A DNA stretch of 64,000 nucleotides from a bacterium (GTDB lineage: Bacteria > UBA8248), in assembly GCA_022825065.1 (NCBI GenBank), contig JAJDYR010000037.1, positions 7,805 to 71,804 of the forward strand. The letters are read 5' to 3'. Each line of letters starts with the position of its first letter. The stretch's first letter is position 1. Positions 1 through 64,000 of this stretch are shown here, one piece after another. The position numbers and the translations under genes were made by a program. The notes beneath the pieces were generated by a model that searched no databases, was not told the origin of the DNA, and saw only the letters and a list, made by a program, of their open reading frames with translations.

Positions 1-1
1 A

Positions 2-2722
2 TCCACGGAGATCAAAGATGATTTGCTGGATTTGCCCAACATTTCAAAGGTGGTTCTGAGCGGCTTGAGAGATTGGGAAATTTCAATCGAAGTCTCTGAG
101 GAGATGTTGCGCCGCTATGGTCTGACGTTTGATCGGGTGGCGAATATCATTCGCAAGAATGTGCTGGAACTCTCAGGCGGGGATATCCGTTCTGTGGAGC
201 GGAGAATCAGAATCAGGACGTTGGGAAAGCGCTACACTGGCCCGGAGTTCGAGCGGCTTGAAATACTTACCCAAAAAGACGGGGCCATTCTAAGACTTGG
301 CGATATTGCACGTGTGGTCGACGCTTTTGAGGATAGCGATACATCGGGCCGATTCAACGGGAAGCCGGCTGCGCTCATCATGGTGTATCGAACCGATGAG
401 GAAGATGCGCTTTCGATTTCTAAAACGGTAGTTGAATATGTCAAGAGAAAGCGAAAAGAACTGCCCGAAGGATTGGATCTGGCCCATTGGGCGGATACCT
501 CGCGTTTGATACAGGACCGGCTCGATCTTTTGTTGAGAAACGGTCGCGTCGGACTCGTTTTGGTTTTCCTCTCCATGTGGCTGTTTTTGAACATTCGCCT
601 TTCGTTTTGGGTGGCTATGGGAATTCCCGTCTCCCTGTTGACGGCTTTGGGTTTTTTGAACTTTTCCGGCAGCACGCTCAACATGCTCTCGATGTTCGCC
701 TTCATCATGGTTTTAGGGATACTGGTGGACGACGCCATCGTAGTGGCTGAAAATATCTATTCGCATATGGAAAGAGGAAAGAATCGCGTTCAGGCGGCAA
801 TTGACGGCTGTTATGAAGTCGCCCTGCCGGTTATCGCCACTGTCATGACATCCATTGTGGCTTTCGCTCCCTTGCTGATGGTGGCAGGAACGGTAGGAAA
901 ATTCATGGCGGTGCTTCCGGCGGCCATCATCGCCGCGTTAATCGCTTCTCTCATCGAATCGTTATTCATTCTGCCGGCTCATCTGGGACATTGGGTGCGG
1001 CCTCCCAGGGCGGGTGGACTCTCATCTCGTATGAGAAACACCATCGATAGAGGCATAAACTGGCTCATCCATCGGTTTTATGCGCCAATTCTGGAATTTT
1101 GCCTCAACGCCAGGTATCTGGTCATCGCCCTGGCTTTGGTGGTTTTTATGGTGACGGTAGGTTTGGCGGTTGGCGGGCATGTGAGGTTTTTATTTTTCCC
1201 AAAAATCGATTCCGATTGGGTGCATGTGAAAATTCTGTTTCCGCTGGGAACCCCGATTCGGCAAACGAAAAACGCGGCGCAAAAGATTGAGCAGGCAGCC
1301 GTTGCTCTTGACGAGGTTGTTCGCTCGAAAACGGGTGAACCGGTCGTCAAGCATGTATTTACAATACTGGGTGAGAATATCGACCCGGGCGGCGGGCGCA
1401 TCGTGGGAGGGAGCCATATGGCGCAGGTGATCCTCGAGATGCTGCCCTCGGAAGCCAGGGGAATCAGTTCTGAGGAAATCATCAACCGCTGGCGTTTGAA
1501 TACAGGAGAAATTCCCGATGTAACGAGCCTTACTTTCAGTACAGGAGGAGCCGGTCCGCCCGGTGGCAAACCTATAGATGTGCAGTTTTATGGTGATGAC
1601 ATCGGGACTTTGAGAAGAGTAGCTCAGGAGTTCAAGCGAGAGTTAACCAAATATCCCGGCCTATATGATGTTCAAGATGATTTCCGGCCCGGGAAGCTTG
1701 AGTTCCGAACATCATTGAAGCCGCAGGCCCGCGTTCTGGGTGTGAATCTGGATGACCTGGGGCGTCAGTTACGCGCGCGCTTTTTCGGGCTGCAAGTCCT
1801 GCGTCTGCAACGTGGCCGTGATGACGTGAAGGTCAAGCTTCGCTATCCATCCGAGGAAAGGCGTTCTCTGGAAGATATCAGGAAAATGAGGGTCAGGACG
1901 TCCTCAGGGGCGGAAATTCCTTTCCATGAGGTGGCGGAAGTCGAGATGATTCAAGGTCTTGATGCAATAAGACGAGTAGCCAGAGCCAGGGCTATTAACG
2001 TAACGGCCGAAATCGACCAGGATCGCGCCAATCCCACCGAGGTTCTGAACGCCTTGAATGCGAATTTCTTCCCCAAGCTCCTGAACCGCTATAACGGGGT
2101 AGGTATCAGATTCGAGGGTCAGGCCAAAGAGACGAGTGAATCATTCGCCAGCCTGTTTCGCGCTTTTGCGCTTGCAATGGCCGTTATTTTTGCGATTTTG
2201 GCCACTTTGTTCAGAAGCTATTTCCAACCCTTTATTGTCATGAGCGCCATTCCGTTTGGGATCGTTGGCGCAATATGGGGGCATATTGTCATGGGCTTCG
2301 ATATCTCCATCTTGAGTATGATGGGGATTTTGGCTCTTACCGGTGTTGTGGTGAACGACTCTTTGGTGCTTTTGGATTTCGCAAACCGGAGCATAAAAAA
2401 TGGCTTGTCGATTGAGGAGGCGCTTCAGCAGGCCGGTGTCGCCAGATGGAGAGCCATTGTTCTGACCACATTGACTACTGTCGCGGGATTGGGTCCGATG
2501 CTGTTTGAGAAAAGTTTTCAGGCGCAATTCTTGATTCCCATGGCAATTAGTTTATGTTTTGGACTGCTTTTCGCCACGGTGATAACACTCGTTCTCGTTC
2601 CTGTAATTTCTTTGATAGGCAACGACGTCGGGCGTTTTTGGTGGCGTATCTGGACGGGCAGATGGTTGACGAGAGAAGAAGTAGATGTGCATTCTCCTCA
2701 CAAAGAAGAGATAAGCGTTTAA
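2..2722 (+). CDS. RND-family efflux transporter permease (AcrB/CzcA-like), 5' end outside window
   Basis: The ORF is open to the window edge, so the 5' end is missing. The 899-aa product has typical RND interior motifs and 12-TM organisation (e.g. ...VDDAIVVAENI..., ...ALTGVVVNDSLVLLDF...). Confidence 0.85.
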   Translation, partial: STEIKDDLLDLPNISKVVLSGLRDWEISIEVSEEMLRRYGLTFDRVANIIRKNVLELSGGDIRSVERRIRIRTLGKRYTGPEFERLEILTQKDGAILRLGDIARVVDAFEDSDTSGRFNGKPAALIMVYRTDEEDALSISKTVVEYVKRKRKELPEGLDLAHWADTSRLIQDRLDLLLRNGRVGLVLVFLSMWLFLNIRLSFWVAMGIPVSLLTALGFLNFSGSTLNMLSMFAFIMVLGILVDDAIVVAENIYSHMERGKNRVQAAIDGCYEVALPVIATVMTSIVAFAPLLMVAGTVGKFMAVLPAAIIAALIASLIESLFILPAHLGHWVRPPRAGGLSSRMRNTIDRGINWLIHRFYAPILEFCLNARYLVIALALVVFMVTVGLAVGGHVRFLFFPKIDSDWVHVKILFPLGTPIRQTKNAAQKIEQAAVALDEVVRSKTGEPVVKHVFTILGENIDPGGGRIVGGSHMAQVILEMLPSEARGISSEEIINRWRLNTGEIPDVTSLTFSTGGAGPPGGKPIDVQFYGDDIGTLRRVAQEFKRELTKYPGLYDVQDDFRPGKLEFRTSLKPQARVLGVNLDDLGRQLRARFFGLQVLRLQRGRDDVKVKLRYPSEERRSLEDIRKMRVRTSSGAEIPFHEVAEVEMIQGLDAIRRVARARAINVTAEIDQDRANPTEVLNALNANFFPKLLNRYNGVGIRFEGQAKETSESFASLFRAFALAMAVIFAILATLFRSYFQPFIVMSAIPFGIVGAIWGHIVMGFDISILSMMGILALTGVVVNDSLVLLDFANRSIKNGLSIEEALQQAGVARWRAIVLTTLTTVAGLGPMLFEKSFQAQFLIPMAISLCFGLLFATVITLVLVPVISLIGNDVGRFWWRIWTGRWLTREEVDVHSPHKEEISV

Positions 2723-2847
2723 TTTGGTACTTGGTAGGATTGTCGGCTAAACAGTTTGCGGGAAAGTTTGTAATTTTTTCCAAGTAAGATTGCATTCATT
2801 CCCAATTTATAATTCCGTGAACAGATGAAGAAAGAGGATACGGTTTT

Positions 2848-3948
2848 ATGTCTTCACAATTCGATGTGCGCTACGGCGAAGAAATAGGAGACAAGATGGA
2901 AGCGGTTGTGATGACCGCGCCCGAAAAGCTTGAAATTCAATCCGTTCCTGTTCCGGAGCCGGATATCGGAGAAGTGCTTGTCAAAGTGGAGTGTACTACG
3001 ATTTGTGGTACTGACATCGAAATTATCAAAGGCGGACACCTCCCCAATTGGCCACCCAAACTTCCAGCTATCCTGGGGCACGAGTGGGCCGGCAGGATCG
3101 TGGCAATGGGTCCTATGACAGAGGGATTCGGTCTTGAGATGGGTGATGCCGTGGCGGGTACGAGCCATGCTGGATGCGGAGCCTGTCGCATGTGCCTGAT
3201 CGGACGCTATAACCTTTGCTATAATTATGGGAATACAATCACAGGCCACAGACAGTATGGGCATATTACGCAGGGTTCGTATGCCGAGTATGTGACAAAC
3301 AACATACGCGCGTTGCACAAGATGCCGGAGGAGATGTCTTTTGAGCATGGCTCAGCCGTAGATCCGGCCGGTTGCGGGTTATGGACGGCGAAACGCGCGG
3401 GTATCAACCCCGGTGATACTGTTGTAATTTTAGGTTCTGGACCAATAGGTGTTTTTGCTTATGAGTCAGCCAGGGCGATGGGCGCAGGGCGCGTGATTGT
3501 CGTGGGTGGTGGCCGGAGACTCGAGATATTAGAGGAACAAGGCGCTGAAGTAGTCAGTTACCGGGATGGTGGTGTGCCGGAACGAATAGATGAGATGACA
3601 AAAGGAAGAAAAGCAAACGTGGTGCTGGAGACGGCTGGAACCACGGATAGCTTTAGATGGAGTGTGGATTGTGGTGGCAAAGGCGCGCGTGTCGCCATTA
3701 CCGGCATACCGGAGAACATTCCTGATATGGCATGGAAACGCGTTGTGCTCGAAGAGATGGATATTTTCGGCGTTCGAGCGAATCCCAATTGCGGAGATGA
3801 GGTTTTGGCGCTCATTCATGCCGGTAGAATGAAAGTGGACCCATATATCACCCATCGTTTTCCTCTCAGGGAATACCAAGAAGCACACGATACGTTTGTA
3901 GCTCGAAAAGATGGCGCCTTGCTCGTGAACCTAACTCCTGGAGAATAA
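2848..3948 (+). CDS. Zn-dependent alcohol dehydrogenase, MDR superfamily (threonine/sorbitol dehydrogenase-like)
   Basis: Catalytic Zn ligand motif CGTDIE..GHEWAG is present, with structural Zn cysteines CGAC..C and a Rossmann GxGxxG (ILGSGPIG). Length is 366 aa. Confidence 0.8.
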   Translation: MSSQFDVRYGEEIGDKMEAVVMTAPEKLEIQSVPVPEPDIGEVLVKVECTTICGTDIEIIKGGHLPNWPPKLPAILGHEWAGRIVAMGPMTEGFGLEMGDAVAGTSHAGCGACRMCLIGRYNLCYNYGNTITGHRQYGHITQGSYAEYVTNNIRALHKMPEEMSFEHGSAVDPAGCGLWTAKRAGINPGDTVVILGSGPIGVFAYESARAMGAGRVIVVGGGRRLEILEEQGAEVVSYRDGGVPERIDEMTKGRKANVVLETAGTTDSFRWSVDCGGKGARVAITGIPENIPDMAWKRVVLEEMDIFGVRANPNCGDEVLALIHAGRMKVDPYITHRFPLREYQEAHDTFVARKDGALLVNLTPGE

Positions 3949-3953
3949 CGGAA

Positions 3954-4355
3954 ATGTCTCAAGGCGAGATGAAGTATGGCGCGAGGATGATTGCGGAGGC
4001 GGCACTCGAGGCCGTTCCGAATCCTTCACAGGAGCGAGATTACGTTGTCGATTTCACCATTCCCGAATTCACCTGTCTTTGCCCGATCAGCAATTTTCCC
4101 GACTTCGCCACGATTCGCATCAAATACATTCCTGGAGACAAGATCGTAGAGTTGAAATCCCTGAAGCTCTACATCAATAATTACCGGGATCGGGAAATTT
4201 TTCATGAACAAGTGGTCAGCACCATCCTTGATGACATGGTTGAAGTTTGTGAACCGAAGTGGATGTGGATTGAAGGCGATTTTAATGTGAGGGGAAATAT
4301 CAAAACGAAAATTAGGGCTACTCATGGCGTGAGACCACAAGATGTTACAGAATAG
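3954..4355 (+). CDS. queF: NADPH-dependent 7-cyano-7-deazaguanine reductase (preQ0 reductase)
   Basis: 133-aa protein carrying the QueF motif E-L-K-S-L-K-L-Y and a catalytic Cys in FTCLCPISNFPD, as in the type-I YkvM-like subfamily. Confidence 0.8.
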   Translation: MSQGEMKYGARMIAEAALEAVPNPSQERDYVVDFTIPEFTCLCPISNFPDFATIRIKYIPGDKIVELKSLKLYINNYRDREIFHEQVVSTILDDMVEVCEPKWMWIEGDFNVRGNIKTKIRATHGVRPQDVTE

Positions 4356-4454
4356 GTAAATTGCCGATCGAATTTGTACGTTGCGTGGTTAAAGCTATAA
4401 CAGATTGTCGAATGACAAATAAAATTCAGTGGTTTAAGCCATATTTTCTCTGAG

Positions 4455-6710
4455 GTGGAAATGACAGACTATAAAGTAGCGGGTATGGGCCTCACCCGGA
4501 TCGATGCCCCGGACAAAGTAGCTGGAAGTGCCAAATATGCGGCTGATGTCCCATCGAGCCGTGCACTTATCGGGTTGGTCTTGGGCAGCCCGCATCCGTA
4601 TGCAAAGGTGTTAAGCGTGGATGTTTCTAAGGCGCGTAGGATACCTGGCGTCCGTGCTGTCTTGACTCGCGATGAAGCTCCCCGCATTCGATTCGGCGCC
4701 AACATCAAGGATCAGAGTTGGTTTGCGCAGGATGGTTTCGTTCGCTACGGCGGAGAACCGGTGGCTGCCGTGGCCGCAGAAAACATCGATGCCGCCCAAA
4801 CAGCCATCGAATCGATTCGTGTGGAATATGAAGTTTTAGAACCGATAGTAAGCGGCTTGGATAGCCGGGCCGGCAAAGGTCTCGCTGTTCATGAAGATTG
4901 GAGAGAGTTGGGACTTGGCCCGGATGCGAACAAAAACATCATTGCGCGCTTTGAAAAGGAAATTGGAGATGTTGACGCCGGATACGAAGAGGCGGATCGC
5001 ATTTTTGAGCATACTTTTTCCACGCCGTTCGTACATGCCGGCTATATCGAACCTCACGCATGCACTGCCGAGGCAGGTGCCGACGGAAAAGTCACAATCT
5101 GGACGACCACGCAGGATGCGTGGGCCATTCGTGCGGATGTGGCCGAGGCACTTGGGTTTCCGGCAACACAGGTTCGAGTGATCCCGACTGAAATCGGAGG
5201 AGGTTTTGGCGCCAAGCTGAAGAGCACTTACGAGCACATCGCCGCTCTTTTGGCCTTAAGGACAGACCAGGCTGTTCGTATGGAGATGACTCGCGAGGAA
5301 GATCATATCGGAGTGAATCCGAGACACCCTCATTTCATCACGATACGCACGGCGGTGAAGGATGACGGTACGTTTGTCGCTCGCGAACTTGATGTCACGA
5401 TGGATCATGGAGCCTATGGCCGTGGCGCGCCGTTCCAGTGCAGTAGCAAGATGCTGATGGGTTCATGCTCATATCGTATTCCCAACGTCAGGATTCGCGC
5501 ATGTACGGTATATACCAATGGCCCTGTTTGCGGTCCTGTGCGTGCTCCTAGCGGCCCCCAATATCACTTTGCCACCGAAGTGCAGATGGACATCATCGCG
5601 CGCGAAATGGGGATCGACCCACTCGAAATTAGGCGAATTAACTCCCTCCGGCCCGGAGATGTGACACTGGCCGGGAAGGAGGAGGCACCGTCCATGCGTA
5701 GCGTTCTCGACTCAACGGCCGTGGAGGGGGATTGGGGGGAGAAGATTGAGGCGAACGGAGAACTCGAGGGAGAAGGGTGGAAACTCGGCCGCGGCATAGC
5801 TTGTGGGTATTGGCCAGGGCCGGGGGAGGCGTCTAGTTGTACGGTTCGCCTGAATCAGGACGGTACCGTTCAAGTGATAGCGGGAACGGTGAACCTAACG
5901 GGCATGAGTACTTCCATATGCCAACTCGCTGCAGAAGAATTGGGCGTAAGTTTGGATGAAGTGCGTTACACGAACGGAGATACGGATTCAGTGCCTGAAT
6001 CATCGGCGGCATCAGGTAGTAAGGCGACGCGTGCGGTGGGGATGGCTACCTTGAGTGCTGCGCGCGATTTGCGAAACAAGATTTTGAATGTGGCGAGTAT
6101 AAAGCTCGAAGCCGCTGCGGACGATCTGGTATTGGAAGATGGTCAAGTCAGGGTAGCTTCAGCGCCCGACCGGGCTCTTACACTTGCGCAGGTGGCCAAA
6201 GCGGCGCCTGAAATTCAGGGATTTTTAATAGGACAAGGGGAAAGCGCGAAGCCGCCGCCATGTCCAATACATACCGGACAGATAGCGGATGTGGCTGTCA
6301 ATCCCGAGCTCGGCGAGATCAGGGTTTTGCGTCTCACATGTGTCCAGGATGTGGGATTCGCCATCAATCCATTATCCGTTGTGGGCCAGATTGAGGGCGC
6401 TATGCTCCAGGGTCTCGGATTGGCTCTCATGGAAGAACAACCCCGGCGGCCGGATGGAAATTTGCATGGCGATACCTTCCATGAATATCTGATACCTACC
6501 AGCATGGATATGCCCGAACTGAAAGCCGTTTTGTATGACAATCCGGCCGAGGGCACACCCTATGGGATGAGGGGTGTGGGTGAACCGCCCATTGTGGCGA
6601 CTGCAGCGGCGATCGTGAATGCCATACAAGACGCAGTGGGAGTACCTGTTTTTTCACTGCCAGTCGGCCCACACCACATTCGTGAGGCTTTGGCGACGAG
6701 CAGCGTCTAA
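4455..6710 (+). CDS. Xanthine dehydrogenase/aldehyde oxidase family molybdopterin-binding (large) subunit
   Basis: 751-aa protein with N-terminal a/b-hammerhead and MoCo-binding regions (DKVAGSAKYAADV; GGGFG; ...GEPPIVATAAAIVNAI) typical of CoxL/XdhA-like Mo-hydroxylases. No adjacent FeS or FAD subunit genes. Confidence 0.8.
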   Translation: MEMTDYKVAGMGLTRIDAPDKVAGSAKYAADVPSSRALIGLVLGSPHPYAKVLSVDVSKARRIPGVRAVLTRDEAPRIRFGANIKDQSWFAQDGFVRYGGEPVAAVAAENIDAAQTAIESIRVEYEVLEPIVSGLDSRAGKGLAVHEDWRELGLGPDANKNIIARFEKEIGDVDAGYEEADRIFEHTFSTPFVHAGYIEPHACTAEAGADGKVTIWTTTQDAWAIRADVAEALGFPATQVRVIPTEIGGGFGAKLKSTYEHIAALLALRTDQAVRMEMTREEDHIGVNPRHPHFITIRTAVKDDGTFVARELDVTMDHGAYGRGAPFQCSSKMLMGSCSYRIPNVRIRACTVYTNGPVCGPVRAPSGPQYHFATEVQMDIIAREMGIDPLEIRRINSLRPGDVTLAGKEEAPSMRSVLDSTAVEGDWGEKIEANGELEGEGWKLGRGIACGYWPGPGEASSCTVRLNQDGTVQVIAGTVNLTGMSTSICQLAAEELGVSLDEVRYTNGDTDSVPESSAASGSKATRAVGMATLSAARDLRNKILNVASIKLEAAADDLVLEDGQVRVASAPDRALTLAQVAKAAPEIQGFLIGQGESAKPPPCPIHTGQIADVAVNPELGEIRVLRLTCVQDVGFAINPLSVVGQIEGAMLQGLGLALMEEQPRRPDGNLHGDTFHEYLIPTSMDMPELKAVLYDNPAEGTPYGMRGVGEPPIVATAAAIVNAIQDAVGVPVFSLPVGPHHIREALATSSV

Positions 6711-6742
6711 ATAACGTATCCGTTATTTTTAAGGAGAATCCA

Positions 6743-7408
6743 ATGCCTGTGGACGACAAAACCAGTTTGCCGGATAGTCTTGGCGTGACCGATGAGATGA
6801 TGGCGTGTCCTTTGCCAAGGTTGCCTTTCGTCGATCCTGACGATATCCCTGACGAGCTTAAGGAGGAACTCACCCCGCTCTATGACTGGTCGAAGCGGAT
6901 GTGGGGCACCGTCCCGCGTTTTTTGCAGCTTTTGGGAAATTCACCTCCCACGGTGGAAGGATGGATGTTGCTCGACCAGAAGCTCCGCACGAATCGATTG
7001 AAGACGGAGTCCGATTATATCCGTCTCATGGAGCTGGTTATCGTCAAAACGGCTATATTGACCGAGTGCAACAACTGAATCGGGCACAATGTGGAGCTCG
7101 GTCGGGCTCTGGGTCTTAGCCAGGATCAGATCAATCTACTTGAAGGCGATGATTGGAAAGACAGCGATTTGTTCGACGACAAGGAAAAAGCCGTTATCCG
7201 TTGGGCGGATGAAGTGTCGAAGTTCAGGGCGAAGAAAAACGACTTCGCATTCAGTGAAATGAAGAAGTATTTCTCCGATCGGCAGATCGTGGAACTCACT
7301 TTTATCTGTGGCATGTGGCATCTTTCCGGGAGGCTGGCCGAAGCGCTTCACTTGGTGGTGGAACCGCCGGGAGGACGCATCGAATTTCAAGCGGAAGACA
7401 TGGCCTAG
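6743..7408 (+). CDS. Carboxymuconolactone decarboxylase/AhpD-like family protein with an in-frame TGA at 7076-7078 (candidate selenocysteine; CxxU motif)
   Basis: The predicted ORFs 6743-7078 and 7091-7408 share one frame and are separated only by TGA. The read-through product ...LMELVIVKTAILTE-C-N-N-U-IGH-NVELGRALGL...IVELTFICGMWHL matches the CMD/AhpD core (CxxCxxxH). Confidence 0.5.
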
Positions 7409-7643
7409 ACACAGGACTGTTACCTGAAACATTAATCGGGCGCGGGCGAGCTTTCTGGCGTTTTGTGGATGCTCTGGGTTCGTGCGCGCATACAAATAAT
7501 ATCCCAGACATGGTCATCTGAAACTCATCTTTCCGGCCTCCTTGAAAAGTTAGCTTCGCGGGCACACCCGGTAAAAATGTAAGAATTTGCTTTGAATAGC
7601 ATATTTTATTGGTTGAAAAATAAGGACTTAAGCATAAAAAAAG

Positions 7644-7671
7644 TTGCTTTTTTTAACAATTTCTGTATACT
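7644..7671 (+). promoter_or_regulatory. Candidate sigma70-type promoter (TTGCTT-N16-TATACT) in an AT-rich intergenic region
   Basis: Hexamers TTGCTT (7644-7649) and TATACT (7666-7671) are separated by a 16-nt spacer. A GC hairpin follows (GCCCGCTTTG...CAAAGCCCGGGC, 7675-7711). Confidence 0.25.
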
Positions 7672-7745
7672 TGCCCGCTTTGTGATGTCGCCTGTGGCAA
7701 AGCCCGGGCAAATTCGTATCAAGCCGCCCGTAGGATGAGGATGAA

Positions 7746-7913
7746 ATGATCGAGTTAAGAGATAGTGATGTCGTTTTGGATCACGAGTTTTTTGCAGAAT
7801 CCGGAGATGTGCTGCCAAGCGATGTGGACTATGATGTGTCTGACAAAGGCGTAGCTGATGATTTCTATATTTTAAGTGACGGTGAAGGGGGGAATGCTCC
7901 TGCTGTACAATAG
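7746..7913 (+). CDS. Small acidic hypothetical protein (55 aa, D/E-rich)
   Basis: ATG-initiated ORF MIELRDSDVVLDHEFFAESGDVLPSDVDYDVSDKGVADDFYILSDGEGGNAPAVQ sits downstream of the candidate promoter. It falls below the 60-aa cut-off of the supplied ORF track and has no recognisable family. Confidence 0.2.
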   Translation: MIELRDSDVVLDHEFFAESGDVLPSDVDYDVSDKGVADDFYILSDGEGGNAPAVQ

Positions 7914-7999
7914 TGTTCCTTCCAAAAAAGGATTCAACGCCCGGTTGAAGTATCAGCCGGGCGTTTCTTTTGTCCTGAAATTTTTGCAGGATACGTGTT

Positions 8000-8872
8000 T
8001 TGCTTCATGAATCGGGGAAAAATGTGATGGCTACGGACGAACAGACGATTCACCATGAAGACGTGCGGGGGCGTATCCTCTCAGCGGATTCGATGACTTA
8101 TTTTGACGAAAGGGTTGGGGAAAGGGACGTTCTCGTTAGTGGTTCCTATGCCGCACGAATGACGATTGCCTGGGCAATGCGCTTGGGGGCGAGAGCAATC
8201 ATTGCCCATGCAGCGGGAGTCGGGAAGGATAATGCGGGGATCAGCGGCTTATCTTTGGCTCAGGAATATCATGTACCTGCGTTGGCGTGTGAAACCATGT
8301 CCGCGAGACTCGCCGTGGGAGAATCCGTGTATGAAGGCGAAGTCGGTCATGCGAATCAAGCGGCTGAAAACCTTGGTGTTGAAATCGGTCAATCCATAGC
8401 AGATGCTTCGGGTTGTTTGCTCGATGCCGAAACGGGCCGGAAAGTAATTGTCGAGGAAAGTCTTGATGATAAAATTTATGAGCTGGAGCAATTTCCGAAT
8501 GGTAATATACGCGCTTCCTGGGGAATTCCCGTCCTGCGTTCTATCAAGGAACCAAGGCCCCAAGATGTTTTTATCCAAGCTTCTCATTGCGGACTTACTC
8601 TTGTCCCTCACGTTATGAAGCTTAGCCTGAAGGGTGTAATTGCGAATGACGCGGGCCGGGGGAAAGATGATTCCGGTATCGCATCTTTCCCCTTTCTGGC
8701 GCGAGAGGGTATCGCGGCGGCGGCGGTTGGCGCGATGAGCGCGCGCATTGGTGATGTGATGAGCACATGGGAAGACGGCGTGATTTCATGCATGAATGAA
8801 GTAGCGGAAAAGCGCGGAGTACGAGAAGGCATGAGGACGCGAGAGGCGGCTCACGCCATGCTCAATCGTTAG
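8000..8872 (+). CDS. Hypothetical protein (no family recognised); start may be ATG at 8027
   Basis: 290-aa ORF at native GC with no competing ORF. No motif recognised. Confidence 0.45.
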   Translation: MLHESGKNVMATDEQTIHHEDVRGRILSADSMTYFDERVGERDVLVSGSYAARMTIAWAMRLGARAIIAHAAGVGKDNAGISGLSLAQEYHVPALACETMSARLAVGESVYEGEVGHANQAAENLGVEIGQSIADASGCLLDAETGRKVIVEESLDDKIYELEQFPNGNIRASWGIPVLRSIKEPRPQDVFIQASHCGLTLVPHVMKLSLKGVIANDAGRGKDDSGIASFPFLAREGIAAAAVGAMSARIGDVMSTWEDGVISCMNEVAEKRGVREGMRTREAAHAMLNR

Positions 8873-8894
8873 GGTTTAACTCAAGAAGCTGCGC

Positions 8895-8970
8895 TGGTGG
8901 AGGTGAGGGGATTCGAACCCCTGACCTCGTGGGTGCGATCCACGCGCTCTCCCATCTGAGCTACACCCCC
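8895..8970 (-). tRNA. tRNA-Ala (anticodon CGC), CCA encoded
   Basis: The reverse complement reads GGGGGTGTAGCTCAGATGGGAGAGCGCGTGGATCGCACCCACGAGGTCAGGGGTTCGAATCCCCTCACCTCCACCA. This folds as a cloverleaf with the G3:U70 identity pair, anticodon loop AU-CGC-AC and T-loop GGTTCGAATCC. Confidence 0.85.
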
Positions 8971-9023
8971 ACAAAAGGAATATGAAGGTAGGCGAAGGAG
9001 CCTCGGGTGTCAAGTGAAAAAGG

Positions 9024-9305
9024 GAGAGCCGATGAAGAGCTCCCCCTAGGAGACTTCACCGGCTCTCGACCTGCCGCAGAGTCCGCCCGTTTCCCCCGCA
9101 GCAGGGAATTCCGCTCGATTTAATGTGGGAGCCGAAGACTCAACCACCGAGGTGTATTATCCCCGGCTCCCGATCCTGCTGCAGAGTCCGCCCGTTTCCC
9201 CCGCAGCAAGAGAATTCACTTTGGTGAGAGTCGGGGAAAAACCCTCCGAGGATTCTCCCCCGACTCTCGTCCCGTCGCAGAGTCCGCCCGTTGCCCCCCC
9301 GACGG
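9024..9305. repeat. Tandem array of 3 x ~100-bp units, each with two hairpins (type B then type A) with conserved loops and covarying stems
   Basis: Type-B hairpins: GAGAGCCG/CGGCTCTC (9024-9067), GGGAGCCG/CGGCTCCC (9127-9171), GAGAGTCGGGG/CCCCGACTCTC (9226-9268). Type-A hairpins at 9070-9105, 9174-9209 and 9270-9305 have a near-invariant loop CAGAGTCCGCCCGTT(T/G)CCCCC and stems TGCTGC/GCAGCA versus CCCGTCG/CGACGGG. Confidence 0.6.
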
Positions 9306-9320
9306 GTAACAACTGATTTT

Positions 9321-12300
9321 TTAAGAACATCCACTCGTCGCACCGCAAGTCATGCATTTCAGGCAGGTACCGTTTCTTACCAGGGTGAATAAACCGCAAT
9401 CGCCACATGCCTCACCCTCGTACCCTTTGGCGCGGGCTTCTTCGATACGCGAATCGAGGGCGGAGCCTGCTTCTGCGATAGGCGTCAACGAAGCGAAGGT
9501 GGATTCTTTCTCATAATTCAGGCTTATCCGGTCACTACGCGGTGCGCTTGCATCTGGTCCCGGGAATATGGTTTGAATCTCCTCTTCTTCCTCGGTGTCG
9601 AACTCGGGGATCTCTTCCTGAGGGCGCCCAATGGTATCGCTCCTCAGGTCCTCCGACACCACTTGCGCAAGGTCGTGGCGTCCGAGATATGAAACTGCCA
9701 ACTCACGGAAGATGTAATCGATGATGGATGTGCTCATCTTGATATGCGGGTTGCCTGAAACCATGCCCCCTGGTTCGAAGCGGGTGAAAACAAATGCATC
9801 CACAAATTCATCCAGAGGGACGCCATGCTGTAACCCCAGGGAAATGGCGATGGCGAAACAGTTCATAAGGCTTCTGAAGGCGGCGCCTTCTTTGTGCATA
9901 TCTATGAAAATTTCACCAATCGAACCATCCTCGTATTCCCCGGTTCTAAGATACACCTTGTGCCCGCCGATGACGGCTTTTTGGGTGTATCCACCGCGAC
10001 GGGTAGGCAACTTGCGTCTTCTGGATTGGTAAATAATCCGGCGCACAATCTGCTGGGCTACGTGCATGGGTGCGCTTTGGGAAGCTGGTTCTTCTTCACT
10101 GATGTCAGCGAAGATTTCCGCTTCGCTTAGCGCGGAAAGTGGCTGGCTTAGTTTCGAACCATCACGGTAAATCGCAATGGCTTTGGTCATCCGCTGCCAC
10201 GATTCGCGGTAGATATCCAAGATGTCTTGAATTGTGGATTCTGATGGCATGTTGATGGTTTTGCTGATAGCGCCTGATATAAAAGGCTGCGCCGCCGCCA
10301 TCATCCGAACATGGGCCATTGGGCTGATGAAGCGCTTGCCTTCGCGTCCGCATTTGCTGGCGCAATCAAAAACAGCTAGATGTTCTTCTTTTAGGTGGGG
10401 AGCGCCTTCCAGCGTCATTTTGCCGCAAACGAAATCATTCGCTTCGCTGATTTGCTCCGGGGTGAAACCAATGGCTTCCAGCAGATTCAGGTTCCAGTCG
10501 GCAATTTGCGCTTCATTGAACTCTAATTGTTCACGGCAGAAGTCTTCTCCAAGGGAGTATTTGTTGAAGGCGAACTGGATTTCAAATGCCCCCTCAAGCG
10601 CGGCTTCCACCTTTTCGAGGGCCTTGCTGGTGAACCCTTTTGCGTGTAGAGATTCTGGATTGATGTGAGGCGCATTCGTGAGGGTGCCCCGCCCCCGGCA
10701 GTAGGTGACGATTTCGCGGATTTCTTCGTCATCATAACCCAGATGCCGCAAGGCAAGAGGAACGGACTGGTTGATGATCTTGAAGTAACCGCCCCCCGCC
10801 AGTTTCTTGAATTTCACCAAAGCAAAATCAGGCTCGATTCCGGTTGTGTCGCAATCCATTACCAAGCCAATAGTGCCCGTCGGTGCGATGACAGTAGCTT
10901 GCGCATTCCGGTAGCCGTTTCGATAGCCGATGGCCAAAGCGTCATCCCACGCCTCTCGCGCCGCCTGGAGAAGATAATGGGGACAGGTTTCCGCATCGAT
11001 TCCTTTTGGCGCTTTAGAGAGCATTTCGTATTCGGCTTCAGGCACTGAATAAGCTGCGCGGCGGTGGTTTCTCAGAACGCGCAACATGTGCTCTTGATTG
11101 TCTTGATACCTGACGAAAGCGCCCAGTTCTCCGGCCATCTCGGCGCTTGTGGCGTACGAGCAGCCTGTCATGATGGAGGTGAGAGCCCCGCACCACGCTT
11201 CCGCTTCCGGTGAATCGTAAGGGATGCCGAGAACCATCAACAAGGTGCCCAGATTGGCGTATCCAAGCCCCAGGGTACGATACTCGAATGAGCGTTTGGC
11301 TATTTCGGGACTGGGGAATTGCGCCATCAGCACTGAAATTTCAAGGACGACTGTCAATAGGCGGATAACGTGGCGATAGTCTTCTATCTGAAAATGGTTC
11401 TTTTCAGTATCCAAAAATTTCATGAGATTCATCGATGCCAGATTGCATGCGGTGTCATCCAGGAACATGTATTCCGAGCAGGGATTAGAGCCGTTGATGC
11501 GCCCATCGGCGGCGCACGTGTGCCAGTCGTTGATGGTCGAATCGAATTGAAGACCGGGATCTGCGCAACACCACGCCGCGTATCCAATCTGATCCCAAAG
11601 CTCTTTCGAGTTGACGGAACCGGCGATTTTACCATCGGTGCGCCGAATCAGGTTCCAATCCGTATTTTTCTCGATGGCTTTCATGAATTCGTCTGAAACG
11701 CGTATGGAATTATTCGAGTTTTGCCCGGACACCGAGGTGTAGGCCTCGCCTTCCCAATTCGTGTCGAATTCCTCGAACTCGATTCCGGTGATTCCTTGCC
11801 GCGCGAGTTGAAGGGTTCGATGAATATAATTGTCCGGAACACCGGCTAGCCTTGCGGCGCGTATCGCTTTGGCGAGTGATGGGTTCTTATCCGGCTGATG
11901 GAGGTTGCCGTTCAATCCCGGGTTTTCCCCCTCCTGGCAAGCCACGAGAATAGCGTTCATGTGCCGGTTGCACATCTTGCTGCCCGAAACCAGGGCAGCC
12001 ACTTTCTGTTCTTCATTCACCTTCCAGTTGATGAATTCCTCGATGTCGGGATGATCGATGTCGAGCGTGACCATCTTCGCTGCCCGGCGTGTCGTGCCGC
12101 CCGACTTGATGGCGCCCGCGGCGCGGTCCCCAATCTTGAGGAAACTCATGAGGCCGGAGCTTCTTCCGCCTCCCGAGAGAGATTCCCCTTCCGCTCTCAA
12201 GCTCGAGAAATTCGTGCCGGTGCCGGAGCCGTATTTGAAGATGCGCGCCTCGCGCGTCCATAAATCCATGATCCCGCCCTCGTTGACGAGATCGTCTTTC

Positions 12301-12929
12301 ACCGATTGGATGAAGCACGCATGCGGCTGGGGACGTTCATAGGCGTTGGTGGAGCGGAGTATTTCCCCGGTTTCGGGGTCGCAATAGAAATGGCCCTGGG
12401 CGGGGCGCGTAATGCCGTAAGCCCAGTGGAGGCCCGTATTGAACCACTGAGGCGAGTTGGGAGCCGCCATCTGGCTCGCAAGTATGTATAAGAGCTCCTC
12501 GTAAAACGCCTTGGCGTCCTCTTCGGTGTGAAAATAACCGTGTTTCCAGCCCCAATACGTCCAGCATCCCGCCAGACGGTGGAAAACGTCCCGCGCGTCT
12601 TGCTCGCTCCCGTATTGCTCATCCTCGGGCAGGGATTCGAGTTTTTCCGTGTCTGGCTCCGAGCGCTGCAGCCACTCGGGCACGCCGTCTTCGGGAATCT
12701 TTTTCAAATGGGCGGGGACGCCGGCTTTCCGGAAGTATTTTTGCGCCAGGATGTCGACGGCCACCTGAGACCAGCTCTCGGGCGCCAGGATGTCCTTCGC
12801 TTCGAAGACGAGCGAGCCGTCCGGGTTCGTGATGCGCGAGGTGCGCGGCGCGAAACCGACCTCGCCGTACGCATCGTCTCCAGCCCGGGTAAAACGCCTC
12901 GTCAACTCCACTTTCAGCCTCCTCCGCAA
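9321..12929 (-). CDS. nrdJ: Class II adenosylcobalamin-dependent ribonucleoside-diphosphate/triphosphate reductase
   Basis: 1202-aa ORF with RNR class II hallmarks (ATP-cone-less N-terminus, active-site region ...[21 protein letters not shown]...) and a C-terminal Cys-rich Zn ribbon CGDCG...CLKCMTCG. Confidence 0.85.
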
Positions 12930-13376
12930 GGGCGCCCCGCTGTGTCGGGGACATATTTAGTATGGCGAAATCGAACCGTAACACTAAATGTAGTATGCTT
13001 TGCCCTCGTCTGTCAATACCCTAAAAACAGATATACACAAAATATATGAACTTACCCACACCTTATCCCCAAATGTTGTGTTTTCCTGTGGATAACCGGC
13101 GCAAGAAGAGAGCGGAGGGCTGAGACCCGCCCGGTTATCCCCCGCCGCCTCGTTTCCAGAAGCGGCGGCGCGCCCTTCATGGACGCTCCGGAGCGCCTGA
13201 ACCCGGAGGGCGCGGCCGCTGTCCGGCGCGCCGGTATCGCGTGAGAACGCCCGCAAAAACGCCTCGGATGCGCCCGGAAAGGCATCGTTAATTTATCGAA
13301 AAACCCCGTGAATTTATCTAATTATATCGAATTGTTTCAGCCTTTTTACCGATTTTTTCTCCTCAATCCCGACCGA

Positions 13377-13445
13377 TGAAGGAGGGATTGACGCGACTGG
13401 GGAAGGAGGGATTGACGCGACCAGGGAGGGAGGGATTGCAATTCC
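13377..13445. repeat. Three tandem 22-23-bp direct repeats GAAGGAGGGATTGACGCGAC(Y)(R)GG
   Basis: The sequence gaaggagggattgacgcgactgg / ggaaggagggattgacgcgacca / gggagggagggattgcaattcc. It is preceded by an inverted partner, AATCCC...GGGATT. Confidence 0.5.
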
Positions 13446-13834
13446 CCTGGGCGCGGAAGATCGCCCCCGCTCGACCCGGATCGTCTTCTCCATTTTCTCC
13501 CCTCCTTTCATCGCCGGGAACGATTTCTTTCCCGCGCGGAATTCTCGCCCATGCAGGCGAAAACCCGCTGACGGCAATTGCGGGGAGATGCGTGGTTCCC
13601 AGCGGCCGACCACATCGGCGCGCGCGCCGTCATCGTCCAGGCGCTCGATGAGGAGGCCGGAAATTTCTGCGAGCGCTTCGGCTTCCGCGCGTTCCCGGAT
13701 CGCGAGCCGCTCATGCTGCTGCTGAGGATATCGGATTTAAGGGACATGTTTTAGGGTAGGGCGTGCGCGGATTCGGAGATAGGCGGCTTGGCTCAAGGTT
13801 GGCTGAGCGATGGATTATCGCAGGTACGCTCCGC

Positions 13835-14182
13835 TCAGTCCTGCTCAAGGAGTACGGCCAGCTTTTCGAGCGTCTCGCCCACCACGCGCGGCGGAGCCTG
13901 CGACGCGAGGCGCACGCCTCTGGCGCGCCAGTCGAGGCTCTTCACTTGGTCGGCGAGAACCACGCCCGTAACGGGGCCATCGGTGGGGAGCGCCACCTCG
14001 AAGGGATAGCCCTTGACTCTCGAGGTGATGGGGCACAAGAGCGCGAGGCTGCTTTTCTCGTTATAGCTTCGCGGGCTGACGACCAGCGCGGGTCGGCGGC
14101 CAGTCTGCTCATGCCCGGCCTGGGGGGTGAAGGAAAGCCAGACGATGTCGCCTCTGCCCGGAACGAAGTCCGCGCCCGAAAC
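13835..14182 (-). CDS. mazF: Type II toxin MazF/PemK family endoribonuclease
   Basis: The C-terminal 115 aa of the 190-aa ORF align with E. coli MazF: VSGADFVPGRGDIVWLSFTPQAGHEQTGRRPALVVSP...GYPFEV...VLADQVKSLDWRARG. The likely start is GTG at 14182, so the Arg-rich N-terminal extension is probably not translated. Confidence 0.75.
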   Translation of the reverse strand, partial: VSGADFVPGRGDIVWLSFTPQAGHEQTGRRPALVVSPRSYNEKSSLALLCPITSRVKGYPFEVALPTDGPVTGVVLADQVKSLDWRARGVRLASQAPPRVVGETLEKLAVLLEQD

Positions 14183-14193
14183 CTCCCGTCTCG

Positions 14194-14433
14194 CTACCAC
14201 GCCTCTGCGCCCTGCGCCGGGCCGGCGTCCTGCTCGGCGTGCAGGTTGTCCGCGTTTATTTCGGCGAGCATGTCGGCCAGACGGTAGCCTCTTTTCCTCA
14301 TCACCACCCGGTCGCCGCGCGCGTTCATCTCGATGGCCGAACCCTCGCGCACGCCCCATTGCTCGGCGATGGGCTTCGGGATGCGGACGGCCAGGCTGTC
14401 CCCCCATTTCGCGATATGCGATTTCGCGCCCAT
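14194..14433 (-). CDS. mazE: Type II antitoxin MazE (AbrB/SpoVT fold)
   Basis: 79-aa protein beginning MGAKSHIAKWGDSLAVRIPKPIAEQWGV, which is the MazE/AbrB swapped-hairpin motif. It lies 11 nt upstream of mazF on the same strand. Confidence 0.75.
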   Translation of the reverse strand: MGAKSHIAKWGDSLAVRIPKPIAEQWGVREGSAIEMNARGDRVVMRKRGYRLADMLAEINADNLHAEQDAGPAQGAEAW

Positions 14434-14439
14434 GCGGTT

Positions 14440-14480
14440 ATCCTCCTATCAGGTGTTCATATCTATAATATATATCTTTT
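14440..14480 (-). promoter_or_regulatory. AT-rich alternating-purine/pyrimidine palindromic stretch upstream of mazE (candidate promoter/operator)
   Basis: The sequence catatctataatatatatctttt lies immediately 5' of the mazE start on the minus strand. MazE-MazF complexes are known to autoregulate through palindromic operators. Confidence 0.25.
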
Positions 14481-14582
14481 AGAGGGTGTTGTCGAGGGTG
14501 AGGGTCGGCTGCTCTTCAATACTACCAGCATGTTGATTATTACTCCCCCTTGAGGGGGCTGTTGAAAAAGTCCTCACATCTC

Positions 14583-14690
14583 CCTCATCCTGAGTAGCGG
14601 CGGAGCCGCGTATCGAAGGATGCCCTCTCGCACGCCGGGAGATGCCTCCCATCCTTCGATACGGCGCTTTCGCGCCTACTCAGGATGAGG
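14583..14690. repeat. 108-bp imperfect palindrome (long hairpin; MITE/REP-like)
   Basis: CCTCATCCTGAGTAGCGGCGGAGCCGCGTATCGAAGGATG ... CATCCTTCGATACGGCGCTTTCGCGCCTACTCAGGATGAGG. Confidence 0.5.
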
Positions 14691-14889
14691 TTTTGTGGCC
14701 ACCGGCGCGGCAGGAAGGAGGACCACCGCGTAACCCCCAATTCCGCCCGCGCCGAAACGGGCTTTTTAACAGCTCCGAGGAGGGGGGATTGCCGGAATCC
14801 GGAGCCGATGAATAGTGGAGAAATTTTAGCCCTTCTTTCTCTCAATGACTGAAAAGGAACGACAGCGAAAAAAGAAAAGGATAAATTCC

Positions 14890-14916
14890 CTGGATTCCGG
14901 CGTACGCCGGAATGAC
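14890..14916. repeat. Solo terminal inverted repeat of MITE family 2 (CTGGATTCCGGCGTACGCCGGAATGAC)
   Basis: It matches the right TIR of the complete family-2 copies at 21865-21993 and 26300-26434. A degraded partner (gggattgccggaatccgg) lies about 120 bp upstream. Confidence 0.4.
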
Positions 14917-14978
14917 GGCGAAGAACCACCGGGATAACACGCGGGCCTCGGCTGGTCTCACCGGCGCGCTTGGTGGAT

Positions 14979-15719
14979 TTATCCGTATGTTTCGTTCGTG
15001 CTAAATCGCACCGCTCTCGGCATCTCATCCCACGTTCTGTCGTCAAGCACACGCCCCGTTTTCTTCTTGAACACGCCGCCCCATTGCTTGAAGAAGAAGG
15101 GCGTGCTGCTGTTCACGCAGTTGTCGCGAATCTCCCTCACCCAGTCCGCCTCCATCGGCCTCGCGCCCGGCCCGGACTCACCGCCGACGACCACCCAGTC
15201 GACCCCCGTCAAATTCAAGGCCGGCAAGGGGCCGAGCAGGGGCTCCAAAGAGAGAAACTTCGTCCGCGCGCCGGTTGCCCTGAGCGGCGCCAGACGCCCG
15301 AGCCATTTTTCGGATTCCACGCTCGCGCCGAGCCAGATGTTGGGCGTCCAATTCAGCCTCCGCCCAAGCAGAGCGGCACGGCCCGGCCGCTTGGTGAGCA
15401 CCTGAAACGTGTGCCGGGTCGCGCGGTTCATCACGTCGAAAACGGACTCGATGAAACCGGACGGCACCGATTGATGAAACAGATCGGACATGGAATTGAC
15501 GAAGACGAGGCGCGGCTTCTTCCATCTCAAGGGTTCATCGAGCGAGGAATCGTGTGTGGCGACAGTGAAACCGTTCTCGTACTTCTCGATTCCCATGCCC
15601 TGGAGCCGTCTCGACATCCTCTCGGCGTAGCAATGCTTGCACCCAGGGCTTATCTTCGTACAGCCGGTAACCGGGTTCCAGGTCATCTCGGTCCATTCGA
15701 TACTCGAAATCGTGGACAT
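14979..15719 (-). CDS. DUF5131 / phage Gp37-Gp68 family three-Cys-motif protein
   Basis: The N-terminus WNPVTGCTKISPGCKHCYAE (CX6CX2C) and overall length of 246 aa fit the Gp37/Gp68 family. Regions such as WLGASVESEKW and FFFKQWGG are also present. Confidence 0.75.
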   Translation of the reverse strand: MSTISSIEWTEMTWNPVTGCTKISPGCKHCYAERMSRRLQGMGIEKYENGFTVATHDSSLDEPLRWKKPRLVFVNSMSDLFHQSVPSGFIESVFDVMNRATRHTFQVLTKRPGRAALLGRRLNWTPNIWLGASVESEKWLGRLAPLRATGARTKFLSLEPLLGPLPALNLTGVDWVVVGGESGPGARPMEADWVREIRDNCVNSSTPFFFKQWGGVFKKKTGRVLDDRTWDEMPRAVRFSTNETYG

Positions 15720-15735
15720 GTCTATATGTGTAGCC

Positions 15736-17070
15736 TCACCCGATCTTGAATCGCCAGCGCGCGGCGAGGGCGCTAAGGAGCAACAGACCGAGACTCAAGA
15801 ACGATTGAAGTCCGCCGACGAGGCGCAGGAGCGAGAAGGAAGTAGGTGAAGGTGGAATTTCAGGTGGAGATTTTCCGAGAAGCTGAAAAAGAGACGGGAG
15901 ATCAAAAGCGCCAAACGGGCTAATAATCTGTTCCAAGCTGAAACGAGAAGATAAAAGTAAAATTTCTGTACTTTCCAGACAATCTATTAGCAGCACATTG
16001 AAAAAATTCGCATAAATAGTCGCGAATAGCGCGAAAAAATACATCAGCCATATCAGTGGCCAGATAATGCTTTGTCCATAATCGGAGGCCAGTTCATAGA
16101 GTGACGAAAGGAATTTGATCAGCTTTCTATTTTCAGTGTGATATCTACTTTTCATCTCAAGGGCGTAGAACATCAATTGCTCTTGCCGCGCTCTTTTTTC
16201 CTCCATGTCCAGTTTTAGAGTTCGGTATGCACTAGCTGCTTCATTTCCTTGCCTATCCAAAAACTTGGCGTCAGTGAATTTTGTATCTTGATGAAGTCGA
16301 CAGCCATGAAAACGAGGCGCTTTGTGGAAAGTGCAATTCTTAAAGCTGGTTTCTTGCCGAAATTTCCGGTTGTCGAAGTTCGCTTCATCTAGAGATTTCG
16401 CACCAGAAAAATTAACCTCTCCTTTAAAAGCTTCCACTTCGTGATTTTTTCCTGAATTCTTAAAATCTACGTGCCATTCAAATTCGGCATTTCTAAAGTC
16501 AATCTTCCCTTCAAAATTGGAATCTGTAAAATCGACGAGGTCATTGAATTTAGTATTGCCGAAGATAGTAAGAGGACCCCTGAATTGGGCATGATTAAAC
16601 AAAGAATCTACTTTAAATTGTGCATGGGTGAATTTGACATTACTTGTGAAATGGGCATCACGGAAGTCCGCAGTATTATGGAATTGAGCATAGGAAAAAT
16701 CTACGAATGGGAATTCTATTCCTCTAAATTCGGGATAGCCTGGGAAAATAACGCCACTTAAATCTAATGTTCCGTACGGTGATGTTTCTAATATATTTCC
16801 CCGACGTCTTGAGATATCCGCATAAAACTCCTCTATTTTGTCAGGAGTCCATCCCCCCTTTGTCGTTAGATTGCCGTTTTCATCTTCAAGTGGCGCGTGG
16901 AAGGGGCACAATTTCTTGCCATCCACATCCATCAAATCACCTTCTTGAAAATCGGACGAAAACTGACACGGAATAATGACTACTGCTTTACCCGATTTTA
17001 CTGTTGTGCCTGCACACGGCATTCCGATTCTCCTCTCCGGGTCACTCAAACCGCCCAAAGAATGACGCAT
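15736..17070 (-). CDS. Pentapeptide-repeat protein with Cys-containing N-terminal region and C-terminal transmembrane helices
   Basis: More than 30 consecutive A(D/N)(L/F)xx-type pentapeptide repeats (AQFHNTADFRDAHFTSNVKFTHAQFKVDSLFNHAQFRG...). The C-terminus is hydrophobic (IIWPLIWLMYFFALFATIYANFF; LQSFLSLGLLLLSALAA). GC is roughly 40% in a 64% GC background. Confidence 0.7.
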   Translation of the reverse strand: MRHSLGGLSDPERRIGMPCAGTTVKSGKAVVIIPCQFSSDFQEGDLMDVDGKKLCPFHAPLEDENGNLTTKGGWTPDKIEEFYADISRRRGNILETSPYGTLDLSGVIFPGYPEFRGIEFPFVDFSYAQFHNTADFRDAHFTSNVKFTHAQFKVDSLFNHAQFRGPLTIFGNTKFNDLVDFTDSNFEGKIDFRNAEFEWHVDFKNSGKNHEVEAFKGEVNFSGAKSLDEANFDNRKFRQETSFKNCTFHKAPRFHGCRLHQDTKFTDAKFLDRQGNEAASAYRTLKLDMEEKRARQEQLMFYALEMKSRYHTENRKLIKFLSSLYELASDYGQSIIWPLIWLMYFFALFATIYANFFNVLLIDCLESTEILLLSSRFSLEQIISPFGAFDLPSLFQLLGKSPPEIPPSPTSFSLLRLVGGLQSFLSLGLLLLSALAARWRFKIG

Positions 17071-17149
17071 CTTGCAGTCTATCGTAAAGCGTTATTGGCC
17101 TCACCGGGGATTCATTTCTTCAAAAGAATGGAGTGGAAATTAGTACACA

Positions 17150-17407
17150 CTACAAACCCAAATCCTCGAACAACTCCTCGGCGCCATCGAAGTGCTTTCC
17201 CTTGCCTTCGTCCAACTCCTTCATCGCCTTGCGGGTGGCGGGGTTCGGCGCGCGGACGACGAAGGGCAGCCTACGCTCCTCCGCCACGCGCATCATGAGC
17301 AGGCGAATCGCATCGGAGACGGAAAGGCCCATCGCGTTCAAAGCTTCTGTGGCGCGGGCCTTGGTCTCGCTGTCGATTCTGGCGCGCACGACCGTATCGG
17401 TTGGCAT
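17150..17407 (-). CDS. dinJ: RelB/DinJ-family type II antitoxin (orphan)
   Basis: 85-aa protein MPTDTVVRARIDSETKARATEALNAMGLSVSDAIRLLMMRVAEERRLPF with the RHH/DinJ signature. No RelE/YafQ toxin ORF lies in the 79-nt gap downstream. Confidence 0.7.
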   Translation of the reverse strand: MPTDTVVRARIDSETKARATEALNAMGLSVSDAIRLLMMRVAEERRLPFVVRAPNPATRKAMKELDEGKGKHFDGAEELFEDLGL

Positions 17408-17499
17408 GTCATGCCCTCCTCTTACGTAGCCTCATTGTAGCTACAGCACCTTTTCTCTCTTGTCAAGACTGAATCCGAGTGGTTCTGTCTGAATTCCTC

Positions 17500-17625
17500 T
17501 CCCATTCGGCATCGGCGCGGAACCTGGGTCTAATGGGCGCGGTTTATCGCTTTTGGAACGCCTAATCCGAAGGAGAAAACATGGCGGCGTATGACGTGAC
17601 GGTTATCGGTGGTGGTTCCTACGAT
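17500..17625 (+). repeat. Left copy of a diverged ~115-bp direct repeat duplicating the lpdA upstream region and first 12 codons (partner at 20090-20215)
   Basis: cccattcggcatcggcgcggaacctgggtctaatgggcgcgg...aaggagaaaacATGGCGGCGTATGACGTGACGGTTATCGG is about 80% identical to the native lpdA 5' region. Confidence 0.7.
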
Positions 17626-17649
17626 TTGGTCCGGATCAAAGCGAGGTGA
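17581..17649 (+). pseudogene. Truncated duplicate of the lpdA 5' end (MAAYDVTVIGGGSYDLVRIKAR*)
   Basis: The first 12 codons match lpdA (MAAYDVAVIGGG), then the sequence diverges into a stop. Confidence 0.6.
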
Positions 17650-17882
17650 AGGAACTGCCATATCGAGGAGCGCCGTCGCCTCCTCGCGCCGGGCAAAACC
17701 GTATGGCAAACGCTCGTCAAAGAACGCATCAAATACTGAGGATGAATTCGTCCTTGTACATGGTGAAGTGAACTTCCGAAAGAAAATCCATGCCGAGCAA
17801 TAGGTCAAAATTAGGGAATTATATACGAAAGTGCCGAAGTCTCATTTTCATCTTTGCTATTAACAATGCGAAAGCGTTGCTT

Positions 17883-18044
17883 TCAAGGCTTTTCCACATA
17901 CTCGACATTTACAGATTTCGTTGGTGCTTCTACTGCTTGATCAAAAGTTGCGTCTATTCGTAAGTCTGATTCCAATTCAGATTTACTTGGCTGATAACTA
18001 GGTTTTACAATTTTAATCGTAGATTTCTCCTTTTTATCTGTCAT
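17883..18044 (-). CDS. Small hypothetical protein (53 aa) at the distal end of the low-GC insertion operon
   Basis: ATG start with a GGGAG RBS. Product MTDKKEKSTIKIVKPSYQPSKSELESDLRIDATFDQAVEAPTKSVNVEYVEKP. Below the ORF-track size cut-off. Confidence 0.2.
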   Translation of the reverse strand: MTDKKEKSTIKIVKPSYQPSKSELESDLRIDATFDQAVEAPTKSVNVEYVEKP

Positions 18045-18124
18045 TATTTTCTCCCATCTCTTTACTAAGGAGGTTAGGGAAGGTCGCTTACGATGAACGT
18101 AGGCGACCTTCCCTAACCTCTACT

Positions 18125-18745
18125 TCAACGATACATCCTCTTCAGTATCTCCGCATCGATGGGCGGAAGCGTATCGCCAGTATGCCGTACGGCAAACCTA
18201 TGATTCATCACAGACTTTGGGAATGATTCATGTTCTACATGACCCTGTATGCCGAGGGCATGGAGGAGTTCATGTAGAGCCATAGTCCATAAAAAATCTG
18301 TTTGCTCTTTCGCGTAAGTGTCTGCGATGTAGATTGTGCTGGATTTAGTGTGGCCGCTATCAAAGTCGAGTATGCTGTCAGCGCAGCCGAATCTTTCACC
18401 TGCACAGTCATCACTAAAAGTGTCTCCGTGTTGCACTAACTTAACGATGATGCTGACTTCTTGGTCAAATTTCACTGTACGAATTTTGTGCTCTGGTGGA
18501 AGTTCTTTGTTGACCAGTGTTATAGCACGGGCTATAGCCGTCGCCGCATTCTCTGCGGTCGTATCTTTAGCTTTCAAACGTTTGATAAAATCTATATCGA
18601 ATGTAAGTGTCGGCTCTTTCGCATGGGGGTAAAGGCCGCCGTTTAAGGCGGACTGTTCCACCTGTGCGATATACGTAGCTATAGGTGTGGTGGCGTTACA
18701 AGCAGTAATTAATGCCGCTAATAGAATGCTAAAAATGATGAGCAT
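18125..18745 (-). CDS. Lipoprotein with metzincin-type zinc-peptidase motif (HExxHxxGxxH)
   Basis: Signal peptide plus lipobox MLIIFSILLAALITAC. The motif ALHELLHALGIQGHVEH is present near the C-terminus. Low GC. Confidence 0.5.
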   Translation of the reverse strand: MLIIFSILLAALITACNATTPIATYIAQVEQSALNGGLYPHAKEPTLTFDIDFIKRLKAKDTTAENAATAIARAITLVNKELPPEHKIRTVKFDQEVSIIVKLVQHGDTFSDDCAGERFGCADSILDFDSGHTKSSTIYIADTYAKEQTDFLWTMALHELLHALGIQGHVEHESFPKSVMNHRFAVRHTGDTLPPIDAEILKRMYR

Positions 18746-18748
18746 GTC

Positions 18749-19120
18749 TCATAACCTTTTTCTTCTTGACTTAGAATGTCTTTTCTGCTTTTTCCAAAAA
18801 TCACCTAAAGCCTCAAAATATCTCCCTGTATTACGAACACAAAGATCGTCAGGATGTGCCGAAGGAGCAAAATTTGCTAGAGTTTTATCAAGTAATGTCC
18901 ATGATCCAGTTTTCCTCGAACTATAAATGAGAATATCTGGCTCTGGTTCACCGTTTTCAGTATAAAGCTTCATCATGAGTGTTTGCTTTTTTACATGTTC
19001 CATATATTGCTTCATCTCATTTTCAGATAAACATAACATCAATCTTCCTTGAGAAAAGTTATTGTCAAAAACAATTATCAAGCCAATTAGGACAACAAAA
19101 ACTATCAGCACTTTCTTCAT
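18749..19120 (-). CDS. Small membrane-anchored hypothetical protein
   Basis: N-terminal TM helix MKKVLIVFVVLIGLIIVF, then a basic C-terminus. Low GC, with a 3-nt gap to the downstream gene. Confidence 0.4.
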   Translation of the reverse strand: MKKVLIVFVVLIGLIIVFDNNFSQGRLMLCLSENEMKQYMEHVKKQTLMMKLYTENGEPEPDILIYSSRKTGSWTLLDKTLANFAPSAHPDDLCVRNTGRYFEALGDFWKKQKRHSKSRRKRL

Positions 19121-19172
19121 GTAAAATCCCTCTTGGAGAATAACGATGCCTGTTATTTTAATTGCCTATGAC

Positions 19173-19595
19173 CTAAATCATGAATCTCCATCTGATAGCC
19201 CGCGAATGGCAGATATTATTAATATATAATTCCCCAAAATTATTGGGCTGGAACGGAAGCAGGGAAACTTCAATTTCCTTGCCTCGCAGATTGAGCCATG
19301 GGCCGGCTCCTCCCCCCGATGTCTCCAGTTGATCTCCAATCGGGATATCGACCCTGACCCTGTATTTTTCCGTTTGGATTGGATCCCCGCTGACGGGGAT
19401 GATATCGGTAAAACCGATGCTGGACAGTTTCCCTTCATCGACCACCTTCTGAGATATCATGGTGCCTTGCGCGCCCGTATCCAGTATTGCCGGATAAGAT
19501 TTGGGCTTTGTCCGCGCCGACGGCGGGCTCCCGATCGAAATGGCGGCAAACAGGCGGATTTCCCTGTTTTCCACCCGCCCTCGAAACGTAGGCAT
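19173..19595 (-). CDS. Retropepsin-like (clan AA) aspartic protease
   Basis: 140-aa protein with the catalytic motif AILDTGAQGTMIS (DTGA) and a C-terminal hydrophobic motif as in bacterial retropepsin-like proteins. Confidence 0.6.
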   Translation of the reverse strand: MPTFRGRVENREIRLFAAISIGSPPSARTKPKSYPAILDTGAQGTMISQKVVDEGKLSSIGFTDIIPVSGDPIQTEKYRVRVDIPIGDQLETSGGGAGPWLNLRGKEIEVSLLPFQPNNFGELYINNICHSRAIRWRFMI

Positions 19596-19612
19596 TCAGG
19601 GTTTTGTCGACT

Positions 19613-19888
19613 TCAGGATTTGGGTAGGCACATGGTGAAAACGCCGAGAGATATCGGCGGTTCACCAATTTTTTCGATTGAAAAATTTCCGAGACCGAAT
19701 TTCTCACAACCTATCGCATATGCGTCACCGCTATCGTCATAAATCTCAACAATTTCTCCGTCATGGAGCAATGCCGCCCTTCCGAAGTGTTCGGCCTCCA
19801 TTTCTTCCTTTATGGCGTTGTACGCAGCCCGGTTCTTGTGAAGCTGTGAGTTCATCTTCCTACCCTCCCGCAAGCAGGCGAATCTCAA
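19613..19888 (-). CDS. Small hypothetical protein, first gene of the low-GC insertion operon
   Basis: 91-aa ORF (possible internal start MNSQLHK...), 17 nt upstream of the protease gene. Region ...AALLHDGEIVEIYDDSGDAYAIGCEKFG... Confidence 0.35.
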   Translation of the reverse strand: MRFACLREGRKMNSQLHKNRAAYNAIKEEMEAEHFGRAALLHDGEIVEIYDDSGDAYAIGCEKFGLGNFSIEKIGEPPISLGVFTMCLPKS

Positions 19889-20089
19889 CTGCCAAGGGGC
19901 TAAAAATCATGGCACATATTGAGCCGGATGTTAAGTCTGTAAATATGGATGACTGCCCCGGTCGCCAGGGGCAAGCGCCAATGCCCGCCGGAATCATCAG
20001 CATCCCAAAACGTAAAGCCTCCATCAGAACGCAGCCACTCCCGCCAGCCCCCGCTCCAGGCAAACCCCGCTTCACCACCCCAACCCCTC

Positions 20090-20215
20090 CCCCCATTTGG
20101 CATGAGCGCGGAACCTTGGTCTAATGGGCGCGGTTTTGTTCGTGGAGCGCCTTACCCGAAGGAGGAAGCATGGCGGCGTATGACGTGGCGGTTATCGGCG
20201 GCGGCCCTGCGGGCT
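20090..20215 (+). repeat. Right copy of the ~115-bp direct repeat (native lpdA 5' region)
   Basis: ccccatttggcatgagcgcggaaccttggtctaatgggcgcgg...aaggaggaagcATGGCGGCGTATGACGTGGCGGTTATCGG. Confidence 0.7.
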
Positions 20216-21576
20216 ACGTGGCGGGCGTGCGCGTGGCCCAGAGCGGGGGCAGCTGTGTGGTCATCGAGCGCGGCGAGCTGGGCGGCACCTGCCTGAACTG
20301 GGGCTGCATCCCCAGCAAGAGCCTCATCGCCGCGGCGGAAGTCTACCGGAACATCAAGAACGCGGACGCCTACGGCATCGAAGTCACGGGAGAGGTGCGC
20401 GCCGACCTGGCCGCCATGGTCGAGCGCAAGGACAAGATTGTCGCAGGCCTGGTAAGGGGAATCGGCGGGCTGTTCAAGGCCCACGGGGTGGCCCACATGG
20501 CGGGCGAGGCCGAGATTCTGGAGATGGGCAAGATTTCCGTGCTCGGAAAAGACGGCGAGTACGAGGTGGTCGAGGCCGATAAGATCATCATCGCCACGGG
20601 TTCCCGGCCCGCGCAGATTCCCGCCTTTCCCATCGACGGCGAAAAAATCATCTCCTCCGAGCAGGCCGTGCACTTGAAGAATCTTCCCGAGCGGGTGCTC
20701 ATCGTGGGCGCCGGCGTCATCGGCTGTGAGTTCGCGTGTCTCTATAGAGAGCTGGGGGCGGAGGTCACAATGGTGGAACTGCTCGACCGCGTCCTGCCGC
20801 TGGGGGATGAGGACGTCTCGAAACTCATGGCGCGTGAACTCAGAAAACAGAAGATCAAGGTGCGTCTTGGTGAGGAGATAACGGGCGTCTCGCGCAAGCG
20901 AGGGGAGTTGGTCGCCGAATTCGAGGGTTCGGATGATGAGGAGCGCGCGGAACTGGTGCTCGTCTCCGTGGGCCGGACGATGAACACCGACGGCCTGGGT
21001 CTGGAGCGAATCGGCGTGGAACTCGGGCCGCGCGGCGAGATCAAGGTGAACGATTTGATGGAGACGAACGCCCCCGGCGTCTATGCGGCGGGCGACGTGG
21101 TGGGCGAGCCCATGCTCGCGCACGTGGCTTCCGCCGAGGGAATTGCCGCGGCGGAAAACGCCATGGGCGCGGAGATACGGATGGATTACCGCGCGATTCC
21201 GGCGGGCATCTTCACCCATCCCGAGATCGGCGTCGTCGGCATGGCCGAGCACGAGGCGGAGAAGGCGGGGCACGCGGTGCGCGTGGGCAAGTTCTCCGTC
21301 CGCGCTCTCGGCAAGGCGCAGGCCGAACGCGCGTTGGAGGGAGAGGTGAAGGTGATCGCCGACGCGGGGGATGACGCCATCCTTGGCGTTCACATCGTGG
21401 GCGCGCATGCCGCCGACATCGTGCACGAGGCCGCCGTCGCCATGCAGCACCGCGTCACCGCCTCGGACCTGGCCGGCACCATGCACTCCCACCCCACGCT
21501 CTCGGAAGCCGTCATGGAGGCGGCATTGGACGTCCACGGCGAGGCCATCCACGCGCCGCCCAAGAAACGTTCGTAA
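20170..21576 (+). CDS. lpdA: Dihydrolipoyl dehydrogenase (E3 component)
   Basis: FAD-binding GGGPAGY, redox-active disulfide GGTCLNWGCIPSK, NAD-binding VIVGAGVIGCEFA, and the C-terminal HAHPTLSE interface motif. Confidence 0.9.
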   Translation: MAAYDVAVIGGGPAGYVAGVRVAQSGGSCVVIERGELGGTCLNWGCIPSKSLIAAAEVYRNIKNADAYGIEVTGEVRADLAAMVERKDKIVAGLVRGIGGLFKAHGVAHMAGEAEILEMGKISVLGKDGEYEVVEADKIIIATGSRPAQIPAFPIDGEKIISSEQAVHLKNLPERVLIVGAGVIGCEFACLYRELGAEVTMVELLDRVLPLGDEDVSKLMARELRKQKIKVRLGEEITGVSRKRGELVAEFEGSDDEERAELVLVSVGRTMNTDGLGLERIGVELGPRGEIKVNDLMETNAPGVYAAGDVVGEPMLAHVASAEGIAAAENAMGAEIRMDYRAIPAGIFTHPEIGVVGMAEHEAEKAGHAVRVGKFSVRALGKAQAERALEGEVKVIADAGDDAILGVHIVGAHAADIVHEAAVAMQHRVTASDLAGTMHSHPTLSEAVMEAALDVHGEAIHAPPKKRS

Positions 21577-21610
21577 GAGGTTGTTGGAAAAGCCTCCTTG
21601 TCAGGGGATA

Positions 21611-21760
21611 AAGGCAACCCCCCCTACCCCCCCTTGACAGGGGGGTAAAAAAAGAAAACCCCACTGACAAAGGCGCAAGAAAAAACAAGAGCCCCCCTAC
21701 CGGCGGTGGGTGTCGCCTTTTCATACCCCCCTGTCAAGGGGGGGTAGGGGGGGTTGCCTT
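21611..21760. mobile_element. MITE-like element, family 1 (poly-C/G TIRs GGCAACCCCCCCTACCCCCCCTTGACAGGGGGG)
   Basis: Perfect ~35-bp terminal inverted repeats flank a ~75-bp core. No ORF. A second copy lies at 48409-48530. Confidence 0.6.
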
Positions 21761-21864
21761 TCAGGGCGAGAGGCTGCGGCTCGTGTTCCGCCGGCGAAAA
21801 AACAGGGACGCATGTATGCGTCCCCTACACGAAAATCCTCCGTTCACAGAGGAGGTCTTTGGTC

Positions 21865-21993
21865 GTCATTCCGGCGTATGCCGGAATCCAGGGACTTTGT
21901 TTTTGAATTTGCCTTTTCGCTTTATCGTTTTTCTTGGCCTTCCTGCGATTCGGTATCCCCGTCTGCTCTGGATTCCGGCATGCGCCGGAATGA
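21865..21993. mobile_element. MITE-like element, family 2 (TIR GTCATTCCGGCGTATGCCGGAATCCAG)
   Basis: 27-bp TIRs, each itself containing a palindrome (CCGGCG.A.GCCGGAAT), flank ~75 bp. A second copy is at 26300-26434 and a solo TIR at 14890-14916. Confidence 0.6.
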
Positions 21994-22178
21994 CGGGTAT
22001 TGTGGTCTCTCCAGCAGGGTGTCGTAGGGGCGCTTCGTGAAGTGCCCGTTTCTCTGGCGAGGGCCGTTCGCGAATGTGGTCCGTTCACGAGAACGGCCCA
22101 CTACGGAACACTTTATCAGGACTTCTTCAACATTCCACCAAAGAAATCGTCGAAACAACCTTGCGGATTTCGTGACGG

Positions 22179-23159
22179 CTAATACGGCACGTCGATGAGC
22201 ATGCCCTCGCCCGAGCGCATGTCTTCCTCCAATAGCTCGCGCATCGCCTTGGTCACCGGGCCGGGCTTGCCGTCCCCGATGACCTGATCGTCCCACTGCA
22301 CGACGGGGGCGACGTATATCGAGCTTCCGATGAGCATCATCTCGGCGGACGCCTTGGCCTCGGCGACGGGGATGTCGTCCACCACCACGTCGGCGATGAC
22401 GCCTTGATCCACGAGGCGGCTCGCGAGTTCGAGAAGCCGCTTCACGGTGCAGCCCGAGAGGATGTTCTCGAACCTGGGATGGCGCAGCACGCGATCGTTC
22501 GTCACGAAGGCGCAGTTCATGTTCGAGCCCTCGCCCACGTTGCCGGCCTCGTCCACGAAGATGCCGTTGTCGAGGCCTTGTTCTTTCGCCTCCATCTGCA
22601 TGAGGGTGTTGGGGAGGTAGTTCGTGCTCTTCGTGACCGCGTAGAGCGGCGGCTTGATGGGGTAGGTGGTCGTCATCACGCGCATGCCCTCGGCGTAGTA
22701 GCGCTCGGGGTAGTCCAGGCCGCCGAAGATCATCACGAAAAAGGCGGGCTTGGCGTCGCCTGCGGGGATGAGCCCCAGGTTGCCGGTTCCGGAAGAAGCC
22801 CAGTAGCGGATGGACCCCTCGCGGCGGCCCGAGAGCGCGCTCGTTCGGATGACGATCTCGCGCATCTCCTCGCGGCTCGGCAGTTCGAGTTTCGACGCCT
22901 GGGCTGAGCGGATGAAGCGGTCCAGGTGGTTTTCGAGATCGTAGATCTTCCCCTCGATGATGGCCGCGGTGTCGAAGATGCCGTGGCCCCGGTGGACCAT
23001 GTGGTCGTCGAAGGGGATGACCATGAGGGCGGGGTCCGTCACCACGCCGCCCAGGTGGCTCGAATAAAACGCCGAATAATCGACCTCCTGCGTCTCGCGC
23101 AGGTTCTTGAGGCTATCGAGTACGTCCTCTCTCGTGAGCACGCCAATGCTTTCCGCCAT
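22179..23159 (-). CDS. Class IV PLP aminotransferase (branched-chain amino acid aminotransferase-like)
   Basis: 326 aa. Fold-type IV motifs are present (...EGSNMNCAFV..., ...LSGCTVKRLLELA...). Confidence 0.7.
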   Translation of the reverse strand: MAESIGVLTREDVLDSLKNLRETQEVDYSAFYSSHLGGVVTDPALMVIPFDDHMVHRGHGIFDTAAIIEGKIYDLENHLDRFIRSAQASKLELPSREEMREIVIRTSALSGRREGSIRYWASSGTGNLGLIPAGDAKPAFFVMIFGGLDYPERYYAEGMRVMTTTYPIKPPLYAVTKSTNYLPNTLMQMEAKEQGLDNGIFVDEAGNVGEGSNMNCAFVTNDRVLRHPRFENILSGCTVKRLLELASRLVDQGVIADVVVDDIPVAEAKASAEMMLIGSSIYVAPVVQWDDQVIGDGKPGPVTKAMRELLEEDMRSGEGMLIDVPY

Positions 23160-23336
23160 GTTGTTCTCCTGTTTGTCGCATCTGTTCCCTGGAATTTCAG
23201 GGAGTCATCCGAGTGGTGAATACATATTTCATCTGATTTCACCCGCATGATGCCGCTTAGGTGATTTTCGGGCAAGGCCCTGCTACATTGTCGCCCGGAT
23301 AGTTCGGGCAGATAGAGTGAACCGGAGGCATGCTTG

Positions 23337-24479
23337 ATGCAGGAAAATGGTTTTTTGAACGACGAGCAGAAAATGGTGCGCGAGATGGTGCGCGATTTCT
23401 GTGAGCGCGAGATCGCCCCGGTGGCGGCGGAGATAGACGAGGGCCGCTTCCCGGCGGAGGTCGTGAAGAGCATGGGCGAACTCGGGCTGATGGGCCTCAC
23501 CGTGCCGGATTCCTACGGAGGAGGAGGGGCGGACCCGGTCTCGATGGCGCTGGCGACCGAGGAGGTCGCCGCCGCGTGTCCTTCGACGAGCGCGATTTTC
23601 GCCGCGCATAATTCGCTTGTCTGCGAACCCGTGCATCGCTACGGCAGCGAGGGGCAAAAGGAAAAGTTCCTGCGCGGTCTGGCGAGCGGCTCGTGCATCG
23701 GCGCCTTCGCCCTGACGGAGCCGGGCGCGGGTTCCGACGCCGCCTCTCTCACCACAACCGCCGTGCGCGAGGGGGACGCCTACCGCATCAACGGCGTCAA
23801 GCGCTTCATCACCAGCGGCAAGCAGTCGGGCCTGTGCCTTCTCTTCGCCGTGACGGATCGCGCCATGCGCCACAAGGGGCTGAGCGCCTTCCTGGTGCCG
23901 CGCGACGCCGAGGGCTTCGAGGTCGTGCGCAGCGAGGACAAGATGGGGATGCACGGGTGTTCGATATCGGAGCTCCGCTTCGACGCCGTGGAACTGCCCG
24001 AGGCGAACCGCATGGGGGAGGAGGGGCAGGGCTTTGAACTCGCGATGCGCATCCTGGATTCGGGGCGCATCATCGTCGCGGCCCAGGGGCTCGGCTTCGC
24101 GCGGGCGTGCCTCGACGCCTCGGTGGCCTATGCGCGCGAGCGCGAGACGTTCGGCGTCCCGATAAAGGATCACCAGCCCGTGGCGTGGAAGCTCGCCGAT
24201 ATGGCCGTGCGCGTCCACGGCGCGCGTCTGTTGACCTTGAAGGCGGCGCGGCTCAAGGCGGCGGGCGCGTCCTATTCGGCCGAATCCGCCGTCGCCAAGG
24301 TGTTCGCCACCGACGCCGCCCAGCGAAACGCCGAAGAAGGCGTGCAACTCCACGGGGGCAACGGCTACATGCGCGAGTATCCCGTGGAGCGCTTCTACCG
24401 GGCTTCGAAGGTGACGCAGATCTACGAGGGCACGAACGAGATACTCCGCCAGGTCATCGCCAAGCACCTGCTCAACTGA
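23337..24479 (+). CDS. Acyl-CoA dehydrogenase (short/branched-chain type)
   Basis: 380 aa with ACAD motifs ...FALTEPGAGSDA..., ...QLHGGNGYMREYPVERFYRASKVTQIYEGTNEI...; GGAGG RBS 8 nt upstream of ATG 23337. Confidence 0.85.
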   Translation: MQENGFLNDEQKMVREMVRDFCEREIAPVAAEIDEGRFPAEVVKSMGELGLMGLTVPDSYGGGGADPVSMALATEEVAAACPSTSAIFAAHNSLVCEPVHRYGSEGQKEKFLRGLASGSCIGAFALTEPGAGSDAASLTTTAVREGDAYRINGVKRFITSGKQSGLCLLFAVTDRAMRHKGLSAFLVPRDAEGFEVVRSEDKMGMHGCSISELRFDAVELPEANRMGEEGQGFELAMRILDSGRIIVAAQGLGFARACLDASVAYARERETFGVPIKDHQPVAWKLADMAVRVHGARLLTLKAARLKAAGASYSAESAVAKVFATDAAQRNAEEGVQLHGGNGYMREYPVERFYRASKVTQIYEGTNEILRQVIAKHLLN

Positions 24480-24795
24480 TACGAACGCCGCCCACCGCCC
24501 TTGTGCTGAGCGCCATCAATGGAAAAAGCTGTTTTGAGGCGCATCCATGCAACACAAACTTGTTTGTGGATCATTTTTGGCCCAAAAGTGTCAGGAAACG
24601 CCGGTTTCTTCGAACTCGTTATAAGAAACATACCGCCGTCGCCCGAATATAAGGCGTAACGACGGCTCAGAAACCGCTTTGTCGCTCATGTATGAACAAC
24701 AAAGCATTTTGTCGCTCACTTTTGGGCGAAAGTGATTGACAAAATCCTTTGCCGTGCATTTATTAACGACAAACGCGTCTCCGCCCCCGATTGAG

Positions 24796-25485
24796 ATGAA
24801 TGAGCCGATGTCGTTCTCACTCGTTTGCTTGAATGATTCCCGGAAAAAGCGGGCGCCTCGCGCGCGCTTGCGCAGCCATGCCGCCCTGGCCATCGCTCTC
24901 GCTTTCCTCGTGAGCGGCTGCGTGACGCCGACGCCCAGGCGGCAGGGGAACATCTGCGAGGTGTTCGAGCAGCAGCCCGACTGGTACGACTACGCCCGCG
25001 CCTCCGAGAAGCGCTGGGGCACGCCGGTGCACGTGCAGATGGCGTTCGTGTGGAAGGAGTCGAGCTTCCAGAGCCATGCGAGGCCGCCCATGCGGTGGTT
25101 CCTGTTCATCCCGCTCGGCCGCGCCTCCACGGCGCTCGGCTATGCGCAGTCCCTGAACCCGACCTGGGGGGACTACAAGGCGGAGCGCGGCAGCATATTG
25201 AGCAGCCGCACGCGGATGAAGGATGCGCTCGATTTCATCGGCTGGTACAACGCCAAGACCCGGCGCGAACTGGGCATCTCCCTGCACGACGCGCACAGGC
25301 TCTACCTCGCCTATCACGAGGGAAGGGGCGGGTACCGGCGCGGAACGTGGAAGAAAAAGCCGAAACTGCGCCGCGCCGCGCGGCGCGTGGCCGAGACCGC
25401 CCGGCGCTACAAGGCCCAGCTCGCGCGATGCGAGTCGAGGTTCCGGTGCGATTCCTGGTATCAGATCTGGCCCTTTTGCCGCTGA
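24796..25485 (+). CDS. Lipoprotein with lytic transglycosylase (SLT)-like domain
   Basis: Signal/lipobox ALAFLVSGC. The catalytic-type E-S-S motif (VWKESSFQSHAR) and ...ALGYAQ are present. Confidence 0.5.
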   Translation: MNEPMSFSLVCLNDSRKKRAPRARLRSHAALAIALAFLVSGCVTPTPRRQGNICEVFEQQPDWYDYARASEKRWGTPVHVQMAFVWKESSFQSHARPPMRWFLFIPLGRASTALGYAQSLNPTWGDYKAERGSILSSRTRMKDALDFIGWYNAKTRRELGISLHDAHRLYLAYHEGRGGYRRGTWKKKPKLRRAARRVAETARRYKAQLARCESRFRCDSWYQIWPFCR

Positions 25486-25495
25486 GGTGTTCTGA

Positions 25496-26179
25496 ATGTT
25501 TTCTTACCGTTTTCGTAGATTCCCCATGGTTGTCATCTGTTTTTTGATCGCGCTTCTCGCTCTCGCGCCCGGCCTCGCCCGTGCGCAGGAGGAGATAGTG
25601 CTCGGCCGCTTCTCGGCGGGCGACCTCACGGGCTGGGAGCCCAAGAGCTTCGAGGGCGAAACCCGCTACCGCCTGACCAAGGACGGCGATGGCCAAACCG
25701 TCTTGGAAGCGGTGAGCAAGGCCGCTGCGTCCGGCCTCGTGTACGAGCGGAAGATCGACGTCACCAAAACGCCGATTCTCATCTGGCGCTGGCGGATCGA
25801 TCGCCCCGTCAACCCGCCGGATGAACTCTCGAAGGGAGGAGACGACTTCGCCGTCCGCGTCTATTTCCTGGCGCCCGGCGCCGGCTGGCTCTCTTTCCCG
25901 GATTCGGTGGTCTACGTCTGGGCCAGCAAACAGCCGGAAGGCTCCGCCTGGCCGAACCCCTACACGAAGAAGGCCCACATGGTCGCCGTCGATTCGGGCG
26001 CGAAACACGCCGGGCAGTGGCGCACCCATCGCCGGAACATGCGCGAGGATTTCAGGCGCTATTTCGGCCGCGACATCACCGGGATCACCCACATCGCCAT
26101 CATGACCGACACCGACAACAGCAAGCTCTCTGCCCGCGGCTGGTACGGCGACATCCGCGTCGCCCCCGCAAAGCCGTAA
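25496..26179 (+). CDS. DUF3047 domain secreted protein
   Basis: Signal peptide MVVICFLIALLALAPGLARA. Regions ...ILIWRWRIDRPV..., ...DDFAVRVYF... are typical of the DUF3047 family. Confidence 0.55.
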   Translation: MFSYRFRRFPMVVICFLIALLALAPGLARAQEEIVLGRFSAGDLTGWEPKSFEGETRYRLTKDGDGQTVLEAVSKAAASGLVYERKIDVTKTPILIWRWRIDRPVNPPDELSKGGDDFAVRVYFLAPGAGWLSFPDSVVYVWASKQPEGSAWPNPYTKKAHMVAVDSGAKHAGQWRTHRRNMREDFRRYFGRDITGITHIAIMTDTDNSKLSARGWYGDIRVAPAKP

Positions 26180-26299
26180 GGCGCTTCTCGCCGGGAAAAC
26201 TTCCGCATTTTCGGCGGCGTATGAGGGGCTGTTGAAAAGTCCCCCAAAAGTGTTGTTCCTTCCCCCTCAATCGGGAGTGTTCACCGGAGAGTGTTCACC

Positions 26300-26434
26300 G
26301 TCATTCCGGCGAAAGCCGGAATCCATTTTACGCCTTTTGTCTTTCGTCGGGGTTCCTGCGCATCGGCGGGGGACGAAACGCCGCCGTTCTTCCACCCGCA
26401 CCCGCAAATGGATTCCGGCTTTCGCCGGAATGAC
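26300..26434. mobile_element. MITE-like element, family 2 (second complete copy)
   Basis: GTCATTCCGGCGAAAGCCGGAATCCATTT ... AAATGGATTCCGGCTTTCGCCGGAATGAC, preceded at 26222-26250 by a family-3 GGGGCTGTTGAAAAGTCCCCC motif. Confidence 0.6.
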
Positions 26435-26574
26435 GGCAGTGGTCGATTTCGGGCGAGGAGAGTTTTTCTCCGGACCCGTCGCGACGCACCCGGGGCCGTG
26501 CGATATCTGCGGCGATAGTTGTTTTTGGGACGTTTGGCGCCGTCGTGCGTCTTCGGTCGGCGCGGAGCCGCGCG

Positions 26575-27393
26575 CTACTCGCCGGGTTGTTGTTTATGTT
26601 TTTTGATGGCCGCCATCGCCTGCTCGCGGTCTTCGGGGTCCTCGACGCGGCTCGCCGTATCGATGGCGGCGTCGATTTGCCCGGCCTCCGCCTGCGCCAC
26701 GGCGATGTCCCGATAGGCCCAGGAGCGATAAAGCGCCTTGCTGATGCCGCTCGCCGAGTTGAGGGCGGCGGGGAAATCTCTCGCCTGTCCCTGGGCCGTG
26801 GTGATTTCCTGCAAGGCCCAGGAGCGCCAGGCGGGGTCTCCGATTTCCCGCGCGTTCTGAACGGCGGCGGTGAAATCCCCCGCCTCGGCCATGTCCATGA
26901 CGCTTCGCCACGCTTTTTCGGAAAGGCTTTTTTCGTCGCGGATCTCCTCGACCGCCTCCAGGGCGGCGTTCAGCGTATGGGAGGCGATGGCAGCGGCGGG
27001 ACCGCTCTGAACGGCGGAGAAGTGCTTGAGCGCCTCCATTCGATCGTCGGGGTCGTCGATGCGGCGTATCGTCTCGATGGCTTCGCTGATTTGCCCCGCC
27101 CTTGCCTGCGCGATGGCGATTTCCCGCAAGGCGGAGGCGTAGAAAAGAGAGCTTCCGATGCCCCGCGCGGTCTCGATGGCGGCGTCGATATCCCCCGCCT
27201 TCGCCTGTGAGCCGGCGAGCTCGCTCAGATGAATGGAGCGGTTGACGATCTCGCTGAGGAATCGGGTGTTTTCAGCCTCGGGCGTTTCCTCCCGGATTTC
27301 CGCGCTTTCCGGCAGGAATGAAGACGGAGCCGTCTCCTCGGCTTCGCGCGAACCCCCCAGAAATCGCTTGAAACTCCGGAGTAAGTTTTTCAT
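26575..27393 (-). CDS. Tandem-repeat protein (about 7 x ~33-aa A/I/E-rich helical repeats), function unknown
   Basis: Start ATG 27393 with a GGGAGG RBS. The repeats have the form ...AGxIxxAIxTAxxIxDPxxRxxALxxIAxAQAxAG... Confidence 0.45.
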   Translation of the reverse strand: MKNLLRSFKRFLGGSREAEETAPSSFLPESAEIREETPEAENTRFLSEIVNRSIHLSELAGSQAKAGDIDAAIETARGIGSSLFYASALREIAIAQARAGQISEAIETIRRIDDPDDRMEALKHFSAVQSGPAAAIASHTLNAALEAVEEIRDEKSLSEKAWRSVMDMAEAGDFTAAVQNAREIGDPAWRSWALQEITTAQGQARDFPAALNSASGISKALYRSWAYRDIAVAQAEAGQIDAAIDTASRVEDPEDREQAMAAIKKHKQQPGE

Positions 27394-27639
27394 ACGGCAC
27401 CTCCCATATCCCGTACGGGAGAGATCGCCATGGTGCCAGGCGAACGTAAACATCACCTCGATATGATTGCATCGCGTTATGAAATCATTATCTTCGTATT
27501 CACTTTGCATTGCAATAAATTAAGGACTTCATCGCTGAAATTACGGGCTCCCGCCATGAAAGTGAGAAGCAGAATCGAAAAACCCGAAAACCGGCGGCCG
27601 ACGCCGCATCCGGCGCAGGGCAGGAAATTGGCGCGGTTT

Positions 27640-29676
27640 CTACTCCTCGATCGCCTCGGCGACGAGCTCTGCGATGTCGGCGGCGCGGATGCTCTTCTCC
27701 GGGTCGAGCGCCTTGAGCGCGTCGTCGAACATCTGCATGCAGAAAGGACACGACACGGCGGCGGTTTCGGCGCCGCAGGCCTTCACGTCCTCGAGACGCT
27801 CGTGGTTGATGCGCTTTTGGGGCTCGTCGTCCATCCAGGCGTAGCCGCCGCCTGCGCCGCAGCACAGCGAGCGCGAGCGGTTGCGCGCGAGTTCGGTGAA
27901 GCCGCCGTCCGATATCTGGTGGAGCACTTCGCGCGGGGCGTCGTACACGCCGTTGTGGCGGCCCAGGTAGCAGGGGTCGTGGTAGGTGAGGGAGCCGAGC
28001 GATTTCTTGAGCTTGAGTTTTCCTGATTTTATCAACTCCGCGATGAGTTGCGTGTGGTGCACCACCTCGTAGTTTCCCCCGAAATCGGGGTATTCGTTCT
28101 TGTACGTGTTGAAGCAATGCGGGCAGGTGGTGATGATTTTCTTGACCTCATAGCCGTTCAGGGTCTCGATGTTCTGCTTCGCGCACATCTGGAAGGTGAA
28201 CTCGCCCCCGACCCGCCGCGCGGGGTCGCCCGTGCAGACCTCCTCCGCGCCCAGGATGGCGAAGTCCACGCCCGCGGCCGAGAGAATCTTCACCATCGCC
28301 CTCGATACCTCGATGTTGCGGTCGATCATCGAACCCGTGCAGCCCACCCAGTAGAGGTATTCCGCCTTCCCGCCGCTTGCGAGGACTTTCACGTCGAGCC
28401 CCTCGTACCACTCCTCGCGGTTGTGCTGCGCGCCCACCCAGGGGTGGAGCCGCTCGTCCATGGATTTCAGGAACTGGCGCGCGTCCTCGCTCGTCTTCGA
28501 TTCCATCATCACCAGGTAGCGGCGCATGTCCACCATTTTGGGGATGTGCTCGATGAAGACGGGGCATTCCTGCTGGCAGGCCCCGCAGGTGCGGCAGCCC
28601 CAGAGCTCTTCCTCCAGGACAGCCGGATTGTCCGCCGGTTCTCCGAACAGGGGCGGCCTCTCGCTTGTATCGCCGTTTTCCGCAAGCGCCGCAGGTCCCG
28701 CCTCGCTCAGGTGCGCCTTCATGTCCTGGATCAGCTTTTTGGGGCTGAGCGGCACGCCGCTCATGTAGGCGGGGCAGACGTCCTGGCAGCGCCCGCAGTT
28801 CGTGCAGGCGTCCAGGTCCAGCAGGTTCTTCCAGGTGTACCCCTCGATCTTCTCCACGCCCAGGGTTTCGATGGCCTCGGGGTCCGCTTCCATCGTCGCC
28901 TCGATGTCGATGAAGCTCAGCTTGCCGCTGGGGCCGAGGTTTCTGCAGAACATGTTCAACAGGCCGTACCAGATGTGGTTGAACTTCCCGAATCCCATGT
29001 AGCCGAGCAGCACGAACGCGGAAATCGCGTGGAACCACCAGTTGATGCGGTGGAGGAACCGGAGCGTCTCCACGCTCAGCCCCTGGAGGGTCAGGGCGAC
29101 CGCGTAGCCGCCGGGCGACCACGGGGCCAGGGAGGGGTTGTCCCGTAGTTCCGTCGCCGCGATGCGCAGCCCCTCCACGACGAAGCCCTGCACGAAGACG
29201 AGCAGGAGCAGCCACAGCGCAATGTAGTCGTCCAGCACGGAATTCATGCGCTCGGGCTTCACCACCAGGCGTCGCCACAGGGCCATCACGATGCCGACGA
29301 TCCCCAACAGCCCGAAGCCGTCGCTCAGCAGCGAGTAGCCCAGGTAGAGGTTTCCCTTGAGGTAGTGGATTCCCGTCCATTCCTGAACGGCGATCATCGA
29401 GGTGGCGATGAGTTCGGCGAAAAAGCCGTAGAAGATGAAGAGATGGATGAGGCCGGGGTAGGTGTCCCGCAGCATCCGGCGGTGGAGCACCAGCTCGTCC
29501 ACGACGCCCCAGAGGCGTTTTGCCGGATTATCGGTTCTGAGCTCCCCCCCGCCCAGGCGCCAGAGGCGCACGCGCTGGTAGACGCCGTAGGACATCACGC
29601 CGACCGCCGCCGCGGCGAAAAGATATACAAGGGGGCCTAGGACGATGTTCCAGTAGATTTCCCGGGTGGGTGTCAT
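27640..29676 (-). CDS. Fused membrane cytochrome-b-like domain / HdrD-GlpC-like Fe-S oxidoreductase with CCG domains
   Basis: The N-terminal ~330 aa are polytopic with conserved His (NarI/DsrM-like). These are followed by two CX2CX2CX3CP ferredoxin motifs ([12 protein letters not shown]; [12 protein letters not shown]) and two Cys-rich CCG domains (...CCGAGGG..., ...SCPFCMQMF). Confidence 0.75.
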
Positions 29677-29850
29677 GTGAGAATCCTGTGGGGCGATTCG
29701 TTGCGTTTTCGTTCATTGCTGGTGTTCCGAGGTTACGAAAACTCGGCCGAAAAGTCGATACACTTCCGGGTTCATTTGAAACGCGGCTTTCTTTACAGGA
29801 TAATCGGAACTTCAACCTTATGGAGTGCACCGAAGCGCGGAGGCGGCGGA

Positions 29851-30263
29851 TGAGCGAGAGAAAAATACGGGTGCTGGTCGGAAAACCCGGCCTCGACGGT
29901 CACGACAGGGGGGCGAAGGTGGTCGCGCGTGCGCTCCGGGACGCCGGCATGGAGGTCATTTACACGGGCATCCGCCAGACGCCCGAGCAAATCGCCTCGA
30001 CCGCCATGCAGGAAGACGTCGACTGCGTGGGTCTCTCGATACTCTCGGGCGCGCACAACCACCTGTTTCCCAGAATCCGTGAATTGCTGGATTCGCACGG
30101 CATGGACGACGTTCTGCTCTTTGGCGGCGGCATCGTGCCCGATGAGGACATTCCCTTTCTCAAGGAAAGGGGGGTGGACGAGATTTTCACTCCGGGCGCG
30201 ACGATGGAGGATATCGTCGCCTATGTGCGCGAAACGGTGTCCGGGCGCAGGGAGAGCGCCTGA
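29851..30263 (+). CDS. Stand-alone cobalamin (B12)-binding domain protein (methylmalonyl-CoA mutase C-terminal domain-like)
   Basis: ~137 aa with the B12-binding DxHxxG motif ([12 protein letters not shown]) and a Rossmann-like fold ([13 protein letters not shown]). Confidence 0.7.
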
Positions 30264-30365
30264 GGTCGCGGCTTCATTGCGGCGCAAAGGCGCAGTTCGT
30301 ATACTGCGCGCTCATGAGCGGGACGGAGCGCTTCCTTCTGAACGGGAAACTCTTGGAGCGGCTGG

Positions 30366-30836
30366 ATGAAGAACTTTTGGTTCATGGGATTGGCGGTCTG
30401 CTTGCTGCTCGTCTCCGCCTGTCAGCAAAAGCCCATCGAAAGGGCGGTGCGCGGTTCTCTGGCCCCTGCGGAGGAGAACGTGGTCGTCACGTCCTACTGC
30501 CAGAGCTGTCATCTGCACGCGAGTTTCCAGGCGGACCCCCACGTCGAGAAGCAACAGCTTCGCTATGACGAGAAAAGCCCGCTGCGCGCGACCACCCGGT
30601 GCCTCGCATGCCACCTCGTTCGCCCCGAGACGTTCTTCAAGGAAGAGCTGCGCAGCACCACCTTTCCGCACGGCGCATTGGTCGACATCGCCAAGATACC
30701 CAAGCCGAAGCCCACACCCCTCCTGAAAAGAGAGAAAGGCGAGGGCCCCGCGCCCAAGCTAGAGGCTCCCCCCGAAGTCAAGAAGAAAGAGCCCGCGAAG
30801 AAGAAAAAGCGCTGGTATTTCCTTTATCTCTTCTGA
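30366..30836 (+). CDS. Di-heme c-type cytochrome lipoprotein
   Basis: Lipobox LLLVSAC. Two CxxCH haem-binding motifs (CQSCH, CLACH). Lys/Pro-rich C-terminal tail. Confidence 0.6.
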   Translation: MKNFWFMGLAVCLLLVSACQQKPIERAVRGSLAPAEENVVVTSYCQSCHLHASFQADPHVEKQQLRYDEKSPLRATTRCLACHLVRPETFFKEELRSTTFPHGALVDIAKIPKPKPTPLLKREKGEGPAPKLEAPPEVKKKEPAKKKKRWYFLYLF

Positions 30837-31633
30837 GTCGGGTCGAGCAGGTCTCTCAGCCCGTCGCCCAGGATGTTCAGGCCCATGACGGTTAAGGCGA
30901 TGGCGATTCCCGGATAAATCGTCAGGTGCGGGGCGACGAGCAGAAAATCGCGCCCCTCGGCCAGCATCGCCCCCCAGCTCGGCTCGGGCGGCTGTATCCC
31001 CAGTCCCAGGAACGAGAGCCCGGATTCGGCGAGAATCGCTCCCGCCATGCCGATGCTCGCCTCCACGATGACCGGGGAGATGACGTTCGCGAGCAGGTGG
31101 AGGGTGAGGATTCGCCCGGGCGTGGCGCCCGCGGCCAGGGCGGCAGTCACGAATTCGCGCTCGCGCAACGCCAGCACCTGCGCGCGGACGAGGCGCGCGT
31201 AGCCCACCCACCCGAACACCGAGAGCGATATGACGATGTTCCACAGGCTCGGCGCGAGCACGGACATGAGCGCGATGGCGAGCAGGATGCCCGGAAAGGC
31301 CAGGAACACGTCGGTGACGCGCATGATCGCCTCGTCCCACACCCCGCCGAGATAGCCTGCGATTCCCCCGATGATGACGCCCAGGAGAACGGATACCGAG
31401 ACGGCTGCGAAGCCCACGGTGAGCGATATCCTCCCGCCGTGCAGGACGCGGCTCAGGATGTCGCGGCCGAGCTTGTCCCGCCCGAAGGGGTGCGCCGTCT
31501 CGGGAGCCGCAAGGCCTTGGGACAGCTCCATCTCATAAGGGTTTTGGGGCGAGAGGAGGGGAGCGGCCAGGGTGGCGGCCAGCAAGAGGGCGATGATGCC
31601 GCCTCCGAGATAGATGGACAGCCTGCGTCTCAT
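30824..31633 (-). CDS. ABC peptide/nickel-type transporter permease (DppC/OppC-like)
   Basis: C-terminal 270 aa of the 614-aa ORF; start MRRRLSIYLGG at 31633. ATGA overlap with the upstream permease gene. Confidence 0.8.
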   Translation of the reverse strand: MRRRLSIYLGGGIIALLLAATLAAPLLSPQNPYEMELSQGLAAPETAHPFGRDKLGRDILSRVLHGGRISLTVGFAAVSVSVLLGVIIGGIAGYLGGVWDEAIMRVTDVFLAFPGILLAIALMSVLAPSLWNIVISLSVFGWVGYARLVRAQVLALREREFVTAALAAGATPGRILTLHLLANVISPVIVEASIGMAGAILAESGLSFLGLGIQPPEPSWGAMLAEGRDFLLVAPHLTIYPGIAIALTVMGLNILGDGLRDLLDPTQKR

Positions 31634-32550
31634 GTGAGCCTCACGCGCGGGTCGAGCCAGGCGTAGGCGATGTCTGCCAGAAAGTTCGCGCTCACGTAGA
31701 CGGCGGCGATGAACAGCACGCAGCCCTGCACGAGCGGGTAGTCGCGAGAGGCGATGGCCTGGATCACCAGGCGGCCCACGCCGGGCCAGGCGAAGACGGT
31801 CTCGGTGATGATGGCGCCCGAGAGCAGGGCGCCGAGCTGGAGGCTCAGGATCGTGATGAGCGGCAGGCACGCGTTCTTGAGCGCGTGGAGCCAGAGCACC
31901 TTTTTCTCGGAAATGCCCTTGGCGCGCGCCGTGCTGATGTAGTCTTGCGGCAGCACGTCCAGCAGGCTCGAGCGCGCCATGCGCATCAATATCGGCGAGA
32001 GCGCGGCGCCGAGCGTCACGGCGGGGAGGATGAGGCTCAACACTCCCTCCCGGCCCGAGACGGGGAACCAGCCCAGGTTGATGGAAAAGACGATGATGAG
32101 CAGCGGCCCGAGCCAGAAGACGGGCATGCTCGCGCCCGCCACGGCGAGAAAACCTGCGCCCAGGTCGAGCGCCGTGCCCTGTCGGCGCGCCGCGGCGATT
32201 CCCAGCGGGAGCGAGATGAGCAGCGCGACGGCCATCGAGGCGAGCGTGAGTTCCGCCGAGGCGTAGGTGCGCTCGAAGATGATGGCCGACACCGCTCTTT
32301 TCTGGTGGAGCGAGGTGCCCAGGTCTCCGCGCAGGAGACCTCCCATGTAGTCCGCGTATTGAACGCCCAGGGGCCTGTCCAGCCCCAGCGTCTTGCGCAG
32401 TTGTTCGCGCTGGGCTGGGCGGGCGGTTTCGCCCAGCATCAGGTCCACCGGGTCGCCCGGCAGCACCTGGGTGACGATGAAGACGAGCGTCATCACCCCC
32501 CACAGGACGGGGATGAGGAGCAGAATGCGTCTTAAGAGGAATTTTCTCAT
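31630..32550 (-). CDS. ABC peptide/nickel-type transporter permease (DppB/OppB-like)
   Basis: 306 aa with the typical BPD_transp_1 core (...STARAKGISEKKVLWLHALKNA...). Confidence 0.85.
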   Translation of the reverse strand: MRKFLLRRILLLIPVLWGVMTLVFIVTQVLPGDPVDLMLGETARPAQREQLRKTLGLDRPLGVQYADYMGGLLRGDLGTSLHQKRAVSAIIFERTYASAELTLASMAVALLISLPLGIAAARRQGTALDLGAGFLAVAGASMPVFWLGPLLIIVFSINLGWFPVSGREGVLSLILPAVTLGAALSPILMRMARSSLLDVLPQDYISTARAKGISEKKVLWLHALKNACLPLITILSLQLGALLSGAIITETVFAWPGVGRLVIQAIASRDYPLVQGCVLFIAAVYVSANFLADIAYAWLDPRVRLT

Positions 32551-34101
32551 TTATCGCCTCGCCGCCGGGGAGAGGGTGGCTTTCGCGAGCGAGATGAAGT
32601 CCGCGTCCGGGAACACCCGGTAGCCCGATATGCGCCTGTCGAAGACGGCCACGTTCACGCTGTGCCAAAGATTGATGTAGGGAAGCTCGCGGCCCAGGAT
32701 GCGCTGCACCTCGCCGTAGATGCGGGCCCGGGCCTCAGGCGCGATGGGTTGGCGAGCTTTCTCCAGAAGCGTGTCGATGCGCGCGTTTTTGTAGAGGCCC
32801 CGGTTGAGTCCGGCCGGAGGGATGAAGCGGCTGTGAAAGATATAGCGGTAGATGTCGGGGTCCGATATGCCGACCCACGTCAGGCTGTAGAGCTGGAAAT
32901 TTCCGTTTCTGATGTCGCCGAAAAACGTCCCCCACTCATAGGAGCGGATTTTCATCTTGATTCCCACGCGGGCGAGCTGATGGCCGAGCACGGTGGCGAT
33001 GCGGCGTCCCAGTTCGTTTTGCGAGGTCTTGTAGACGAGCGTGAAGCGCGGTTCGGGCCCCGGCCCGTCGGGGTCGGGGTAGCCCGCCGCATCGAGGAGT
33101 CTCATCGCCAGCTCCGGGCGGTGCGCGTAGTCGGGAAGGCCCTTTCGGTGCGCCCAGTGATCCGGCGGCAGCAGGCTGTCCGCCTCCTGGACGAGGCCCT
33201 TGTGGATGAAACGCACGATGGGCCGCCTGTCGATGGCGTGGGCGATCGCGCGCCGCACCTCGAGTTTGGAGAGAATCGGGTCGCTCATGTTGAAGCCGAT
33301 GTAGGTGAAGTTCGTGCCCAGGCGCTTTCGAATCTTGAGCCGCTTGTTCTTGATGAAGCGCGGCAGAATATCGGGCGAAAAAGCGTTCTGGAGAAAATCG
33401 ACCCCTCCGCTTTCGAGTTCCAGGACGCGGATGGTCTCCTCCGGCAGAATCCGGAAGATGAGGCGCTCGAAGGCGGGTTTGCCGGCGAAATGACCGGGGA
33501 ACGCCTTAAGCGTGATTCGTACGTCCGGCGTGAATTCCACGAACTCGAACGGGCCGGTGCCGACGGGTTTTCGGGCGAATCGGCTCCCCGCCTCGCGTGC
33601 GCTTTTGGGGAGAATGCCGATCATGAGGGACTCCGCGAACGAGGCGGAGGGTTCTTTGAGATGAAAGACGACGCTGTGCGGCGTGGGCGTTTCGATGCGC
33701 GCGAGTTCATTGAGTCCCGCCGCCCTGGGGGAGGCGAGAGAAGGATCGCGAATGGAGTCGAAAGTGTATTTCACGTCGGACGAGGTGAGGGCTTCACCGT
33801 TATGGAACCGCACCCCGCGTTTGAGTTCGAAGCGGTGGACGAGGGGCGTGGGCCGCTCCCATTTCTCGGCGAGTTCCAGGACGATGCGGCCCTCGTGGTC
33901 ATTCGATATCAGGCGGCTGAAGATGAAGCGCTGCACCTTGGAGGAGATGGCGTCCTGCGACAGCCTCGGGTCGAGTTGCGTGGGGTTGGTTCCGATGCCG
34001 ACGACGATGGCGTCGTTTTTGGGGGAACGTTCCTCCCCGCAGCCGGATAGAAACGCGCACGCGAACGAGAGGACGAGAAGAGCGAGCGATTTATTTCTCA
34101 T
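32551..34101 (-). CDS. ABC transporter substrate-binding lipoprotein, family 5 (DppA/OppA-like)
   Basis: Signal/lipobox LLVLSFACAFLSGC (start MRNKS at 34101). SBP_bac_5 family regions. Confidence 0.8.
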   Translation of the reverse strand: MRNKSLALLVLSFACAFLSGCGEERSPKNDAIVVGIGTNPTQLDPRLSQDAISSKVQRFIFSRLISNDHEGRIVLELAEKWERPTPLVHRFELKRGVRFHNGEALTSSDVKYTFDSIRDPSLASPRAAGLNELARIETPTPHSVVFHLKEPSASFAESLMIGILPKSAREAGSRFARKPVGTGPFEFVEFTPDVRITLKAFPGHFAGKPAFERLIFRILPEETIRVLELESGGVDFLQNAFSPDILPRFIKNKRLKIRKRLGTNFTYIGFNMSDPILSKLEVRRAIAHAIDRRPIVRFIHKGLVQEADSLLPPDHWAHRKGLPDYAHRPELAMRLLDAAGYPDPDGPGPEPRFTLVYKTSQNELGRRIATVLGHQLARVGIKMKIRSYEWGTFFGDIRNGNFQLYSLTWVGISDPDIYRYIFHSRFIPPAGLNRGLYKNARIDTLLEKARQPIAPEARARIYGEVQRILGRELPYINLWHSVNVAVFDRRISGYRVFPDADFISLAKATLSPAARR

Positions 34102-34256
34102 CTGGTCATACCGGTGGGCGAGAGACATCTGGAGATTCGCATACGCCGCGTCTCATCGTCAACGCGGCGCGTCCTCGTGGTTTACAGCCCGTTCCGGGCG
34201 GATTAAGATTCCCCTCGCTGGTGATTATTGACTCGATGATCCGGAGGTTTTCCCCG

Positions 34257-34802
34257 ATGAGATGGAGCAGGTGTCATTTGAAGCGAACTTTGCGCTTGGT
34301 GGTGACGGCGCTCGCTTTCGTATTCATGAGTGTGAGCGTGGCGGCGGCGCCTTTCGATGAGAACCGCCCCAAGGTGGGGGAGGAGGCGCGCGAGTTCGAA
34401 ATTCAGGGCTTCAAGCTGTCCGACCTCAAGGGCAGGAAAAATCTCGTGATGGTCTTCTATCGGGGCCACTTCTGAGTCATTTGCCAGCGGCAACTCGTCG
34501 AGTTCCAGAGATTTTCCGAAAAAATTCATCGGCTGCAGACCGAAATCGTCGCCGTCAGCGCGGACAATGCGCTTGAAATGAACAGGACGACGCGGGAGTT
34601 GGGCATCCGGTATCTGCTGATCTCGGACCCGAAGAAGCGAATCATCCAACACTTCGGGGTGCTGCATCCCAGAGAAGGGATCGCCCGGCCCGCCACCATC
34701 ATCATCGACAAGAGCGGCGTGGTTCGCTACGTTCACGTGGGCAAATACCCCAGCGACCGCCCCTCGGTTCAGCAGGTGATGCAGGCCCTCGCTTTTTTGT
34801 GA
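34257..34802 (+). CDS. Periplasmic thioredoxin-fold TlpA/AhpC-TSA-family protein with in-frame TGA at 34473-34475 (candidate selenocysteine; UxxC motif)
   Basis: ORFs 34221-34475 and 34578-34802 share one frame across a single TGA. Read-through gives ...LSDLKGRKNLVMVFYRGHF-U-VICQRQLVEFQRFSEKI...EIVAVSADN...IRYLLISDP, which aligns with FYPxxFTPVCTxE / WCxxC of AhpC-TSA/TlpA proteins. Signal peptide RTLRLVVTALAFVFMSVSVAAA. Confidence 0.5.
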
Positions 34803-34852
34803 GAATGATGCCCGGTATTCCCGCCCCGCCCGGAGCGTGATGGACACCGAAT

Positions 34853-36625
34853 ATGAGGATAAAGGAGCAGGACTCAGCGGGCCGGTTCTTGAGGTTTTCC
34901 CTTTGGGCGATGATGCTGGGCCTCACCGCCTTGAGCGCGCCGGACGCCTCCGCCGCGAAAAAAAGAGTTTCTTCAAAAAAAGGGGTCGTCTCGAAGGCCG
35001 CCTTCCAGGCCAGGGTGAAGCGCGCCGTAAAAAGGCAGTGCGTCCGCCCCGGACGCCTTGGTCTTTACATTCGCTCGGTTTCCACGGCGCAGACGCTTTA
35101 TTCCCATAACGCTGCTACAAAGCGGATTCCTGCTTCGAACGTCAAACTCTTCACGGCGGCCGCCGCGCTCGCGAGCCTGGGGCCGGACTACCGCTTCGCC
35201 ACCGATTTTTACGCGAAGGGCAAGGTTCGAGGCGGCGTCCTGCGGGGCGACCTTTATCTCAAGGGCTACGGCGACCCGCTTTTCGTGCATGAAAGGATGC
35301 GCGACTTCGTTCGCCGCCTCAAGCTACGCGGCGTCAGGCGCATCGAGGGCGATCTGGTGGCGGACGATACGTTTTTCGATGAGAAAAAACATGGGCGCGG
35401 GTGGCGCGTGGGCCGCTCCATCCGGCCGTATCTGGCGCCGCACGGCGCATTGTCCCTGAATTTTGGTCTCGCGAACGTGCTCGTGGCTCCGGGCGATAGA
35501 ATCGGCGGCCCGGCCATGGCGAATCTCGAGCCGTCCTCGCGCGCGCTTCGTCTTTGGGCGAAGGTGAAGACCTCGCGCGGCAAGCATCCTAAAATCTGGC
35601 TGGGGCGCCGGCGATCGAAAGGAAGAGACCTCGTTCAGGTGGGCGGCTCGTTTCCGGCGAGAGGCAGGATGAAGACGTACCGGGTGCCCGTTACGGACCC
35701 CACCGCTTTCACCGCCGGTGCGGTCGCCGCCGAAATGGAGAGGCAGGGAATCGCCTTGAAGGGAGGGATACGGCAAGCCGCCACGCCGCCCGATGCGAAG
35801 CTTCTCGTGAGAAACCTCTCGCCGCCCCTGAGCGAAGTGGTGAGCGGGCTCAACAAGTTCAGCAACAATTTCGTGGCCGAACAGGTTCTCAAGACGATGG
35901 GCGCCGAAACGCACGGCGCGCCGGGCACGGCGGAAAAAGGCCTGCGCGTCGTGCGGGATTTCCTGCTCTCCATCGGCGTCTCGGCGAAGGAGATCGCCCT
36001 CGCAGACGGTTCGGGCCTGAGCAGGATGAACCGCGCATCGCCGCGCTCTCTGGCGGTCCTGCTCGAAGCGGCGCACAACGATTTCAGGCTGCGGCCGGAG
36101 TTCATGGCGTCGCTGGCCGTGTTCGGCGTAGACGGGACAGTGAAGAAAAGACGCCGACGCGGAGTCGATTCGCGCCGGGTGCGGGTGAAGACGGGCGTGT
36201 TGAACGGCGTGCGCGCCTTCAGCGGATATGCGGCCGCCGGGAACGGGGAAATTCTCGCTTTCTCTATTCTCATGAACGGAAACGCCTGCCGGCCCAAAAG
36301 CCTCACGGGCGCGCTGGTTCGCTCGATGGTTTCGTTGAAGCGGAATTTTTCAAACCCCGTGAACGCTCATCTCAGGGGGGCTCGCGAGATAATGGCGCGT
36401 CCCATGCCGAAGCCTTCCATCAGAGACGGATGGCGCAGGCGCTCCTCTCCGCGCCCGGACCCGGCCGGAGAGGATGATTTCGAGGAACTCGGTCCGGGAA
36501 TCGTCCCGATCGCCGAATCGCCGCAGGATGACTCCCCCGATGAATCACCCGCAAGGGCGGCTCCGGCGGAAGGGGGCTCCGCATGGCCCTCGAAACGCGA
36601 CCCGGGCGGGCGAAGTCGTGAGTGA
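34853..36625 (+). CDS. dacB: D-alanyl-D-alanine carboxypeptidase/endopeptidase, PBP4 family (peptidase S13)
   Basis: Signal peptide. S13 regions (...GYGDPLF..., ...SNNFVAEQVLKTMGA..., ...LADGSGLSRMN...). Pro/Arg-rich C-terminal extension. Confidence 0.75.
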   Translation: MRIKEQDSAGRFLRFSLWAMMLGLTALSAPDASAAKKRVSSKKGVVSKAAFQARVKRAVKRQCVRPGRLGLYIRSVSTAQTLYSHNAATKRIPASNVKLFTAAAALASLGPDYRFATDFYAKGKVRGGVLRGDLYLKGYGDPLFVHERMRDFVRRLKLRGVRRIEGDLVADDTFFDEKKHGRGWRVGRSIRPYLAPHGALSLNFGLANVLVAPGDRIGGPAMANLEPSSRALRLWAKVKTSRGKHPKIWLGRRRSKGRDLVQVGGSFPARGRMKTYRVPVTDPTAFTAGAVAAEMERQGIALKGGIRQAATPPDAKLLVRNLSPPLSEVVSGLNKFSNNFVAEQVLKTMGAETHGAPGTAEKGLRVVRDFLLSIGVSAKEIALADGSGLSRMNRASPRSLAVLLEAAHNDFRLRPEFMASLAVFGVDGTVKKRRRRGVDSRRVRVKTGVLNGVRAFSGYAAAGNGEILAFSILMNGNACRPKSLTGALVRSMVSLKRNFSNPVNAHLRGAREIMARPMPKPSIRDGWRRRSSPRPDPAGEDDFEELGPGIVPIAESPQDDSPDESPARAAPAEGGSAWPSKRDPGGRSRE

Positions 36626-36704
36626 TAAATGAGCGATGCGCTTGTTCGGAGCCGGCTCTCCCGGCGCTGCGCCTGCGGACGGCGCAGGGGAGCATGAAGG
36701 GCCG

Positions 36705-38495
36705 ATGAGCGATTCCACGGGCCCGCTCGCCTTTCCCGGCAAGTGGACACTGCGCCCTGTCGATCAGGAATCCGCCGATCAGCTTTCCCGGGAATTGAAC
36801 CTCCCCCCTCTGATGGGAAAACTTCTCGCGCAAAGGGGCATTCAAAGCCCCGGCGAGGCGCGCAAGTTTCTGGATGCCCCCCTCGCGGGATTGCACGACC
36901 CGTTTCTGATGAAAGGGATGGAAGACGCCGTCTCCCATCTCCTGGCGCAGATAAGAAACCGGCGCCCCATCGGCGTTTATGGGGATTACGACGTGGACGG
37001 CATCTCCGCCACGGCGCTCATGTGCCGGTTTCTCTCCCAGGTGGGCGTCAGGGTTCCCTACTACATTCCGAGTCGCCTGGACGAGGGTTACGGCCTGCAC
37101 CGCAAGGGTCTGAAAAAGCTCAAGGAGGCGGGCTGCGACACGGTGGTGACGGTCGATTGCGGTATCAGCGCGCATGCCGCCGCCAGAGAAGCCGGGCAGA
37201 TGGGCTTGCGGCTCGTCATCACCGATCATCACCGTCCGCCGGACGAGTTGCCGCCCTCCGTGGCCGTCCTGAATCCCCGCCAGGCGGGTTGTGAATATCC
37301 TTTCCGGGGACTCAGCGGGGTCGGGGTCGCGTTCAAGCTGATCACCGCGCTCAGAAGGCGTTTGCATGAAGGCGGATTCGCGGCGCCGCTGCCGAACCTC
37401 AAGCAGCACCTCGATCTGGTGGCGTTGGGCACGGTGGCCGACGTGGTTCCCCTGCGGGACGAGAACCACATTTTCGTGCGCCACGGGCTCGAGATCCTCT
37501 CGCCCCCCGAAGTGGCCGAGGGCGGGTTCGAGACCCTGGATCGGCGAAAGGCCGGGATACGCGCCTTACAGGCGGCGGCGAACCTCAAGGCCCAGACGCT
37601 CAATGTGGGGCACGTCTCCTTCACCCTCGCGCCGAGGCTCAACGCGGCGGGGCGGGTGGGGGAAGCCTCCTTCGGCGTCGAACTTCTCATCGCCGATGAC
37701 GAGGGCCAGGCGCGCTCCCGCGCGGAGGTGCTCGAGGAGTGGAACCGTCAACGCCAGGTTTTGCAGCGGCAGGCCTGGGAGGAGGCGGTGAGCATGATGG
37801 AATCATCGGGAGGCGGCGCCCGCGATGAGGCCATCGTGCTCGCGAGCGACAAATGGCACCCCGGCGTGGTGGGCATCGTGGCGGCGAAACTCGTGGAGGA
37901 GTATCACCAGCCCTCGGTTCTCATCCACGTCAAGGACGGGGTGGGGAAAGGCTCCGTTCGCTCGGCCATGGGCCTTCACGTGTACGAGGCGCTCGAGCGC
38001 TGCTCGGGCCTTTTGATTCAGTTCGGCGGACACAAGGGAGCCGCGGGGCTGAAGGTGGCGGAGGAGAAGATAGACGCTTTCAGGGAGCGCTTCTGCGAGG
38101 TGATTCGCGGGATGAAAAAAACCGGGCCGGATGAGCGCGAACTCATGCTCGACGCCCGCGTCGATTTTTCCGAAATGGACGTGCCGCTCCTCGAGCAATT
38201 CGAGGGCATGGCGCCTTTCGGGGAGGAGAACCCCCGGCCCGTGTTCTGCGCCTCAGGCGTCGAGGTGGCCGGAAGCCCGGGCTCCGTGGGCCGCGAAGGG
38301 GAGCACCTGAAGCTGAGCTTGCGGCAGTTCCGCGAGGTGAGAGAGGCCATCGGCTTCGGCATGGGGGCGTTGCTCAAGGAGCCGGAGCGTTTGAAGGGAA
38401 AGTTCGACGTGGCGTTCTCCCCCGGCCTGAACCGCTGGCGCGGCAGCACCAGGGTGCAGCTCGACATTCGCGCCATTCGTCCGGCGGGCAGCTAG
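36705..38495 (+). CDS. recJ: Single-stranded-DNA-specific exonuclease RecJ
   Basis: DHH motifs (GDYDVDGISA; ITDHHRP), a DHHA1 domain (GGHKGAAGL), and an N-terminal ...LHDPFLMKGM motif. Confidence 0.85.
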   Translation: MSDSTGPLAFPGKWTLRPVDQESADQLSRELNLPPLMGKLLAQRGIQSPGEARKFLDAPLAGLHDPFLMKGMEDAVSHLLAQIRNRRPIGVYGDYDVDGISATALMCRFLSQVGVRVPYYIPSRLDEGYGLHRKGLKKLKEAGCDTVVTVDCGISAHAAAREAGQMGLRLVITDHHRPPDELPPSVAVLNPRQAGCEYPFRGLSGVGVAFKLITALRRRLHEGGFAAPLPNLKQHLDLVALGTVADVVPLRDENHIFVRHGLEILSPPEVAEGGFETLDRRKAGIRALQAAANLKAQTLNVGHVSFTLAPRLNAAGRVGEASFGVELLIADDEGQARSRAEVLEEWNRQRQVLQRQAWEEAVSMMESSGGGARDEAIVLASDKWHPGVVGIVAAKLVEEYHQPSVLIHVKDGVGKGSVRSAMGLHVYEALERCSGLLIQFGGHKGAAGLKVAEEKIDAFRERFCEVIRGMKKTGPDERELMLDARVDFSEMDVPLLEQFEGMAPFGEENPRPVFCASGVEVAGSPGSVGREGEHLKLSLRQFREVREAIGFGMGALLKEPERLKGKFDVAFSPGLNRWRGSTRVQLDIRAIRPAGS

Positions 38496-39652
38496 CCTGC
38501 GAGCGTGTCCAGGGACTCCCTGTCGTCGGGCTTCATCGAGAATTCCTCAAAACCGGAGAGCTTCAGGTTTTTGGACAGCAGCATCACCTTGATGGCCCCA
38601 CCCAGACCGGTTGGGTCCATGATGCCCATGAGGGACTGGCGCTCGCGCCGTGTTTTCTCATCATCCCCGCCCTTCGCGTTTTCCAGCGCCCGGGAAATGC
38701 CGGCCCCGAGAAGAAAGCGCGTCTGGTCGGTGAAGCCCGCGAGTTCCATGCCATGCGGCGCAGCAGCCCGCAGGATGGAGGTGAAGTCGACGTGGGTGGT
38801 GAGGTCGGTTTCCCCGGGACGGGAGAGCACGTCGCTCACGAGGGTGTGGTTTCTGTAGCCGCGCAGCGCGCCATCCATGCGGGTGGGGCCGTAGAGGGCG
38901 CGCGCGGAGAAGCCGTAGTCGAAGATCAGGACGGCGCCCCGCTCCATCCGGCGCGCCACCTCGCTCACCCAGTCGAAGGCGCACAGGTTCACCTCGGCCG
39001 TCTGATCGGTGGAGAGCCGGACCCCCAAATCGGAGAACCAGCCGTTCAGCCGCTCATCGGAGAGCGCGCCCTCGCAAAACTCGAGCCTCTCGCCGCGCCG
39101 CGCCACGTATCTTTCCTTCAGATGCGGCCCTTTCCGGATGAGGGCGTGGACGGGCAGGGCGTCCAGGAACTCATGGGCGAGCACGACGCCCTTGAAGCCT
39201 GCGGGTGGGTATTCGGCGGCGTCGGCGAATCGGATATTGTCCGAGTCCCCGAATTTTTCCCGTATCCGCTTTCCCGCCTGCGCGCTTTGCTCGGCGAACG
39301 TATAGGCGATGGCCTGGTGGAGAGACGCCTGCGAGGAGCGAATCGACTCGAGGATGTCGAAGGCGAGCCATCCCTCGCCGGGGCCGTACTCCCAAACGGG
39401 AAGCGAGGGCGGCTCGTCCATGCGCCGCCGGATTTTCTCGAGCAGCGGCGCGATCATGCGTCCGAGCCAGGGGCTCTGGTGAGGCGAGGTGTAGAAATCG
39501 CCGCCTGCGCCGATGCGCGGGCTTTCCCGGCAATAATAGCCGCCTTGGGGATGATAGAGGGCGAGTTCCATGAAGCGGCGAAAGGGGATGGGGCCGTTTT
39601 CGAGCGCATCCGCCAGGGTCTGGGAGAGTTCGGGGTGAGAGGCGATTTTCAT
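38492..39652 (-). CDS. Class I SAM-dependent methyltransferase, MidA/NDUFAF7 (DUF185) family
   Basis: 386 aa with ...EYGPGEGWLAFDIL... (SAM binding) and overall MidA-like architecture. Confidence 0.7.
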   Translation of the reverse strand: MKIASHPELSQTLADALENGPIPFRRFMELALYHPQGGYYCRESPRIGAGGDFYTSPHQSPWLGRMIAPLLEKIRRRMDEPPSLPVWEYGPGEGWLAFDILESIRSSQASLHQAIAYTFAEQSAQAGKRIREKFGDSDNIRFADAAEYPPAGFKGVVLAHEFLDALPVHALIRKGPHLKERYVARRGERLEFCEGALSDERLNGWFSDLGVRLSTDQTAEVNLCAFDWVSEVARRMERGAVLIFDYGFSARALYGPTRMDGALRGYRNHTLVSDVLSRPGETDLTTHVDFTSILRAAAPHGMELAGFTDQTRFLLGAGISRALENAKGGDDEKTRRERQSLMGIMDPTGLGGAIKVMLLSKNLKLSGFEEFSMKPDDRESLDTLAG

Positions 39653-39786
39653 GGCGCAGAGTATACACTTGGATTAGATGGGCAAGAAGTGCGAGCCGGC
39701 CGGAGCATCCCCTTGATTCCGCCGGTTGGAATATCTATCATCCAGAAGTGAAATGACGAATCGCATCATCACGAATGAGGTATCGC

Positions 39787-40038
39787 ATGAAAGTCCGCGT
39801 GAAATGCTTCGCCTGGGCGAAAGAGGTGACGGGCGAAGACGAAATCGACCTCGAAGTCCCCGAAGGCGCCACGGTGGCCGATCTGAGAGTGAGCCTCGCC
39901 GAGCGGTTTCCGGTGTTTTCCGGGCGCATGGAGTCCATCGCCGTCTCCGTCAACCAGGAGTTCGCGGGCGAGGGCACGCCGGTGGATGCGGGCGATGAAC
40001 TGGCGTTGATCCCGCCCATCAGCGGGGGTTGCGCATGA
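39787..40038 (+). CDS. moaD: MoaD/ThiS-family sulfur-carrier protein with GG-CA C-terminus
   Basis: ~83-aa beta-grasp protein ending ...LIPPISGG-CA*. Overlaps moaE (ATGA). Confidence 0.6.
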   Translation: MKVRVKCFAWAKEVTGEDEIDLEVPEGATVADLRVSLAERFPVFSGRMESIAVSVNQEFAGEGTPVDAGDELALIPPISGGCA

Positions 40039-40496
40039 TTTGCCGCATCGCCGATACCCCTATCGACATGGACGAGTTGACGGACAGCCTCGATTCCCCC
40101 GAACTGGGCGGGCTCTGCACGTTCGTGGGCAAAGTCCGCAACCACAGCGCGGGGCAGGGGGTCACGCATCTCGAATACCACGCCTATCCCGAAATGGCGG
40201 AGAAGAAGATGCGCCAGGTCGCCGGGGAGATCGAAGAGCGCTTCGGCGTCACCCACCTGGCGATGGCCCACCGGGTCGGAACCCTCGCCATCGGCGATAT
40301 CGCGGTGGGCATCGCGGCGGCCTCCGCCCACCGGGACGCGGCCTTCAAGGCGTGCCGCTACGCGATCGACCGCATCAAGCAGATCGTGCCGATATGGAAG
40401 AAGGAATACGGCGAAGACGGCGTGGCCTGGGTCGAGGGCTGCGCGGTGGACGCCGAGACGGCGGAACCTCAAAAAGCGCAAAATCAGCGCGTTTGA
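40035..40496 (+). CDS. moaE: Molybdopterin synthase catalytic subunit
   Basis: 153 aa with ...GGLCTFVGKVRNHS...VTHLEYHAYPEMAE...IAVGIAAASAHRDAAFKACRYAIDRIKQIVPIWKKE. Confidence 0.8.
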   Translation: MICRIADTPIDMDELTDSLDSPELGGLCTFVGKVRNHSAGQGVTHLEYHAYPEMAEKKMRQVAGEIEERFGVTHLAMAHRVGTLAIGDIAVGIAAASAHRDAAFKACRYAIDRIKQIVPIWKKEYGEDGVAWVEGCAVDAETAEPQKAQNQRV

Positions 40497-40710
40497 CATT
40501 TTTCCCCTTCAAGCTAGAATTCATCTAAACCTCTAATGAATCGCGTCGCCCGGCGGCGGCGTTATGCGTCTTTTGCAATTCTTTTTGTTTCGTGTCTTGT
40601 GGATACGTGCAAATAGAGCTTCGATTCATCCTGATTTGGAAACATTTGAAGAAAGGGCGGATTTCCGCCGCGAGATTCAGGGTTTTTCCCACAGACAAGG
40701 AGGATAGAAA

Positions 40711-41904
40711 ATGAAAGTGGTTCGCATCTTCATTGCAATCGCATTTTTGGCGACGACGGCGTTCCTCGCCAGCCCGGCATTGTCGGCGAATGAAATCCAC
40801 CTGGGCGGAGCCATCTCCCAGACGGGCCGCTATGCGGAGCCGGCCGGCAGGTTCGTTAATGCCTACAAGCTGTACATCGATCAGCTGAACGCCAAGGGCG
40901 GTCTGCTGGGCAAGAAGATTAAAGTCACTCTCCTGGATGACAAATCGGACAAGCAGACCAGCATCAAGCTCTACGAGAAGCTCATCACGCAGGACAAGGT
41001 CGACATCACGCTCGGCCCCTATTCGAGCGGCATTACCGACGCAGTAGCCAACGTTCTCGAAAGATACAAGTACCCCACGCTGGCGCCGGGCGCCTCCTCG
41101 GGCATCATCTGGAAGAAAGGCAGAAAGTACCTTTTCAACCAGAACGCCATCGCCCAGAACTATCAAAGAGGCGCGATGTTCCTCGCCAAGGAGATCGGCG
41201 TGAAGCGGGTCGCCATCGTCGGCGAAGACAGCCTCTTCCCGCGCCAGTCGGCGGAGGGCGCAGTTCACTGGGCGAAGCATCTCGGCATCAAGGTGGTGCT
41301 GAACGAGAACTATACGCGCAAGCAGACCGACTTCACCGCGCTGCTTCAGAAAATCAAGGCGCGCCGCGCGGAGGCGCTCATCTCGAACAGCTACTTCGCG
41401 GACGCCGTGGCCCAGATTCGCCAGCTTCGCGAACTGAACATCAACCTCAAGATTTTCGCCGGAACCGTCGGCCCGGGCCTGCCCAAGTTCGCCAAGCAGC
41501 TCGGCAACACGGCGGAATACGTGCTGGGCTTCAGCCAGTGGGAGCCGCGCCCCGAGATACTGAAATTCCCGGGAATGAAGCATTTCATCGACTCCTATGT
41601 GAAGCGTCACGGCGTCAAGCCGAACTACCACGCCGGAATCGCCTGGGTGTCGATGCAGATCATGAGCCAGGCGATAACAAAGGCGGGTTCTCATGATCGC
41701 CAGAAGGTCTGGCAGACGCTGCGCACCTCTCAGTTCCAGACTGTCATGGGAAAATGGAAAGTGGACAAGAACAACCTGAACGATCATGACGGCCTGACCT
41801 TCCAGATTCTCGACGGCCAGCGCAAGATCGTCTGGCCGAAGAAGATCGCGGAAGTCCCCTACAAGCTGCCGATGCCCAAATGGAAGGACAGGGCGAAGAA
41901 CTAG
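40711..41904 (+). CDS. Branched-chain amino acid ABC transporter substrate-binding protein (LivK/LivJ family), paralog 1
   Basis: Peripla_BP_6-type: signal peptide, then GGAISQTGRYAEPAGR...LDDKSDKQTSIKLYEKLITQDKVD..GPYSSG. Confidence 0.8.
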   Translation: MKVVRIFIAIAFLATTAFLASPALSANEIHLGGAISQTGRYAEPAGRFVNAYKLYIDQLNAKGGLLGKKIKVTLLDDKSDKQTSIKLYEKLITQDKVDITLGPYSSGITDAVANVLERYKYPTLAPGASSGIIWKKGRKYLFNQNAIAQNYQRGAMFLAKEIGVKRVAIVGEDSLFPRQSAEGAVHWAKHLGIKVVLNENYTRKQTDFTALLQKIKARRAEALISNSYFADAVAQIRQLRELNINLKIFAGTVGPGLPKFAKQLGNTAEYVLGFSQWEPRPEILKFPGMKHFIDSYVKRHGVKPNYHAGIAWVSMQIMSQAITKAGSHDRQKVWQTLRTSQFQTVMGKWKVDKNNLNDHDGLTFQILDGQRKIVWPKKIAEVPYKLPMPKWKDRAKN

Positions 41905-41999
41905 GGAGCCGGCGTGTATGACGCAGGTTGTTCAACCGTAGCGCGTCGTATTGTGATGGCGGCGCAACCTTTGAGCTTCCATAAAGAGGAGGATCGGAG

Positions 42000-43196
42000 A
42001 TGAAGAAAAGCCTTGTTTTGGTTCTCGGCTTTGCTCTCGCCCTCACGGCCGCTCCCTTCGTGGAGAAAGGCTTTGCGGCGGACAAGGTCACGCTGGGGAT
42101 AGCCATTTCGCAGACGGGCCGCTATGCCGAACCCGCCGGGCGTATGGTGAACTCCTACAATCTGTATGTGGACCAGATGAACGCCAAGGGTGGTTGGCTC
42201 GGCAAGAAAATCGATATGATCATCCTGGACGACAAATCGGACAAGCAGACCAGCATCAAGCTGTATGAGAAGTTGATCACGCAGGACAAGGTGGACCTGA
42301 CCATGGGCCCCTACTCGAGCGGCATCACCGACGCAGTGGCGAACGTGCTGGAAAGGTACAAGTACCCCACGCTGGCGCCGGGCGCCGCCTCGGGCATCAT
42401 CTGGAAGAAAGGCCGCAAGTATCTCTTCGACATCATCGCCGTCGCCCAGGACTACCAGAAGGGCGCACTCCACATCGCCAGGGACATCGGCGTGAAACGC
42501 ATCGCCATAATCGGCGAGGACAGCCTCTTCCCGCGCCAGTCGGCGGAAGGCGCCGTGGATTGGGCGAAGAAGCTCGGCCTCAAGGTGGTGCTGAACGAGA
42601 ACTATCCGCGCAAGCAGACCGACTTCACCGCGCTGCTGCAGAAGATCAAGGCGCGCCGCGCGGAGGCGCTCATCTCGAACAGCTACTTCGCGGACGCCGC
42701 GGCGCAGATTCGCCAGCTTCGCGAGCTCAACATCAACCTCAAGATTTTCGCCGGAACCGTCGGCCCGGGCCTGCCCAAGTTCGCCAAGCAGCTCGGCAAC
42801 ACGGCGGAATACGTTCTGGGCTTCAGCCAGTGGGAGCCCAAGCCGGAAATCCTCAAGCGGCCCGGCATGAGGGAGTTCATCGCGGCGTATAAGAAGCGCT
42901 ACGGCGTGGATCCGAACTACCACGCGGGCCAGTCCTATGCGTCCATGCAGGTTTTCGGCGAAGCGGTGAAACGAGCAGGCTCCATTGACAGGGACAAGGT
43001 GTGGAGGACGATGCGCACGATGAGCACCACGACCATCATCGGTCCCTGGAAAGTGGACGACACCAACATGAACAACCACGAGGGCTTGACCTTCCAGATA
43101 CTCGACGGCCAGCGCAAGATCGTGTGGCCCAAGAAGATATCGGAAGTCCCCTACAAGCTGCCGATGCCCAAGTGGAAGGACAGAGCCAAGAACTAG
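42000..43196 (+). CDS. Branched-chain amino acid ABC transporter substrate-binding protein, paralog 2
   Basis: Roughly 75-80% identical to paralog 1, with the same motifs. Confidence 0.8.
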   Translation: MKKSLVLVLGFALALTAAPFVEKGFAADKVTLGIAISQTGRYAEPAGRMVNSYNLYVDQMNAKGGWLGKKIDMIILDDKSDKQTSIKLYEKLITQDKVDLTMGPYSSGITDAVANVLERYKYPTLAPGAASGIIWKKGRKYLFDIIAVAQDYQKGALHIARDIGVKRIAIIGEDSLFPRQSAEGAVDWAKKLGLKVVLNENYPRKQTDFTALLQKIKARRAEALISNSYFADAAAQIRQLRELNINLKIFAGTVGPGLPKFAKQLGNTAEYVLGFSQWEPKPEILKRPGMREFIAAYKKRYGVDPNYHAGQSYASMQVFGEAVKRAGSIDRDKVWRTMRTMSTTTIIGPWKVDDTNMNNHEGLTFQILDGQRKIVWPKKISEVPYKLPMPKWKDRAKN

Positions 43197-43242
43197 GGGC
43201 AGAAGAGATAGACAAAGGTTGTGACAGGGCAGCATATCGGCT

Positions 43243-43280
43243 CCCGCCCCGCGTGCGGTTCCGCGCGGGGCGGGAATTTT
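43243..43280 (+). terminator. Rho-independent terminator after SBP paralog 2
   Basis: CCCGCCCCGCG-tgcggttc-CGCGGGGCGGG followed by AATTTTA. Confidence 0.55.
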
Positions 43281-43526
43281 ACCGCAGGAAAAGTTTTTAA
43301 GGACGGTATTATAATTTGTTGAATAATTCCCTTTGACATCTGAAGCGATATGCGTATCATAACCGACTGTTCAGCAAATCTGGTGGTGCGCATCCGGAAC
43401 TACGCGTGAAGATTGCTTATAAGGAATCATCTGATTGAGCGCGTTGTTGCTGGTAATGCGCAAGCGGTAAATTCATTTTTTTGTTGCAAGGCAGGATTAT
43501 TGTTTTCATTAGGAGGAGTTTAAGAA

Positions 43527-44723
43527 ATGAAGAAATGCTTGGTTTTGGCTCTCGGCTTTGCTCTCGCCCTCACGGCTGCTCCCTTCGTGGAGAAAAGCCA
43601 GGCGATGGACAAGGTCACCCTGGGGATCGCCATTTCGCAGACGGGCCGCTATGCCGAACCCGCCGGACGTATGGTGAACTCCTACAAGCTGTATGTTGAT
43701 CAGGTGAACGCCGGTAAAGGCTGGAACGGCAAGAAAATCGACTTCAGCATCCTGGACGACAAATCGGACAAGCAGACCAGCATCAAGCTGTATGAGAAGC
43801 TGATCACGCAGGACAAGGTGAACCTGACCATCGGTCCCTACTCGAGCGGCATCACCGACGCCGTGGCGAACGTGCTGGAAAGGTACAAGTACCCCACGAT
43901 GGCGCCGGGCGCTTCCTCGGGCATCATCTGGAAGAAAGGCCGCAAATACCTGTTCAACATCATCGCCGTCGCCCAGGACTACCCGAAGGGCGCGATTCAC
44001 AGCGCCAGGGACATCGGCGTGAAGCGCATCGCCATCGTCGGCGAGGACAGCCTCTTCCCGCGCCAGTCGGCGGAAGGCGCCGTGGAGTGGGCGAAGAAGC
44101 TCGGCCTCAAGGTGGTGCTGAACGAGAACTATCCGCGCAAGCAGACCGACTTCACCGCGCTGCTGCAGAAGATCAAGGCGCGCCGCGCGGAGGCGCTCAT
44201 CTCGAACAGCTATTTCGCGGACGCCGCGGCGCAGATTCGCCAGCTTCGCGAACTCAACATCAACCTCAAGATTTTCGCCGGAACCGTCGGCCCCGGCCTG
44301 CCCAAGTTCGCCAAGCAGCTCGGCGACACGGCGGAATACGTTCTGGGCTTCAGCCAGTGGGAGCCCAAGCCGGACATCCTCAAGCGGCCCGGCATGAAGG
44401 AATTCATCGCGGCCTATAAGAAACGCTACGGCGTGAACCCAAACTACCACGCGGGCCAGTCCTATGCGTCCCTGCAGATTTTCGGCGACGCGGTGGCGAA
44501 AGCAGGCTCCGCGGACCGGGAAAAGGTCTGGAAGGCGCTGCGCACCATGAAGACCACGACCATCATCGGTCCCTGGAAAGTGGACGAGAACAACCTGAAC
44601 CAGCATGAGGGCTTGACCTTCCAGATCCTCGACGGCCAGCGCAAGATCGTGTGGCCCAAGAAGATATCGGAAGTTTCCTACAAGCTGCCGATGCCGAAGT
44701 GGAAGGAAAGAGGCAAGAACTAG
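43527..44723 (+). CDS. Branched-chain amino acid ABC transporter substrate-binding protein, paralog 3
   Basis: Roughly 88% identical to paralog 2. Preceded by a 330-bp AT-rich spacer with its own RBS (AGGAGG). Confidence 0.8.
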   Translation: MKKCLVLALGFALALTAAPFVEKSQAMDKVTLGIAISQTGRYAEPAGRMVNSYKLYVDQVNAGKGWNGKKIDFSILDDKSDKQTSIKLYEKLITQDKVNLTIGPYSSGITDAVANVLERYKYPTMAPGASSGIIWKKGRKYLFNIIAVAQDYPKGAIHSARDIGVKRIAIVGEDSLFPRQSAEGAVEWAKKLGLKVVLNENYPRKQTDFTALLQKIKARRAEALISNSYFADAAAQIRQLRELNINLKIFAGTVGPGLPKFAKQLGDTAEYVLGFSQWEPKPDILKRPGMKEFIAAYKKRYGVNPNYHAGQSYASLQIFGDAVAKAGSADREKVWKALRTMKTTTIIGPWKVDENNLNQHEGLTFQILDGQRKIVWPKKISEVSYKLPMPKWKERGKN

Positions 44724-44854
44724 ACGGGTTGCATTTAAGGCGAAAATGCCATACACATTTGAACTTTCGCACCGGGGCCGTTAAAAGCGGCCCCGGCGCG
44801 AAAGTAAAAATATCGGATTTTTTTGTGTCATAGTCTGAGGGGACTCGATCTCTC

Positions 44855-45844
44855 ATGCAGGAAAAAGCGGAAATCCGTAGCAAATACTGGTTGGCGGTGT
44901 TTTTGGTTGCGGCGTATACCATCCCGTTCGGTGTCGGTATTTATACGGACAACGTCTTCTTCGATCTCCAGTGGCTGGCGGACCTGACCACCGTCATCCT
45001 GAACGGCATCATGCAGGGTGGCGTATACGCCATGTTCGCCGTGGGGCTCACGCTCATCTTCGGCGTCATGCGCATCATCAACGTGGCGCATGGCGAGCTG
45101 GTGATGCTGGGCGCCTACCTGACCTGGATGTTCTTTTTCTACGTCGGAGTTGACCCGCTCCTCGCCCTGTTCATCACGCTCCCCATCGCTTTCTGCATCG
45201 GGCTCCTCATCCAGAAGCTGCTCTTGAACGCCGTGGTGGGCGGGCCGGAACTGACGCCCTTGCTGATAACTTTCGGCTTGGGGCTCACGATTATTCATAT
45301 CGTGGAAGCCATCTTCACCACGGATTACCGCACCATCCCCTACGCGCCCGACGCGTTCCAACTCACCGAGACCATCGCGGTGAGCAGGAGCAAGATCATC
45401 AGCTTCGTGATGGCCGCCTTTATATCCATCAGCGTCTTTGTTTTTCTGAAACTCCACCGTCTCGGCAAGGCGATACGCGCGACGGCGCAAAACGCGGACG
45501 TCGCCATGGTCTGCGGCATCAACATTTTCCATATCTACATGATCACCTCGGGACTGGCGGCGGCGCTTGCGGTGGCGGGCGGCGCGCTCGTGTCGATTCA
45601 GTTCGGCTTCAACCCGGAAACGGGCGTCTTGTATACGCTGCAGGCCTTCGCCATCATCGTGCTCGGAGGCAGGGGCCACTATATCGGTGCGCTCATCGGA
45701 GGGGTGATGCTCGCGGTCATCGAGAGCCTCATCTCCTTCATGATCCCCAACGGCACCGCCATGGTGGAAATTGCGTCCTACGGGATGATGGTTTTCGTGC
45801 TGCTGATCAGGCCTCGCGGCCTGATGGGGCCGAAAGAAAACTAG
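44855..45844 (+). CDS. livH: Branched-chain amino acid ABC transporter permease (LivH-like)
   Basis: Polytopic 329-aa protein, ...RIINVAHGELVMLGAY... Confidence 0.8.
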   Translation: MQEKAEIRSKYWLAVFLVAAYTIPFGVGIYTDNVFFDLQWLADLTTVILNGIMQGGVYAMFAVGLTLIFGVMRIINVAHGELVMLGAYLTWMFFFYVGVDPLLALFITLPIAFCIGLLIQKLLLNAVVGGPELTPLLITFGLGLTIIHIVEAIFTTDYRTIPYAPDAFQLTETIAVSRSKIISFVMAAFISISVFVFLKLHRLGKAIRATAQNADVAMVCGINIFHIYMITSGLAAALAVAGGALVSIQFGFNPETGVLYTLQAFAIIVLGGRGHYIGALIGGVMLAVIESLISFMIPNGTAMVEIASYGMMVFVLLIRPRGLMGPKEN

Positions 45845-45855
45845 GAGAGCTCTGA

Positions 45856-46794
45856 ATGGGCCAAAAAGAACACCTCCGCAATTTCGGAATGCTGGCCATA
45901 CTCATAATCATCCTGTGCGCGTTGCCATCGAATATCAATCTGTATCTGCGCTCTGTCATCATGTTCACGATGATGTACGTCGTTCTCTCCTTGAGCTGGA
46001 ACATCATCAGCGGCTACACGGGCTACGTATCTTTCGGCCATGTGATGTTCTACGGCATCGGCGCATACGCCACGGGCATTCTGGTGGTGGACTACGGCTG
46101 GCACTGGATCCCGACCCTTTTCGTGGGCGTGTTCGTCTCCTTCGTGGTCTCGTTGATAATCGGGTTTCCGGTTCTGCGCCTCAAGGGCCCGTATTTCGCC
46201 ATCGCCATGCTCGGCGCGGCGGAGGGCACGCGCGTGGTGGCCACGGTGTGGGAGGACCTCACCCACGGCGGCGAGGGAATCGGACTGCCCAATGTCGAAA
46301 ATTCCTTTGAAACGTATTTCGCCATGCTGGTGGTCATGCTGGCCACCATTGTCGTGTCCTATTGGGTGGGTCATTCGAGGTTCGGGATCCGCCTGAACGC
46401 CATACGCGAGGACGAAATCGCCGCGGAGAGCCTGGGCATCAACACTACGTTCTACAAGCTTTTCGCCTTCGCTCTTTCCGCCATTTTCCCGGCGGCGGCC
46501 GGCGGCATTCAGGCGTACAAGGTTCTCTACATCGACCCCGAAACCGAGTTCTTCATCCTTGTCACCATCTACATGAAGCTCTTCGCCATGTTCGGCGGCA
46601 AGGGAACGGTAATCGGGCCCATTCTGGGCACATTCATCTTGTATATCGTTCAGGAAATTACCTGGGTGAAATTCCCGACGGCTCACCTCATCGCCTTCGG
46701 CGTCTTCATCGTCCTCGTGGCCCGGTTCATGCCGCGCGGACTGATGGGATTCGCCATCGACAAAGGCTGGGCGCGCAAGGGAATGGTTCACTAG
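45856..46794 (+). CDS. livM: Branched-chain amino acid ABC transporter permease (LivM-like)
   Basis: 312 aa, polytopic, ...ISGYTGYVSFGHVMFYGIGAY... Confidence 0.8.
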   Translation: MGQKEHLRNFGMLAILIIILCALPSNINLYLRSVIMFTMMYVVLSLSWNIISGYTGYVSFGHVMFYGIGAYATGILVVDYGWHWIPTLFVGVFVSFVVSLIIGFPVLRLKGPYFAIAMLGAAEGTRVVATVWEDLTHGGEGIGLPNVENSFETYFAMLVVMLATIVVSYWVGHSRFGIRLNAIREDEIAAESLGINTTFYKLFAFALSAIFPAAAGGIQAYKVLYIDPETEFFILVTIYMKLFAMFGGKGTVIGPILGTFILYIVQEITWVKFPTAHLIAFGVFIVLVARFMPRGLMGFAIDKGWARKGMVH

Positions 46795-46815
46795 GAAACG
46801 GAGTAACACAAGAAA

Positions 46816-47541
46816 ATGGCTGAAGCTGAAATCGCTCTCGACATTCAGAACCTGAAAAAGTACTTCGGGGGCATCAAGGCTGTGGACGGGTGCACCTTTC
46901 AGGTGCCCAAGGGTCAGATATCGGGCCTCATCGGGCCGAACGGCTCCGGCAAGACCACCACGTTCAACCTGCTCACGGGCGTTCTCGAAGCAGACAGCGG
47001 CGATGTGTTCTACAACGGAGAGAACATCGTGGGCTTGAGGCCCTATGAAATCTTCAACAGGGGCATCAGCCGGACCTTCCAGATCACGCGCATCTACCGC
47101 GAGATGACCGTGTTCGAGAACATGCTCTCCGCATCGAGCATGAAGATACCCGTGCGCGAGGCGCGCGAGCGGGCGGAACAGTTGATGGAATTCGTCACGC
47201 TCACGAAACTTCGCGGCGAATACGGGGGCAACCTCTCCTACGGGCAGCAGAAACTCCTCGAATTCGCCCGCGCCCTGATGACGGACCCCGACCTCATCCT
47301 CCTCGATGAGCCCGCGGCCGGCGTCAACAGAACCCTGCTCAACAACCTGCTGGAACACATTCACCATCTGCAGGAAGACCAGGGGAAGACGGTTCTCATC
47401 GTCGAACACGACATGAACGTCATCATGAACCACTGCGAAAAGGTGTTCGTGCTCGACTACGGCGTGAAAATCGCCGAGGGTCTGCCCGAAGATATTCAAA
47501 AGAACGAAGACGTTATCGAAGCATATTTTGGACACAGATAA
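46816..47541 (+). CDS. livG: Branched-chain amino acid ABC transporter ATP-binding protein (LivG-like)
   Basis: Walker [10 protein letters not shown], signature [15 protein letters not shown], Walker B LILLDEP. Confidence 0.85.
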
Positions 47542-48255
47542 ATGGCGCTATTGGAACTCAAGGACGTAAACGCGGCGTATGGCCGGATCCAGATTCTCCA
47601 CGACGTGTCGCTCCACGTGAACAAGGACGAGGTGGTGGCCGTCATCGGGCCGAACGGCGCGGGGAAATCCACGACCTTCAAGATCATCATGGGCTTCATC
47701 AACTATCTCGGCGGCGAGATCGAGTTCGAGGGGCAGAACATCGTGGGTTACCGACCCGACCAGATTCTGGGCCGCGGGCTGGGCTACGTGCCGCAGGGCC
47801 GCATCGTCTTCAACCAGATGACGGTCAAGGAAAATCTCGAGATGGGCGCCTACATCGAGCGCGATCAGAAGAAAATCGACGAGGCGATGGACTACGTCTT
47901 TACGCTGTTCCCGCGCCTCGGCGAGCGGCAGAAGCAGTTGGCGGGCACGATGAGCGGCGGCGAGCAGCAGATGCTTGCCATGGGCCGCGCCCTGATGACG
48001 AGGCCGACGATGATCATGCTCGATGAGCCGTCTTTGGGCTTGAGTCCCCGCTTCGTGACAGAAGTATTCGAGAAAATCGTGAGCCTCGCCAAGGAAGGGC
48101 TGACCATCATGCTCGTCGAGCAGAACGCCGCGCGCGCTCTCGAGATTTCAGACCGGGGCTACGTGCTGGAACTCGGCAGGAACCGCTATCAGGGCGGCGG
48201 CCACGAACTCCTGAACAACCAGGAAGTCAAGATGATGTATCTGGGCGGCGGCTAG
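47542..48255 (+). CDS. livF: Branched-chain amino acid ABC transporter ATP-binding protein (LivF-like)
   Basis: Walker A GPNGAGKST, signature MSGGEQQMLAMGRAL, Walker B IMLDEP. Confidence 0.85.
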   Translation: MALLELKDVNAAYGRIQILHDVSLHVNKDEVVAVIGPNGAGKSTTFKIIMGFINYLGGEIEFEGQNIVGYRPDQILGRGLGYVPQGRIVFNQMTVKENLEMGAYIERDQKKIDEAMDYVFTLFPRLGERQKQLAGTMSGGEQQMLAMGRALMTRPTMIMLDEPSLGLSPRFVTEVFEKIVSLAKEGLTIMLVEQNAARALEISDRGYVLELGRNRYQGGGHELLNNQEVKMMYLGGG

Positions 48256-48364
48256 CGCCCTCTCATCCCCCGGCAGTCGTATCCTCTCAAAGTCCAGGAC
48301 GCTCTCCGGCCTCTCCGTCCGGCGAAACCTCTCCGCCTGGTTATCCGTATCGCCCAAACGGCAT

Positions 48365-48590
48365 CCTTTTGGGGACTGTTGAAAAATCCCCTGAAAGAAA
48401 AACCCCATAAAGGCAACCCCCCCTACCCCCCCTTGTCAGGGGGGCAAGAAAAAACAAAAACCCCTGCTCCGGCGGCGGGTGCCGGTTTTTTTTACCCCCC
48501 TGACAAGGGGGGGTAGGGGGGGTTGGTTTTCATGCGAGCGGGATGCCCCTCCACCCCCTGAAAGGGGGCTTTTTCAACAGCCCCCTTTGC
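48365..48590. mobile_element. Composite nested MITE: family-3 inverted repeats (GGGGACTGTTGAAAAATCCCC ... GGGGGCTTTTTCAACAGCCCCC) enclosing a family-1 element (48409-48530)
   Basis: Outer TIRs at 48370-48396 and 48556-48590. The inner poly-C/G TIR element is homologous to 21611-21760. The family-3 motif is also seen at 14541-14580 and 26222-26250. Confidence 0.55.
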
Positions 48591-48652
48591 GCTAGGCTTG
48601 CGCTTCGACTCTGTGCTATAAATGCTTGCTCTGCCCGGGAGGATTTCGCGAC

Positions 48653-49303
48653 ATGATCCGCGTGAAGATTTGTGGGGTGACGACGGTTCAGGATGCGGAA
48701 TTCGCCCTGGAAGCGGGCGCTGACGCCCTGGGGCTGAATTTCGTTCCGGGCACTCCCCGGTGCCTGGAGGTGGCGCAGGCGAAGGCGATTGCCGAGGCGT
48801 TGCCCGCCTTCGGGACGCGGGTCGGCGTTTTCGTGAACGAACCCCCCGAGCGCGTGATGGAAATCGCGCGTCGCGTCGGTCTGGACGCGGCGCAGCTTCA
48901 TGGCGATGAGACGCCGGAGGATTGCCGCCGGCTGATCGAGCGGGGATTGCGCGTGATCCGGGCCTTAAGAGTCAAGGGGCCCGAAACGATAGCGCAGATA
49001 GACGCGTTTACCGGTTGCGCCATTTTACTGGACGCCTACGTGAAGGGCGCGCTCGGAGGCACGGGCGAGACTTTTGACTGGGGACTGGCGCAGCAGGCAG
49101 CCGTTACGAGGCCCATCATCCTCTCGGGTGGCCTTAAGCCCGAGAACGTGGGCGAAGCCGTGAGGAGTGTCCAGCCCTACGGCGTGGATTCGAGCAGCGG
49201 GGTGGAGGGCGCGGTTCCGGGCCGGAAAGACCCCGAGCGGACTTTAAGTTTCATCGAAAACGCGCGCGCGGCGGTATCCGAGTTAGAGGAAATGAAAAGA
49301 TGA
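48653..49303 (+). CDS. trpF: Phosphoribosylanthranilate isomerase
   Basis: [10 protein letters not shown]...[15 protein letters not shown]...ILSGGL; GGGAGG RBS upstream. Confidence 0.85.
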
Positions 49304-50517
49304 GCGAAATGGTCTCCAGGGGAAGATTCGGTCGGTTCGGGGGGCGCTATGTCCCGGAAACCCTCATGCCCGCCCTCGAGGAACTCGAAGTTGCCTACCA
49401 GGAGGCCCGCAGCGACCCGGCGTATCACGAAGAACTCGCCTATTATCTGAGGGAATTCGTGGGCAGACCCACGCCGCTCTATCTGGCGGAGCGCCTCTCC
49501 GATCATCTGGGCGTGCTGAGGGTCTACCTCAAGCGTGAGGACCTCTGCCACACGGGCGCGCACAAAATAAACAACACGCTCGGCCAGGTCCTTCTGGCCA
49601 GGAGGCTGGGGAAAACGCGCATCATCGCGGAGACGGGGGCGGGCCAGCACGGGGTGGCCACCGCCACGGCCGCGGCGCTCTTCGGCCTGGATTGCGACAT
49701 TTACATGGGCGAGGAGGACATCGGCAGACAATCGCTCAACGTGTTCCGCATGCGCCTTCTGGGCGCGCGTGTGATTCCGGTCACCTCGGGCAGCAAGACC
49801 TTGAAGGACGCCACGAACGAGACGCTGCGCGACTGGACGGCATCGGTGCGAACGACCCACTACATCATCGGCTCGGTGGTTGGGCCGCATCCGTTCCCGG
49901 AGATGATACGCGAATGCCAGTCCGTCATCGGGCGCGAAGCGCGCGCGCAGATTCTGGAGGCCGAGGGCAGGCTCCCCGACGCCTGCGTGGCCTGCGTGGG
50001 AGGGGGCAGCAATTCCATCGGCCTGTTCCATCCCTTCGTGAATGACGAAGACGTCGAACTCATCGGCGTGGAAGCCGGGGGCCGGGGCCTGGACACCGAG
50101 GAGCACGGGGCGTCCCTGACCGCCGGCCGCGTGGGCGTTCTGCACGGCTGCGAGACGTTTTTGCTCTATGACGATGACGGCCAGATCATCCCCGCCCATT
50201 CGGTGTCCGCTGGTCTCGATTACCCCGGCGTGGGGCCCGAGCACGCCCATTTGAAGGATTCCGGGCGCGCGCGCTACGTGACGGTCGAAGACCACGACGC
50301 GCTCAAGGCGTTTCAGATGCTCTCCGTGCTGGAGGGCATTATTCCCGCGTTCGAGAGCGCCCACGCGATTTCCTGGCTGGACCGTCTGGCCGGGGAGACG
50401 AGAGAAGCGGGCGGGATGAAGACCGTGGTCCTTTGCCTCTCCGGCCGGGGGGACAAGGACGTGCATCAGGCGGAGGGGCTTTTGACGGAAATGCTCGATG
50501 ACGAGGAAGTGCGCTGA
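49300..50517 (+). CDS. trpB: Tryptophan synthase beta subunit
   Basis: PLP motif [22 protein letters not shown], plus GGGSNSIG. Confidence 0.9.
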
Positions 50518-51335
50518 TGGGCGATAGACTGGAAACGTGTTTCGAGCGTTTGCGCACACAGGGCCGGTCCGGCCTTTTCCCGTTCGTCACCGCGGGCGAC
50601 CCGGACCTGGGCTTCACCCGTGAACTGCTGCCCCTCATGACCGAGGCGGGAGCGGATGGCTTCGAAATCGGGGTTCCCTTCAGCGATCCCCTGGCGGACG
50701 GCCCCACCATCCAGCGCTCGAGCATGCGCTCGCTCACGGGCGGGACCCGCCTGAGCGGCGTCCTGGAAATGGTGGGCGAGGTCCGCGCGGATATACCGGA
50801 TACGCCGCTGGTGCTGATGACGTATTACAACCCCATCATCGCCATGGGCCTGTCGGAATTCGTGCGCGGCGCATCGCAGGTGGGGGCCGACGCCGTCATC
50901 GTGCCCGACCTGCCGCCCGAAGAAGCGGGCGCTCTCCTCGGGATCATGAAAGATTACCCGCTCGAGCCCGTCTTCATGCTCGCGCCCACGAGCACGCAGG
51001 AACGCATCGAACTGGTGAACGACGTGGGCGGCGGCTTCATCTACTACGTCGGGCAGATGGGTGTCACCGGCGCGCGCGACGCCCTGGATTCGGATTTGGG
51101 CGCCACCCTGGGACGGATCAACCGGGTGAAGAACCGGCCCGTTCTCGTGGGGTTCGGCATCAAGACGCCCGAGCAGGCCGCGGAGGTGGCCGGGTACGCC
51201 GATGGCGTCATCGTGGGCAGCGCCCTGATAGACGTCATGGAGGCGGAAGCGTCGCGTGAGGACAAGATGCGCGCGGCTTGCGATTACATCGCCTCTTTGC
51301 GGGAAGGTCTCGATCGCTCAAAAACGGTTTCTTGA
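50517..51335 (+). CDS. trpA: Tryptophan synthase alpha subunit
   Basis: ...GADGFEIGVPFSDPLADGPTIQ..., ...GFGIKTPEQA... Confidence 0.85.
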   Translation: MGDRLETCFERLRTQGRSGLFPFVTAGDPDLGFTRELLPLMTEAGADGFEIGVPFSDPLADGPTIQRSSMRSLTGGTRLSGVLEMVGEVRADIPDTPLVLMTYYNPIIAMGLSEFVRGASQVGADAVIVPDLPPEEAGALLGIMKDYPLEPVFMLAPTSTQERIELVNDVGGGFIYYVGQMGVTGARDALDSDLGATLGRINRVKNRPVLVGFGIKTPEQAAEVAGYADGVIVGSALIDVMEAEASREDKMRAACDYIASLREGLDRSKTVS

Positions 51336-51390
51336 CATTCAATTTCAACATGACGCGTAAGAATCTGTAGATTATTTCGAGGGTAATGCC

Positions 51391-52803
51391 ATGTCGAAAA
51401 ACACGCTCTACGATAAGGTCTGGGATTCCCATACCGTGGCCAGACTCGATTCGGGCCAGGACCAGATATTCATCGGCCTGCACCTCATCCATGAGGTCAC
51501 TACGCCCCAGGCGTTCGGGATGCTCAAGGAAATCGGCGCCGGCGTCGCTTTCCCCGACCGCACGATGGGGACGGTGGACCACATCATCCCCACGCTGAGC
51601 CAGATAAGGCCCTACGAGGACGAGCAGGCCGAGAAGATGATGGCCGCCCTGGAGCAGAACGTGGACGAATTCGGCGTCCGCTTTCTGCACCTGGGTTCCG
51701 GCAAGCAGGGCATCGTCCACGTCATCGGGCCGGAGCTGGGACTCAGCCAGCCCGGCATGACCATCGCCTGCGGCGACAGCCACACGAGCACGCACGGCGC
51801 GATGGGCTCTCTGGGCTTCGGCATCGGCACGACCGAGGTGGGCCACGTCCTCGCGACGCAGACCCTGGCGCTGAACCGCCTGAAGGTGAAGCGAATCGAG
51901 GTCACGGGCGCTCTCGGCCCCGGTGTGACGCCCAAGGACGTGACCTTGCGGGTCATCCACGATCTGGGCATCAAGGGCGGCCTGGGCTTCGCCTATGAGT
52001 ACGGCGGCGACGTTTTCGACGCCATGTCGATGGAAGGGCGCATGACGGTCTGCAACATGAGCATCGAGGGCGGCGCCCGCATCGGCTATGTGAATCCGGA
52101 CGAGACGACGTTCGAATATCTCGAGGGCCGCGAGTTCAGCCCCGAGGGAGAAGCCTGGGAGAGGGGTCTCGCGTACTGGCGGGAGATCGCCTCGGGCGAT
52201 GATGCGGAATATGACGACGTCTACGAGATTGCGGGCGAGTCCATCGAGCCGATGGTCACCTGGGGCATCAACCCGGGGCATTCGGTCGGGATTTCCCAGC
52301 CCCTTCCCGAGGTGGACAGCTTCTCGGGCGAGGACAGGAAAACGGCGGAACACGGCTATGAATTCATGGACCTGAAGCCCGGCGAGGCGATATCGGGCAC
52401 GAAGGTCGACGTCGCCTTCCTGGGTTCCTGCACGAATTCGAGAATCTCAGACCTGCGCGAGGGCGCGCGCCTGATGAAGGGCAACAAGGTGCACCCGGGC
52501 GTCAGGATGCTGGTGGTGCCCGGCTCCCAGCAGGTGAAGCAGCAGGCCGAAGAAGAGGGGTTGCACGAAATTTTCACGGAAGCGGGTGCGGAGTGGCGCG
52601 AAGCGGGATGCTCGATGTGCCTGGGCATGAACCCGGATCAACTCGTGGGAGCGGAGAGAAGCATTTCCTCCTCGAACCGCAATTTCATCGGGCGTCAGGG
52701 CAGCCCGCGCGGAAGAACGCACCTGGGCAGTCCGGCCGTTGTCGCCTCCTCGGCGATTGCGGGCTGCATCGCGGACCCCAGAGAGATGGGAGAATCAGCA
52801 TGA
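51391..52803 (+). CDS. leuC: 3-isopropylmalate dehydratase large subunit
   Basis: Aconitase-family motifs with Fe-S ligand cysteines (...CGDSHT..., ...[12 protein letters not shown]..., ...GCSMCLGMN...). Confidence 0.9.
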
Positions 52804-53408
52804 GCACGAAAAGAATCGAAAAAATCGTGGGCAAGGCCATTCCCATACCCCGTGACGACATCGATACCGACAGGATCACGCCGGCGCGGTTCCTCAAGTC
52901 CATCACCTTCGAGGGCATCGAGAAGGCCCTGTTTTGCGATGAGCGCGAGAACACGCCCGATCATCCCGTCGACAACCCCGCTCACAAGGGGGCCAACATG
53001 ATGTTCGTGGGCAAGAACTTCGGTTCGGGCTCCTCGCGCGAGCACGCCCCGCAGGCGCTCAAGCGCTTCGGTATCGAGGTGCTCGTCGGGGTGTCGTTCG
53101 CCGAGATTTTTGCGGGAAACTGCTTCGCCATCGGCGTTCCGCTCGGCGTGGCCTCGGCGGATGACGTGAATGAGTTGATCAAGCAGGCGCAGGAAGAACC
53201 GGAGACGCGCTTCACCGTGGACATCCGGAATGCAACGGTCGGTTACGGCGACCGCGTGATTCCCATCGACATCCAGGAGACGCGCAAGGCCGCCTTTTTG
53301 GCCGGCACGTGGGACATGCTCGCCAATTTGCGGGCCAATCTGCCCCAGGTCGAGGAAGTAGCGCAAAGCCTGCCCTACGTCACGAATTTCGAGAGCGAAG
53401 CGGAATAA
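52800..53408 (+). CDS. leuD: 3-isopropylmalate dehydratase small subunit
   Basis: ATG overlaps the leuC stop (ATGA). Aconitase swivel-domain motifs ...[17 protein letters not shown]... Confidence 0.85.
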
Positions 53409-53426
53409 GAAAGAGAGGAGCTTTCA

Positions 53427-54514
53427 GTGAGCAGTTACCAGATAGCCGTATTGCCGGGCGACGGCATCGGCCAGGAGGTGGTGGCGCAGGCGTGCTCCGC
53501 ACTTGAGGCGGCGGGCGCTCGCTTCGGCGCGGGATTCGAGTTCGAAGAAGGTCTTTGCGGCGGCGCGGCTTATGACGCGGCGGGAGAACCCCTGCCCGAA
53601 GAAACCCTCGCCCTCTGCCGCCGGAGCGACGCCGGGCTGTTCGGCGCCGTGGGAGGTCCCCGGTGGGATGAGCTGCCGCGCGACAAACGCCCCGAGCAGG
53701 CCATCCTGGGCTTGCGGAAAGAGCTGAACCTCTTCGCCAACCTGAGGCCCGCCGTCATGTTCGACCCGCTGGTGGAAGCCTCCTCCCTCAAGCCCGAAGT
53801 GGTGCGCGGCCTCGACATGCTCGTCGTGCGCGAGGGCGTGAGCGGCATATATTTCGGCCAGCCGAGGGGCATCGAGCGGCTCTCTCCCGATGAGGAAAAA
53901 GCGGTCGACACGATGACGTACACCACGGGCGAGATTCGCCAAATCGTCCGGCTCGCGTTCGAGTTGGCCTCCGTGCGCGGGAAAAAACTCTGCTCGGTGG
54001 ACAAGGAGAACGTTCTCGACAACAGCCGCCTGTGGCGAAGGGTCGCCGCGGACGTCGCCGGGGAATTCCCGGAAGTCGAAACCAGCCACATGTACGTCGA
54101 CAACGCGGCGATGCAGTTGATCCGCGATCCGCTGCAATTCGACGTCATCGTCACGGGCAACATGTTCGGCGACATCCTGAGCGACTGCGCCTCCATGCTC
54201 ACGGGCTCCATCGGCATGCTCGCCTCGGCGAACCTGAACGAGACGGGCTTCGGCCTCTACGAGCCTGTGCACGGCACCGCGCCCGACATCGCCGGCCAGG
54301 ACAAGGCGAACCCGATCGCGGCCATCATGTCGGCCGCCATGCTGTGCCGCTACTCGTTAAAGCGCGTGGACGTGGCCGAAGCCATCGAGGCGGCCGTCGC
54401 AGCAGCGCTCGATGAGGGTCTCAGGACGCCCGACATCCACACGCCGGGCGCTGTGGCTGTGGGTTGCGCCGAGATGGGCGCGCGCATCGCCGCCCTGGCA
54501 GGAGAGGGTTCGTG

Positions 54515-54515
<1 letters not shown>
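53427..54515 (+). CDS. leuB: 3-isopropylmalate dehydrogenase
   Basis: MSSYQIAVLPGDGIGQEV..., ...NMFGDILSD..., ...LYEPVHGTAPDIAGQ... Confidence 0.9.
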
Positions 54516-55525
<1,010 letters not shown>

Positions 55526-55545
55526 CGACGAACGAGGTTATATAA

Positions 55546-56399
55546 GTGTCTGATGCGAATATCGGCGTCATCGGCGGCAGCGGCCTCTACGAGATGGCGG
55601 AACTGGGCGATGTGGAGGAACGCGCGCTCAATACGCCCTACGGCGCGCCCTCGGCCCCCTACGTTCTGGGCACGCTCTCCGGCAAGCGGATGGCGTTTCT
55701 GCCCAGGCACGGACGCGGGCACGTACTTCTGCCGCATGAGATTCCCTTCCGGGCCAACATCCACGGGTTCAAGCAGTTGGGCGTGGAGTGGCTCATATCC
55801 GTCAGCGCGGTGGGCAGCCTGAAAGAAGATATCCATCCGGGCCACATCGTGATTCCCGACCAGTTCATCGACCTCACCAAGACGCGAATAGCCACGTTTT
55901 TCGGCGAAGGCGTCGTCGCCCACGTTTCCATGGCGGACCCGGTATGCGGGGTCTTGAGCGGGGTACTGATGGACGCGGCCCTCCGGGCGGGCGCGACGGC
56001 GCACGCGGGCGGGACGTACGTCTGCATGGAAGGTCCCCAGTTCAGCAGCCGGGCGGAGAGTTTCCGCTACCGCGACTGGGGCGCTTCGATCATCGGGATG
56101 ACGAACATGCCCGAGGCCAAGCTCGCGCGCGAGGCGGAGATGAGCTACGCCACCATCGCGCTGGCGACGGACTATGACTGCTGGCACGAGGAGGAAGAGG
56201 CGGTGAGCGTGGAGGCCGTGATCGCCCAGGTGATGAGCAACGCGGCCCTCGCGCAGGAGATCATCAAGGAAGCGGCGCCCGAGATCGACGGTGAGAGCCC
56301 CTTCGCAGGCTCTCTGGCGACGGCTCTCATGACCGACCCGGCCCGTATGCCGGGCGAGACGAAGGAACGCCTGCGTCATTTGATAGGAAAATACATAAC

Positions 56400-56403
<4 letters not shown>
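55546..56403 (+). CDS. mtnP: S-methyl-5'-thioadenosine phosphorylase
   Basis: PNP/MTAP family: [10 protein letters not shown]..., ...SVSAVGSL..., ...[16 protein letters not shown]... Confidence 0.8.
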
Positions 56404-57683
<1,280 letters not shown>

Positions 57684-57718
57684 CCGATGAGGCTCGCGCG
57701 CCTCGGAGTCTGAGCGCG

Positions 57719-58042
57719 ATGCGAAAAGCAGGACGATCATCCACCAAGGGCCAATCCCCGAAAGCCAGACTCTTCTTCTGGATGTGCGCGGGCGTCATCG
57801 TCTTGCTGCTCGGCACCGCCTTGCTGGGCCGGGACGGGTATCTCGCCGTCATCGTGAACAAGGAGCGCGTGTCCGAACTCCAAAAAGAGAACGCGGAAAT
57901 CGAGGCGAAGAACAAGGAGTTGCGCGCGGAGAGCCGCTCCTTGCGCTCCGATGAGCGCGCTATCGAGAAAATCGCGCGCGAAGACTTAGGATTAGTCAAG
58001 AAAGGGGAGGTCGTCTACGAGTTCATCCCATCGAAAAAGTGA
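57719..58042 (+). CDS. ftsB: Septum formation initiator (FtsB/DivIC family)
   Basis: N-terminal TM helix, then a coiled coil (ELQKENAEIEAKNKELRAE) and ...REDLGLVKKGEVVYEF. Confidence 0.7.
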   Translation: MRKAGRSSTKGQSPKARLFFWMCAGVIVLLLGTALLGRDGYLAVIVNKERVSELQKENAEIEAKNKELRAESRSLRSDERAIEKIAREDLGLVKKGEVVYEFIPSKK

Positions 58043-58148
58043 ATCATGATTTCCGGTTCCTCGATCCCGGGGGAGCCTCCTGGTAATTCTCAAAAAACCT
58101 CTCTCTCCTTGACAGAACGCCCGTGCGGGAGTAGATAACACATATTGA

Positions 58149-58225
<77 letters not shown>

Positions 58226-58321
58226 AGCGAATAACGGCCGCGGGCTTTCCGCGGCTTTTTACTTGCGGACGAATTACATGAAGTCATAAAGACATCATTT
58301 TCAAAAATGAAAGGAACAGGA

Positions 58322-59452
58322 ATGGCGGATAAAAAGGAACTCGGGCTGGCCATCGTCGGCTGCGGGGTCGTGGGGCGCATGCGGGGCGCGCTGGCCAGGG
58401 ATTTCCCCGGGATCGGCTGGATCGGCCTCTCCGACATGAACGAGAAGGTCGGGCGGAATCTCAAGGATGACATCGGGGCCGATTTCTTCACCACTGATTT
58501 CAAGGAACTCATCGCCCGGCCCGAGGTGGATGCGGCGATCATCGCCACCTCGACCTGGGCGCACGTCGAACCCACGCTCGCCGCGGCGGAGCGCGGCCTG
58601 CCCATGCTGATCGAAAAACCGCTCGCCACGGACGCGCGCGAGTCGGCCTCGGTGCTCGCGGCGATAGAATCTGCCGGCGTGGACGCCGTCGTCGGCTACA
58701 CCCAGCGTTTTCGCAGGCGTTTTCTCGCTGTCAAGGATCGCGTCGATAACGGCCAGATAGGCGACGTCACGGCGGCGGTCACGCGCGCCTTCATGAACCG
58801 CATGGCGCCGACAGGTGAGGTTCGTCTCTCGCAGGACCGCCGGTTCCTGACGCCCATGGTCGTTTCCGGCACCCACAGCCTCGACATGTGCCTGTGGCTG
58901 ATGGGCGACGCCAAGCCGGTCTCCCTCTATGCGCGTTCGACCGAGGGGATATTGAGCGATCTCGGCACCAAGGACGCCACCTTCGGCGTGTTCACGATGG
59001 ACAGCGGCGCCATCTGGAGCATGAACATCTGCTGGGCGCTGCCCAAGGAGTGGCCAGGGGCTGTGTATGGACTCGAAATCGGCATCGTGGGCACCAAGGG
59101 CGTGGTGGACATCGAGGATACGCACCGCGACGTGGTGATGGCGTCTGAATTCTCGCAGGGTCCCGCCTATAACCCCGAGGACCTCAACCTGGAAGCGCGG
59201 CGAAACGTCGAATTTCTCACCAGCTTCCCGCCGGGCGACATGTATGACGGGGAACTCTGGGGTCCCATGCGCGAGGAAACGAACTCCTGGTTCCAGCGGA
59301 TCTATTCGGGCAAGCGCACCCCCCACGCGACCGCCGCCGAGGGGCACCGCAACCTCGTGCTGACCATGGCGATGGACCTCTCGGCCAAGCGAGGCGAAGA
59401 GTTGAAGCTGCCCATCGATCCAGCGGAGTTGATGGCGGGTCTGGAAGCGTAG
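58322..59452 (+). CDS. Gfo/Idh/MocA-family NAD(P)-dependent oxidoreductase
   Basis: N-terminal Rossmann LGLAIVGCGVVGR, then ...EKPLA..., and a C-terminal a/b domain. Confidence 0.75.
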   Translation: MADKKELGLAIVGCGVVGRMRGALARDFPGIGWIGLSDMNEKVGRNLKDDIGADFFTTDFKELIARPEVDAAIIATSTWAHVEPTLAAAERGLPMLIEKPLATDARESASVLAAIESAGVDAVVGYTQRFRRRFLAVKDRVDNGQIGDVTAAVTRAFMNRMAPTGEVRLSQDRRFLTPMVVSGTHSLDMCLWLMGDAKPVSLYARSTEGILSDLGTKDATFGVFTMDSGAIWSMNICWALPKEWPGAVYGLEIGIVGTKGVVDIEDTHRDVVMASEFSQGPAYNPEDLNLEARRNVEFLTSFPPGDMYDGELWGPMREETNSWFQRIYSGKRTPHATAAEGHRNLVLTMAMDLSAKRGEELKLPIDPAELMAGLEA

Positions 59453-59492
59453 GGCATTCCTGGAAATTCAATCAGTAGGACTGAGCAAATAC

Positions 59493-60650
59493 ATGGCGAC
59501 GCGGGAGTTGGGGATCATTCTGCACGGGGCGACGGGCGGCATCTGCTCCTTCCAGCACCTGAGAAACTCGCTCGTTCCCATCATCAATGAGGGCGGCCTC
59601 GACGTAGGCGGCGAGAGAATCCTGCCGAGGCCCCTGCTCGTCGGCAGGAGCGGGGAGCGCCTCGCGAAGCTGGCGGCGGAACACGGCGGCCTCGACTGGA
59701 CGACGGACTTAGACGCGGCGCTTGAGAACGCAGCGTATCCCGTCCTCTTCGACGCGGCGGCCACGCACTTGCGGGTGGGCGTATTAGAGCGCGCCATCGC
59801 CGCGGGGAAGCACATTTATACCGAAAAACCCGTCGCGCCAACCGTGCAGGAGGGGACGGCGCTTCTGCGCGCCGCGCAGGCGGGGGGCCTCAAGCATGGC
59901 GCGGTGGAGGACAAGCTCTTCCTGCCGGGGTTTTTGAAACTCAGGCGGGTGGTGGAGAGCGGTTTTCTGGGCCGCATCATCGGTTTTCAGATCAACTTCG
60001 GCTGGTGGGTGTTCGACGGGGTCGAGGCGGAATGCCAGCGCCCGAGCTGGAACTACCGAAAGGCGGGCGGCGGCGGACTCATCTCGGACATGCACCCCCA
60101 CTGGCGCTACGTCGTCGAGGGAACCCTGGGGCCGATTGCGCGCGTTGCGGCGCTCTCCTGGACGGGGCAGACCGAGCGCGCCGACGAGGGAGGGGAGCGC
60201 TTCGATGTTGACGTGGAGGATAACGCGCATACGCTTCTGGAACTCGAAAGCGGGGCGCGCGGCGCGATTCTGAGCTCCTGGTCCACCCGGGTGCGGCGTG
60301 AGGACCTGGTGACCTTCCAGGTGGATGGAACCGGCGGCTCCGCGGTGGCGGGGTTAAGAAAGTGCTGGAAGCAGGCGGCGGGCGATACGCCGTTGGTGCG
60401 CGGTTTCCTGATGGGCCGCGACGCGGACACGATGGACGTCTCGGTGGATTACCGCGAAAATTGGGAAGAAGAACTCGACACCGCGCCATATAAAAATCCC
60501 TATCGCTACGGCTGGGAGCGCTTCATCCGCCACGTGGCGGGCGATGAGCCTTTCTACGCCGATCTCTCCGCAGGCATCCGCGACGTGCGACTCGCCGAAG
60601 CATGCCTCAAAAGCGCGCAAGAGGGTGGTTGGGTGGAGATGGGGTGTTGA
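59493..60650 (+). CDS. Gfo/Idh/MocA-family oxidoreductase (second, divergent paralog)
   Basis: ...ILHGATGGI... Rossmann, ...HIYTEKPVA... motif. Confidence 0.7.
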   Translation: MATRELGIILHGATGGICSFQHLRNSLVPIINEGGLDVGGERILPRPLLVGRSGERLAKLAAEHGGLDWTTDLDAALENAAYPVLFDAAATHLRVGVLERAIAAGKHIYTEKPVAPTVQEGTALLRAAQAGGLKHGAVEDKLFLPGFLKLRRVVESGFLGRIIGFQINFGWWVFDGVEAECQRPSWNYRKAGGGGLISDMHPHWRYVVEGTLGPIARVAALSWTGQTERADEGGERFDVDVEDNAHTLLELESGARGAILSSWSTRVRREDLVTFQVDGTGGSAVAGLRKCWKQAAGDTPLVRGFLMGRDADTMDVSVDYRENWEEELDTAPYKNPYRYGWERFIRHVAGDEPFYADLSAGIRDVRLAEACLKSAQEGGWVEMGC

Positions 60651-60697
60651 TGGGTGGAGTGGTATGGGGTTGAACGGGCACTGATCTGAGGATAAAT

Positions 60698-61249
60698 CTA
60701 ATCGGACTCGGTGGAGTCTGTGTTTTCGGACTCAAAGAAATCGGGAATTTGTATTTTGGCTATCAAAGCAGCGGTGTCAACAAATTCGTAGCCAACTTCG
60801 AGTTCCCCGGACTGACGAGCAATCGCCGATCCGAATCGGGTAAGAAGCAGGACAAAAACAGTGCTGAGCTCTGCCGTACTGTAAGTACCGAGACGAGCCA
60901 TATTGTTTTCAATTGCGTTGTTGGCCTGAATAAAAGCATCAATAATGGGGTCTGAATCTTGTGTGTCTTGTTTCAGGACGTTAGTAGGCGGCAACTCATC
61001 TTTCATTTCAATGGTTAAGACATCTTTCCGTTTGAGGTCTAAGGCTTCACATATTTGATTAGCGGTTTCGAGTGAGATAGGTTCTCCCCTAATAGCACGC
61101 TGGTATGTACGGAAGTTGATCTCCATTAACTCCGCTGCCGCTTGCTGGGAAGTTATGCCTTGTTCGAGCCTGTGCTTTTCGACTAATTTTCCCTTCAACC
61201 GTACTTTTGTTCTCTCTGCCTTTTTGTTCAGTTGCTGGTTCATCTTCAT
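60698..61249 (-). CDS. XRE-family helix-turn-helix transcriptional regulator with uncharacterised C-terminal domain, low-GC
   Basis: HTH ...GITSQQAAAELMEINFRTYQRAIRGE... GC is about 42% versus ~64% in the flanks. Confidence 0.6.
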   Translation of the reverse strand: MKMNQQLNKKAERTKVRLKGKLVEKHRLEQGITSQQAAAELMEINFRTYQRAIRGEPISLETANQICEALDLKRKDVLTIEMKDELPPTNVLKQDTQDSDPIIDAFIQANNAIENNMARLGTYSTAELSTVFVLLLTRFGSAIARQSGELEVGYEFVDTAALIAKIQIPDFFESENTDSTESD

Positions 61250-61527
61250 TTTCTCCTTCTATTTTGGTTGATATTGCGACCTCCGGTACGGGCTCCCATC
61301 TCTTCGTCGTGGTTATACGCGGCTGTGGCAAACATTCATAATTTACTCGATTTCACCGCACATCCGATAGGTATTTTGATACGACAGAAATACGACAGTA
61401 ATTCGGCGCAAAGCCGCCAGACCCGCGCAATTCCCTCTTTCCCATTGCCAATAATAAGCACACTGATTTCATTCAAATAACGGGGCGAGCATCAGTTTGT
61501 TTCATCGCTGGCCTTCAGGCTCAAATT

Positions 61528-62019
61528 CTATGCAACAGGATCCCGCCCGCCGCCGTGGTTGGTTACGTCCGCCTCATTCAGTTGAATGAATGCCTGCGCG
61601 AGGACGATGGCGGCGGTGTTGGCGAGGTTGTAGGAGCGGATCGGTCCGGGCATGGGCACGTAAATCCGCCGCTCGGGCCAGCGCGCGTGCCACGCATCGG
61701 GAAGCCCTGTGTTTTCGTTTCCCAGGAGCAGCACGTCTTCGTCCCGGTATGAGACCCGGTCGAAGCGCGAAGCGCCAAACTTCGTGATGAGCCAGGGCGT
61801 TCTCTCGCCCAGCCATTCGAGAAAGCGGGCTTCGTTCTCGTGGATGGTGAGCTTCACGTCGGGCCAGTAATCCAGCCCCGCTCTTTTTAAGGAATTGTCC
61901 GAAAAATCGAATTTCGCAGGCTCGATGACGTGCAGATGCGCTCCCATCCCCACGCACAAGCGGCCGATGTTCCCGGTGTTCTGCGGAATCGCGGGATGAT
62001 AGAGAGCGACGTGGAGCAT
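61528..62019 (-). CDS. trmL: tRNA (cytidine/uridine-2'-O)-methyltransferase, SpoU family
   Basis: 163 aa: MLHVALYHPAIPQNTGNIGRLC..., ...LLLGNENTGLP..., ...SYNLANTAAIVL... Confidence 0.8.
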   Translation of the reverse strand: MLHVALYHPAIPQNTGNIGRLCVGMGAHLHVIEPAKFDFSDNSLKRAGLDYWPDVKLTIHENEARFLEWLGERTPWLITKFGASRFDRVSYRDEDVLLLGNENTGLPDAWHARWPERRIYVPMPGPIRSYNLANTAAIVLAQAFIQLNEADVTNHGGGRDPVA

Positions 62020-62057
62020 GTCATTCTATTCGAAAAGAGAGAAACCGAAACCGAGCG

Positions 62058-63374
62058 TTATCCCGAGACGGCGCCGCGAACGCTCGCCTTGTCCACCGCG
62101 TCGGTGAGAATGTCCATCGCCTGATCCATCTGCCCCTCCGTCGTGGTGGCCGGCGGCACGAAGCGGAGCACGCTTCCCCCGCGACGCTGGCTGAAGATGA
62201 GGCCGTTCTCCAGACACCGGCGGTTGATCTCGCTTCCCTGTCTGGTGGCGGGCGTTTTCGTGCGCCTGTCCTCCACCAGTTCGATCCCTTGCAAAAGTCC
62301 CCGGCCCCTGATGTCGCCCACCATTTCATACTGCTCGCCCAGCCAGGTGAGGCGCTCTCTCAGGTGTGCGCCGATTTTTCTCGCCTTGGCGGGCACGTCT
62401 TCCTGTTCGATGACGTCTAAGCTCGCCACACCCGCGGCGCAGGCGAGCGGGTCGTTGGTGTGCGAATGGGTGACGACGAACTCGGTGGACGCAATCTTGT
62501 CTTCCACCTCGGCGCTCGTCGAGACCGAAGAGATGCTCACGCCGCCGCCGAAGTGTTTCGCCAGCGTCACCACGTCGGGCACCACCTCGTCCTTCTCGAA
62601 GCCGAACATCGTGCCCAGCTTGCCGAGTCCCGTCTGCTCGTCGTCCACGATGAGGAGCATGTCGCGCTCCTCGCAGCTTTCCTTGAGCTTCTTGAGCCAT
62701 CCGGGGGGCGGCTCCACCACCCCGCCCGCGCTGAACAGGGGCTCGGTGATGACGGCGGCAGGCTTGCTCGTCGTTTGCGCGTCGATGAGTTCGAAGCTCG
62801 TGTCCAGGCAGGCGATCTCGCAATCGGGGAATTTCTGGGCGAGCGGACAGCGGTAGCAATAGGGCGCGACCATCGCCATGCTCCCCGGCGAGAGCGGCCC
62901 GTGCCCGCTGTGCCAGCCTGCGAAGGTGAGCGAACGCGCCGTGTCGGAGAGGCCGTGAAAGCTGATGTGGGGGCTCGCCACCTCGAAGCCGTCGGTGTAT
63001 TTGCGGGCGATCGTCACCGCCGCCTCGTTGGCGTCGGCGCCCGATCCCAGAAAGAGGCTTTTCTCGAGCGGGGGCGGCAGCAGCGCGCCCAGGCGTTCGG
63101 CGAGGATGATTTCCTGGTCGTTGAAGAAGCTGCTGTGCGCGTGAATCAGCTCATCGCAGCTTTTCTTGATGGCGTCCGTGACGGTGGGGTGGTTGTGTCC
63201 GAGGGCGGAGCACATCTGGCCCGAGTTGAAATCGAGGTACTGCTTGCCGTTCACGTCCTCGACGGTAGAACCCTCACCGCGCACAAAGACGGGCCCTGAG
63301 AAAACCGACTTGTCCACCCGGCCGCGGAAGCTGTATTTCTTGGCCGAATCGAGCAGGTCTTTTTCGCTTCGCAT
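62058..63374 (-). CDS. Class III (omega-type) PLP aminotransferase
   Basis: Start ATG 63374 with a GGAGG RBS. Motifs: ...LGHNHP..., ...LLIVDDEQTGLGKLGTMFGFE... (PLP Lys), ...GSGADANEAA... Confidence 0.8.
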   Translation of the reverse strand: MRSEKDLLDSAKKYSFRGRVDKSVFSGPVFVRGEGSTVEDVNGKQYLDFNSGQMCSALGHNHPTVTDAIKKSCDELIHAHSSFFNDQEIILAERLGALLPPPLEKSLFLGSGADANEAAVTIARKYTDGFEVASPHISFHGLSDTARSLTFAGWHSGHGPLSPGSMAMVAPYCYRCPLAQKFPDCEIACLDTSFELIDAQTTSKPAAVITEPLFSAGGVVEPPPGWLKKLKESCEERDMLLIVDDEQTGLGKLGTMFGFEKDEVVPDVVTLAKHFGGGVSISSVSTSAEVEDKIASTEFVVTHSHTNDPLACAAGVASLDVIEQEDVPAKARKIGAHLRERLTWLGEQYEMVGDIRGRGLLQGIELVEDRRTKTPATRQGSEINRRCLENGLIFSQRRGGSVLRFVPPATTTEGQMDQAMDILTDAVDKASVRGAVSG

Positions 63375-63617
63375 GGGAATGCCTCCATGGGTGTCGCGAG
63401 AGGGGACGCCCGGTGCGCTCCTCCCGCCAAGGCGGTTTTCTCGGCCGGAGCCGCGCTCCATGTAACGCTGATGTATGCTTTAATACTAGCGCATATTCAT
63501 GGATTCGGATATGGCTTATCATCGAGCCATGAGGCGGCGGTCTTCCAACGATGAATCGCCCGTGAAGCCGCGCGATTGCGCGAATCGTGGGCGTGATTTC
63601 CGGGAGGGTGGTTTCGA

Positions 63618-64000
63618 ATGAACATGGCGGAGTTTTTGGCCCGCGCGGCCAGAGCCTGCGGGGAGCGGCCGGCCATTTCGTATGGTGAAGCGGTCCACTG
63701 CACGTATGAGGAGTTCGCCCGGCGAGCGGGTTCCATGGCGGGTTTCCTGCGGGAATATCTTGGGATGAAGCCCGGGGACCGCGTCGCCATCACCATGAAG
63801 AATTGCCCGGCGTTTCTGGAGGTCCTCTACGCCATATGGCATGCGGGCTGCTGCGCTTTGCCCGTGAACGCGAAGCTTCATCCGAAGGAGATGGCCTTCA
63901 TCCTGGAGAATGCGGGCGCGCGCAGTTGTTTCGCCACTTCCGATTTGATGGGGACGGTGTCGCCGCTCGCCGATGAAATCGAGACGCTCGAGAGCGTGAT
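63618..64000 (+). CDS. AMP-dependent synthetase/ligase (acyl-CoA synthetase-like), 3' end outside window
   Basis: MNMAEFLARAARACGERPAISYGEA...GDRVAITMKNCPAFLEVLYAIWHAGCCALPVNAKLHPKEMAFILENAGARSCF is a typical ANL N-terminal domain. The ORF runs to the window end. Confidence 0.7.
   Translation, partial: MNMAEFLARAARACGERPAISYGEAVHCTYEEFARRAGSMAGFLREYLGMKPGDRVAITMKNCPAFLEVLYAIWHAGCCALPVNAKLHPKEMAFILENAGARSCFATSDLMGTVSPLADEIETLESV

Follow-up and report, generated by a model that had tools for sequence, protein, structure and literature searches.

The locus examined here raises the question of whether two adjacent open reading frames, separated by one in-frame TGA, are a single gene that encodes a selenoprotein or something more ordinary. 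In the window (the whole 64-kb stretch of DNA that was analyzed), an ORF at 6743-7078 encodes 111 aa and ends in TGA, and a second ORF at 7091-7408, in the same frame, encodes 105 aa; public gene calls likewise split the locus into separate 111-aa and 105-aa ORFs, both designated "hypothetical". A first-pass annotation of this DNA had proposed that the two ORFs, with the single TGA at 7076-7078 between them, form a 221-aa read-through product of an established AhpD-like selenoprotein family that standard ORF calling mis-splits. The coordinates, the shared frame, the length, and the local sequence (...TAILTE-C-N-N-[TGA]-I-G-H-N-VELGRALGL) were all recovered here, with the product ending at a TAG at 7406-7408. 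It is very probable that 6743-7408 is one gene encoding a 221-residue thiol/selenol oxidoreductase of the AhpD/CMD fold, in which the UGA is recoded to selenocysteine (Sec) by way of a downstream hairpin. The elements of this gene are as follows:

6732..6736, + strand: Shine-Dalgarno-like AGGAG, 6 nt ahead of the ATG at 6743, read off the sequence.
6743..7408, + strand: predicted AhpD-like selenoprotein coding sequence of 221 residues, in a single frame interrupted only by the TGA; residue 112 is the predicted Sec, and the frame closes with the TAG at 7406-7408.
7076..7078, + strand: UGA codon, predicted to encode Sec112, in the column of the invariant Cys112 of homologs.

The 221-residue read-through product can be aligned over its whole length with full-length Cys-containing homologs of ~219 aa. 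Column 112 is Cys in 20/20 of these full-length homologs, and H115 and N116 are invariant. Across 153 related loci, the codon at this column is TGA in 124, TGC in 20, TGT in 8, and TGG in 1, the last being a truncated remnant (L002); the expectation that homologs would carry Cys or Sec at the TGA column is thus borne out. The loci that carry TGA span Nitrospinota-labeled MAGs, Tectomicrobia, Rhodospirillales, Acidimicrobiia, Methyloligellaceae, Chthoniobacterales, and Acidobacteriota, and TGA-carrying relatives reach down to 31% protein identity. The motif that surrounds the TGA had been described as C-x-x-C-x-x-x-H with Sec at one Cys; it instead reads C109-N-N-U112-I-G-H115-N116 (CxxUxxHN), with His one residue closer (at +3) and Asn116 in the canonical His position. 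Two parts of this motif flank the TGA:

7067..7069, + strand: Cys109 codon TGC, which opens the CxxU motif; likely the resolving thiol; first motif Cys present in 93/97 unique Sec forms vs 1/21 Cys forms.
7085..7090, + strand: codons for His115 and Asn116, both invariant in the family, positioned after the TGA and ahead of the GTG at 7091 that is mis-called as a start.

Recoding of UGA to Sec in bacteria would call for a SECIS element within the coding sequence, and a candidate is present immediately downstream:

7092..7111, + strand: SECIS-like hairpin with an 8-bp stem and a GGUC tetraloop at 7100-7103, from the minimum free energy (MFE) fold.

A hairpin had already been noted after the TGA, and its existence is supported by folding, although the parse then given (GAGCTCGG-TCGG-GCTC) is not. 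The better parse has GAGCUC at 7094-7099 paired with GGGCUC at 7104-7109 around the GGUC loop (in full, U-G-GAGCUC / GGUC / GGGCUC-U-G). The onset of the GGUC loop is 21 nt past the UGA, and the bacterial SECIS criteria of Zhang and Gladyshev from 2005 reportedly place this distance at about 16-37 nt. Three features looked for in a bacterial SECIS are found in this hairpin, namely a stem-loop right after the UGA, a G in the apical loop, and a constrained distance. Of the 88 unique TGA forms, essentially all have the hairpin in register, with a stem of 6-8 bp; it is present in 0/20 Cys forms. Within it, the Leu codon is CTC in 87/88 TGA forms and the Gly codon is GGT in 87/88, whereas other Leu and Gly codons of the same sequences vary freely and the hairpin Gly is encoded by GGT in 0/20 Cys forms. 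The fixation of CTC and GGT at these positions, set against free variation elsewhere, indicates that the hairpin is held by synonymous-site constraint in the TGA forms. Pairing in the hairpin register is possible in 89.7% of cells vs 18-58% in slid controls, with double changes at 4 pairs; compensatory changes include GGGCUC...GAGCCC in three relatives (L043, L045, and L047) and CGCUU-GGUC-AAGCG in a divergent one (L081). Covariation is limited since the hairpin sequence is highly conserved and its core pairs are mostly invariant, and the conserved peptide E-L-G-R-A could lie behind part of that conservation. RNAalifold recovered the hairpin as the sole consensus structure, and its 16-nt sequence occurs once in the window vs 0.01 occurrences expected. 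Mean MFE over the 48 nt after the codon was -15.8 kcal/mol in TGA forms vs -13.5 kcal/mol in Cys forms; overall folding energy separates the two poorly, and the in-register hairpin and its codon usage are the informative measures. A permissive Rfam scan of 7040-7160 returned noise only, with no curated bacterial SECIS family fitting that region. A known point of comparison is the SECIS of Escherichia coli fdhF, the loop of which starts 18 nt after the UGA and contacts SelB through G23 and U24. Both hairpins lie within the coding sequence right past the UGA and carry a GGUC-type apical loop; the window hairpin differs in its stem sequence, in having no evident bulged U, and in a loop placed one codon further from the UGA, and binding of SelB to it is putative.

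Several other readings of the locus can be weighed against these data. One is that a nonsense mutation in a Cys-type AhpD-like gene produced a pseudogene with a decaying downstream half, a reading in keeping with the splitting of the locus by gene callers and with the existence of a genuine truncated remnant among the relatives (L002). A decaying half is not what is observed, however: both sides of the TGA are open in 111/111 full-length TGA loci, with no extra stops or frameshifts, and dN/dS is 0.058 in the N-terminal half (before the TGA) vs 0.055 in the C-terminal half (after the TGA), so that each half is under purifying selection. Together with the retention of TGA in 124 loci across phyla and the maintenance at synonymous sites of a hairpin specific to TGA forms, these comparative data are counted as refuting a pseudogene, which is highly improbable; the preference for read-through over a pseudogene in the first-pass annotation therefore holds. 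A second reading is that translation stops at the TGA to yield a 111-aa protein and restarts at the GTG at 7091, only 12 nt past the TGA, to yield a 105-aa protein, with the two halves assembling as a split AhpD fold; public annotation does call both ORFs. Yet the 12-nt gap encodes I/V/L-G-H-N, including the invariant His and Asn, and in TGA forms the codons for these two residues change at synonymous third positions only (CAC 77/CAT 11 and AAC 60/AAT 28), which argues that the stretch from TGA to GTG is translated. The GTG is also not conserved, as TGA forms carry GTC, GTG, GTA, GTT, or ATC at this position. Cys forms are single polypeptides, and separate halves would break the active-site helix between Cys109 and His115. 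Two genes are thus a very improbable arrangement, if a little less so than a pseudogene. Misreading of a TGC or TGT as TGA during sequencing or assembly has nothing specific in its favor; frameshift errors are seen in one relative (L001), the contig of which has 2x coverage. The 111-aa N-terminal half is recorded, exact and ending at TGA 7076-7078, in 16 contigs from independent metagenome assemblies, which indicates that this TGA is not an assembly error, and the 124 loci with TGA at the column come from numerous studies and sequencing platforms. With the single occurrence of the hairpin sequence in the window, these records put the feature far beyond chance. Such an error is counted as refuted by the independent assemblies and its probability is negligible, the smallest among these readings.

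The remaining reading retains a full-length product and dispenses with selenium, with Trp, Cys, or Gly inserted at the UGA, whether under a reassigned code or by a tRNA of the near-cognate or suppressor kind. In its favor, dedicated Sec machinery was not detected in the sequence at hand. ARAGORN and Rfam identified only tRNA-Ala and tRNA-Met in the 64-kb window, with no tRNA-Sec, and ARAGORN found no tRNA-Sec in 1.68 Mb of related loci; tblastn searches with approximate E. coli SelA, SelB, and SelD queries found no selA, selB, or selD in the window or in the same 1.68 Mb. The sole match to the SelB probe, a GTPase, proved to be IF2, adjoining NusA. Pfam annotation of 40 further genes in the window revealed housekeeping functions only. 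Crude scans of the window and of all loci for in-frame TGA codons followed by hairpins yielded no candidate in a real coding frame, and these scans for other selenoproteins therefore lend no independent support. The TGG of the remnant L002 is also compatible with insertion of Trp. Against this reading, TGA is an ordinary stop elsewhere in the window, where it ends trpB, trpA, leuC, leuB, and asd among many well-supported genes, indicating that the code is not reassigned. Moreover, the homologous column is Cys, and never Trp or Gly save in L002, and a hairpin with a G-rich apical loop at a fixed distance, confined to TGA forms, is a signature of SelB-dependent recoding. Relatives are also documented as Sec users: a survey that took only genomes with at least 2 of SelA, SelB, and SelD credits 54 selenoprotein genes to FO_M_Nitrospinota_01, the MAG from which a TGA ortholog in the same gene arrangement (L030) comes (PMC13326102). 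Selenium-free read-through is accordingly very unlikely, while being the least improbable of these alternatives, and the window's own genome presumably encodes Sec machinery. The interpretation of the locus as a selenoprotein gene is strongly supported on these comparative grounds. Under the selenoprotein interpretation, the hairpin at 7092-7111 would act as a bacterial SECIS that brings SelB·GTP·Sec-tRNA(Sec) to a ribosome with the UGA at 7076-7078 in its A site, Sec would be inserted co-translationally, and translation would run on to the TAG at 7406.

Assignment of the product to a family depends on the joined reading frame. It had been claimed that each half matches the same Pfam family, but neither half alone matched any Pfam model; only the joined protein aligned with CMD (PF02627), falling just short of the cut-off of 23 with 22.2 bits (E = 1.4e-4), over residues 95-157, a span that includes the Sec position. 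PF02627 is precomputed for two Cys homologs (P0020 and P0021), and Cys homologs carry the JGI name 'alkylhydroperoxidase family enzyme'. Against TIGR01926, the window protein scored 34.8 bits vs a cut-off of 81.8, with residues 26-208 aligned to model positions 2-177 of 178 (full length); Cys homologs scored 34.2 and 52.6 against the same cut-off, and the divergent TGA relative L081, which shares the CxxUxxHN motif and a hairpin with a GGUC loop, scored 75.1. The best NCBIfam match of the C-terminal domain was NF053654 (46.4 vs a cut-off of 310), and NF041238 scored 10.7 vs an equivalog cut-off of 175. AhpD-like selenoproteins (COG2128, with a CxxU motif) were described from the Sargasso Sea in 2005 and from GOS in 2008 ('AhpD-like 1'), and a 2026 review places them under TIGR01926 (PMC1088965; PMC2398784; PMC13188914). 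NF053654 (YciW-related), NF041238 (AhpD-related CFYUT), and PF02627 CMD-like selenoproteins are other CxxU Sec branches of the same superfamily (PMC13188914), and the window protein falls outside NF053654 and NF041238 given scores far under their equivalog cut-offs. It shares with known AhpD-like selenoproteins the fold class, Sec as the second residue of the CxxU pair at the active-site helix, a SECIS-like element directly past the UGA, widespread Cys-type homologs, and membership in a family that is abundant in marine metagenomes. It differs in that the window protein and its close Cys homologs score just 34-53 bits on TIGR01926, and this branch carries ~30-40 extra N-terminal residues relative to TIGR01926-type proteins, which are ~180-190 residues long. 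Because it scores under every curated family cut-off, the window protein is best placed among the known "AhpD-like, CxxU" selenoproteins, as a branch that is not yet curated, which agrees with the established family to which it had been attributed.

The fold was modeled with AF2 on P0020, a Cys homolog with a CNNC motif that is 53% identical to the window protein, with a pLDDT of 92.9 and a pTM of 0.90. In a Foldseek search of this model against the PDB, the best 36 matches were all AhpD/CMD proteins with a probability of 1.0, among them 2GMY, 6K40 (TM 0.73), 2PRR, 2OYO, and Bmp8, and profile matches to the same PDB entries had E values down to 6.6e-16. The predicted fold is thus that of AhpD/CMD, of the TIGR01926-like "peroxidase-related" type. 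Like the characterized AhpDs (Mycobacterium tuberculosis 1GU9, Deinococcus radiodurans 6K40, and Pseudomonas aeruginosa PA0269, 2IJC/7XW1), the window protein would be all-helical, and its sequence contains the relay Glu, C-x-x-C/U as a vicinal pair, and a His close by; M. tuberculosis AhpD itself lay outside the significant Foldseek matches (E = 3). The relay Glu has its own counterpart upstream of the motif:

7031..7033, + strand: Glu97 codon, counterpart of the AhpD proton-relay Glu, from profile alignment to 2IJC/PA0269.

This residue is listed as Glu118 in M. tuberculosis AhpD and Glu36 in PA0269 (PMC3141380). Of 97 unique Sec forms, 61 have E and 35 have Q at position 97. Glu97, Cys109, and Sec112 are in register with the AhpD relay, while the His is aligned by HMMER only via a one-residue insertion in 2OYO. 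Unlike in the characterized enzymes, the His of the window protein follows the second Cys or Sec at +3 instead of +4, where an invariant Asn is found, and Sec replaces the second Cys. Since the His is displaced by one residue, the chemistry may differ from that of canonical AhpD. A relevant precedent for broader chemistry is the debrominase Bmp8 (6OHI), a thiol-dependent dehalogenase of the CMD fold, which matches the protein over its full length (profile E = 3e-07, TM 0.66) and indicates that the AhpD/CMD fold supports catalytic-Cys chemistry besides peroxide reduction. Identity to Bmp8 is only 17-20%, however, and the neighborhood in the window contains no halogenated-pyrrole pathway.

The Sec position had been called both 'catalytic' and 'resolving' in the first-pass annotation. 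Nucleophilic attack in M. tuberculosis AhpD is made by the second Cys (Cys133), and most Cys-type homologs of the window protein are S/GxxC and lack the first motif Cys; for both reasons 'catalytic' is the apt term for Sec112, which occupies the invariant second Cys position, and 'resolving' is not. In the mechanism envisaged, Sec112 would sit at the N-terminus of the active-site helix, with Glu97 on a neighboring helix, and would probably be the attacking nucleophile. It may be oxidized by its substrate, which could be a peroxide, a sulfenate or disulfide of the peroxiredoxin type, or some other electrophile; Cys109 would then resolve the oxidized Sec112 to a selenenylsulfide, which some reductant would reduce.

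In the genomic neighborhood, the gene upstream of the selenoprotein gene is the following:

4455..6710, + strand: molybdopterin-binding large subunit of the xanthine dehydrogenase/aldehyde oxidase family, 751 aa (Pfam Ald_Xan_dh_C/MoCoBD_1/MoCoBD_2).

All NCBIfam matches of this Mo-hydroxylase subunit were under cut-off. Its gene ends 32 nt before the selenoprotein ATG, and the adjacency of the two genes is kept in orthologous loci to ~61% identity; they are probably co-transcribed. No AhpC-TSA or Redoxin genes were found within ±10 kb in the window or in near-identical contigs (L003-L006), nor among the genes annotated over 13-64 kb of the window, and the adjacent genes include no peroxiredoxin (ahpC) and no obvious reductase. 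This differs from the characterized AhpDs: in place of the partner gene of the AhpC-coupled type (M. tuberculosis), the conserved neighbor is the Mo-hydroxylase large subunit. The Pyr_redox_2 flavoprotein at 20170-21573 was rejected as a linked gene, being 13 kb off and beyond a strain-variable region. It is conceivable, though rather unlikely, that this uncurated Sec branch, with its CxxUxxHN motif, short Cys-to-His spacing, and obligatory pairing of Sec with a vicinal Cys missing from Cys-type relatives, acts in Nitrospinota-labeled and Tectomicrobia genomes as a protector or redox partner dedicated to the 'orphan' Mo-hydroxylase large subunit encoded 32 nt upstream, rather than as a general peroxide-defense AhpD.

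Little of this is new in kind: AhpD-like CxxU selenoproteins were already described in 2005, and the lineage has been reported before as selenoprotein-rich; belonging to such a family, the gene is real but ordinary. Because it scores under all curated protein and selenoprotein models, automated pipelines can be expected to go on calling it wrongly in genomes and metagenomes that number well over a hundred. The modest new points include the variant catalytic motif CxxUxxHN, the vicinal Cys that Sec forms keep and Cys forms have lost, and the linkage to a gene for an orphan Mo-hydroxylase, a possible lead to the physiological substrate of the AhpD-like family. A further modest point is the near-identity of the putative SECIS, GAGCUC-GGUC-GRGCUC, between phyla. 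The last is the occurrence of two Sec paralogs per genome, as on the chromosome OZ244799.1, which carries a 99%-identical copy of the gene along with a second TGA paralog (L057) that has the same hairpin.

Reading through the TGA joins the two halves of the AhpD-like gene into one frame with a 221-residue product, which reads ...TAILTE-C-N-N-(UGA)-I-G-H-N-VELGRALGL... around the stop; the coordinates and sequence of the split frame agree with those in the first-pass annotation. That annotation had also held the gene to be mis-split by standard ORF calling, and the mechanical listing and public gene calls indeed give a 111-aa ORF and a 105-aa ORF from GTG 7091. Its proposal of a candidate CxxU selenoprotein is supported, with corrections to residue role, motif spacing, Pfam claim and hairpin parse, and UGA 7076-7078 very probably encodes selenocysteine (Sec). 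The gene and its surroundings comprise:

4455-6710, + strand: Mo-hydroxylase large subunit, 751 aa, xanthine dehydrogenase family, molybdopterin-binding (Ald_Xan_dh_C, MoCoBD_1, MoCoBD_2)
6732-6736, + strand: Shine-Dalgarno-like AGGAG, read from the sequence, 5' of ATG 6743
6743-7408, + strand: AhpD-like selenoprotein CDS, ATG 6743, single internal TGA 7076-7078, TAG 7406-7408
7092-7111, + strand: SECIS-like hairpin, 6-bp core GAGCUC/GGGCUC (8 bp with G·U pairs), GGUC tetraloop
7746-7913: conserved acidic ORF, 55 aa, also called in related contigs
7936-7965: strong terminator-like hairpin, 13-bp stem and T run

About 150 related loci were gathered from one-genome-per-species and metagenome collections. 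A tblastn-based classification of the codon aligned to residue 112 gave TGA in 124 (TGA or Sec forms), TGC in 20 and TGT in 8 (Cys forms), and TGG in 1. The nearest TGA forms belong to MAGs with the label Nitrospinota/Nitrospinaceae, and one of 99% identity to the window gene lies on the 4.28-Mb chromosome OZ244799.1 (L007). Others derive from Tectomicrobia, Rhodospirillales, Acidimicrobiia, Methyloligellaceae, Chthoniobacterales, and Acidobacteriota MAGs, with protein identity reaching as low as 31%. Many genomes, including the chromosome that carries L007, hold a second TGA paralogue (~61% identical, same hairpin); this paralogue (L057 10001-10663; L048-L072) has the motif ECNN-U-LGHN, a GGUC hairpin, and a different gene neighbourhood. 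The sole TGG locus (L002, 365-811) is a decaying remnant, from a high-GC organism, that has lost the N-terminal half by deletion and reads TGG (Trp) in place of TGA; its hairpin, GAGCTC-GGTC-GAGCTC, is intact despite the decay. A close relative with TGA and hairpin (L001, 10001-10670) has two frameshifts in its N-terminal half, which are probably sequencing errors and not signs of a pseudogene, since the contig is labelled as having 2x coverage.

An error of sequencing or assembly at the TGA is excluded because 16 contigs of independently assembled metagenomes carry the exact 111-residue N-terminal half up to the TGA and because the related loci mostly carry TGA. The frame is open on both sides of the TGA in 111 of 111 full-length TGA loci, and 25 unique close orthologues give a dN/dS of 0.058 over codons 1-111 and of 0.055 over codons 113-221. 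The four codons from the TGA to the mis-called GTG encode I/V/L-G-H-N, of which the His and Asn are invariant family-wide with codons that vary only at synonymous third positions, and the GTG itself is not conserved among relatives. These results rule out a pseudogene and a pair of adjacent genes and show that the downstream half is translated. Nor is the genetic code reassigned, since TGA terminates many well-supported window genes, including trpB, trpA, leuC, leuB, and asd.

The reading of the TGA as a Sec codon is further supported by the hairpin that follows it. The first-pass annotation was right that a short stem-loop lies after the TGA and wrong in its parse; folding gave the 8-bp stem listed above, with the tetraloop starting 21 nt after the UGA, a position and GGU-containing loop similar to those of the SelB-binding SECIS in E. 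coli fdhF. Of 88 unique TGA-form sequences essentially all carry the hairpin in register, and of 20 Cys-form sequences none does, although the latter encode a similar peptide (V-[ED]-L-G-R) at the site; the contrast stems from synonymous codons. At the hairpin Leu 87 of 88 TGA forms use CTC, and at the loop Gly 87 of 88 use GGT, whereas both residues take all synonymous codons elsewhere in these sequences; Cys forms never use GGT for the loop Gly. Paired cells make up 89.7% of the alignment overall and ~98% in the core, versus 18-58% in controls with a slid 3' arm. Double changes occur at four pairs, with compensatory examples in SDYU variants (GGGCUC...GAGCCC) and in the 31%-identical L081 (CGCUU-GGUC-AAGCG). 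The hairpin was the sole consensus structure recovered by RNAalifold, and its 16-mer has a single copy in the window, where 0.01 would be expected. Rfam scans of the window and hairpin region gave no match for it.

Sequence models place the window protein in the AhpD/CMD superfamily, below every curated threshold. Contrary to the earlier claim that both halves match the same Pfam-type family, neither half alone has a Pfam match; only the joined protein does, and that match spans the stop.

Profile scores of the window protein
PF02627 (CMD): 22.2 bits, cut-off 23
TIGR01926 (peroxidase-related): 34.8 bits, cut-off 81.8
NF053654 (YciW-related (seleno)protein): 46.4 bits, cut-off 310

The full-length Cys-type homologues (~219 aa, 49-60% identity) likewise fall under the NCBIfam cut-offs. 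Against solved structures, the family profile matched 2GMY (6.6e-16), followed by PA0269, 2OYO, Bmp8, 6K40, and 2PRR, and an AlphaFold model of the CNNC homologue P0020 (pLDDT 92.9) matched 2GMY, 6K40 (TM 0.73), 2PRR, 2OYO, and Bmp8, all with probability 1.0. L081, the most divergent of the TGA forms, reaches 75.1 bits for TIGR01926, clears the AhpD core-domain model, and bridges the window branch and the published family.

AhpD-like selenoproteins are, as had been stated, an established prokaryotic family: the Sargasso Sea data gave 27 CxxU sequences (COG2128; PMC1088965), AhpD-like 1 ranked with the most abundant GOS families at 299 Sec and 902 Cys sequences (PMC2398784), and a 2026 review assigns the CxxU forms to TIGR01926 and names other AhpD/CMD branches that contain Sec (PMC13188914). 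The window gene operates in the same way as these CxxU proteins and belongs to the same superfamily, but it fails the curated threshold of each named AhpD/CMD selenoprotein family and is therefore an uncurated superfamily member and not a member of TIGR01926.

The TGA column aligns with an invariant Cys in the full-length homologues, followed by invariant His115 and Asn116. Sec had been assigned the resolving position of a CxxCxxxH motif; it does occupy an invariant, second Cys of the catalytic motif, but the role appears reversed and the spacing is CxxUxxHN, within a family motif (C/S/G)-x-x-(C/U)-x-x-H-N. Compared with canonical 2GMY (C-A-F-C-V-D-M-H) and 2OYO (C-L-Y-C-A-V-S-H), the His lies nearer by one residue, and the invariant Asn fills its usual position. 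Glu97 aligns with the relay Glu of AhpDs (Glu118 in M. tuberculosis AhpD, Glu36 in PA0269; PMC3141380). Residue 97 is Glu in many Sec forms and almost always Gln in Cys forms. Of 97 unique Sec forms, 93 keep the first Cys (109), versus 1 of 21 Cys forms, the other 20 having Ser or Gly. Given this distribution and the invariance of the second Cys, Sec112 would be the nucleophile, and Cys109 would resolve it by way of a selenenylsulfide between the two, an assignment made with less confidence than that of UGA to Sec. In M. tuberculosis AhpD, Cys133 is the attacking residue, which is consistent with a nucleophilic Sec112. The residue pattern suggests different mechanisms, with two residues in Sec forms versus one Cys in Cys forms.

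No selA, selB, selD, or tRNA-Sec was found in the 64-kb window or in 1.68 Mb of related loci. BSepDB lends indirect support to Sec use: its selenoprotein search was confined to genomes with two or more of SelA, SelB, and SelD, and it reports 48-54 selenoprotein genes in each of three 'Nitrospinota' MAGs placed in GTDB phylum UBA8248, including FO_M_Nitrospinota_01 (PMC13326102). L030, a TGA orthologue whose upstream neighbour is again the Mo-hydroxylase gene, comes from FO_M_Nitrospinota_01.

The Mo-hydroxylase gene ends 32 nt before the selenoprotein gene. Its product lies under every NCBIfam equivalog cut-off (best, 4-hydroxybenzoyl-CoA reductase alpha, 465 versus 995 bits), and no adjoining [2Fe-2S] or FAD subunit genes were found. 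Within the window gene's clade, the Sec-AhpD-like gene always follows this 'orphan' large subunit. Further upstream are preQ1 synthase QueF, a Zn-dependent dehydrogenase, and an RND efflux pump. Orthologues of down to ~61% identity keep this order in MAGs of Tectomicrobia and those labelled Nitrospinota; alphaproteobacterial and actinobacterial relatives, the second paralogue, and Cys forms do not. Neighbourhood annotation revealed no peroxiredoxin gene near the window gene. Downstream (7409-7965), an AT-rich spacer precedes the small ORF and the terminator-like hairpin.

Composition shifts sharply at ~20 kb, from GC 0.46-0.54 and GC3 ~0.5-0.65 (1-20000) to GC ~0.63 and GC3 0.8-0.9 (20001-64000). 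The low-GC block (RND pump to RNR) is syntenic across species and thus not a recent insertion. A strain-variable hotspot at 13000-20000 (L003, L004 16200-20300) holds toxin-antitoxin modules, DUF5131, and a pentapeptide-repeat protein, and differs among near-identical contigs (TacA/GNAT in L003 versus PemK/MazE in L004). Other features of the window are:

27643-29676, - strand: fusion-type membrane redox protein, 678 aa, with Nitrate_red_gam-like, 4Fe-4S, and two CCG (HdrD-like) domains
29670-30260: B12-binding-domain protein, adjoining the 678-aa protein
40711-44720, + strand: three tandem paralogous periplasmic binding-protein genes (Peripla_BP_6), then livHMGF-like ABC transporter genes

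Follow-up and report, generated by a model that had tools for sequence, protein, structure and literature searches.

Tandem two-hairpin RNA modules between nrdJ and tRNA-Ala in Nitrospinota and relatives, a candidate 3'-UTR-borne regulatory RNA

The window analysed here, a 64-kb stretch of DNA nearly identical to a locus recovered from another genome (L022, OZ244799.1), carries 350 nt of non-coding DNA between the nrdJ stop codon and a gene for tRNA-Ala(CGC). This gap contains an array of three modules on the same strand as nrdJ (9306-9020, minus strand). A first-pass annotation of the letters had placed an array of paired hairpins 3' of nrdJ and 5' of tRNA-Ala, and this placement holds: the stop codon occupies 9323-9321, the first hairpin begins 14 nt beyond the end of the ORF, and downstream of the array lie a promoter-like motif and the tRNA gene, then a convergent ORF. 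The genes and signals flanking the array are the following.

9321-12929, minus strand: nrdJ, class II (B12-dependent) ribonucleotide reductase (1202-aa ORF in the ORF listing; Pfam; names of homologs)
8985-9013, minus strand: sigma-70-type promoter-like motif for tRNA-Ala, with TTGACA at 9013-9008, a 17-nt spacer and TACCTT at 8990-8985 (read from the sequence)
8895-8970, minus strand: tRNA-Ala(CGC), the conserved neighbour downstream of the array (ARAGORN; Rfam tRNA)

The nrdJ product matches the Pfam domains PF02867 (Ribonuc_red_lgC), PF08471 (Ribonuc_red_2_N) and PF12637 (TSCPD), and the homologs found by protein search are annotated as vitamin B12-dependent ribonucleotide reductase; the true start is likely the GTG at 12911, 3' of the Shine-Dalgarno sequence GGAGGAGG. 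Upstream of the gene, a TTGACA promoter flanked by palindromes is conserved across the clade, the palindromes being presumably NrdR-box-like. At the 3' end of nrdJ, no conserved promoter-like motif is present, the promoter scanner finds none, and synonymous positions vary freely. The tRNA-Ala motif lies about 14 nt upstream of the tRNA and about 10 nt past the terminator-like end of the array; in most Nitrospinota-type loci it is kept at a fixed distance from the tRNA in the form CTTGACAC-N-CCTA(C/A)(C/T)TTC (TTGACA-N17-TAnnTT). The consensus promoter scanner makes no call at this motif because its -10 hexamer is weak. Its conservation at a fixed distance indicates that the tRNA has its own promoter and that the array would belong to the upstream transcript, so that co-transcription with nrdJ is the simplest reading. 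Small ORFs that overlap the array were rejected as coding on account of the indels in the second hairpin of the module and the variable copy number. None of the immediate neighbours (nrdJ, a molybdopterin oxidoreductase and small ORFs) is cas-like.

The 21-mer CAGAGTCCGCCCGTT(T/G)CCCCC occurs exactly three times in the window (plus strand, 9077, 9182 and 9278), a number reached by none of 100 shuffles of the window. Its copies are spaced by 105 and 96 bp, in agreement with the three units of about 100 bp described at first reading, and the perfect stems quoted there are all present. Within the 64 kb, neither the 21-mer scan nor a covariance model of the module (R1, see below) finds copies beyond these three. 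Tandem Repeats Finder misses the array because the units agree over only about 70% of their length. In RNA sense, that is on the minus strand, each module measures about 85 nt and consists of hairpin A, a 2-3-nt linker and hairpin B; the reverse order, B then A, had been given in plus-strand wording and turns round when the RNA is read. The modules and their parts lie as follows.

9222-9306, minus strand: unit 1, the first in RNA sense (R1 match of 94 bits, E 1e-16; inverted repeat I1; MFE fold)
9306-9271, minus strand: unit 1 hairpin A, with 5' arm 9306-9295, loop 9294-9283 (GGCAACGGGCGGA region) and 3' arm 9282-9271
9270-9269 and 9268-9226, minus strand: unit 1 linker AC and hairpin B (about 20 bp, tip CCUCGGAGG), with the tail ACCA
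9123-9210, minus strand: unit 2 (R1 match of 71 bits, E 4e-12; MFE fold)
9210-9175, minus strand: unit 2 hairpin A (CUUGCUGCGGGG / GAAACGGGCGGA / CUCUGCAGCAGG)
9174-9172 and 9171-9127, minus strand: unit 2 linker AUC and hairpin B, of middle type, its upper part longer and imperfect
9020-9105, minus strand: unit 3, the last (R1 match of 90 bits, E 6e-16; inverted repeat I4)
9105-9070, 9069-9068 and 9067-9024, minus strand: unit 3 hairpin A, linker UC and hairpin B
9015-9067, minus strand: intrinsic-terminator-like element, the unit 3 B hairpin followed by CC-UUUUU (U-run 9021-9017)

Hairpin A has 12 bp and a loop of 11-13 nt with the invariant ACGGGCGGA at its end (for example, arms CCUGCUGCGGGG / CUCUGCGGCAGG around the 12-nt loop GAAACGGGCGGA), and the sequence of its top four pairs, R-U, G-C, G.U and G-C (RGGG/CUCU), is conserved. 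Hairpin B, whose base is conserved, pairs almost without interruption over about 20 bp up to a CCU-NGG-RGG tip. Both hairpins had been recognised before, with smaller dimensions. The type-A hairpin had been given a stem of 6-7 bp and a loop of 21 nt, but that loop included four paired positions (RGGG/CUCU, two of them G.U), which leaves 12 bp and a 12-nt loop; for type B the stem stands, whereas the supposed loop of 21-29 nt is mostly paired and forms part of the helix of about 20 bp around the tip. Both hairpins had come out too small because the plus strand does not reveal G.U pairs. Units are separated by A/U-rich linkers of 12-25 nt, and the spacers between hairpins are A/U-rich, single-stranded and often read GAAUUYC. 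Two structural resemblances were considered and dropped: a tRNA-like or ACCA acceptor mimic after hairpin B (the ACCA differs between unit types, and ARAGORN makes no call there), and a likeness of the B 5' arm (ACGAGAG..CCGG) to a sarcin-ricin loop, group II domain V, a K-turn or tandem G.A motif or a GNRA loop, for which, judged by eye, residues vary or pair differently.

The two-hairpin module is under selection for structure. The first-pass annotation had pointed to compensatory stem changes among the three local copies, and these changes are borne out across a set of 75 distinct homologous units. In an alignment made with MAFFT only, 54 distinct units were scored against the two-hairpin structure: 92.9% of cells were paired, 22 of the 32 pairs showed double compensatory changes, and every measure except further pair types (32/500) beat all 500 column shuffles. 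The window and 32 loci together supplied 94 units (75 distinct), which were then realigned with covariance model R1. In this alignment 95.6% of cells were paired, as against 83.7% in shuffles, a value somewhat inflated by the fit to the model but in agreement with the MAFFT-only and RNAalifold results; 23 of the 32 pairs carried double compensatory changes. When the 3' partners were slid by 1-3 columns, pairing fell to 46-53% and the covariation score from 0.475 to 0.10-0.16. RNAalifold independently predicts the same two hairpins.

The first reading had left the choice between RNA and cruciform DNA open, and the kind of non-Watson-Crick cell decides it in favour of RNA. G.U cells number 360 and A.C cells 9, and pairing, at 95.6% in the sense orientation, reaches only 80.7% in antisense; the selected structure is therefore a single-stranded nucleic acid of the nrdJ strand, and on this sequence evidence the folded molecule is RNA of that strand. 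The fold energies differ in the same direction, with -178 kcal/mol (z -7.3) for the minus strand versus -134 kcal/mol (z -3.9) for the plus strand, a difference caused by the G.U pairs.

The module belongs to a family with 1-5 tandem copies per locus, found in 26 species genomes, 12 metagenome contigs and three more contigs reached through NrdJ homologs; a lack of homologs and a lack of covariation in further copies, which had been named as findings that would speak against the element, were both absent. When 185,579 species, each represented by one genome, were scanned for exact matches to the 19-mer CAGAGTCCGCCCGTTNCCCC, 27 loci emerged, 26 of which have the nrdJ C-terminus directly upstream (72-99% amino-acid identity); the 27th (L003) is a chance match with neither hairpin nor covariance-model match. 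A metagenome scan returned 22 loci, of which 12 are real by covariance model and the same synteny, nine that match the 18/19-mer are due to chance (no hairpin, no model match), and one (L040), a 61-nt fragment at a contig end without a model match, was set aside. A scan of a viral contig collection gave no matches. No scanned genome, chromosome-level assemblies of 3-4.5 Mb included, held a second locus matching the 19-mer exactly.

Every array follows nrdJ in the same orientation and precedes tRNA-Ala(CGC), the tRNA being present in all true loci whose stored piece reaches far enough. Arrays start 4-27 nt after the nrdJ stop codon or, at three Tectomicrobia-type loci (L017/L048, L027 and L034), a few nucleotides past the stop of a small extra ORF of about 85-95 aa without a Pfam match. 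Named genomes with the array belong to Nitrospinota, Nitrospinaceae or Candidatus Tectomicrobia. In a search with the NrdJ protein, relatives at 72-98% identity are followed by a drop to 67% or less. Three members of the upper block that the DNA scans had missed (L050, L051 and L052) all carry 3-5 units and tRNA-Ala(CGC), and the two contigs examined below the drop (L053 and L054, 65-67% identity) have neither the array nor tRNA-Ala(CGC). The array is thus restricted to a clade of Nitrospinota, Tectomicrobia and unnamed relatives, in which NrdJ proteins of at least 72% identity go with the array, and model R1 marks both this clade and the nrdJ-tRNA-Ala locus sharply.

Copy number, whose variation the first-pass annotation had suggested checking, ranges from a single unit (L007) to five (L052). 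The middle unit was recently duplicated in L004 and has decayed, with loss of hairpin A, in L005, L009 and L013; the positional types of unit (first, middle and last) are maintained across genomes. In the most divergent array (L050), the loop can read UCGGGCGGA and the two G.U pairs atop stem A can become A-U or G-C with CGGGCGGACUC unchanged, from which it follows that pairing is what is kept there.

Sequence is conserved along with structure. At four-fold degenerate sites in a conserved part of nrdJ, the window and the distant members L006, L015, L025, L027 and L050 share 33-41% identity, so these sites are saturated. Against this background, CGGGCGGAC is identical in all 97 copies examined, and the core CGGGCGGACUC with the GGG opposite, the base of hairpin B (GAGRGCCGG/CCGGCYCUC) and its CCU-NGG-RGG tip are invariant or more than 90% conserved across all units. 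The GGA at the 3' edge of the A loop (...GCGGA) is invariant, the 5' part of this loop has a variable sequence of 2-4 nt, and the middle of hairpin B varies freely in sequence with pairing kept except in a recurrent mismatch zone. The tips of hairpin B read NGGAGG in about 30 of the 75 distinct units, many others having GGG, GUG, GGU or GUA. In all, about 35 of the 85 positions are conserved, paired ones included. An 11-nt sequence frozen amid saturated synonymous sites would predict a specific partner, a prediction drawn from sequence invariance only because an invariant loop cannot show covariation. The conserved positions would also fit a tertiary-folded RNA such as an aptamer or ribozyme.

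The array had been said not to resemble a simple terminator, which is true of the internal units and fails for the last one. Of 33 distinct arrays, 19 end in a unit followed by a T-run of at least four, as against 3 of 60 internal units with such a run; in place of the U-run, internal units are typically followed by ACCAAA or CCUGAAAA. In the window, CC(U)4-6 comes after the last B hairpin, and the combination of a G+C-rich hairpin with a U-run that marks an intrinsic terminator is found at the last unit only, the match of the terminator scan spanning just the apical part of this hairpin (9047-9021) and the U-run. The unit 3 B hairpin and its U-run probably form the 3' end of the nrdJ transcript. 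Since 14 of the 33 arrays, Tectomicrobia-type loci included, lack a clear U-run after the last unit, the terminator role is not universal; in the Tectomicrobia-type loci the array and the tRNA are about 400 nt apart.

That the array represents a structured-RNA family absent from Rfam 15 and of a known general kind, the 3'-UTR-borne regulatory RNA, is strongly supported. A scan of the whole window at Rfam 15 gathering thresholds returned two tRNAs only, and from 8500 to 9800 on both strands, at E up to 10, only tRNA-related matches and chance miRNA or snoRNA matches of at most 21 bits appeared; full-text literature searches gave no description of the array. As to function, we tentatively favour, at a little short of an even chance, a structured RNA that forms the 3' UTR of the nrdJ mRNA and serves as a multivalent docking platform for a trans-acting partner. 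Transcription from the NrdR-box-like nrdJ promoter would pass through the modules and stop at the last B hairpin, which would have acquired a U-run, and this terminator-like end would separate nrdJ from the tRNA-Ala promoter about 10 nt further on. Hairpin A would display the invariant CGGGCGGA in its 11-13-nt loop atop the conserved RGGG/CUCU stem end, and the modules would act as repeated, sequence-specific docking sites for one partner, either a protein or an RNA carrying CCGCCCG, whose occupancy would govern the rate of 3'-end decay of the nrdJ mRNA. A second possibility, which may also hold alongside the first, is that cleavage in the A/U-rich spacers frees a sponge RNA from the 3' UTR in amounts that follow nrdJ transcription.

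We infer the co-transcription, the existence of the partner and the effect on stability from the following features. The invariant displayed loop, together with the base and tip of hairpin B, argues for specific recognition by the putative partner, and the repetition of units whose types have long been kept argues that several docking sites are advantageous, although the single unit of L007 means that multivalency is not essential. The position at the 3' end suggests control of nrdJ mRNA decay, or a 3'-UTR-derived RNA made in step with nrdJ. The A/U-rich single-stranded spacers are plausible endonuclease entry sites, a generic feature rather than specific evidence.

A mainly trans-acting RNA, in the form of a 3'-UTR-derived sRNA or of RNAs of about 100 nt freed by endonuclease cleavage in the A/U-rich spacers, is unlikely on balance and ranks second. 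Its repeated G-rich loops would pair with or sponge C-rich RNAs, or titrate a global RNA-binding protein. The array shares the terminator of the mRNA and lies between stop codon and terminator in the same orientation, as 3'-UTR-derived sRNAs do; like an sRNA gene it occupies a single locus per genome, its single-stranded motif of 9-11 nt is invariant and repeated 1-5 times, and A/U-rich single-stranded spacers between very stable hairpins are the usual setting of RNase E-type cleavage. However, a search for internal promoters found no conserved one, the U-tail of 4-6 U is short for Hfq-type sRNAs, and the seeds of base-pairing sRNAs are usually C/U-rich and unstructured rather than G-rich loops. 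Sequences complementary to the loop, found inside nrdJ and ahead of the gene, are not conserved either: a 13-nt complement of the A loop in the coding sequence (9458-9470) falls in a variable linker and is a chance match, and an A-like CGGGCGG upstream of nrdJ (about 13100-13140, R1 E 0.88) sits in a different hairpin, with the motif present in one other locus only. Rather less probable is a purely structural role in cis, in which a stack of stable hairpins derived from duplicated terminators blocks 3'-to-5' exonucleases, reinforces termination and keeps read-through from nrdJ from occluding the tRNA-Ala promoter, with no specific partner. The great stability of the hairpins (about -25 to -43 kcal/mol for each B), the terminator-like last hairpin and the promoter about 10 nt downstream would suit such a barrier. 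A barrier, however, needs stems and not sequence, and the 11-nt loop and stem top, the B base and the B tip are invariant or nearly so amid saturated synonymous sites; it would also have no use for the large open loop of hairpin A, and U-runs follow only 3 of 60 internal units.

The high fraction of conserved positions, paired ones too, is what one would expect of ligand-sensing aptamers or self-processing RNA, and some riboswitch classes do occur in tandem. A riboswitch-like or ribozyme module might sense a metabolite linked to DNA precursors (e.g. cobalamin or a nucleotide) and either modulate termination at the last B hairpin, itself terminator-like, or cleave the transcript. We regard this as improbable: the array lies 3' of nrdJ, the sole nearby ORF, whereas riboswitches occupy the 5' leader of the gene they regulate and include an expression platform; the gene that follows, a tRNA, is preceded by a promoter-like motif of its own; no alternative antiterminator pairing, multi-stem junction or supported pseudoknot was seen; and Rfam offers nothing relevant even at E up to 10. 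A sponge of the CsrA/RsmA type, sequestering a regulator of the CsrA family through the GGA of the A loop (...GCGGA) and of the B tip (CCU-NGGA-GG), is more doubtful still. A distance of about 40 nt between its two GGA sites falls in the range reported for bridging by a CsrA dimer, its repeats resemble those of CsrB/RsmZ, and GGA is invariant in the A loop and present in the NGGAGG tips; but many tips have other trinucleotides, the A-loop GGA lies directly against the stem, its loop has 12 nt where 4-6 nt are usual, and conservation extends far beyond GGA. Slightly harder to credit is a 16S-directed RNA that docks the nrdJ 3' tail on 30S subunits or 16S precursors. The loop ACGGGCGG is a perfect antisense of 16S rRNA 1399-1406 (CCGCCCGU), the universally conserved decoding-centre strand, CCGCCCGT is found at position 1399 of E. 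coli rrsA, and the B tips are often Shine-Dalgarno-like (GGAGG); such docking, if true, would tie deoxynucleotide synthesis to the availability or assembly of ribosomes and account for the unchanging loop. The match could easily be coincidence, as shuffling the loop also yields 8-nt complements in an rRNA operon, for 6.9% of 9-mers and 31% of 14-mers. The least credible reading is a DNA-level or mobile element, whether a cruciform or protein-binding repeat, a REP- or MITE-like sequence or an integration scar beside a tRNA gene. The units are palindromic, tandem and adjoin a tRNA gene, but 360 G.U against 9 A.C cells are not expected for duplex DNA or cruciforms. Instead of the many dispersed copies of REP, BIME or MITE elements, the exact-pattern scan found one nrdJ-linked locus per genome in 26 genomes, with synteny conserved across Nitrospinota and Candidatus Tectomicrobia lineages. 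Integrases target the 3' end of tRNA genes, and the array is on the 5' side; viral matches are absent, and the called genes of the fetched loci include no transposase or integrase apart from a weak HTH_Tnp_1 match about 2 kb downstream in L052.

The message to which the array would belong encodes the enzyme of DNA-precursor synthesis. The putative partner of the docking platform, once found, would define a new post-transcriptional control point for ribonucleotide reductase. The leading nitrite oxidisers of the sea are Nitrospinota; these bacteria and their relatives are difficult to grow, and to our knowledge their RNA regulation is essentially unexplored. Structured RNAs conserved across a phylum in bacterial 3' UTRs are, as far as we know, rare, and modular tandem ones rarer.

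Among known systems, several share a single trait with the array. CRISPR arrays, which the first reading had already set aside, combine identical repeats of about 23-55 nt with unique spacers of similar length, whereas the array has modules of about 85 nt and linkers of 12-25 nt, and its variable B middle is base-paired and covarying and hence not a spacer. Type III toxin-antitoxin loci (ToxI-like) likewise contain head-to-tail structured RNA units with a terminator at the end, but their units measure 34-45 nt rather than about 100 nt and precede an endoribonuclease toxin ORF, in the place of which the array is followed by a tRNA with its own promoter; the units of the array also differ from one another and show positional orthology across genomes. 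Rho-independent terminators are matched by the last B hairpin with its U-run, but not by internal units without U-runs, and a plain terminator has no need of hairpin A or of conserved loop, base and tip sequences. CsrB, RsmY and RsmZ resemble the array in their many repeated hairpins with a short conserved GGA-containing purine motif, whereas the array lacks a conserved GGA in its B tips, has a much longer core (CGGGCGGACUC), keeps long modules in strict register and lies in an mRNA 3' UTR rather than in a separate gene.

By functional analogy only, the array resembles the five tandem IRE hairpins that are bound by IRP in the 3' UTR of transferrin-receptor mRNA, and bacterial aconitase-3'UTR interactions. 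Array and IREs have in common several 3'-UTR hairpins with covarying stems and an invariant loop, and this likeness suggests repeated docking of one mRNA-stability factor. In contrast to IREs, the array has a loop of 11-13 nt instead of 6 nt and a second, 20-bp hairpin in each unit, and sequence and domain of life are unrelated. The array would work most like the regulatory RNAs embedded in bacterial 3' UTRs. It differs from 3'-UTR-derived sRNAs in consisting of 1-5 tandem two-hairpin modules, in its restriction to lineages of the Nitrospinota and Tectomicrobia type, and in presenting its motif in a G-rich hairpin loop instead of an unstructured C/U-rich seed. With sRNAs and sponges of the CpxQ, SroC and DapZ type it has in common the position directly after the stop codon, a shared intrinsic terminator, a conserved single-stranded motif and one locus per genome.

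The array of two-hairpin units goes with nrdJ rather than with the tRNA gene, as shown by L008, a related locus in which an insert of ~2.7 kb (~2150-4890) parts it from tRNA-Ala(CGC). This insert contains an additional tRNA-Ala(GGC), and the array of L008 retains its own U-run. In Tectomicrobia-type loci (L017 ~215-470, L027 and L048), an ORF of ~85-95 aa (MRRIW...WVRRNWG; without Pfam match) sits between the nrdJ stop and the array, which begins a few nt past the stop codon of this extra ORF and not past that of nrdJ. Turnover of the array units is also visible across loci. The middle unit, between the first and the last, is decaying and has lost hairpin A in three of them (L005, L009 and L013), and a fourth (L004, 78-268) carries a fresh duplication of the middle unit whose copies are identical.

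The following features lie in and around the array and nrdJ:

8985-9013, minus strand: promoter-like motif TTGACA-N17-TACCTT, directly upstream of tRNA-Ala(CGC)
~13014-13009, minus strand: promoter-like motif TTGACA within 12950-13095, upstream of nrdJ
13095-13150, minus strand: long hairpin GGAUAACCGGGCG ... CGCCGGUUAUCC, with the -35 element of nrdJ ~90 nt downstream
9283-9291, 9187-9195 and 9082-9090, minus strand: invariant A loops, ACGGGCGG

On the tRNA side, the promoter-like motif begins only ~4 nt past the U-run (9021-9017) behind the last hairpin of the array; the motif is conserved and keeps a fixed distance to the tRNA in most loci. Convergent on tRNA-Ala lies a putative gene, a 290-aa ORF (8000-8872, plus strand) of uncertain identity, all of whose Pfam matches (DUF1805, IMS) are sub-threshold.

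Upstream of nrdJ, the TTGACA motif is flanked on both sides by palindromes on the minus strand (for example CACAACATTTGGGG, CATATATTTTGTGTATAT, ATACTACATTTAGTGT and CATACTAAATATGT), which resemble the NrdR-box consensus and are candidate NrdR boxes. The block comprising motif and palindromes (12950-13095) is conserved as a whole in related loci. Of the long hairpin beyond it, the 3' arm TTATCCACAGG is kept in relatives while the remainder is variable; the match of this hairpin to the covariance model built from the array units is weak and at chance level (E 0.88). Direct repeats of ~19-25 nt (…GGTCGCGTCAATCCCTCCTT…; two full copies and one partial, 13385-13470, minus strand) are located upstream of the nrdJ control region.

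The invariant A loop was compared with 16S rRNA, using E. coli rrsA (L055). ACGGGCGG is exactly antisense to CCGCCCGU at positions 1399-1406, a segment of 16S rRNA that is universally conserved. Statistically, a match of 8 nt is not unusual: shuffling the loop 9-mer gives an equally good one in 6.9% of cases.

What the first reader, a model, noticed from the sequence alone, without database searches (positions are those of the whole stretch)
17500..20215. A 2.4-kb low-GC insertion flanked by diverged 115-bp direct repeats that duplicate the lpdA promoter and first 12 codons
The segment 17500-17625 is ~80% identical to 20090-20215, which is the native upstream region plus start of lpdA: the left copy reads ATGGCGGCGTATGACGTGACGGTTATCGG and the native gene ATGGCGGCGTATGACGTGGCGGTTATCGG. 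The left copy decays into a stop after 22 codons. Between the repeats lies a block at roughly 40-45% GC, against ~64% for the window, encoding a five-gene minus-strand operon. Direct repeats bracketing compositionally foreign DNA indicate a site-specific or recombinational insertion next to lpdA. No integrase or transposase is present, so the mobilisation mechanism is unclear.
Basis: seen in the sequence. Interest (0 to 1): 0.55.

Follow-up and report, generated by a model that had tools for sequence, protein, structure and literature searches.

The report
Relic lpdA-leader duplication plus nested transposon
The repeats and the foreign DNA are real, but this is not one island: it is an old two-gene module left beside a decaying spare copy of the lpdA leader in a recombination hotspot, later split by a small transposase-less transposon that supplies the low GC; interesting anatomy, ordinary biology.

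Summary
w17494-17625 and w20085-20215 are direct repeats, 84-87% identical. They are present in two independent assemblies and in closed chromosomes of relatives.

1. The low-GC core, w17814-19234 (1,421 bp, 40% GC), is a separate, recent transposition. It has perfect 12-bp terminal inverted repeats (GGGAATTATATA) and an 8-bp target duplication (CAAAATTA). It has no transposase and carries three cargo ORFs. Relatives keep the unoccupied target. The insertion splits a retropepsin-like protease gene; removing it in silico restores the 145-aa ORF.

2. The remaining ~0.9 kb is a portable two-gene module: a small unknown protein plus the protease. It also occurs at unrelated loci and in another phylum.

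3. The left repeat is a relic. In six genomes it ends at the same breakpoint (lpdA codons ~13-15 joined to the module's 3' flank). It diverges at spacer rate, and its short ORF is not conserved.

4. All of this lies in a hypervariable interval between the ribonucleotide reductase gene and lpdA, 0.6-7.9 kb across relatives. Several relatives have relB directly next to lpdA.

The likeliest origin of the duplication is a homology-anchored insertion with one illegitimate junction; this step is inferred. It is a new member of known kinds, of modest interest.

The parts
17494..17625 (+). Left copy: a relic of the lpdA leader plus the first ~13-15 codons of lpdA. In this genome it is joined on its left to the relB upstream region and on its right to the 3' flank of the protease module.
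   Evidence: The same 3' breakpoint is seen in the window, L003, L015, L009, L011 and L085. It diverges at spacer rate. Its short ORF is not conserved.
20085..20215 (+). Right copy: the working lpdA leader and start. The core/accessory boundary lies at about w20085.
   Evidence: It is 90-95% conserved upstream of lpdA in L003-L019. Homology to every relative stops at w20078-20096.
20170..21576 (+). lpdA (dihydrolipoyl dehydrogenase), intact, 468 aa.
   Evidence: Precomputed Pfam hits Pyr_redox_2 and Pyr_redox_dim. 80-97% identical orthologues in 18 related MAGs.
17626..17813 (-). Left part of the old two-gene module. It holds the module's 3' flank (w17626-17728), then the displaced last 25 codons and stop of the protease gene (stop at w17729-17731), up to the left target duplication.
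   Evidence: Removing w17814-19242 restores a 145-aa ORF identical in length to the L003 protein. The 3' flank travels with the module at a non-lpdA locus, L086/L087.
17806..17813 (.). Left copy of the 8-bp target-site duplication CAAAATTA.
   Evidence: L003, L015 and L007 have a single CAAAATT[A/T] at this point.
17814..19234 (.). Nested non-autonomous transposon, resembling a mobile insertion cassette: 1,421 bp, 40.4% GC, perfect 12-bp terminal inverted repeats GGGAATTATATA at w17814-17825 and w19223-19234.
   Evidence: The inverted-repeat sequence occurs only at these two places in the window (expected 0.07). The element is absent from all relatives. Unoccupied target sites are shown. No protein-family hit to a transposase.
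17883..18044 (-). Cargo ORF o53 (53 aa, hydrophilic, no family).
   Evidence: It was also called as a gene in the second-sample contig L073.
18070..18120 (.). Strong hairpin with 23-nt arms, just after the o206 stop codon. Probably a terminator or processing signal.
   Evidence: pair I9; dG -43.9 kcal/mol, z = -7.9. It is 83% identical to a hairpin after a distant homologue's gene.
18125..18745 (-). Cargo ORF o206: predicted lipoprotein with a metzincin-like zinc-protease motif (HELLHALGIQGH plus a conserved Met).
   Evidence: Pfam Matrixin 22.9 bits, just under the cut-off of 24. Apart from one 98%-identical sequence from the same population, only remote homologues (<=39% identity) in 1.84 billion representatives. 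H158, E159, H162, G165, G168 and H169 are invariant and M180 is nearly invariant across homologues. The lipobox LITAC was read from the sequence.
18749..19120 (-). Cargo ORF o123 (123 aa, hydrophobic N-terminus, no family).
19235..19242 (.). Right copy of the 8-bp target-site duplication CAAAATTA.
19173..19595 (-). Disrupted retropepsin-like aspartic protease gene (AspP). Residues 1-120 are native (w19236-19595). The last 20 residues and the stop are read from the transposon end.
   Evidence: The intact 145-aa orthologue in L003 passes the Pfam cut-offs for gag-asp_proteas, Asp_protease_2 and RVP_2.
19613..19888 (-). o91: small conserved protein of unknown function (80 aa from the ATG at w19855). 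It is the upstream partner of AspP.
   Evidence: 81 homologue clusters with no family assignment. It sits next to an AspP homologue in L003, L085, L087 and L080, and next to a disrupted one in L083.
19889..20084 (.). Module promoter region (to about w19960), then a C-rich spacer. The part w20011-20084 is also found upstream of the left copy in L085.
17150..17407 (-). relB/dinJ-type antitoxin gene. It is the ancestral left neighbour of the lpdA leader. No toxin gene follows it here.
   Evidence: Pfam RelB 72.5 bits. relB-leader-lpdA is contiguous in ten relatives.
13334..20084 (.). The whole hypervariable interval between the ribonucleotide reductase gene and lpdA. It holds MazEF, DUF5131, the pentapeptide-repeat protein, relB, and the structures above.
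   Evidence: Core homology ends at w13333-13340 on one side and w20078-20096 on the other in most relatives. In L013 the two boundaries lie about 60 bp apart.

Best explanation
Three layers of history sit on top of each other at the lpdA-proximal edge of a recombination hotspot.

Layer 1, shown. The interval between the ribonucleotide-reductase gene and lpdA is a hypervariable slot. Related genomes fill it with different small modules: MazEF, DUF5131 with or without TcmP, relB with a pentapeptide-repeat protein, and o91 with AspP. Its right edge is sharp, about 85 bp upstream of the lpdA ATG.

Layer 2, structure shown and mechanism inferred. Once, in an ancestor, the portable o91-AspP module became joined by an illegitimate junction to lpdA codons ~13-15. 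A second, intact copy of the lpdA leader and start was kept on the other side of the module. The likeliest route is recombination anchored by homology in lpdA on one side, with a non-homologous join on the other side. This could be homology-facilitated illegitimate recombination, or equivalently single-crossover integration of a circularised fragment that carried the leader. The left copy then became useless and has been decaying as neutral DNA. Later homologous exchanges, using either leader copy or the neighbouring genes as anchors, reshuffled what lies to the left of the relic and what lies between the two copies.

Layer 3, shown. Recently, and in this lineage only, a 1,421-bp element without a transposase inserted into the 3' end of AspP. 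It has 12-bp terminal inverted repeats and made an 8-bp target duplication. It carries a predicted secreted metzincin-like lipoprotein and two small ORFs. It must have been moved in trans by a transposase encoded elsewhere. This element is what makes the region look strongly low in GC.
For: Layer 1.
- The distance from the reductase start to the lpdA ATG ranges from 616 bp (L013) to 7,870 bp (L015), and is 7,241 bp here.
- Module content differs genome by genome.
- Homology to the relatives breaks at w13097-13340 and at w20078-20096.

Layer 2.
- All six left copies (window, L003, L015, L009, L011, L085) end at the same point...GGNGGNG|(T/A)TCCTNCGAYTTGG..., where lpdA sequence gives way to the module's 3' flank. 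Five of them group together in a neighbour-joining tree.
- That 3' flank belongs to the module. It accompanies the module at a locus with no lpdA (L086/L087, 77% identity over w17625-17809).
- Between the window and L003, the left copy is 85.6% identical, like the adjacent spacers (87.5% and 87.3%). The right copy is 95.5% and lpdA is 94.6%.
- The short ORF starting in the left copy ends at different places in each genome.
- L085's left copy also keeps about 75 bp that in the window lie only upstream of the right copy. The original duplication was therefore at least ~205 bp.
- Module addition anchored by a conserved flank, leaving orphaned remnants behind, has been proposed for Vibrio T6SS immunity arrays and Rhs loci (PMC5361080).

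Layer 3.
- Alignments with L003, L015 and L007 show ...GTCAAAATT[A/T]TTGGGCTGG... uninterrupted where the window has CAAAATTA-GGGAATTATATA...TATATAATTCCC-CAAAATTA.
- The 12-mer occurs only at those two positions, in inverted orientation.
- In-silico excision restores a 145-aa AspP ORF.
- The same insertion is found in a second sample at 98.6% identity.
- No transposase domain was found in its ORFs.
- The structure fits the published definition of a mobile insertion cassette (PMC3913671).
Against: - The mechanism of the old duplication cannot be read from the sequence. A candidate CCTGCG microhomology at the junction is only suggestive, because the donor sequence is unknown and the non-lpdA copy (L086) is diverged there.
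- Genomes with the duplication are scattered on the lpdA and aminotransferase trees. One origin therefore requires several later losses or lateral exchange.
- L085's left copy lacks the T-to-C change shared by the other left copies.
- No second copy of the nested element and no IS with matching ends was found. Its assignment as a transposase-mobilised cassette rests on the inverted repeats, the target duplication and the unoccupied sites alone. The search was limited to the window and 87 fetched loci.
- Only 10 ORFs outside w10-31 kb were screened for recombinases.
Confidence: 0.75

Rival explanations
1. A single 2.4-kb foreign island integrated site-specifically at the 5' end of lpdA. The 115-bp direct repeats would be attL and attR, the island having brought a replacement lpdA start with it. 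The integrase would since have been lost or would act in trans.
For: Direct repeats bracket accessory DNA, and relatives have an unoccupied relB-lpdA junction. Integrative elements that restore the end of their target gene are well known (established knowledge).
Against: - The segment is composite. L003, L015 and L085 have the repeats without the low-GC core.
- No recombinase was found among the genes called over w10-31 kb or among 10 further ORFs screened.
- The bracketed content differs among genomes.
- The o91-AspP module occurs without the repeats in L007, L084, L086 and L080.
- The left copy evolves like spacer DNA.
- The left end of the repeat is simply the core/accessory boundary shared by all genomes, not a site specific to an element.
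Confidence: 0.04
2. Local tandem duplication. In an ancestor arranged AspP-o91-relB-leader-lpdA (as in L007 or L085), the unit from the AspP 3' flank to lpdA codon ~15 was duplicated in tandem, for example by unequal sister-chromatid exchange or replication slippage. Different lineages then lost different redundant parts. No foreign DNA entered at that step.
For: - L011 has two relB copies, one on each side of the left copy.
- L085 keeps relB between the module and the right copy.
- In the window, L015 and L011 the left copy is preceded by relB, as this model predicts.
- A single breakpoint is also expected under this model.
Against: - It does not explain the two unrelated kinds of sequence found to the left of the leader: the relB type, and the w20011-20084 type. 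These are swapped between the copies in the window and in L085. Extra recombination with other alleles is needed in any case.
- No genome retains two copies of the module.
Confidence: 0.18
3. Assembly artefact. The repeat or the low-GC block would be a chimeric join or a mis-collapsed repeat in a metagenome scaffold.
For: The window comes from a metagenome scaffold. Short repeats and foreign-GC segments are typical places for mis-joins.
Against: - An independent Logan assembly is identical over 6.9 kb spanning both repeats.
- A second sample reproduces the left junction of the nested element.
- Chromosome-scale assemblies of three related species show the same two-copy arrangement.
- The inverted repeats, the target duplication and the exact restoration of the ORF are biological signatures, not errors.
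Confidence: 0.01

Closest known systems
Mobile insertion cassettes (MIC231 of Bacillus cereus; the qnrD and qnrS2 cassettes) and other transposase-less, cargo-carrying IS derivatives
   Same: The element is bracketed by terminal inverted repeats, has a target-site duplication, has no transposase gene, is 1-2 kb long, and carries passenger genes with their own expression signals (definition in PMC3913671). MIC231A1 also carries a peptidase gene (same paper).
   Different: The cognate IS and transposase are unknown. The inverted repeats are only 12 bp. Only one insertion site is known. The host is an uncultured Nitrospinota-affiliated bacterium. The cargo has no close relatives apart from a 98%-identical copy from the same population.
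Module accretion that leaves orphaned anchor fragments in T6SS effector-immunity arrays, Rhs loci and CDI loci (proposed homology-facilitated illegitimate recombination)
   Same: A conserved flank serves as the anchor. New modules are added next to it. A displaced partial copy of the conserved sequence is left behind as a scar. Content is mosaic among close relatives (PMC5361080).
   Different: Here the anchor is the promoter and 5' end of a housekeeping gene, not a toxin core. The modules are of toxin-antitoxin or defence type. Only one scar is seen per genome. The mechanism is inferred, not demonstrated.
Chromosomal hotspots (regions of genomic plasticity, defence islands) between conserved core genes
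   Same: The boundaries in the flanking core genes are sharp. The size range is large and includes an essentially empty state. The region is rich in toxin-antitoxin and candidate defence genes (MazEF, RelB, DUF5131/TcmP).
   Different: There is no integrase or tRNA gene at the hotspot. The modules are very small, one to two genes each.
Integrative elements that duplicate the end of their target gene (attL/attR inside tRNA or protein-coding genes)
   Same: Direct repeats contain a gene terminus, and the gene stays intact after the insertion.
   Different: No recombinase is present. The repeats are diverged with no preserved core. The bracketed content is variable. The module also exists without the repeats.

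Membership tests
Mobile insertion cassette / non-autonomous IS-derived element | Terminal inverted repeats at both ends | tested here: met
   Perfect 12-bp GGGAATTATATA at w17814-17825 and, inverted, at w19223-19234. These are the only two matches in the window, against 0.07 expected.
Mobile insertion cassette / non-autonomous IS-derived element | Target-site duplication, with an unoccupied site elsewhere | tested here: met
   8-bp CAAAATTA at w17806-17813 and w19235-19242. L003, L015 and L007 have a single copy and a continuous AspP gene.
Mobile insertion cassette / non-autonomous IS-derived element | No transposase gene inside; passenger genes instead | tested here: met
   Three ORFs of 53, 206 and 123 aa. 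There are no transposase hits in Pfam, NCBIfam, PHROGs or PADLOC. o206 is metzincin-like.
Mobile insertion cassette / non-autonomous IS-derived element | A cognate IS with matching ends whose transposase acts in trans | not testable with these tools
   The rest of the genome is not available. The 12-mer is absent from the other fetched loci. It is too short for the collection scans, which need at least 14 specified bases.
Mobile insertion cassette / non-autonomous IS-derived element | Copies at more than one site (evidence of repeated mobility) | tested here: not met
   Only this site was found, in two samples of one population.
Site-specific integrative island with att repeats | A tyrosine or serine recombinase in or next to the element | tested here: not met
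   None among the ORFs between the repeats, among the genes called over w10-31 kb, or among 10 further ORFs. The rest of the window was not screened.
Site-specific integrative island with att repeats | The repeats mark the ends of one unit that is present or absent as a whole | tested here: not met
   The content between the copies varies among genomes. The module is also found without the repeats.
Site-specific integrative island with att repeats | A conserved identical core within the repeats | tested here: inconclusive
   The longest identical run between the two copies is about 19 nt. The left copy diverges at spacer rate, so no core is being preserved.
Product of homology-facilitated illegitimate recombination | One flank homologous to the recipient (the anchor) | tested here: met
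   The right copy and lpdA are conserved in every relative, and the boundary is sharp at about w20085.
Product of homology-facilitated illegitimate recombination | The other junction is non-homologous, usually at a short microhomology | tested here: inconclusive
   The junction of lpdA codons ~13-15 with the module flank is shared by six genomes. A possible CCTGCG overlap exists, but the donor sequence is unknown.
Product of homology-facilitated illegitimate recombination | DNA uptake and RecA-dependent integration shown in the host | not testable with these tools
   The organism is uncultured.
Integron gene cassette | IntI integrase, attI site and attC sites | tested here: not met
   No integrase was found. 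No inverted repeat lies within either repeat copy, so neither looks like an imperfect attC palindrome.
Retropepsin-like (clan AA) aspartic protease (AspP) | D-T/S-G active-site motif and a Pfam score above the cut-off | tested here: met
   The motif LDTGAQ is present. The intact L003 orthologue scores 30.8, 28.6 and 24.7 bits against cut-offs of 28.2, 24.3 and 20.3. The window copy is truncated and falls below the cut-offs.
Metzincin zinc metalloprotease (o206) | HExxHxxGxxH motif plus a Met-turn | tested here: inconclusive
   The motif here is HELLHALGIQGH, with one extra residue before the third His. The motif residues are invariant and Met180 is nearly invariant among homologues. Pfam Matrixin scores 22.9 against a cut-off of 24. 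The AF2 model is unusable (pLDDT 42).

The most novel reading that the evidence does not exclude
The edge of the lpdA leader may be a growth zone where small toxin-antitoxin or defence-type modules are repeatedly captured by one-sided homology. Each capture would be able to leave a 'leader scar'. The scars in turn would provide portable homology for excising, swapping or re-inserting modules between related sponge-associated bacteria. This would be a recombinase-free, cassette-array-like system built on a housekeeping promoter. The nested element would be the first member of an undescribed family of cargo-carrying inverted-repeat elements in this lineage.
Probability: 0.2. Interest if true: 0.5.

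Novelty: new member of a known kind. Interest (0 to 1): 0.3.

Why it matters
This is a clean example of how a feature that looks like one foreign island with att repeats can be three unrelated events stacked on each other: a hotspot, a relic anchor duplication, and a nested transposon.

For annotating these uncultured Nitrospinota-type genomes it gives four things:
- exact boundaries for a new transposase-less transposable cassette;
- the finding that the protease gene here is a pseudogene;
- a recurrent uncharacterised two-gene module (a small protein plus a retropepsin-like protease) that moves between loci and phyla;
- a well-defined hypervariable slot that could be mined for toxin-antitoxin and defence modules.

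It does not reveal a new mechanism.

Tried and rejected
- AlphaFold of o206 from a single sequence gave pLDDT 42, which is unusable, so no fold search was run on it.
- The AlphaFold model of o91 was good (pLDDT 82), but Foldseek against the PDB gave nothing below E = 0.9. A profile search of PDB sequences gave only noise.
- Rfam over w13000-23000 gave no credible RNA family, and nothing at the repeats.
- PHROGs gave no hits for any of the five ORFs. PADLOC gave only weak partial hits of AspP to candidate PDC-M08B.
- The sigma-70 scan did not call a promoter in either repeat copy. My by-eye TTGGCA-17-TCTAAT fails the scan's rule of an A at position 2 of the -10 box. I therefore call the repeat 'leader', not 'promoter'.
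- I looked for a conserved o123-o206 gene pair. The 122-aa gene upstream of the 39%-identical o206 homologue (L076-L078) is unrelated to o123.
- The word-indexed protein search found only one near-identical o206 homologue. Its contig shows the same insertion site, not a second site.
- I ran no further search on the element ends. The 12-bp inverted repeat is below the 14-base minimum, and a longer probe would only recover the same copy.
- I considered an integron-like attC reading and a Xer/dif-type reading of the repeats. I rejected both because there is no palindromic structure and no recombinase.
- I considered that the left copy drives an antisense transcript against the module. This is disfavoured because the left copy diverges at neutral rate.

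Full report
**Source and relatives**

The window is part of a metagenome scaffold (ENA ERZ23491646, KELL22-1_SAMN22237329 scaffold_301, 104.5 kb). Its LpdA protein is 80-97% identical to proteins of about 18 MAGs, including chromosome-scale assemblies. Several of their record titles name 'Nitrospinota bacterium'. These genomes supplied all the comparisons below. More were fetched through homologues of the small protein o91.

**The observation**

The repeat is real.
- w17501-17545 vs 20092-20136 is 91% identical, and w17554-17615 vs 20143-20204 is 87% identical.
- Over about 115 bp, blastn gives 84% identity and E = 7e-29.
- A 30-nt core occurs nowhere else in the window.
- The left copy includes ATG plus codons homologous to lpdA up to about codon 13-15, and stops after 22 codons.

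The structure is not an assembly artefact.
- An independent Logan assembly is identical across w14692-21622.
- A contig from a second sample crosses one internal junction.
- Three related chromosome-scale assemblies have the same two-copy layout.

**The 2.4 kb is composite**

L003 (LpdA 97% identical) and L015 carry both repeat copies. Between them they have only the equivalents of w17616-17812 and w19235-20090. The missing 1.4 kb is therefore a later, nested insertion, and its ends are textbook.
- L003, L015 and L007 read ...GCAATACGTCAAAATT[A/T]TTGGGCTGGAACGG... without interruption.
- The window reads ...GCAATAGGT-CAAAATTA-GGGAATTATATACG...TATATAATTCCC-CAAAATTA-TTGGGCTGG....

So there is an 8-bp target duplication (w17806-17813 and w19235-19242). 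There are also perfect 12-bp terminal inverted repeats (w17814-17825 and w19223-19234). That 12-mer has only these two matches in 64 kb, against 0.07 expected.

The element is 1,421 bp and 40.4% GC. It supplies most of the compositional anomaly, since the older flanking parts are 50-54% GC.

It sits inside a gene.
- The intact orthologue in L003 is a 145-aa retropepsin-like aspartic protease, which passes three Pfam cut-offs.
- In the window only residues 1-120 are native. The displaced last 25 codons and the stop still lie 1.4 kb away at w17729-17806.
- Deleting the element and one duplication copy in silico restores a 145-aa ORF.

Its three ORFs include no transposase.
- o123 has a hydrophobic N-terminus.
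- o206 has a lipoprotein-type signal (LITAC) and an HELLHALGIQGH motif that, together with a downstream Met, is conserved across homologues. It scores just under the Pfam Matrixin cut-off. Apart from one 98%-identical sequence from the same population, it has only remote homologues (<=39% identity) among 1.84 billion representative proteins.
- o53 has no family.

This fits the published definition of a mobile insertion cassette: inverted repeats, target duplication, no transposase, passenger genes (PMC3913671). The same insertion, 98.6% identical, is present in a second sample. No other site and no matching IS were found.

**The older module**

What remains after removing the cassette is a unit of about 0.9 kb. 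It consists of a 3' flank, AspP, o91 and the o91 promoter region, roughly w17621-19960.

It is a discrete, portable module.
- With the same 3' flank it sits at a locus unrelated to lpdA, among Fic-domain genes (L086/L087, 77-85% identity).
- In L007 and L084 it lies to the left of relB with no repeat next to it.
- An o91 homologue followed by a 46%-identical AspP homologue occurs in a Bryobacterales MAG (L080).

o91 belongs to a family of 81 clusters with no Pfam, NCBIfam, PHROG or PADLOC assignment. Its AlphaFold model is confident (pLDDT 82) but has no neighbour in the PDB. The function of the pair is unknown, and I do not claim it is a toxin-antitoxin system.

**The left repeat is a relic of one ancient junction**

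Left copies exist in the window, L003, L015, L009, L011 and L085.
- All six end at the same place. lpdA sequence (...ATCGGNGGNG) gives way to the module's 3' flank (...TCCTNCGAYTTGGNC-GGATCAAAGCGAGG...).
- Five of them cluster together in a neighbour-joining tree, on long branches.
- Between the window and L003 the left copy is 85.6% identical. This matches the neighbouring spacers (87.5% and 87.3%). The right copy is 95.5% and lpdA is 94.6%. The comparison with L015 gives 78.9% for the left copy and 80.4% for the 3'-flank spacer.
- The short ORF that starts in the left copy ends at a different point in each genome.

The left copy is therefore not being maintained as an attachment site, a promoter or a coding sequence.

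L085's left copy also retains about 75 bp that in the window lie only upstream of the right copy (w20011-20084). The original duplication was thus at least ~205 bp.

**Context: a hotspot**

Homology to the relatives stops at about w13333 on the reductase side and at about w20085 on the lpdA side.
- In L013 these two boundaries are about 60 bp apart, and the whole intergenic distance is 616 bp.
- In the other genomes the interval is 2.4-7.9 kb, and here it is 7.2 kb.
- It is filled with different combinations of MazEF, DUF5131 (with TcmP in L003), a low-GC pentapeptide-repeat membrane protein, relB and the o91-AspP module.

relB runs directly into the lpdA leader in L004, L007, L008, L009, L010, L012, L014, L016, L017 and L084.

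What lies between the two leader copies differs among genomes:
- the module only (window, L003, and L015 with an extra ~0.4 kb);
- the module plus a truncated yafQ and relB (L085);
- o91 plus the pentapeptide gene plus relB (L009);
- o91, other DNA and a second relB (L011).

What lies to the left of the relic also differs: relB (window, L015, L011), TcmP (L003), or the w20011-20084-type spacer (L085).

The genomes with the duplication are scattered on the lpdA and aminotransferase trees. This fits loss by recombination between the direct repeats, exchange between lineages, or both.

**Mechanism**

Shown:
- the hotspot;
- the single shared breakpoint;
- the neutral decay of the left copy;
- the portability of the module;
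- the transposition signature of the cassette.

Inferred: how the breakpoint arose. The simplest route is a recombination event anchored by homology in lpdA on one side and closed by a non-homologous join on the other. This could be homology-facilitated illegitimate recombination, or equivalently single-crossover integration of a circularised fragment carrying the leader. The same idea has been proposed for the build-up of orphan immunity arrays and Rhs 'orphan' fragments (PMC5361080). A possible CCTGCG microhomology at the junction is only suggestive.

A purely local tandem duplication followed by differential deletion is a serious alternative (about 0.18). It explains the two relB copies in L011. 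It does not by itself explain the two unrelated kinds of sequence found to the left of the leader.

Site-specific integration (about 0.04) and assembly artefact (about 0.01) are effectively excluded.

**Verdict**

Interest is modest (0.3). The most useful by-products are the exact cassette boundaries and the uncharacterised o91-AspP module.

Noticed in passing
window 19613-19888 (-) with 19173-19595 (-); also L003 8986-9716, L085 5001-5698, L087 779-1476, L080 4001-4702: o91 is a widespread small-protein family: 81 clusters, 13 invariant residues including a Y-x-D-x-G-D-A-Y core. It has no family assignment and no PDB fold neighbour despite a confident model. It sits directly upstream of a retropepsin-like protease in different loci and phyla. 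This is an uncharacterised two-gene module that lives in toxin-antitoxin and defence-rich islands. AspP gives weak hits to PADLOC candidate PDC-M08B.
   Followed up: partly
window 17150-17407 (relB) and 15736-17070 (pentapeptide-repeat membrane protein, 42.9% GC): relB has no toxin gene here. The next gene downstream is a low-GC pentapeptide-repeat protein of 428-575 aa. The pair is conserved in L004, L009, L012, L014, L015, L016 and L017. L007 keeps a truncated YafQ toxin fragment after relB (Pfam YafQ_toxin, 46 bits). This may be an orphan antitoxin, or an antitoxin with a new partner.
   Followed up: partly
window 18070-18120; L076 806-852, L077 2901-2947: A 23-bp-arm hairpin (dG -43.9 kcal/mol, z = -7.9) immediately follows the o206 stop codon. 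It is about 83% identical to a hairpin in the same position after a homologue that is only 39% identical, in unrelated contigs. The hairpin is better conserved than the gene it follows.
   Followed up: partly
window 14894-14913, 21868-21887, 21972-21991, 26303-26322, 26412-26431; inverted repeat 21610-21654 / 21717-21761: A REP-like palindrome, ATTCCGGCRTRCGCCGGAAT, recurs five times (0 expected). A 45-nt-arm inverted repeat, 96% complementary, lies just after lpdA. Pieces of both are 90-100% identical at different positions in L084 and L085, which suggests small mobile palindromic elements.
   Followed up: partly
window 14979-15719 (-); L003 6866-8538: The DUF5131 (Gp37/Gp68-like) protein hits PADLOC candidate defence models PDC-M41B and PDC-M30B at E ~1e-110. 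In L003 it is paired with a TcmP 'three-Cys-motif partner' protein that is absent from the window.
   Followed up: no
window 13370-13441: Three tandem 24-bp units (CGACCGATGAAGGAGGGATTGACG, 71-100% identical) lie just inside the reductase-side boundary of the variable interval.
   Followed up: no
window 19145-19228 (+): By-eye reading: a 27-codon ORF (MPVILIAYDLNHESPSDSPRMADIINI*) runs into the right inverted repeat of the cassette. It may be the stump of a gene, which could hint at how the cassette was derived. Not tested.
   Followed up: no

Follow-up and report, generated by a model that had tools for sequence, protein, structure and literature searches.

A TGA-interrupted 'Prx-like 1' gene, very probably a selenoprotein gene with a very small candidate SECIS element, in a 64-kb bacterial contig segment

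A 'Prx-like thiol:disulfide oxidoreductase' with a UxxC motif was counted among bacterial selenoprotein families in 2006 (PMC1794560), and a 2026 review lists a family of the same name with PF00578 (PMC13188914). The GOS study (Zhang & Gladyshev 2008) described 'Prx-like 1' (pfam00578, UxxC) from 225 selenoprotein reads (PMC2398784). Its Dataset S1 holds, under '#Prx-like 1', the reads ...VVLFYRGHWUPYCRRQL... and ...VIIVFYRGYFUGICRAQLGELSQNH... (PMC2398784), and the string YRGHWU occurs 24 times in that dataset.

We analyzed a 64,000-nucleotide stretch of bacterial DNA (GCA_022825065.1 JAJDYR010000037.1:7805-71804, here called the window), in which a gene at 34257–34802 is interrupted by an in-frame TGA at 34473–34475. 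By its sequence, the predicted protein belongs to the published selenoprotein family 'Prx-like 1'. BLASTP of the protein against the two reads quoted above gave E-values of 8e-23 and 6e-13 with U in register, the stronger match (JCVI_READ_852987, E 8e-23) showing 29% identity over 120 residues with U aligned.

The protein and the published family (PMC2398784; PMC1794560 for UxxC/UxxU) have in common PF00578, UxxC, the wider signature FYRG[HGY][FW]-U-xx-C, a candidate SECIS immediately downstream of the UGA, and many Cys homologs. In the clade to which the window belongs, U is preceded by F instead of W and separated from C by V-I; further differences are a putative Sec-type signal peptide, conserved adjacency to a PBP4 gene, and a hairpin of 5 bp with a GUC triloop. 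We hold with high confidence that 34257–34802 is one functional 'Prx-like 1' selenoprotein gene, encoding a secreted peroxiredoxin-fold oxidoreductase of ∼150 residues with a UxxC centre that would work by the mechanism proposed below.

The sequence-only reading from which this analysis started had joined two ORFs, 34221–34475 and 34578–34802, into one gene split by the TGA. Our ORF and translation check places both in a common frame on the + strand and thereby confirms the split: translation of 34221–34802 contains a single internal stop, the TGA at 34473–34475, within ...NLVMVFYRGHF*VICQRQLVEFQRF..., the stretch before it being KGRKNLVMVFYRGHF and the stretch after it VICQRQLVEFQRF. Because a GGAGG lies 9 nt upstream of it, ATG 34257 is a likelier start than GTG 34221 or ATG 34236. 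A single promoter-like site was found upstream of the gene, vs 0.3 expected in shuffles. The N-terminus looks like a Sec-type signal peptide, and we treat it as a putative one. Coordinates of all features are collected in Table 1.

Table 1. Features of the 34257–34802 gene and its surroundings, and of the second TGA-containing gene (window coordinates)
Feature	Position	Strand	Details
Promoter-like TTTACA-17-TAAGAT, weak	34181..34209	+	Consensus match only; putative promoter function
Shine-Dalgarno-like GGAGG	34243..34247	+	9 nt before ATG 34257; read from the sequence
Prx-like selenoprotein CDS (predicted), complete	34257..34802	+	181 residues including Sec73; terminal stop TGA 34800-34802
Predicted Sec-type signal peptide	34257..34349	+	MRWSRCHLKRTLRLVVTALAFVFMSVSVAAA, predicted cleavage before P; basic n-region, hydrophobic core, AAA cleavage motif
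In-frame UGA, predicted Sec codon, residue 73	34473..34475	+	First position of U-V-I-C
Cys76 codon TGC, predicted resolving Cys of UxxC	34482..34484	+	Equals the peroxidatic Cys of true peroxiredoxins; invariant in the alignment
Candidate bacterial SECIS	34490..34506	+	G-C, C.C mismatch, 5 bp AACUC/GAGUU, GUC triloop
Arg144 codon, invariant G-I-A-R-P motif	34686..34688	+	Near the catalytic Arg of peroxiredoxins; one residue off (HMM alignment)
PBP4-type D-Ala-D-Ala carboxypeptidase gene	34853..36625	+	50 nt downstream; TIGR00666, 261.9 bits vs cut-off 107.8
AhpD-like CxxU gene	6743-7408		TGA 7076-7078; motif ...AILTECNN-U-IGHNVELG...

The PBP4-type gene is probably co-transcribed with the 34257 gene, and no terminator-like site was found on the + strand in the gap between 34802 and its start. 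Orthologous loci share the architecture and synteny of the 34257–34802 gene: upstream, on the opposite strand, lies a set of SBP_bac_5 ABC-transporter genes, and downstream lie PBP4-type carboxypeptidase and RecJ genes. The PBP4 adjacency is kept in all Nitrospinota-clade loci. Among five other phylum-level groups no conserved context was found, the neighbors there being unrelated and offering no hint of a substrate. As a weaker possibility, the PBP4 pairing may hint at a redox step in the periplasmic cell-wall compartment that depends on selenium. The host lineage is probably one of sponge symbionts.

When the stop is read as Cys, the full-length product scores 89.2 bits against PF00578 (AhpC-TSA) over residues 44–159 (cut-off 26, E 2.6e-25) and 73.7 bits against PF08534 (Redoxin; cut-off 26.6). 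Both matches run across the stop, and Cys stands at the homologous position, in agreement with the redoxin assignment first made from the sequence. That assignment had been to a combined TlpA/AhpC-TSA family, of which the AhpC-TSA part stands and the TlpA part does not. Membership of TlpA/ResA/DsbE was rejected on NCBIfam scores far below the cut-offs (ResA 47.2 vs 170, TlpA 22.3 vs 230, and DsbE 20.4 vs 123 bits). The protein resembles these families in its predicted exported thioredoxin fold and CxxC-type centre, and ResA is among its sequence and fold matches; it differs from them in that no cytochrome c maturation genes were found near the 34257 gene or in orthologous loci.

The best NCBIfam match was the SelL-related redox protein model NF040769, at 68 bits vs a cut-off of 120, and membership was rejected by that NCBI threshold. 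The likeness lies in a peroxiredoxin fold with a CxxC/UxxC centre in place of T-x-x-C; the difference is that only the N-terminal ∼90 residues of the window protein align. Eight members from other phyla scored 44–58 bits against the same model, and for these eight and the window protein no NCBIfam model reached its cut-off. Vertebrate selenoprotein L (UxxU) and CDD PRX_like2 presumably combine a peroxiredoxin fold with a CxxC/UxxC-type centre in the same way. In other phyla, members of the family have a signal peptide, a lipobox, a transmembrane anchor, or a long extension at the N-terminus; the exception is Binatia, whose members have none of these.

A profile search of the PDB returned archaeal BCP/PrxQ-type peroxiredoxins first (2ywn/4g2e, 1.3e-22), followed by 2cx3. 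The predicted motif of our protein is FYRGHF-U-VI-C, and in the profile-to-PDB alignment its Sec/Cys position falls on the Thr of T-x-x-Cp, with Cys76 on the Cys of FTQVC (2ywn/2cx3). Set against the peroxiredoxin signature P-x3-T/S-x2-Cp, the protein has Arg in place of Pro and Sec/Cys in place of Thr, but keeps Cp and an Arg. Assignment to the canonical peroxiredoxins was rejected, the signature Pro and Thr being replaced and the NCBIfam peroxiredoxin models lying far below their cut-offs.

In the AlphaFold (AF2) model of the Cys homolog P0009 (mean pLDDT 83.4), residues 68–72 form a strand, Cys78 (the Sec equivalent) lies in a loop, and a helix that contains Cys81 begins at residue 79; the N-terminal 33 residues are unstructured. 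The modeled geometry is that of a thioredoxin-fold CxxC. Foldseek matched this model to Bcp4, AhpE, BcpB, 2-Cys peroxiredoxins, and ResA. The BCP/PrxQ and AhpE peroxiredoxins (2ywn/4g2e, 2cx3, 3hjp, 1xvw) are the closest solved structures by profile and by fold (TM 0.8–0.85 on the target, for the P0009 model), and their peroxidatic Cys corresponds to the Cys of the UxxC. The window protein differs from them in its Arg and Sec for the catalytic Pro and Thr, its predicted export, and its dithiol-type UxxC centre.

These features suggest the following mechanism, in which we infer Sec insertion, export, chemistry, and substrate alike. Translation would start at ATG 34257. At the UGA, the hairpin at 34490–34506 would recruit SelB and Sec-tRNA(Sec), so that Sec is inserted and termination avoided, and the precursor would then be exported via its N-terminal signal peptide. 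In the mature protein, Sec73 would be an exposed nucleophile in the loop just before helix 1, with Cys76 in the first helix turn. Sec73 would reduce a periplasmic oxidant (a disulfide, sulfenic acid, or hydroperoxide), after which a Sec73–Cys76 selenenylsulfide would form and be recycled by a periplasmic reductant.

For the role of the protein we lean, from the residues at its active site, towards a thioredoxin-like disulfide/sulfenate reductase rather than a dedicated peroxidase, because the centre is of CxxC type and the peroxiredoxin Pro and Thr have been lost. If Sec is inserted, the protein might instead be a true thiol/selenol peroxidase that acts in the periplasm on H2O2 or organic hydroperoxides, and not a thiol-disulfide oxidoreductase. 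To this we give somewhat less than an even chance, and we keep it open because the Cp-equivalent Cys is retained with an Arg nearby and the nearest neighbors are peroxiredoxins. In sequence and structure alike those neighbors are the BCP/PrxQ, AhpE, and 2-Cys groups; Cys76 falls on the peroxidatic Cys, and the invariant Arg144 comes close to where peroxiredoxins have their catalytic Arg. The exchange of Pro and Thr in P-x3-T-x2-C for Arg and Sec/Cys argues against a peroxidase, as do the one-residue offset of Arg144 in the alignment, the unreached cut-offs of all NCBIfam peroxiredoxin models, and a CxxC/UxxC layout that is that of a thioredoxin-type dithiol centre.

The selenoprotein reading itself rests first on conservation of the TGA. 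In the protein search, full-length homologs with 34–39% identity carry FYRG[HG]W-C-P[HPY]-C-Q[RK]Q with Cys at the TGA position. The sequence-only reading had put the stop exactly at the first position of a CxxC-type active site, and this is where it lies: in the aligned full-length Cys homolog motif, FYRGHW-C-PHC-QRQL, the first Cys of CxxC falls on the TGA. The Cys homologs P0009–P0012 and 14 genomic loci have TGC or TGT at the aligned codon. Close relatives appear in the protein search only as C-terminal fragments of 99–108 residues that start just past the stop.

At the DNA level, each of six distinct orthologous loci that we fetched keeps TGA at that codon, and their N-terminal halves still match that of the window gene at the protein level, identity falling no lower than 47–51%, in L003. 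A genome scan limited to one genome per species returned 79 loci, and in a codon tally over 78 of them the aligned codon was TGA in 64 and TGC/TGT in 14. TGA was present in all 18 Nitrospinota-labeled genomes of the scan and in the syntenic loci L001–L009, and also in MAGs of Binatia and 'delta proteobacterium', in Myxococcota, Poribacteria, Dehalococcoidia/Chloroflexota, and Planctomycetota. Loci with a Cys codon came from Kofleriaceae, Haliangiales, Thermomicrobiales, and others. Close relatives represented by complete chromosomes include OZ244799.1 (97% protein identity), OZ244713.1, and OZ241875.1. Because TGA is kept at this codon in so large a share of the related loci, across several phyla, its retention goes far beyond chance.

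Selection was gauged from dN/dS between the window and 12 orthologs, which was 0.04–0.37 over the 42 codons before the TGA and 0.10–0.33 over the 108 codons after it. Both halves are under purifying selection, and the AhpC-TSA domain spans the stop. The window is identical to scaffold_301 of ENA ERZ23491646; we rejected that scaffold as independent proof of contiguity, since it is hence the source of the window. Independent assemblies of other samples do carry this TGA. Taken with the evidence that follows, the TGA at 34473–34475 very probably encodes Sec.

A hairpin had also been proposed just downstream of the TGA. One is present, but not the 6+6 AACTCG/CGAGTT stem first drawn: its arms would enclose a loop of 1 nt, which is sterically impossible. 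The real element pairs 34492–34496 with 34500–34504 around a GUC loop (34497–34499) that begins 21 nt after the UGA, and has a further pair, G34490–C34506, beyond a C.C mismatch.

The published bSECIS model has a G-first apical loop, a spacing of 16–37 nt, and an MFE of ≤ −7.5 kcal/mol (PMC13188914). The window hairpin agrees with this model in stem length, in a loop that begins with G followed by U, and in its spacing of 21 nt. Only in energy does it fall short: the hairpin has −4.1 kcal/mol alone and −5.7 to −7.8 kcal/mol when enforced in contexts of 48–60 nt. Two orthologs do reach the threshold, L003 (−9.8) and L005 (−7.7). A SECIS prediction 3′ of the TGA is thus borne out in position, loop, and covariation, and falls short in energy.

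Compared with the E. coli fdhF-type SECIS and the bSECISearch consensus, the element is likewise a hairpin within the CDS with a G[G/U] loop and 21-nt spacing, and its 5-bp stem and 3-nt loop lie inside the model ranges; it differs in its insufficient energy, its triloop, and its internal C.C mismatch. Rfam gave zero matches, at either threshold, for this element or for that of the second gene described below (7076).

Measures of stability alone carried no signal. The 60 nt after the UGA showed no excess stability over shuffles (z = 0.17), their free MFE fold being another structure, and Sec and Cys forms could not be told apart by the energy of their best hairpin (p = 0.34). Pairing at a fixed register did: at least five consecutive pairs were found in 55 of 58 distinct Sec forms vs 5 of 14 Cys forms, and the pair counts differed between the two (Mann–Whitney p = 7e-5, for sequences that are not phylogenetically independent). 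Sec forms use two such registers, with the loop starting either 21 nt after the UGA or, in Binatia, 16 nt after it, and their apical loops are GUC, GGU, GGC, GUU, GGA, or AGUU.

Covariation points the same way. In an alignment of 29 sequences, an 8-pair helix was 81.9% paired vs 17–50% in slid controls, and five of the eight pairs had changed on both sides; none of 500 shuffles reached the observed values. Some of the compensations are nonsynonymous on one side, as in L003, where CUC->CUG is paired with GAG->CAG. Among 22 distinct Nitrospinota-clade sequences, synonymous diversity was ≤ 0.09 over seven consecutive codons (+5 to +11, 34488–34508), compared to 0.3–0.55 in degenerate codons flanking the hairpin. 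For the element at 34490–34506 the comparative signal is strong and the window's own copy is weak.

Against this, the hairpin may in part be a by-product of the codons for Q-L-x-E-L/F, since it is retained in 5 of the 14 Cys forms.

The window was also scanned for further TGA-interrupted genes. A scan by GC content at each codon position recovered the 34473 case and yielded only one further convincing in-frame TGA, at 7076–7078 (Table 1); a codon-usage scan of the window missed the 34473 case itself. The 'GC*' end of the gene at 60648 was considered as a recoded TGA and rejected as an ordinary stop. The second redox gene with an in-frame TGA on which the sequence-only reading had relied is therefore real, and it has a SECIS-like stem of its own.

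This second gene (6743–7408) has a weak CMD/AhpD match around its motif (PF02627, 22.2 bits), and its best NCBIfam match, 'YciW-related (seleno)protein', is below the cut-off. It is of the known 'AhpD-like CxxU' type. Downstream of its UGA lies an 8-bp stem with a GGUC loop, also starting 21 nt downstream (MFE −18.5 kcal/mol), and its SECIS is textbook-looking. The same split of this gene recurs in contigs from other samples. The argument that the organism decodes Sec gains support because of this gene. Two selenoprotein genes in a 64-kb window would also fit a lineage with a large selenoproteome: BSepDB records 48–54 selenoprotein genes in MAGs labeled Nitrospinota/Nitrospinae of GTDB phylum UBA8248 (PMC13326102). 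No tie between the lineage of the window and UBA8248 was found in the literature.

The Sec-decoding trait of the organism is one that we infer from these genes. The selA, selB, selC, and selD genes were absent from the window genes scanned (Pfam/NCBIfam) and from ∼20 kb flanks (gene tables). ARAGORN found no tRNA-Sec in the window or in 88 related loci, the window holding tRNA-Ala and tRNA-Met only, and the SelD motif G[C/U]GCK did not occur in 645 kb of window and related loci.

Since no Sec machinery was seen in the window, related loci, or flanks, and the window hairpin is energetically weak, one might suppose that the UGA is recoded in another way, being read by a near-cognate or suppressor tRNA (Trp, Cys, or Gly) with no Sec machinery at all. 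We regard this as very improbable. Stops of the 48 predicted window genes are TGA in 20, TAG in 17, and TAA in 11, and because TGA is the commonest ordinary stop, there is no genome-wide reassignment of UGA. Recoding falls precisely on the position of the redox Cys, as is usual for Sec; the loop 21 nt downstream is of the SelB type, G[G/U], as in the second gene; and the family is already catalogued as a selenoprotein family.

Scarcely credible is a division of labor between two products, with translation stopping at the UGA to leave an exported peptide of 72 residues, and a restart at the next codon supplying the C-terminal 108 residues. That codon is GTG in several orthologs, and gene callers begin a gene there, but it is GTC in the window and GCG, GGG, AGT, or CCG elsewhere. 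Such a split would halve the Pfam domain and the CxxC centre, and it would leave the C-terminal piece without a signal peptide or the first active-site residue. There is a negligible chance that the locus is a pseudogene or an assembly or sequencing error, in which a nonsense TGA inactivates an ordinary CxxC redoxin gene: gene callers and NCBI do annotate two ORFs here, or a truncated 'peroxiredoxin family protein' of 107–108 aa, but the same TGA recurs in independent assemblies and in 64 of 78 loci from several phyla, purifying selection acts on both halves, and a covarying hairpin follows the TGA at a conserved position. On this comparative evidence, the TGA at 34473–34475 is no lesion.

The selenoprotein reading is thus the one we retain, and the core of what was first read from the sequence (a single exported AhpC-TSA gene, UGA as Sec in UxxC, a downstream hairpin, and a second selenoprotein gene) is supported by the comparative tests. 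The gene is real but ordinary; its family has been known from ocean metagenomes since 2008, and our analysis adds no biology beyond the family as described in 2005–2008.

The value of the result lies mainly in annotation, public records having wrongly split the gene in two. Close orthologs stand in NCBI, ENA, and Logan records as an ORF of 65–75 aa plus a 'peroxiredoxin family protein' of 99–108 aa, and carry no selenoprotein annotation in the databases searched. Automatic pipelines will go on missing the Sec, because this subfamily scores below the cut-off of every NCBIfam model.

The least ordinary aspect of the locus is the very small SECIS of its clade, which lies under the energy threshold of standard predictors. 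We consider it possible, though unlikely, that the Nitrospinota-clade copies, that of the window included, work with an unusually minimal element of 5 bp, a C.C mismatch, and a GUC triloop at about −4 kcal/mol. If so, a minimal SECIS sufficient for SelB would set a lower bound for such elements in bacteria and would help to account for the ∼13% of catalogued bacterial selenoprotein genes that have no 'canonical' SECIS.

The window is identical from 1 to 64000 to approximately positions 7719–71718 of ENA ERZ23491646 KELL22-1_SAMN22237329_METAG-scaffold_301 (104.5 kb). Among named relatives, those nearest to it are MAGs that carry a Nitrospinota or Nitrospinaceae label; several of them presumably come from sponge microbiomes, judging by isolate naming (SB0662_, COS4_, and RHO1_ bins).

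GC content drops to 45–58%, compared with ∼63% elsewhere, across 13800–20100, a stretch whose content varies among samples, a TacA/GNAT pair replacing MazEF in the related locus L089; the stretch looks like a variable toxin-antitoxin/mobile island. GC content is also lower, at ∼51%, in 1–12000. The Pfam barrel domain of the ribonucleotide reductase was matched as two separated stretches, the gap between which could be an insertion or an intein, and a TSCPD domain lies at the C-terminus. The Peripla_BP_6 cluster is ordinary.

Features of the window and of homologous loci (locus coordinates follow the locus identifier).
Feature	Coordinates	Strand	Details
AhpD/CMD-like (YciW-related) selenoprotein gene candidate	6743-7408	+	in-frame TGA 7076-7078
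Its candidate SECIS hairpin	7092-7111	+	GGUC loop 7100-7103
Class II (B12-dependent) ribonucleotide reductase	9321-12929	-	1202 aa
Low-GC island	13800-20100		MazF/MazE, RelB, DUF5131, pentapeptide-repeat protein, matrixin-like ORF
Peripla_BP_6 cluster	40711-44723	+	three tandem paralogous (branched-chain amino-acid-type) binding-protein genes, then permease + ATPase genes
Prx-like family members of varied architecture	L069 2335-3444; L075 2344-3444; L082 2665-3483; L085 2743-3513; L029 2983-3567		
Hairpin in Cys-form homologs	L064, L037, L040, L030, L031: ∼3058-3111 in each		

The AhpD/CMD-like gene is the second selenoprotein gene candidate of the window. Its product carries its CxxU motif as TECNN-U-IGH, and the putative SECIS has a textbook appearance, with an 8-bp stem, a GGUC loop beginning 21 nt past the UGA, and an MFE of −18.5 kcal/mol. 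In public contigs from other samples, the gene is split into ORFs of 111 and 105 aa.

Public annotation also divides the Prx-like family of the exported UxxC selenoprotein candidate at 34257–34802. A 99–108-aa “peroxiredoxin family protein” is systematically begun on the codon that follows the TGA or close to it, leaving the part upstream as an unannotated 65–75-aa ORF (NCBI records of homologs P0006 and P0008; gene tables of related loci L001–L009). No NCBIfam model reaches its cut-off against this subfamily, and annotation overlooks the selenocysteine as a result.

Family architecture differs between phyla: in Poribacteria the protein is extended at the N-terminus by ∼220 residues, which give a weak S-layer-like match, in Planctomycetota it begins with transmembrane segments, and Binatia members lack a signal peptide and end in a basic tail of ∼40 residues. 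The Binatia SECIS loop is AGUU, 16 nt after the UGA rather than 21 nt.

Five Cys-form homologs, from Haliangium, Kofleriaceae, and Myxococcales, keep 5–7 bp of the SECIS-like hairpin after the TGC at the same register. This pairing could be a leftover of a recent Sec-to-Cys change or could arise as a side effect of the codons for Q-[LF]-G-E-L.
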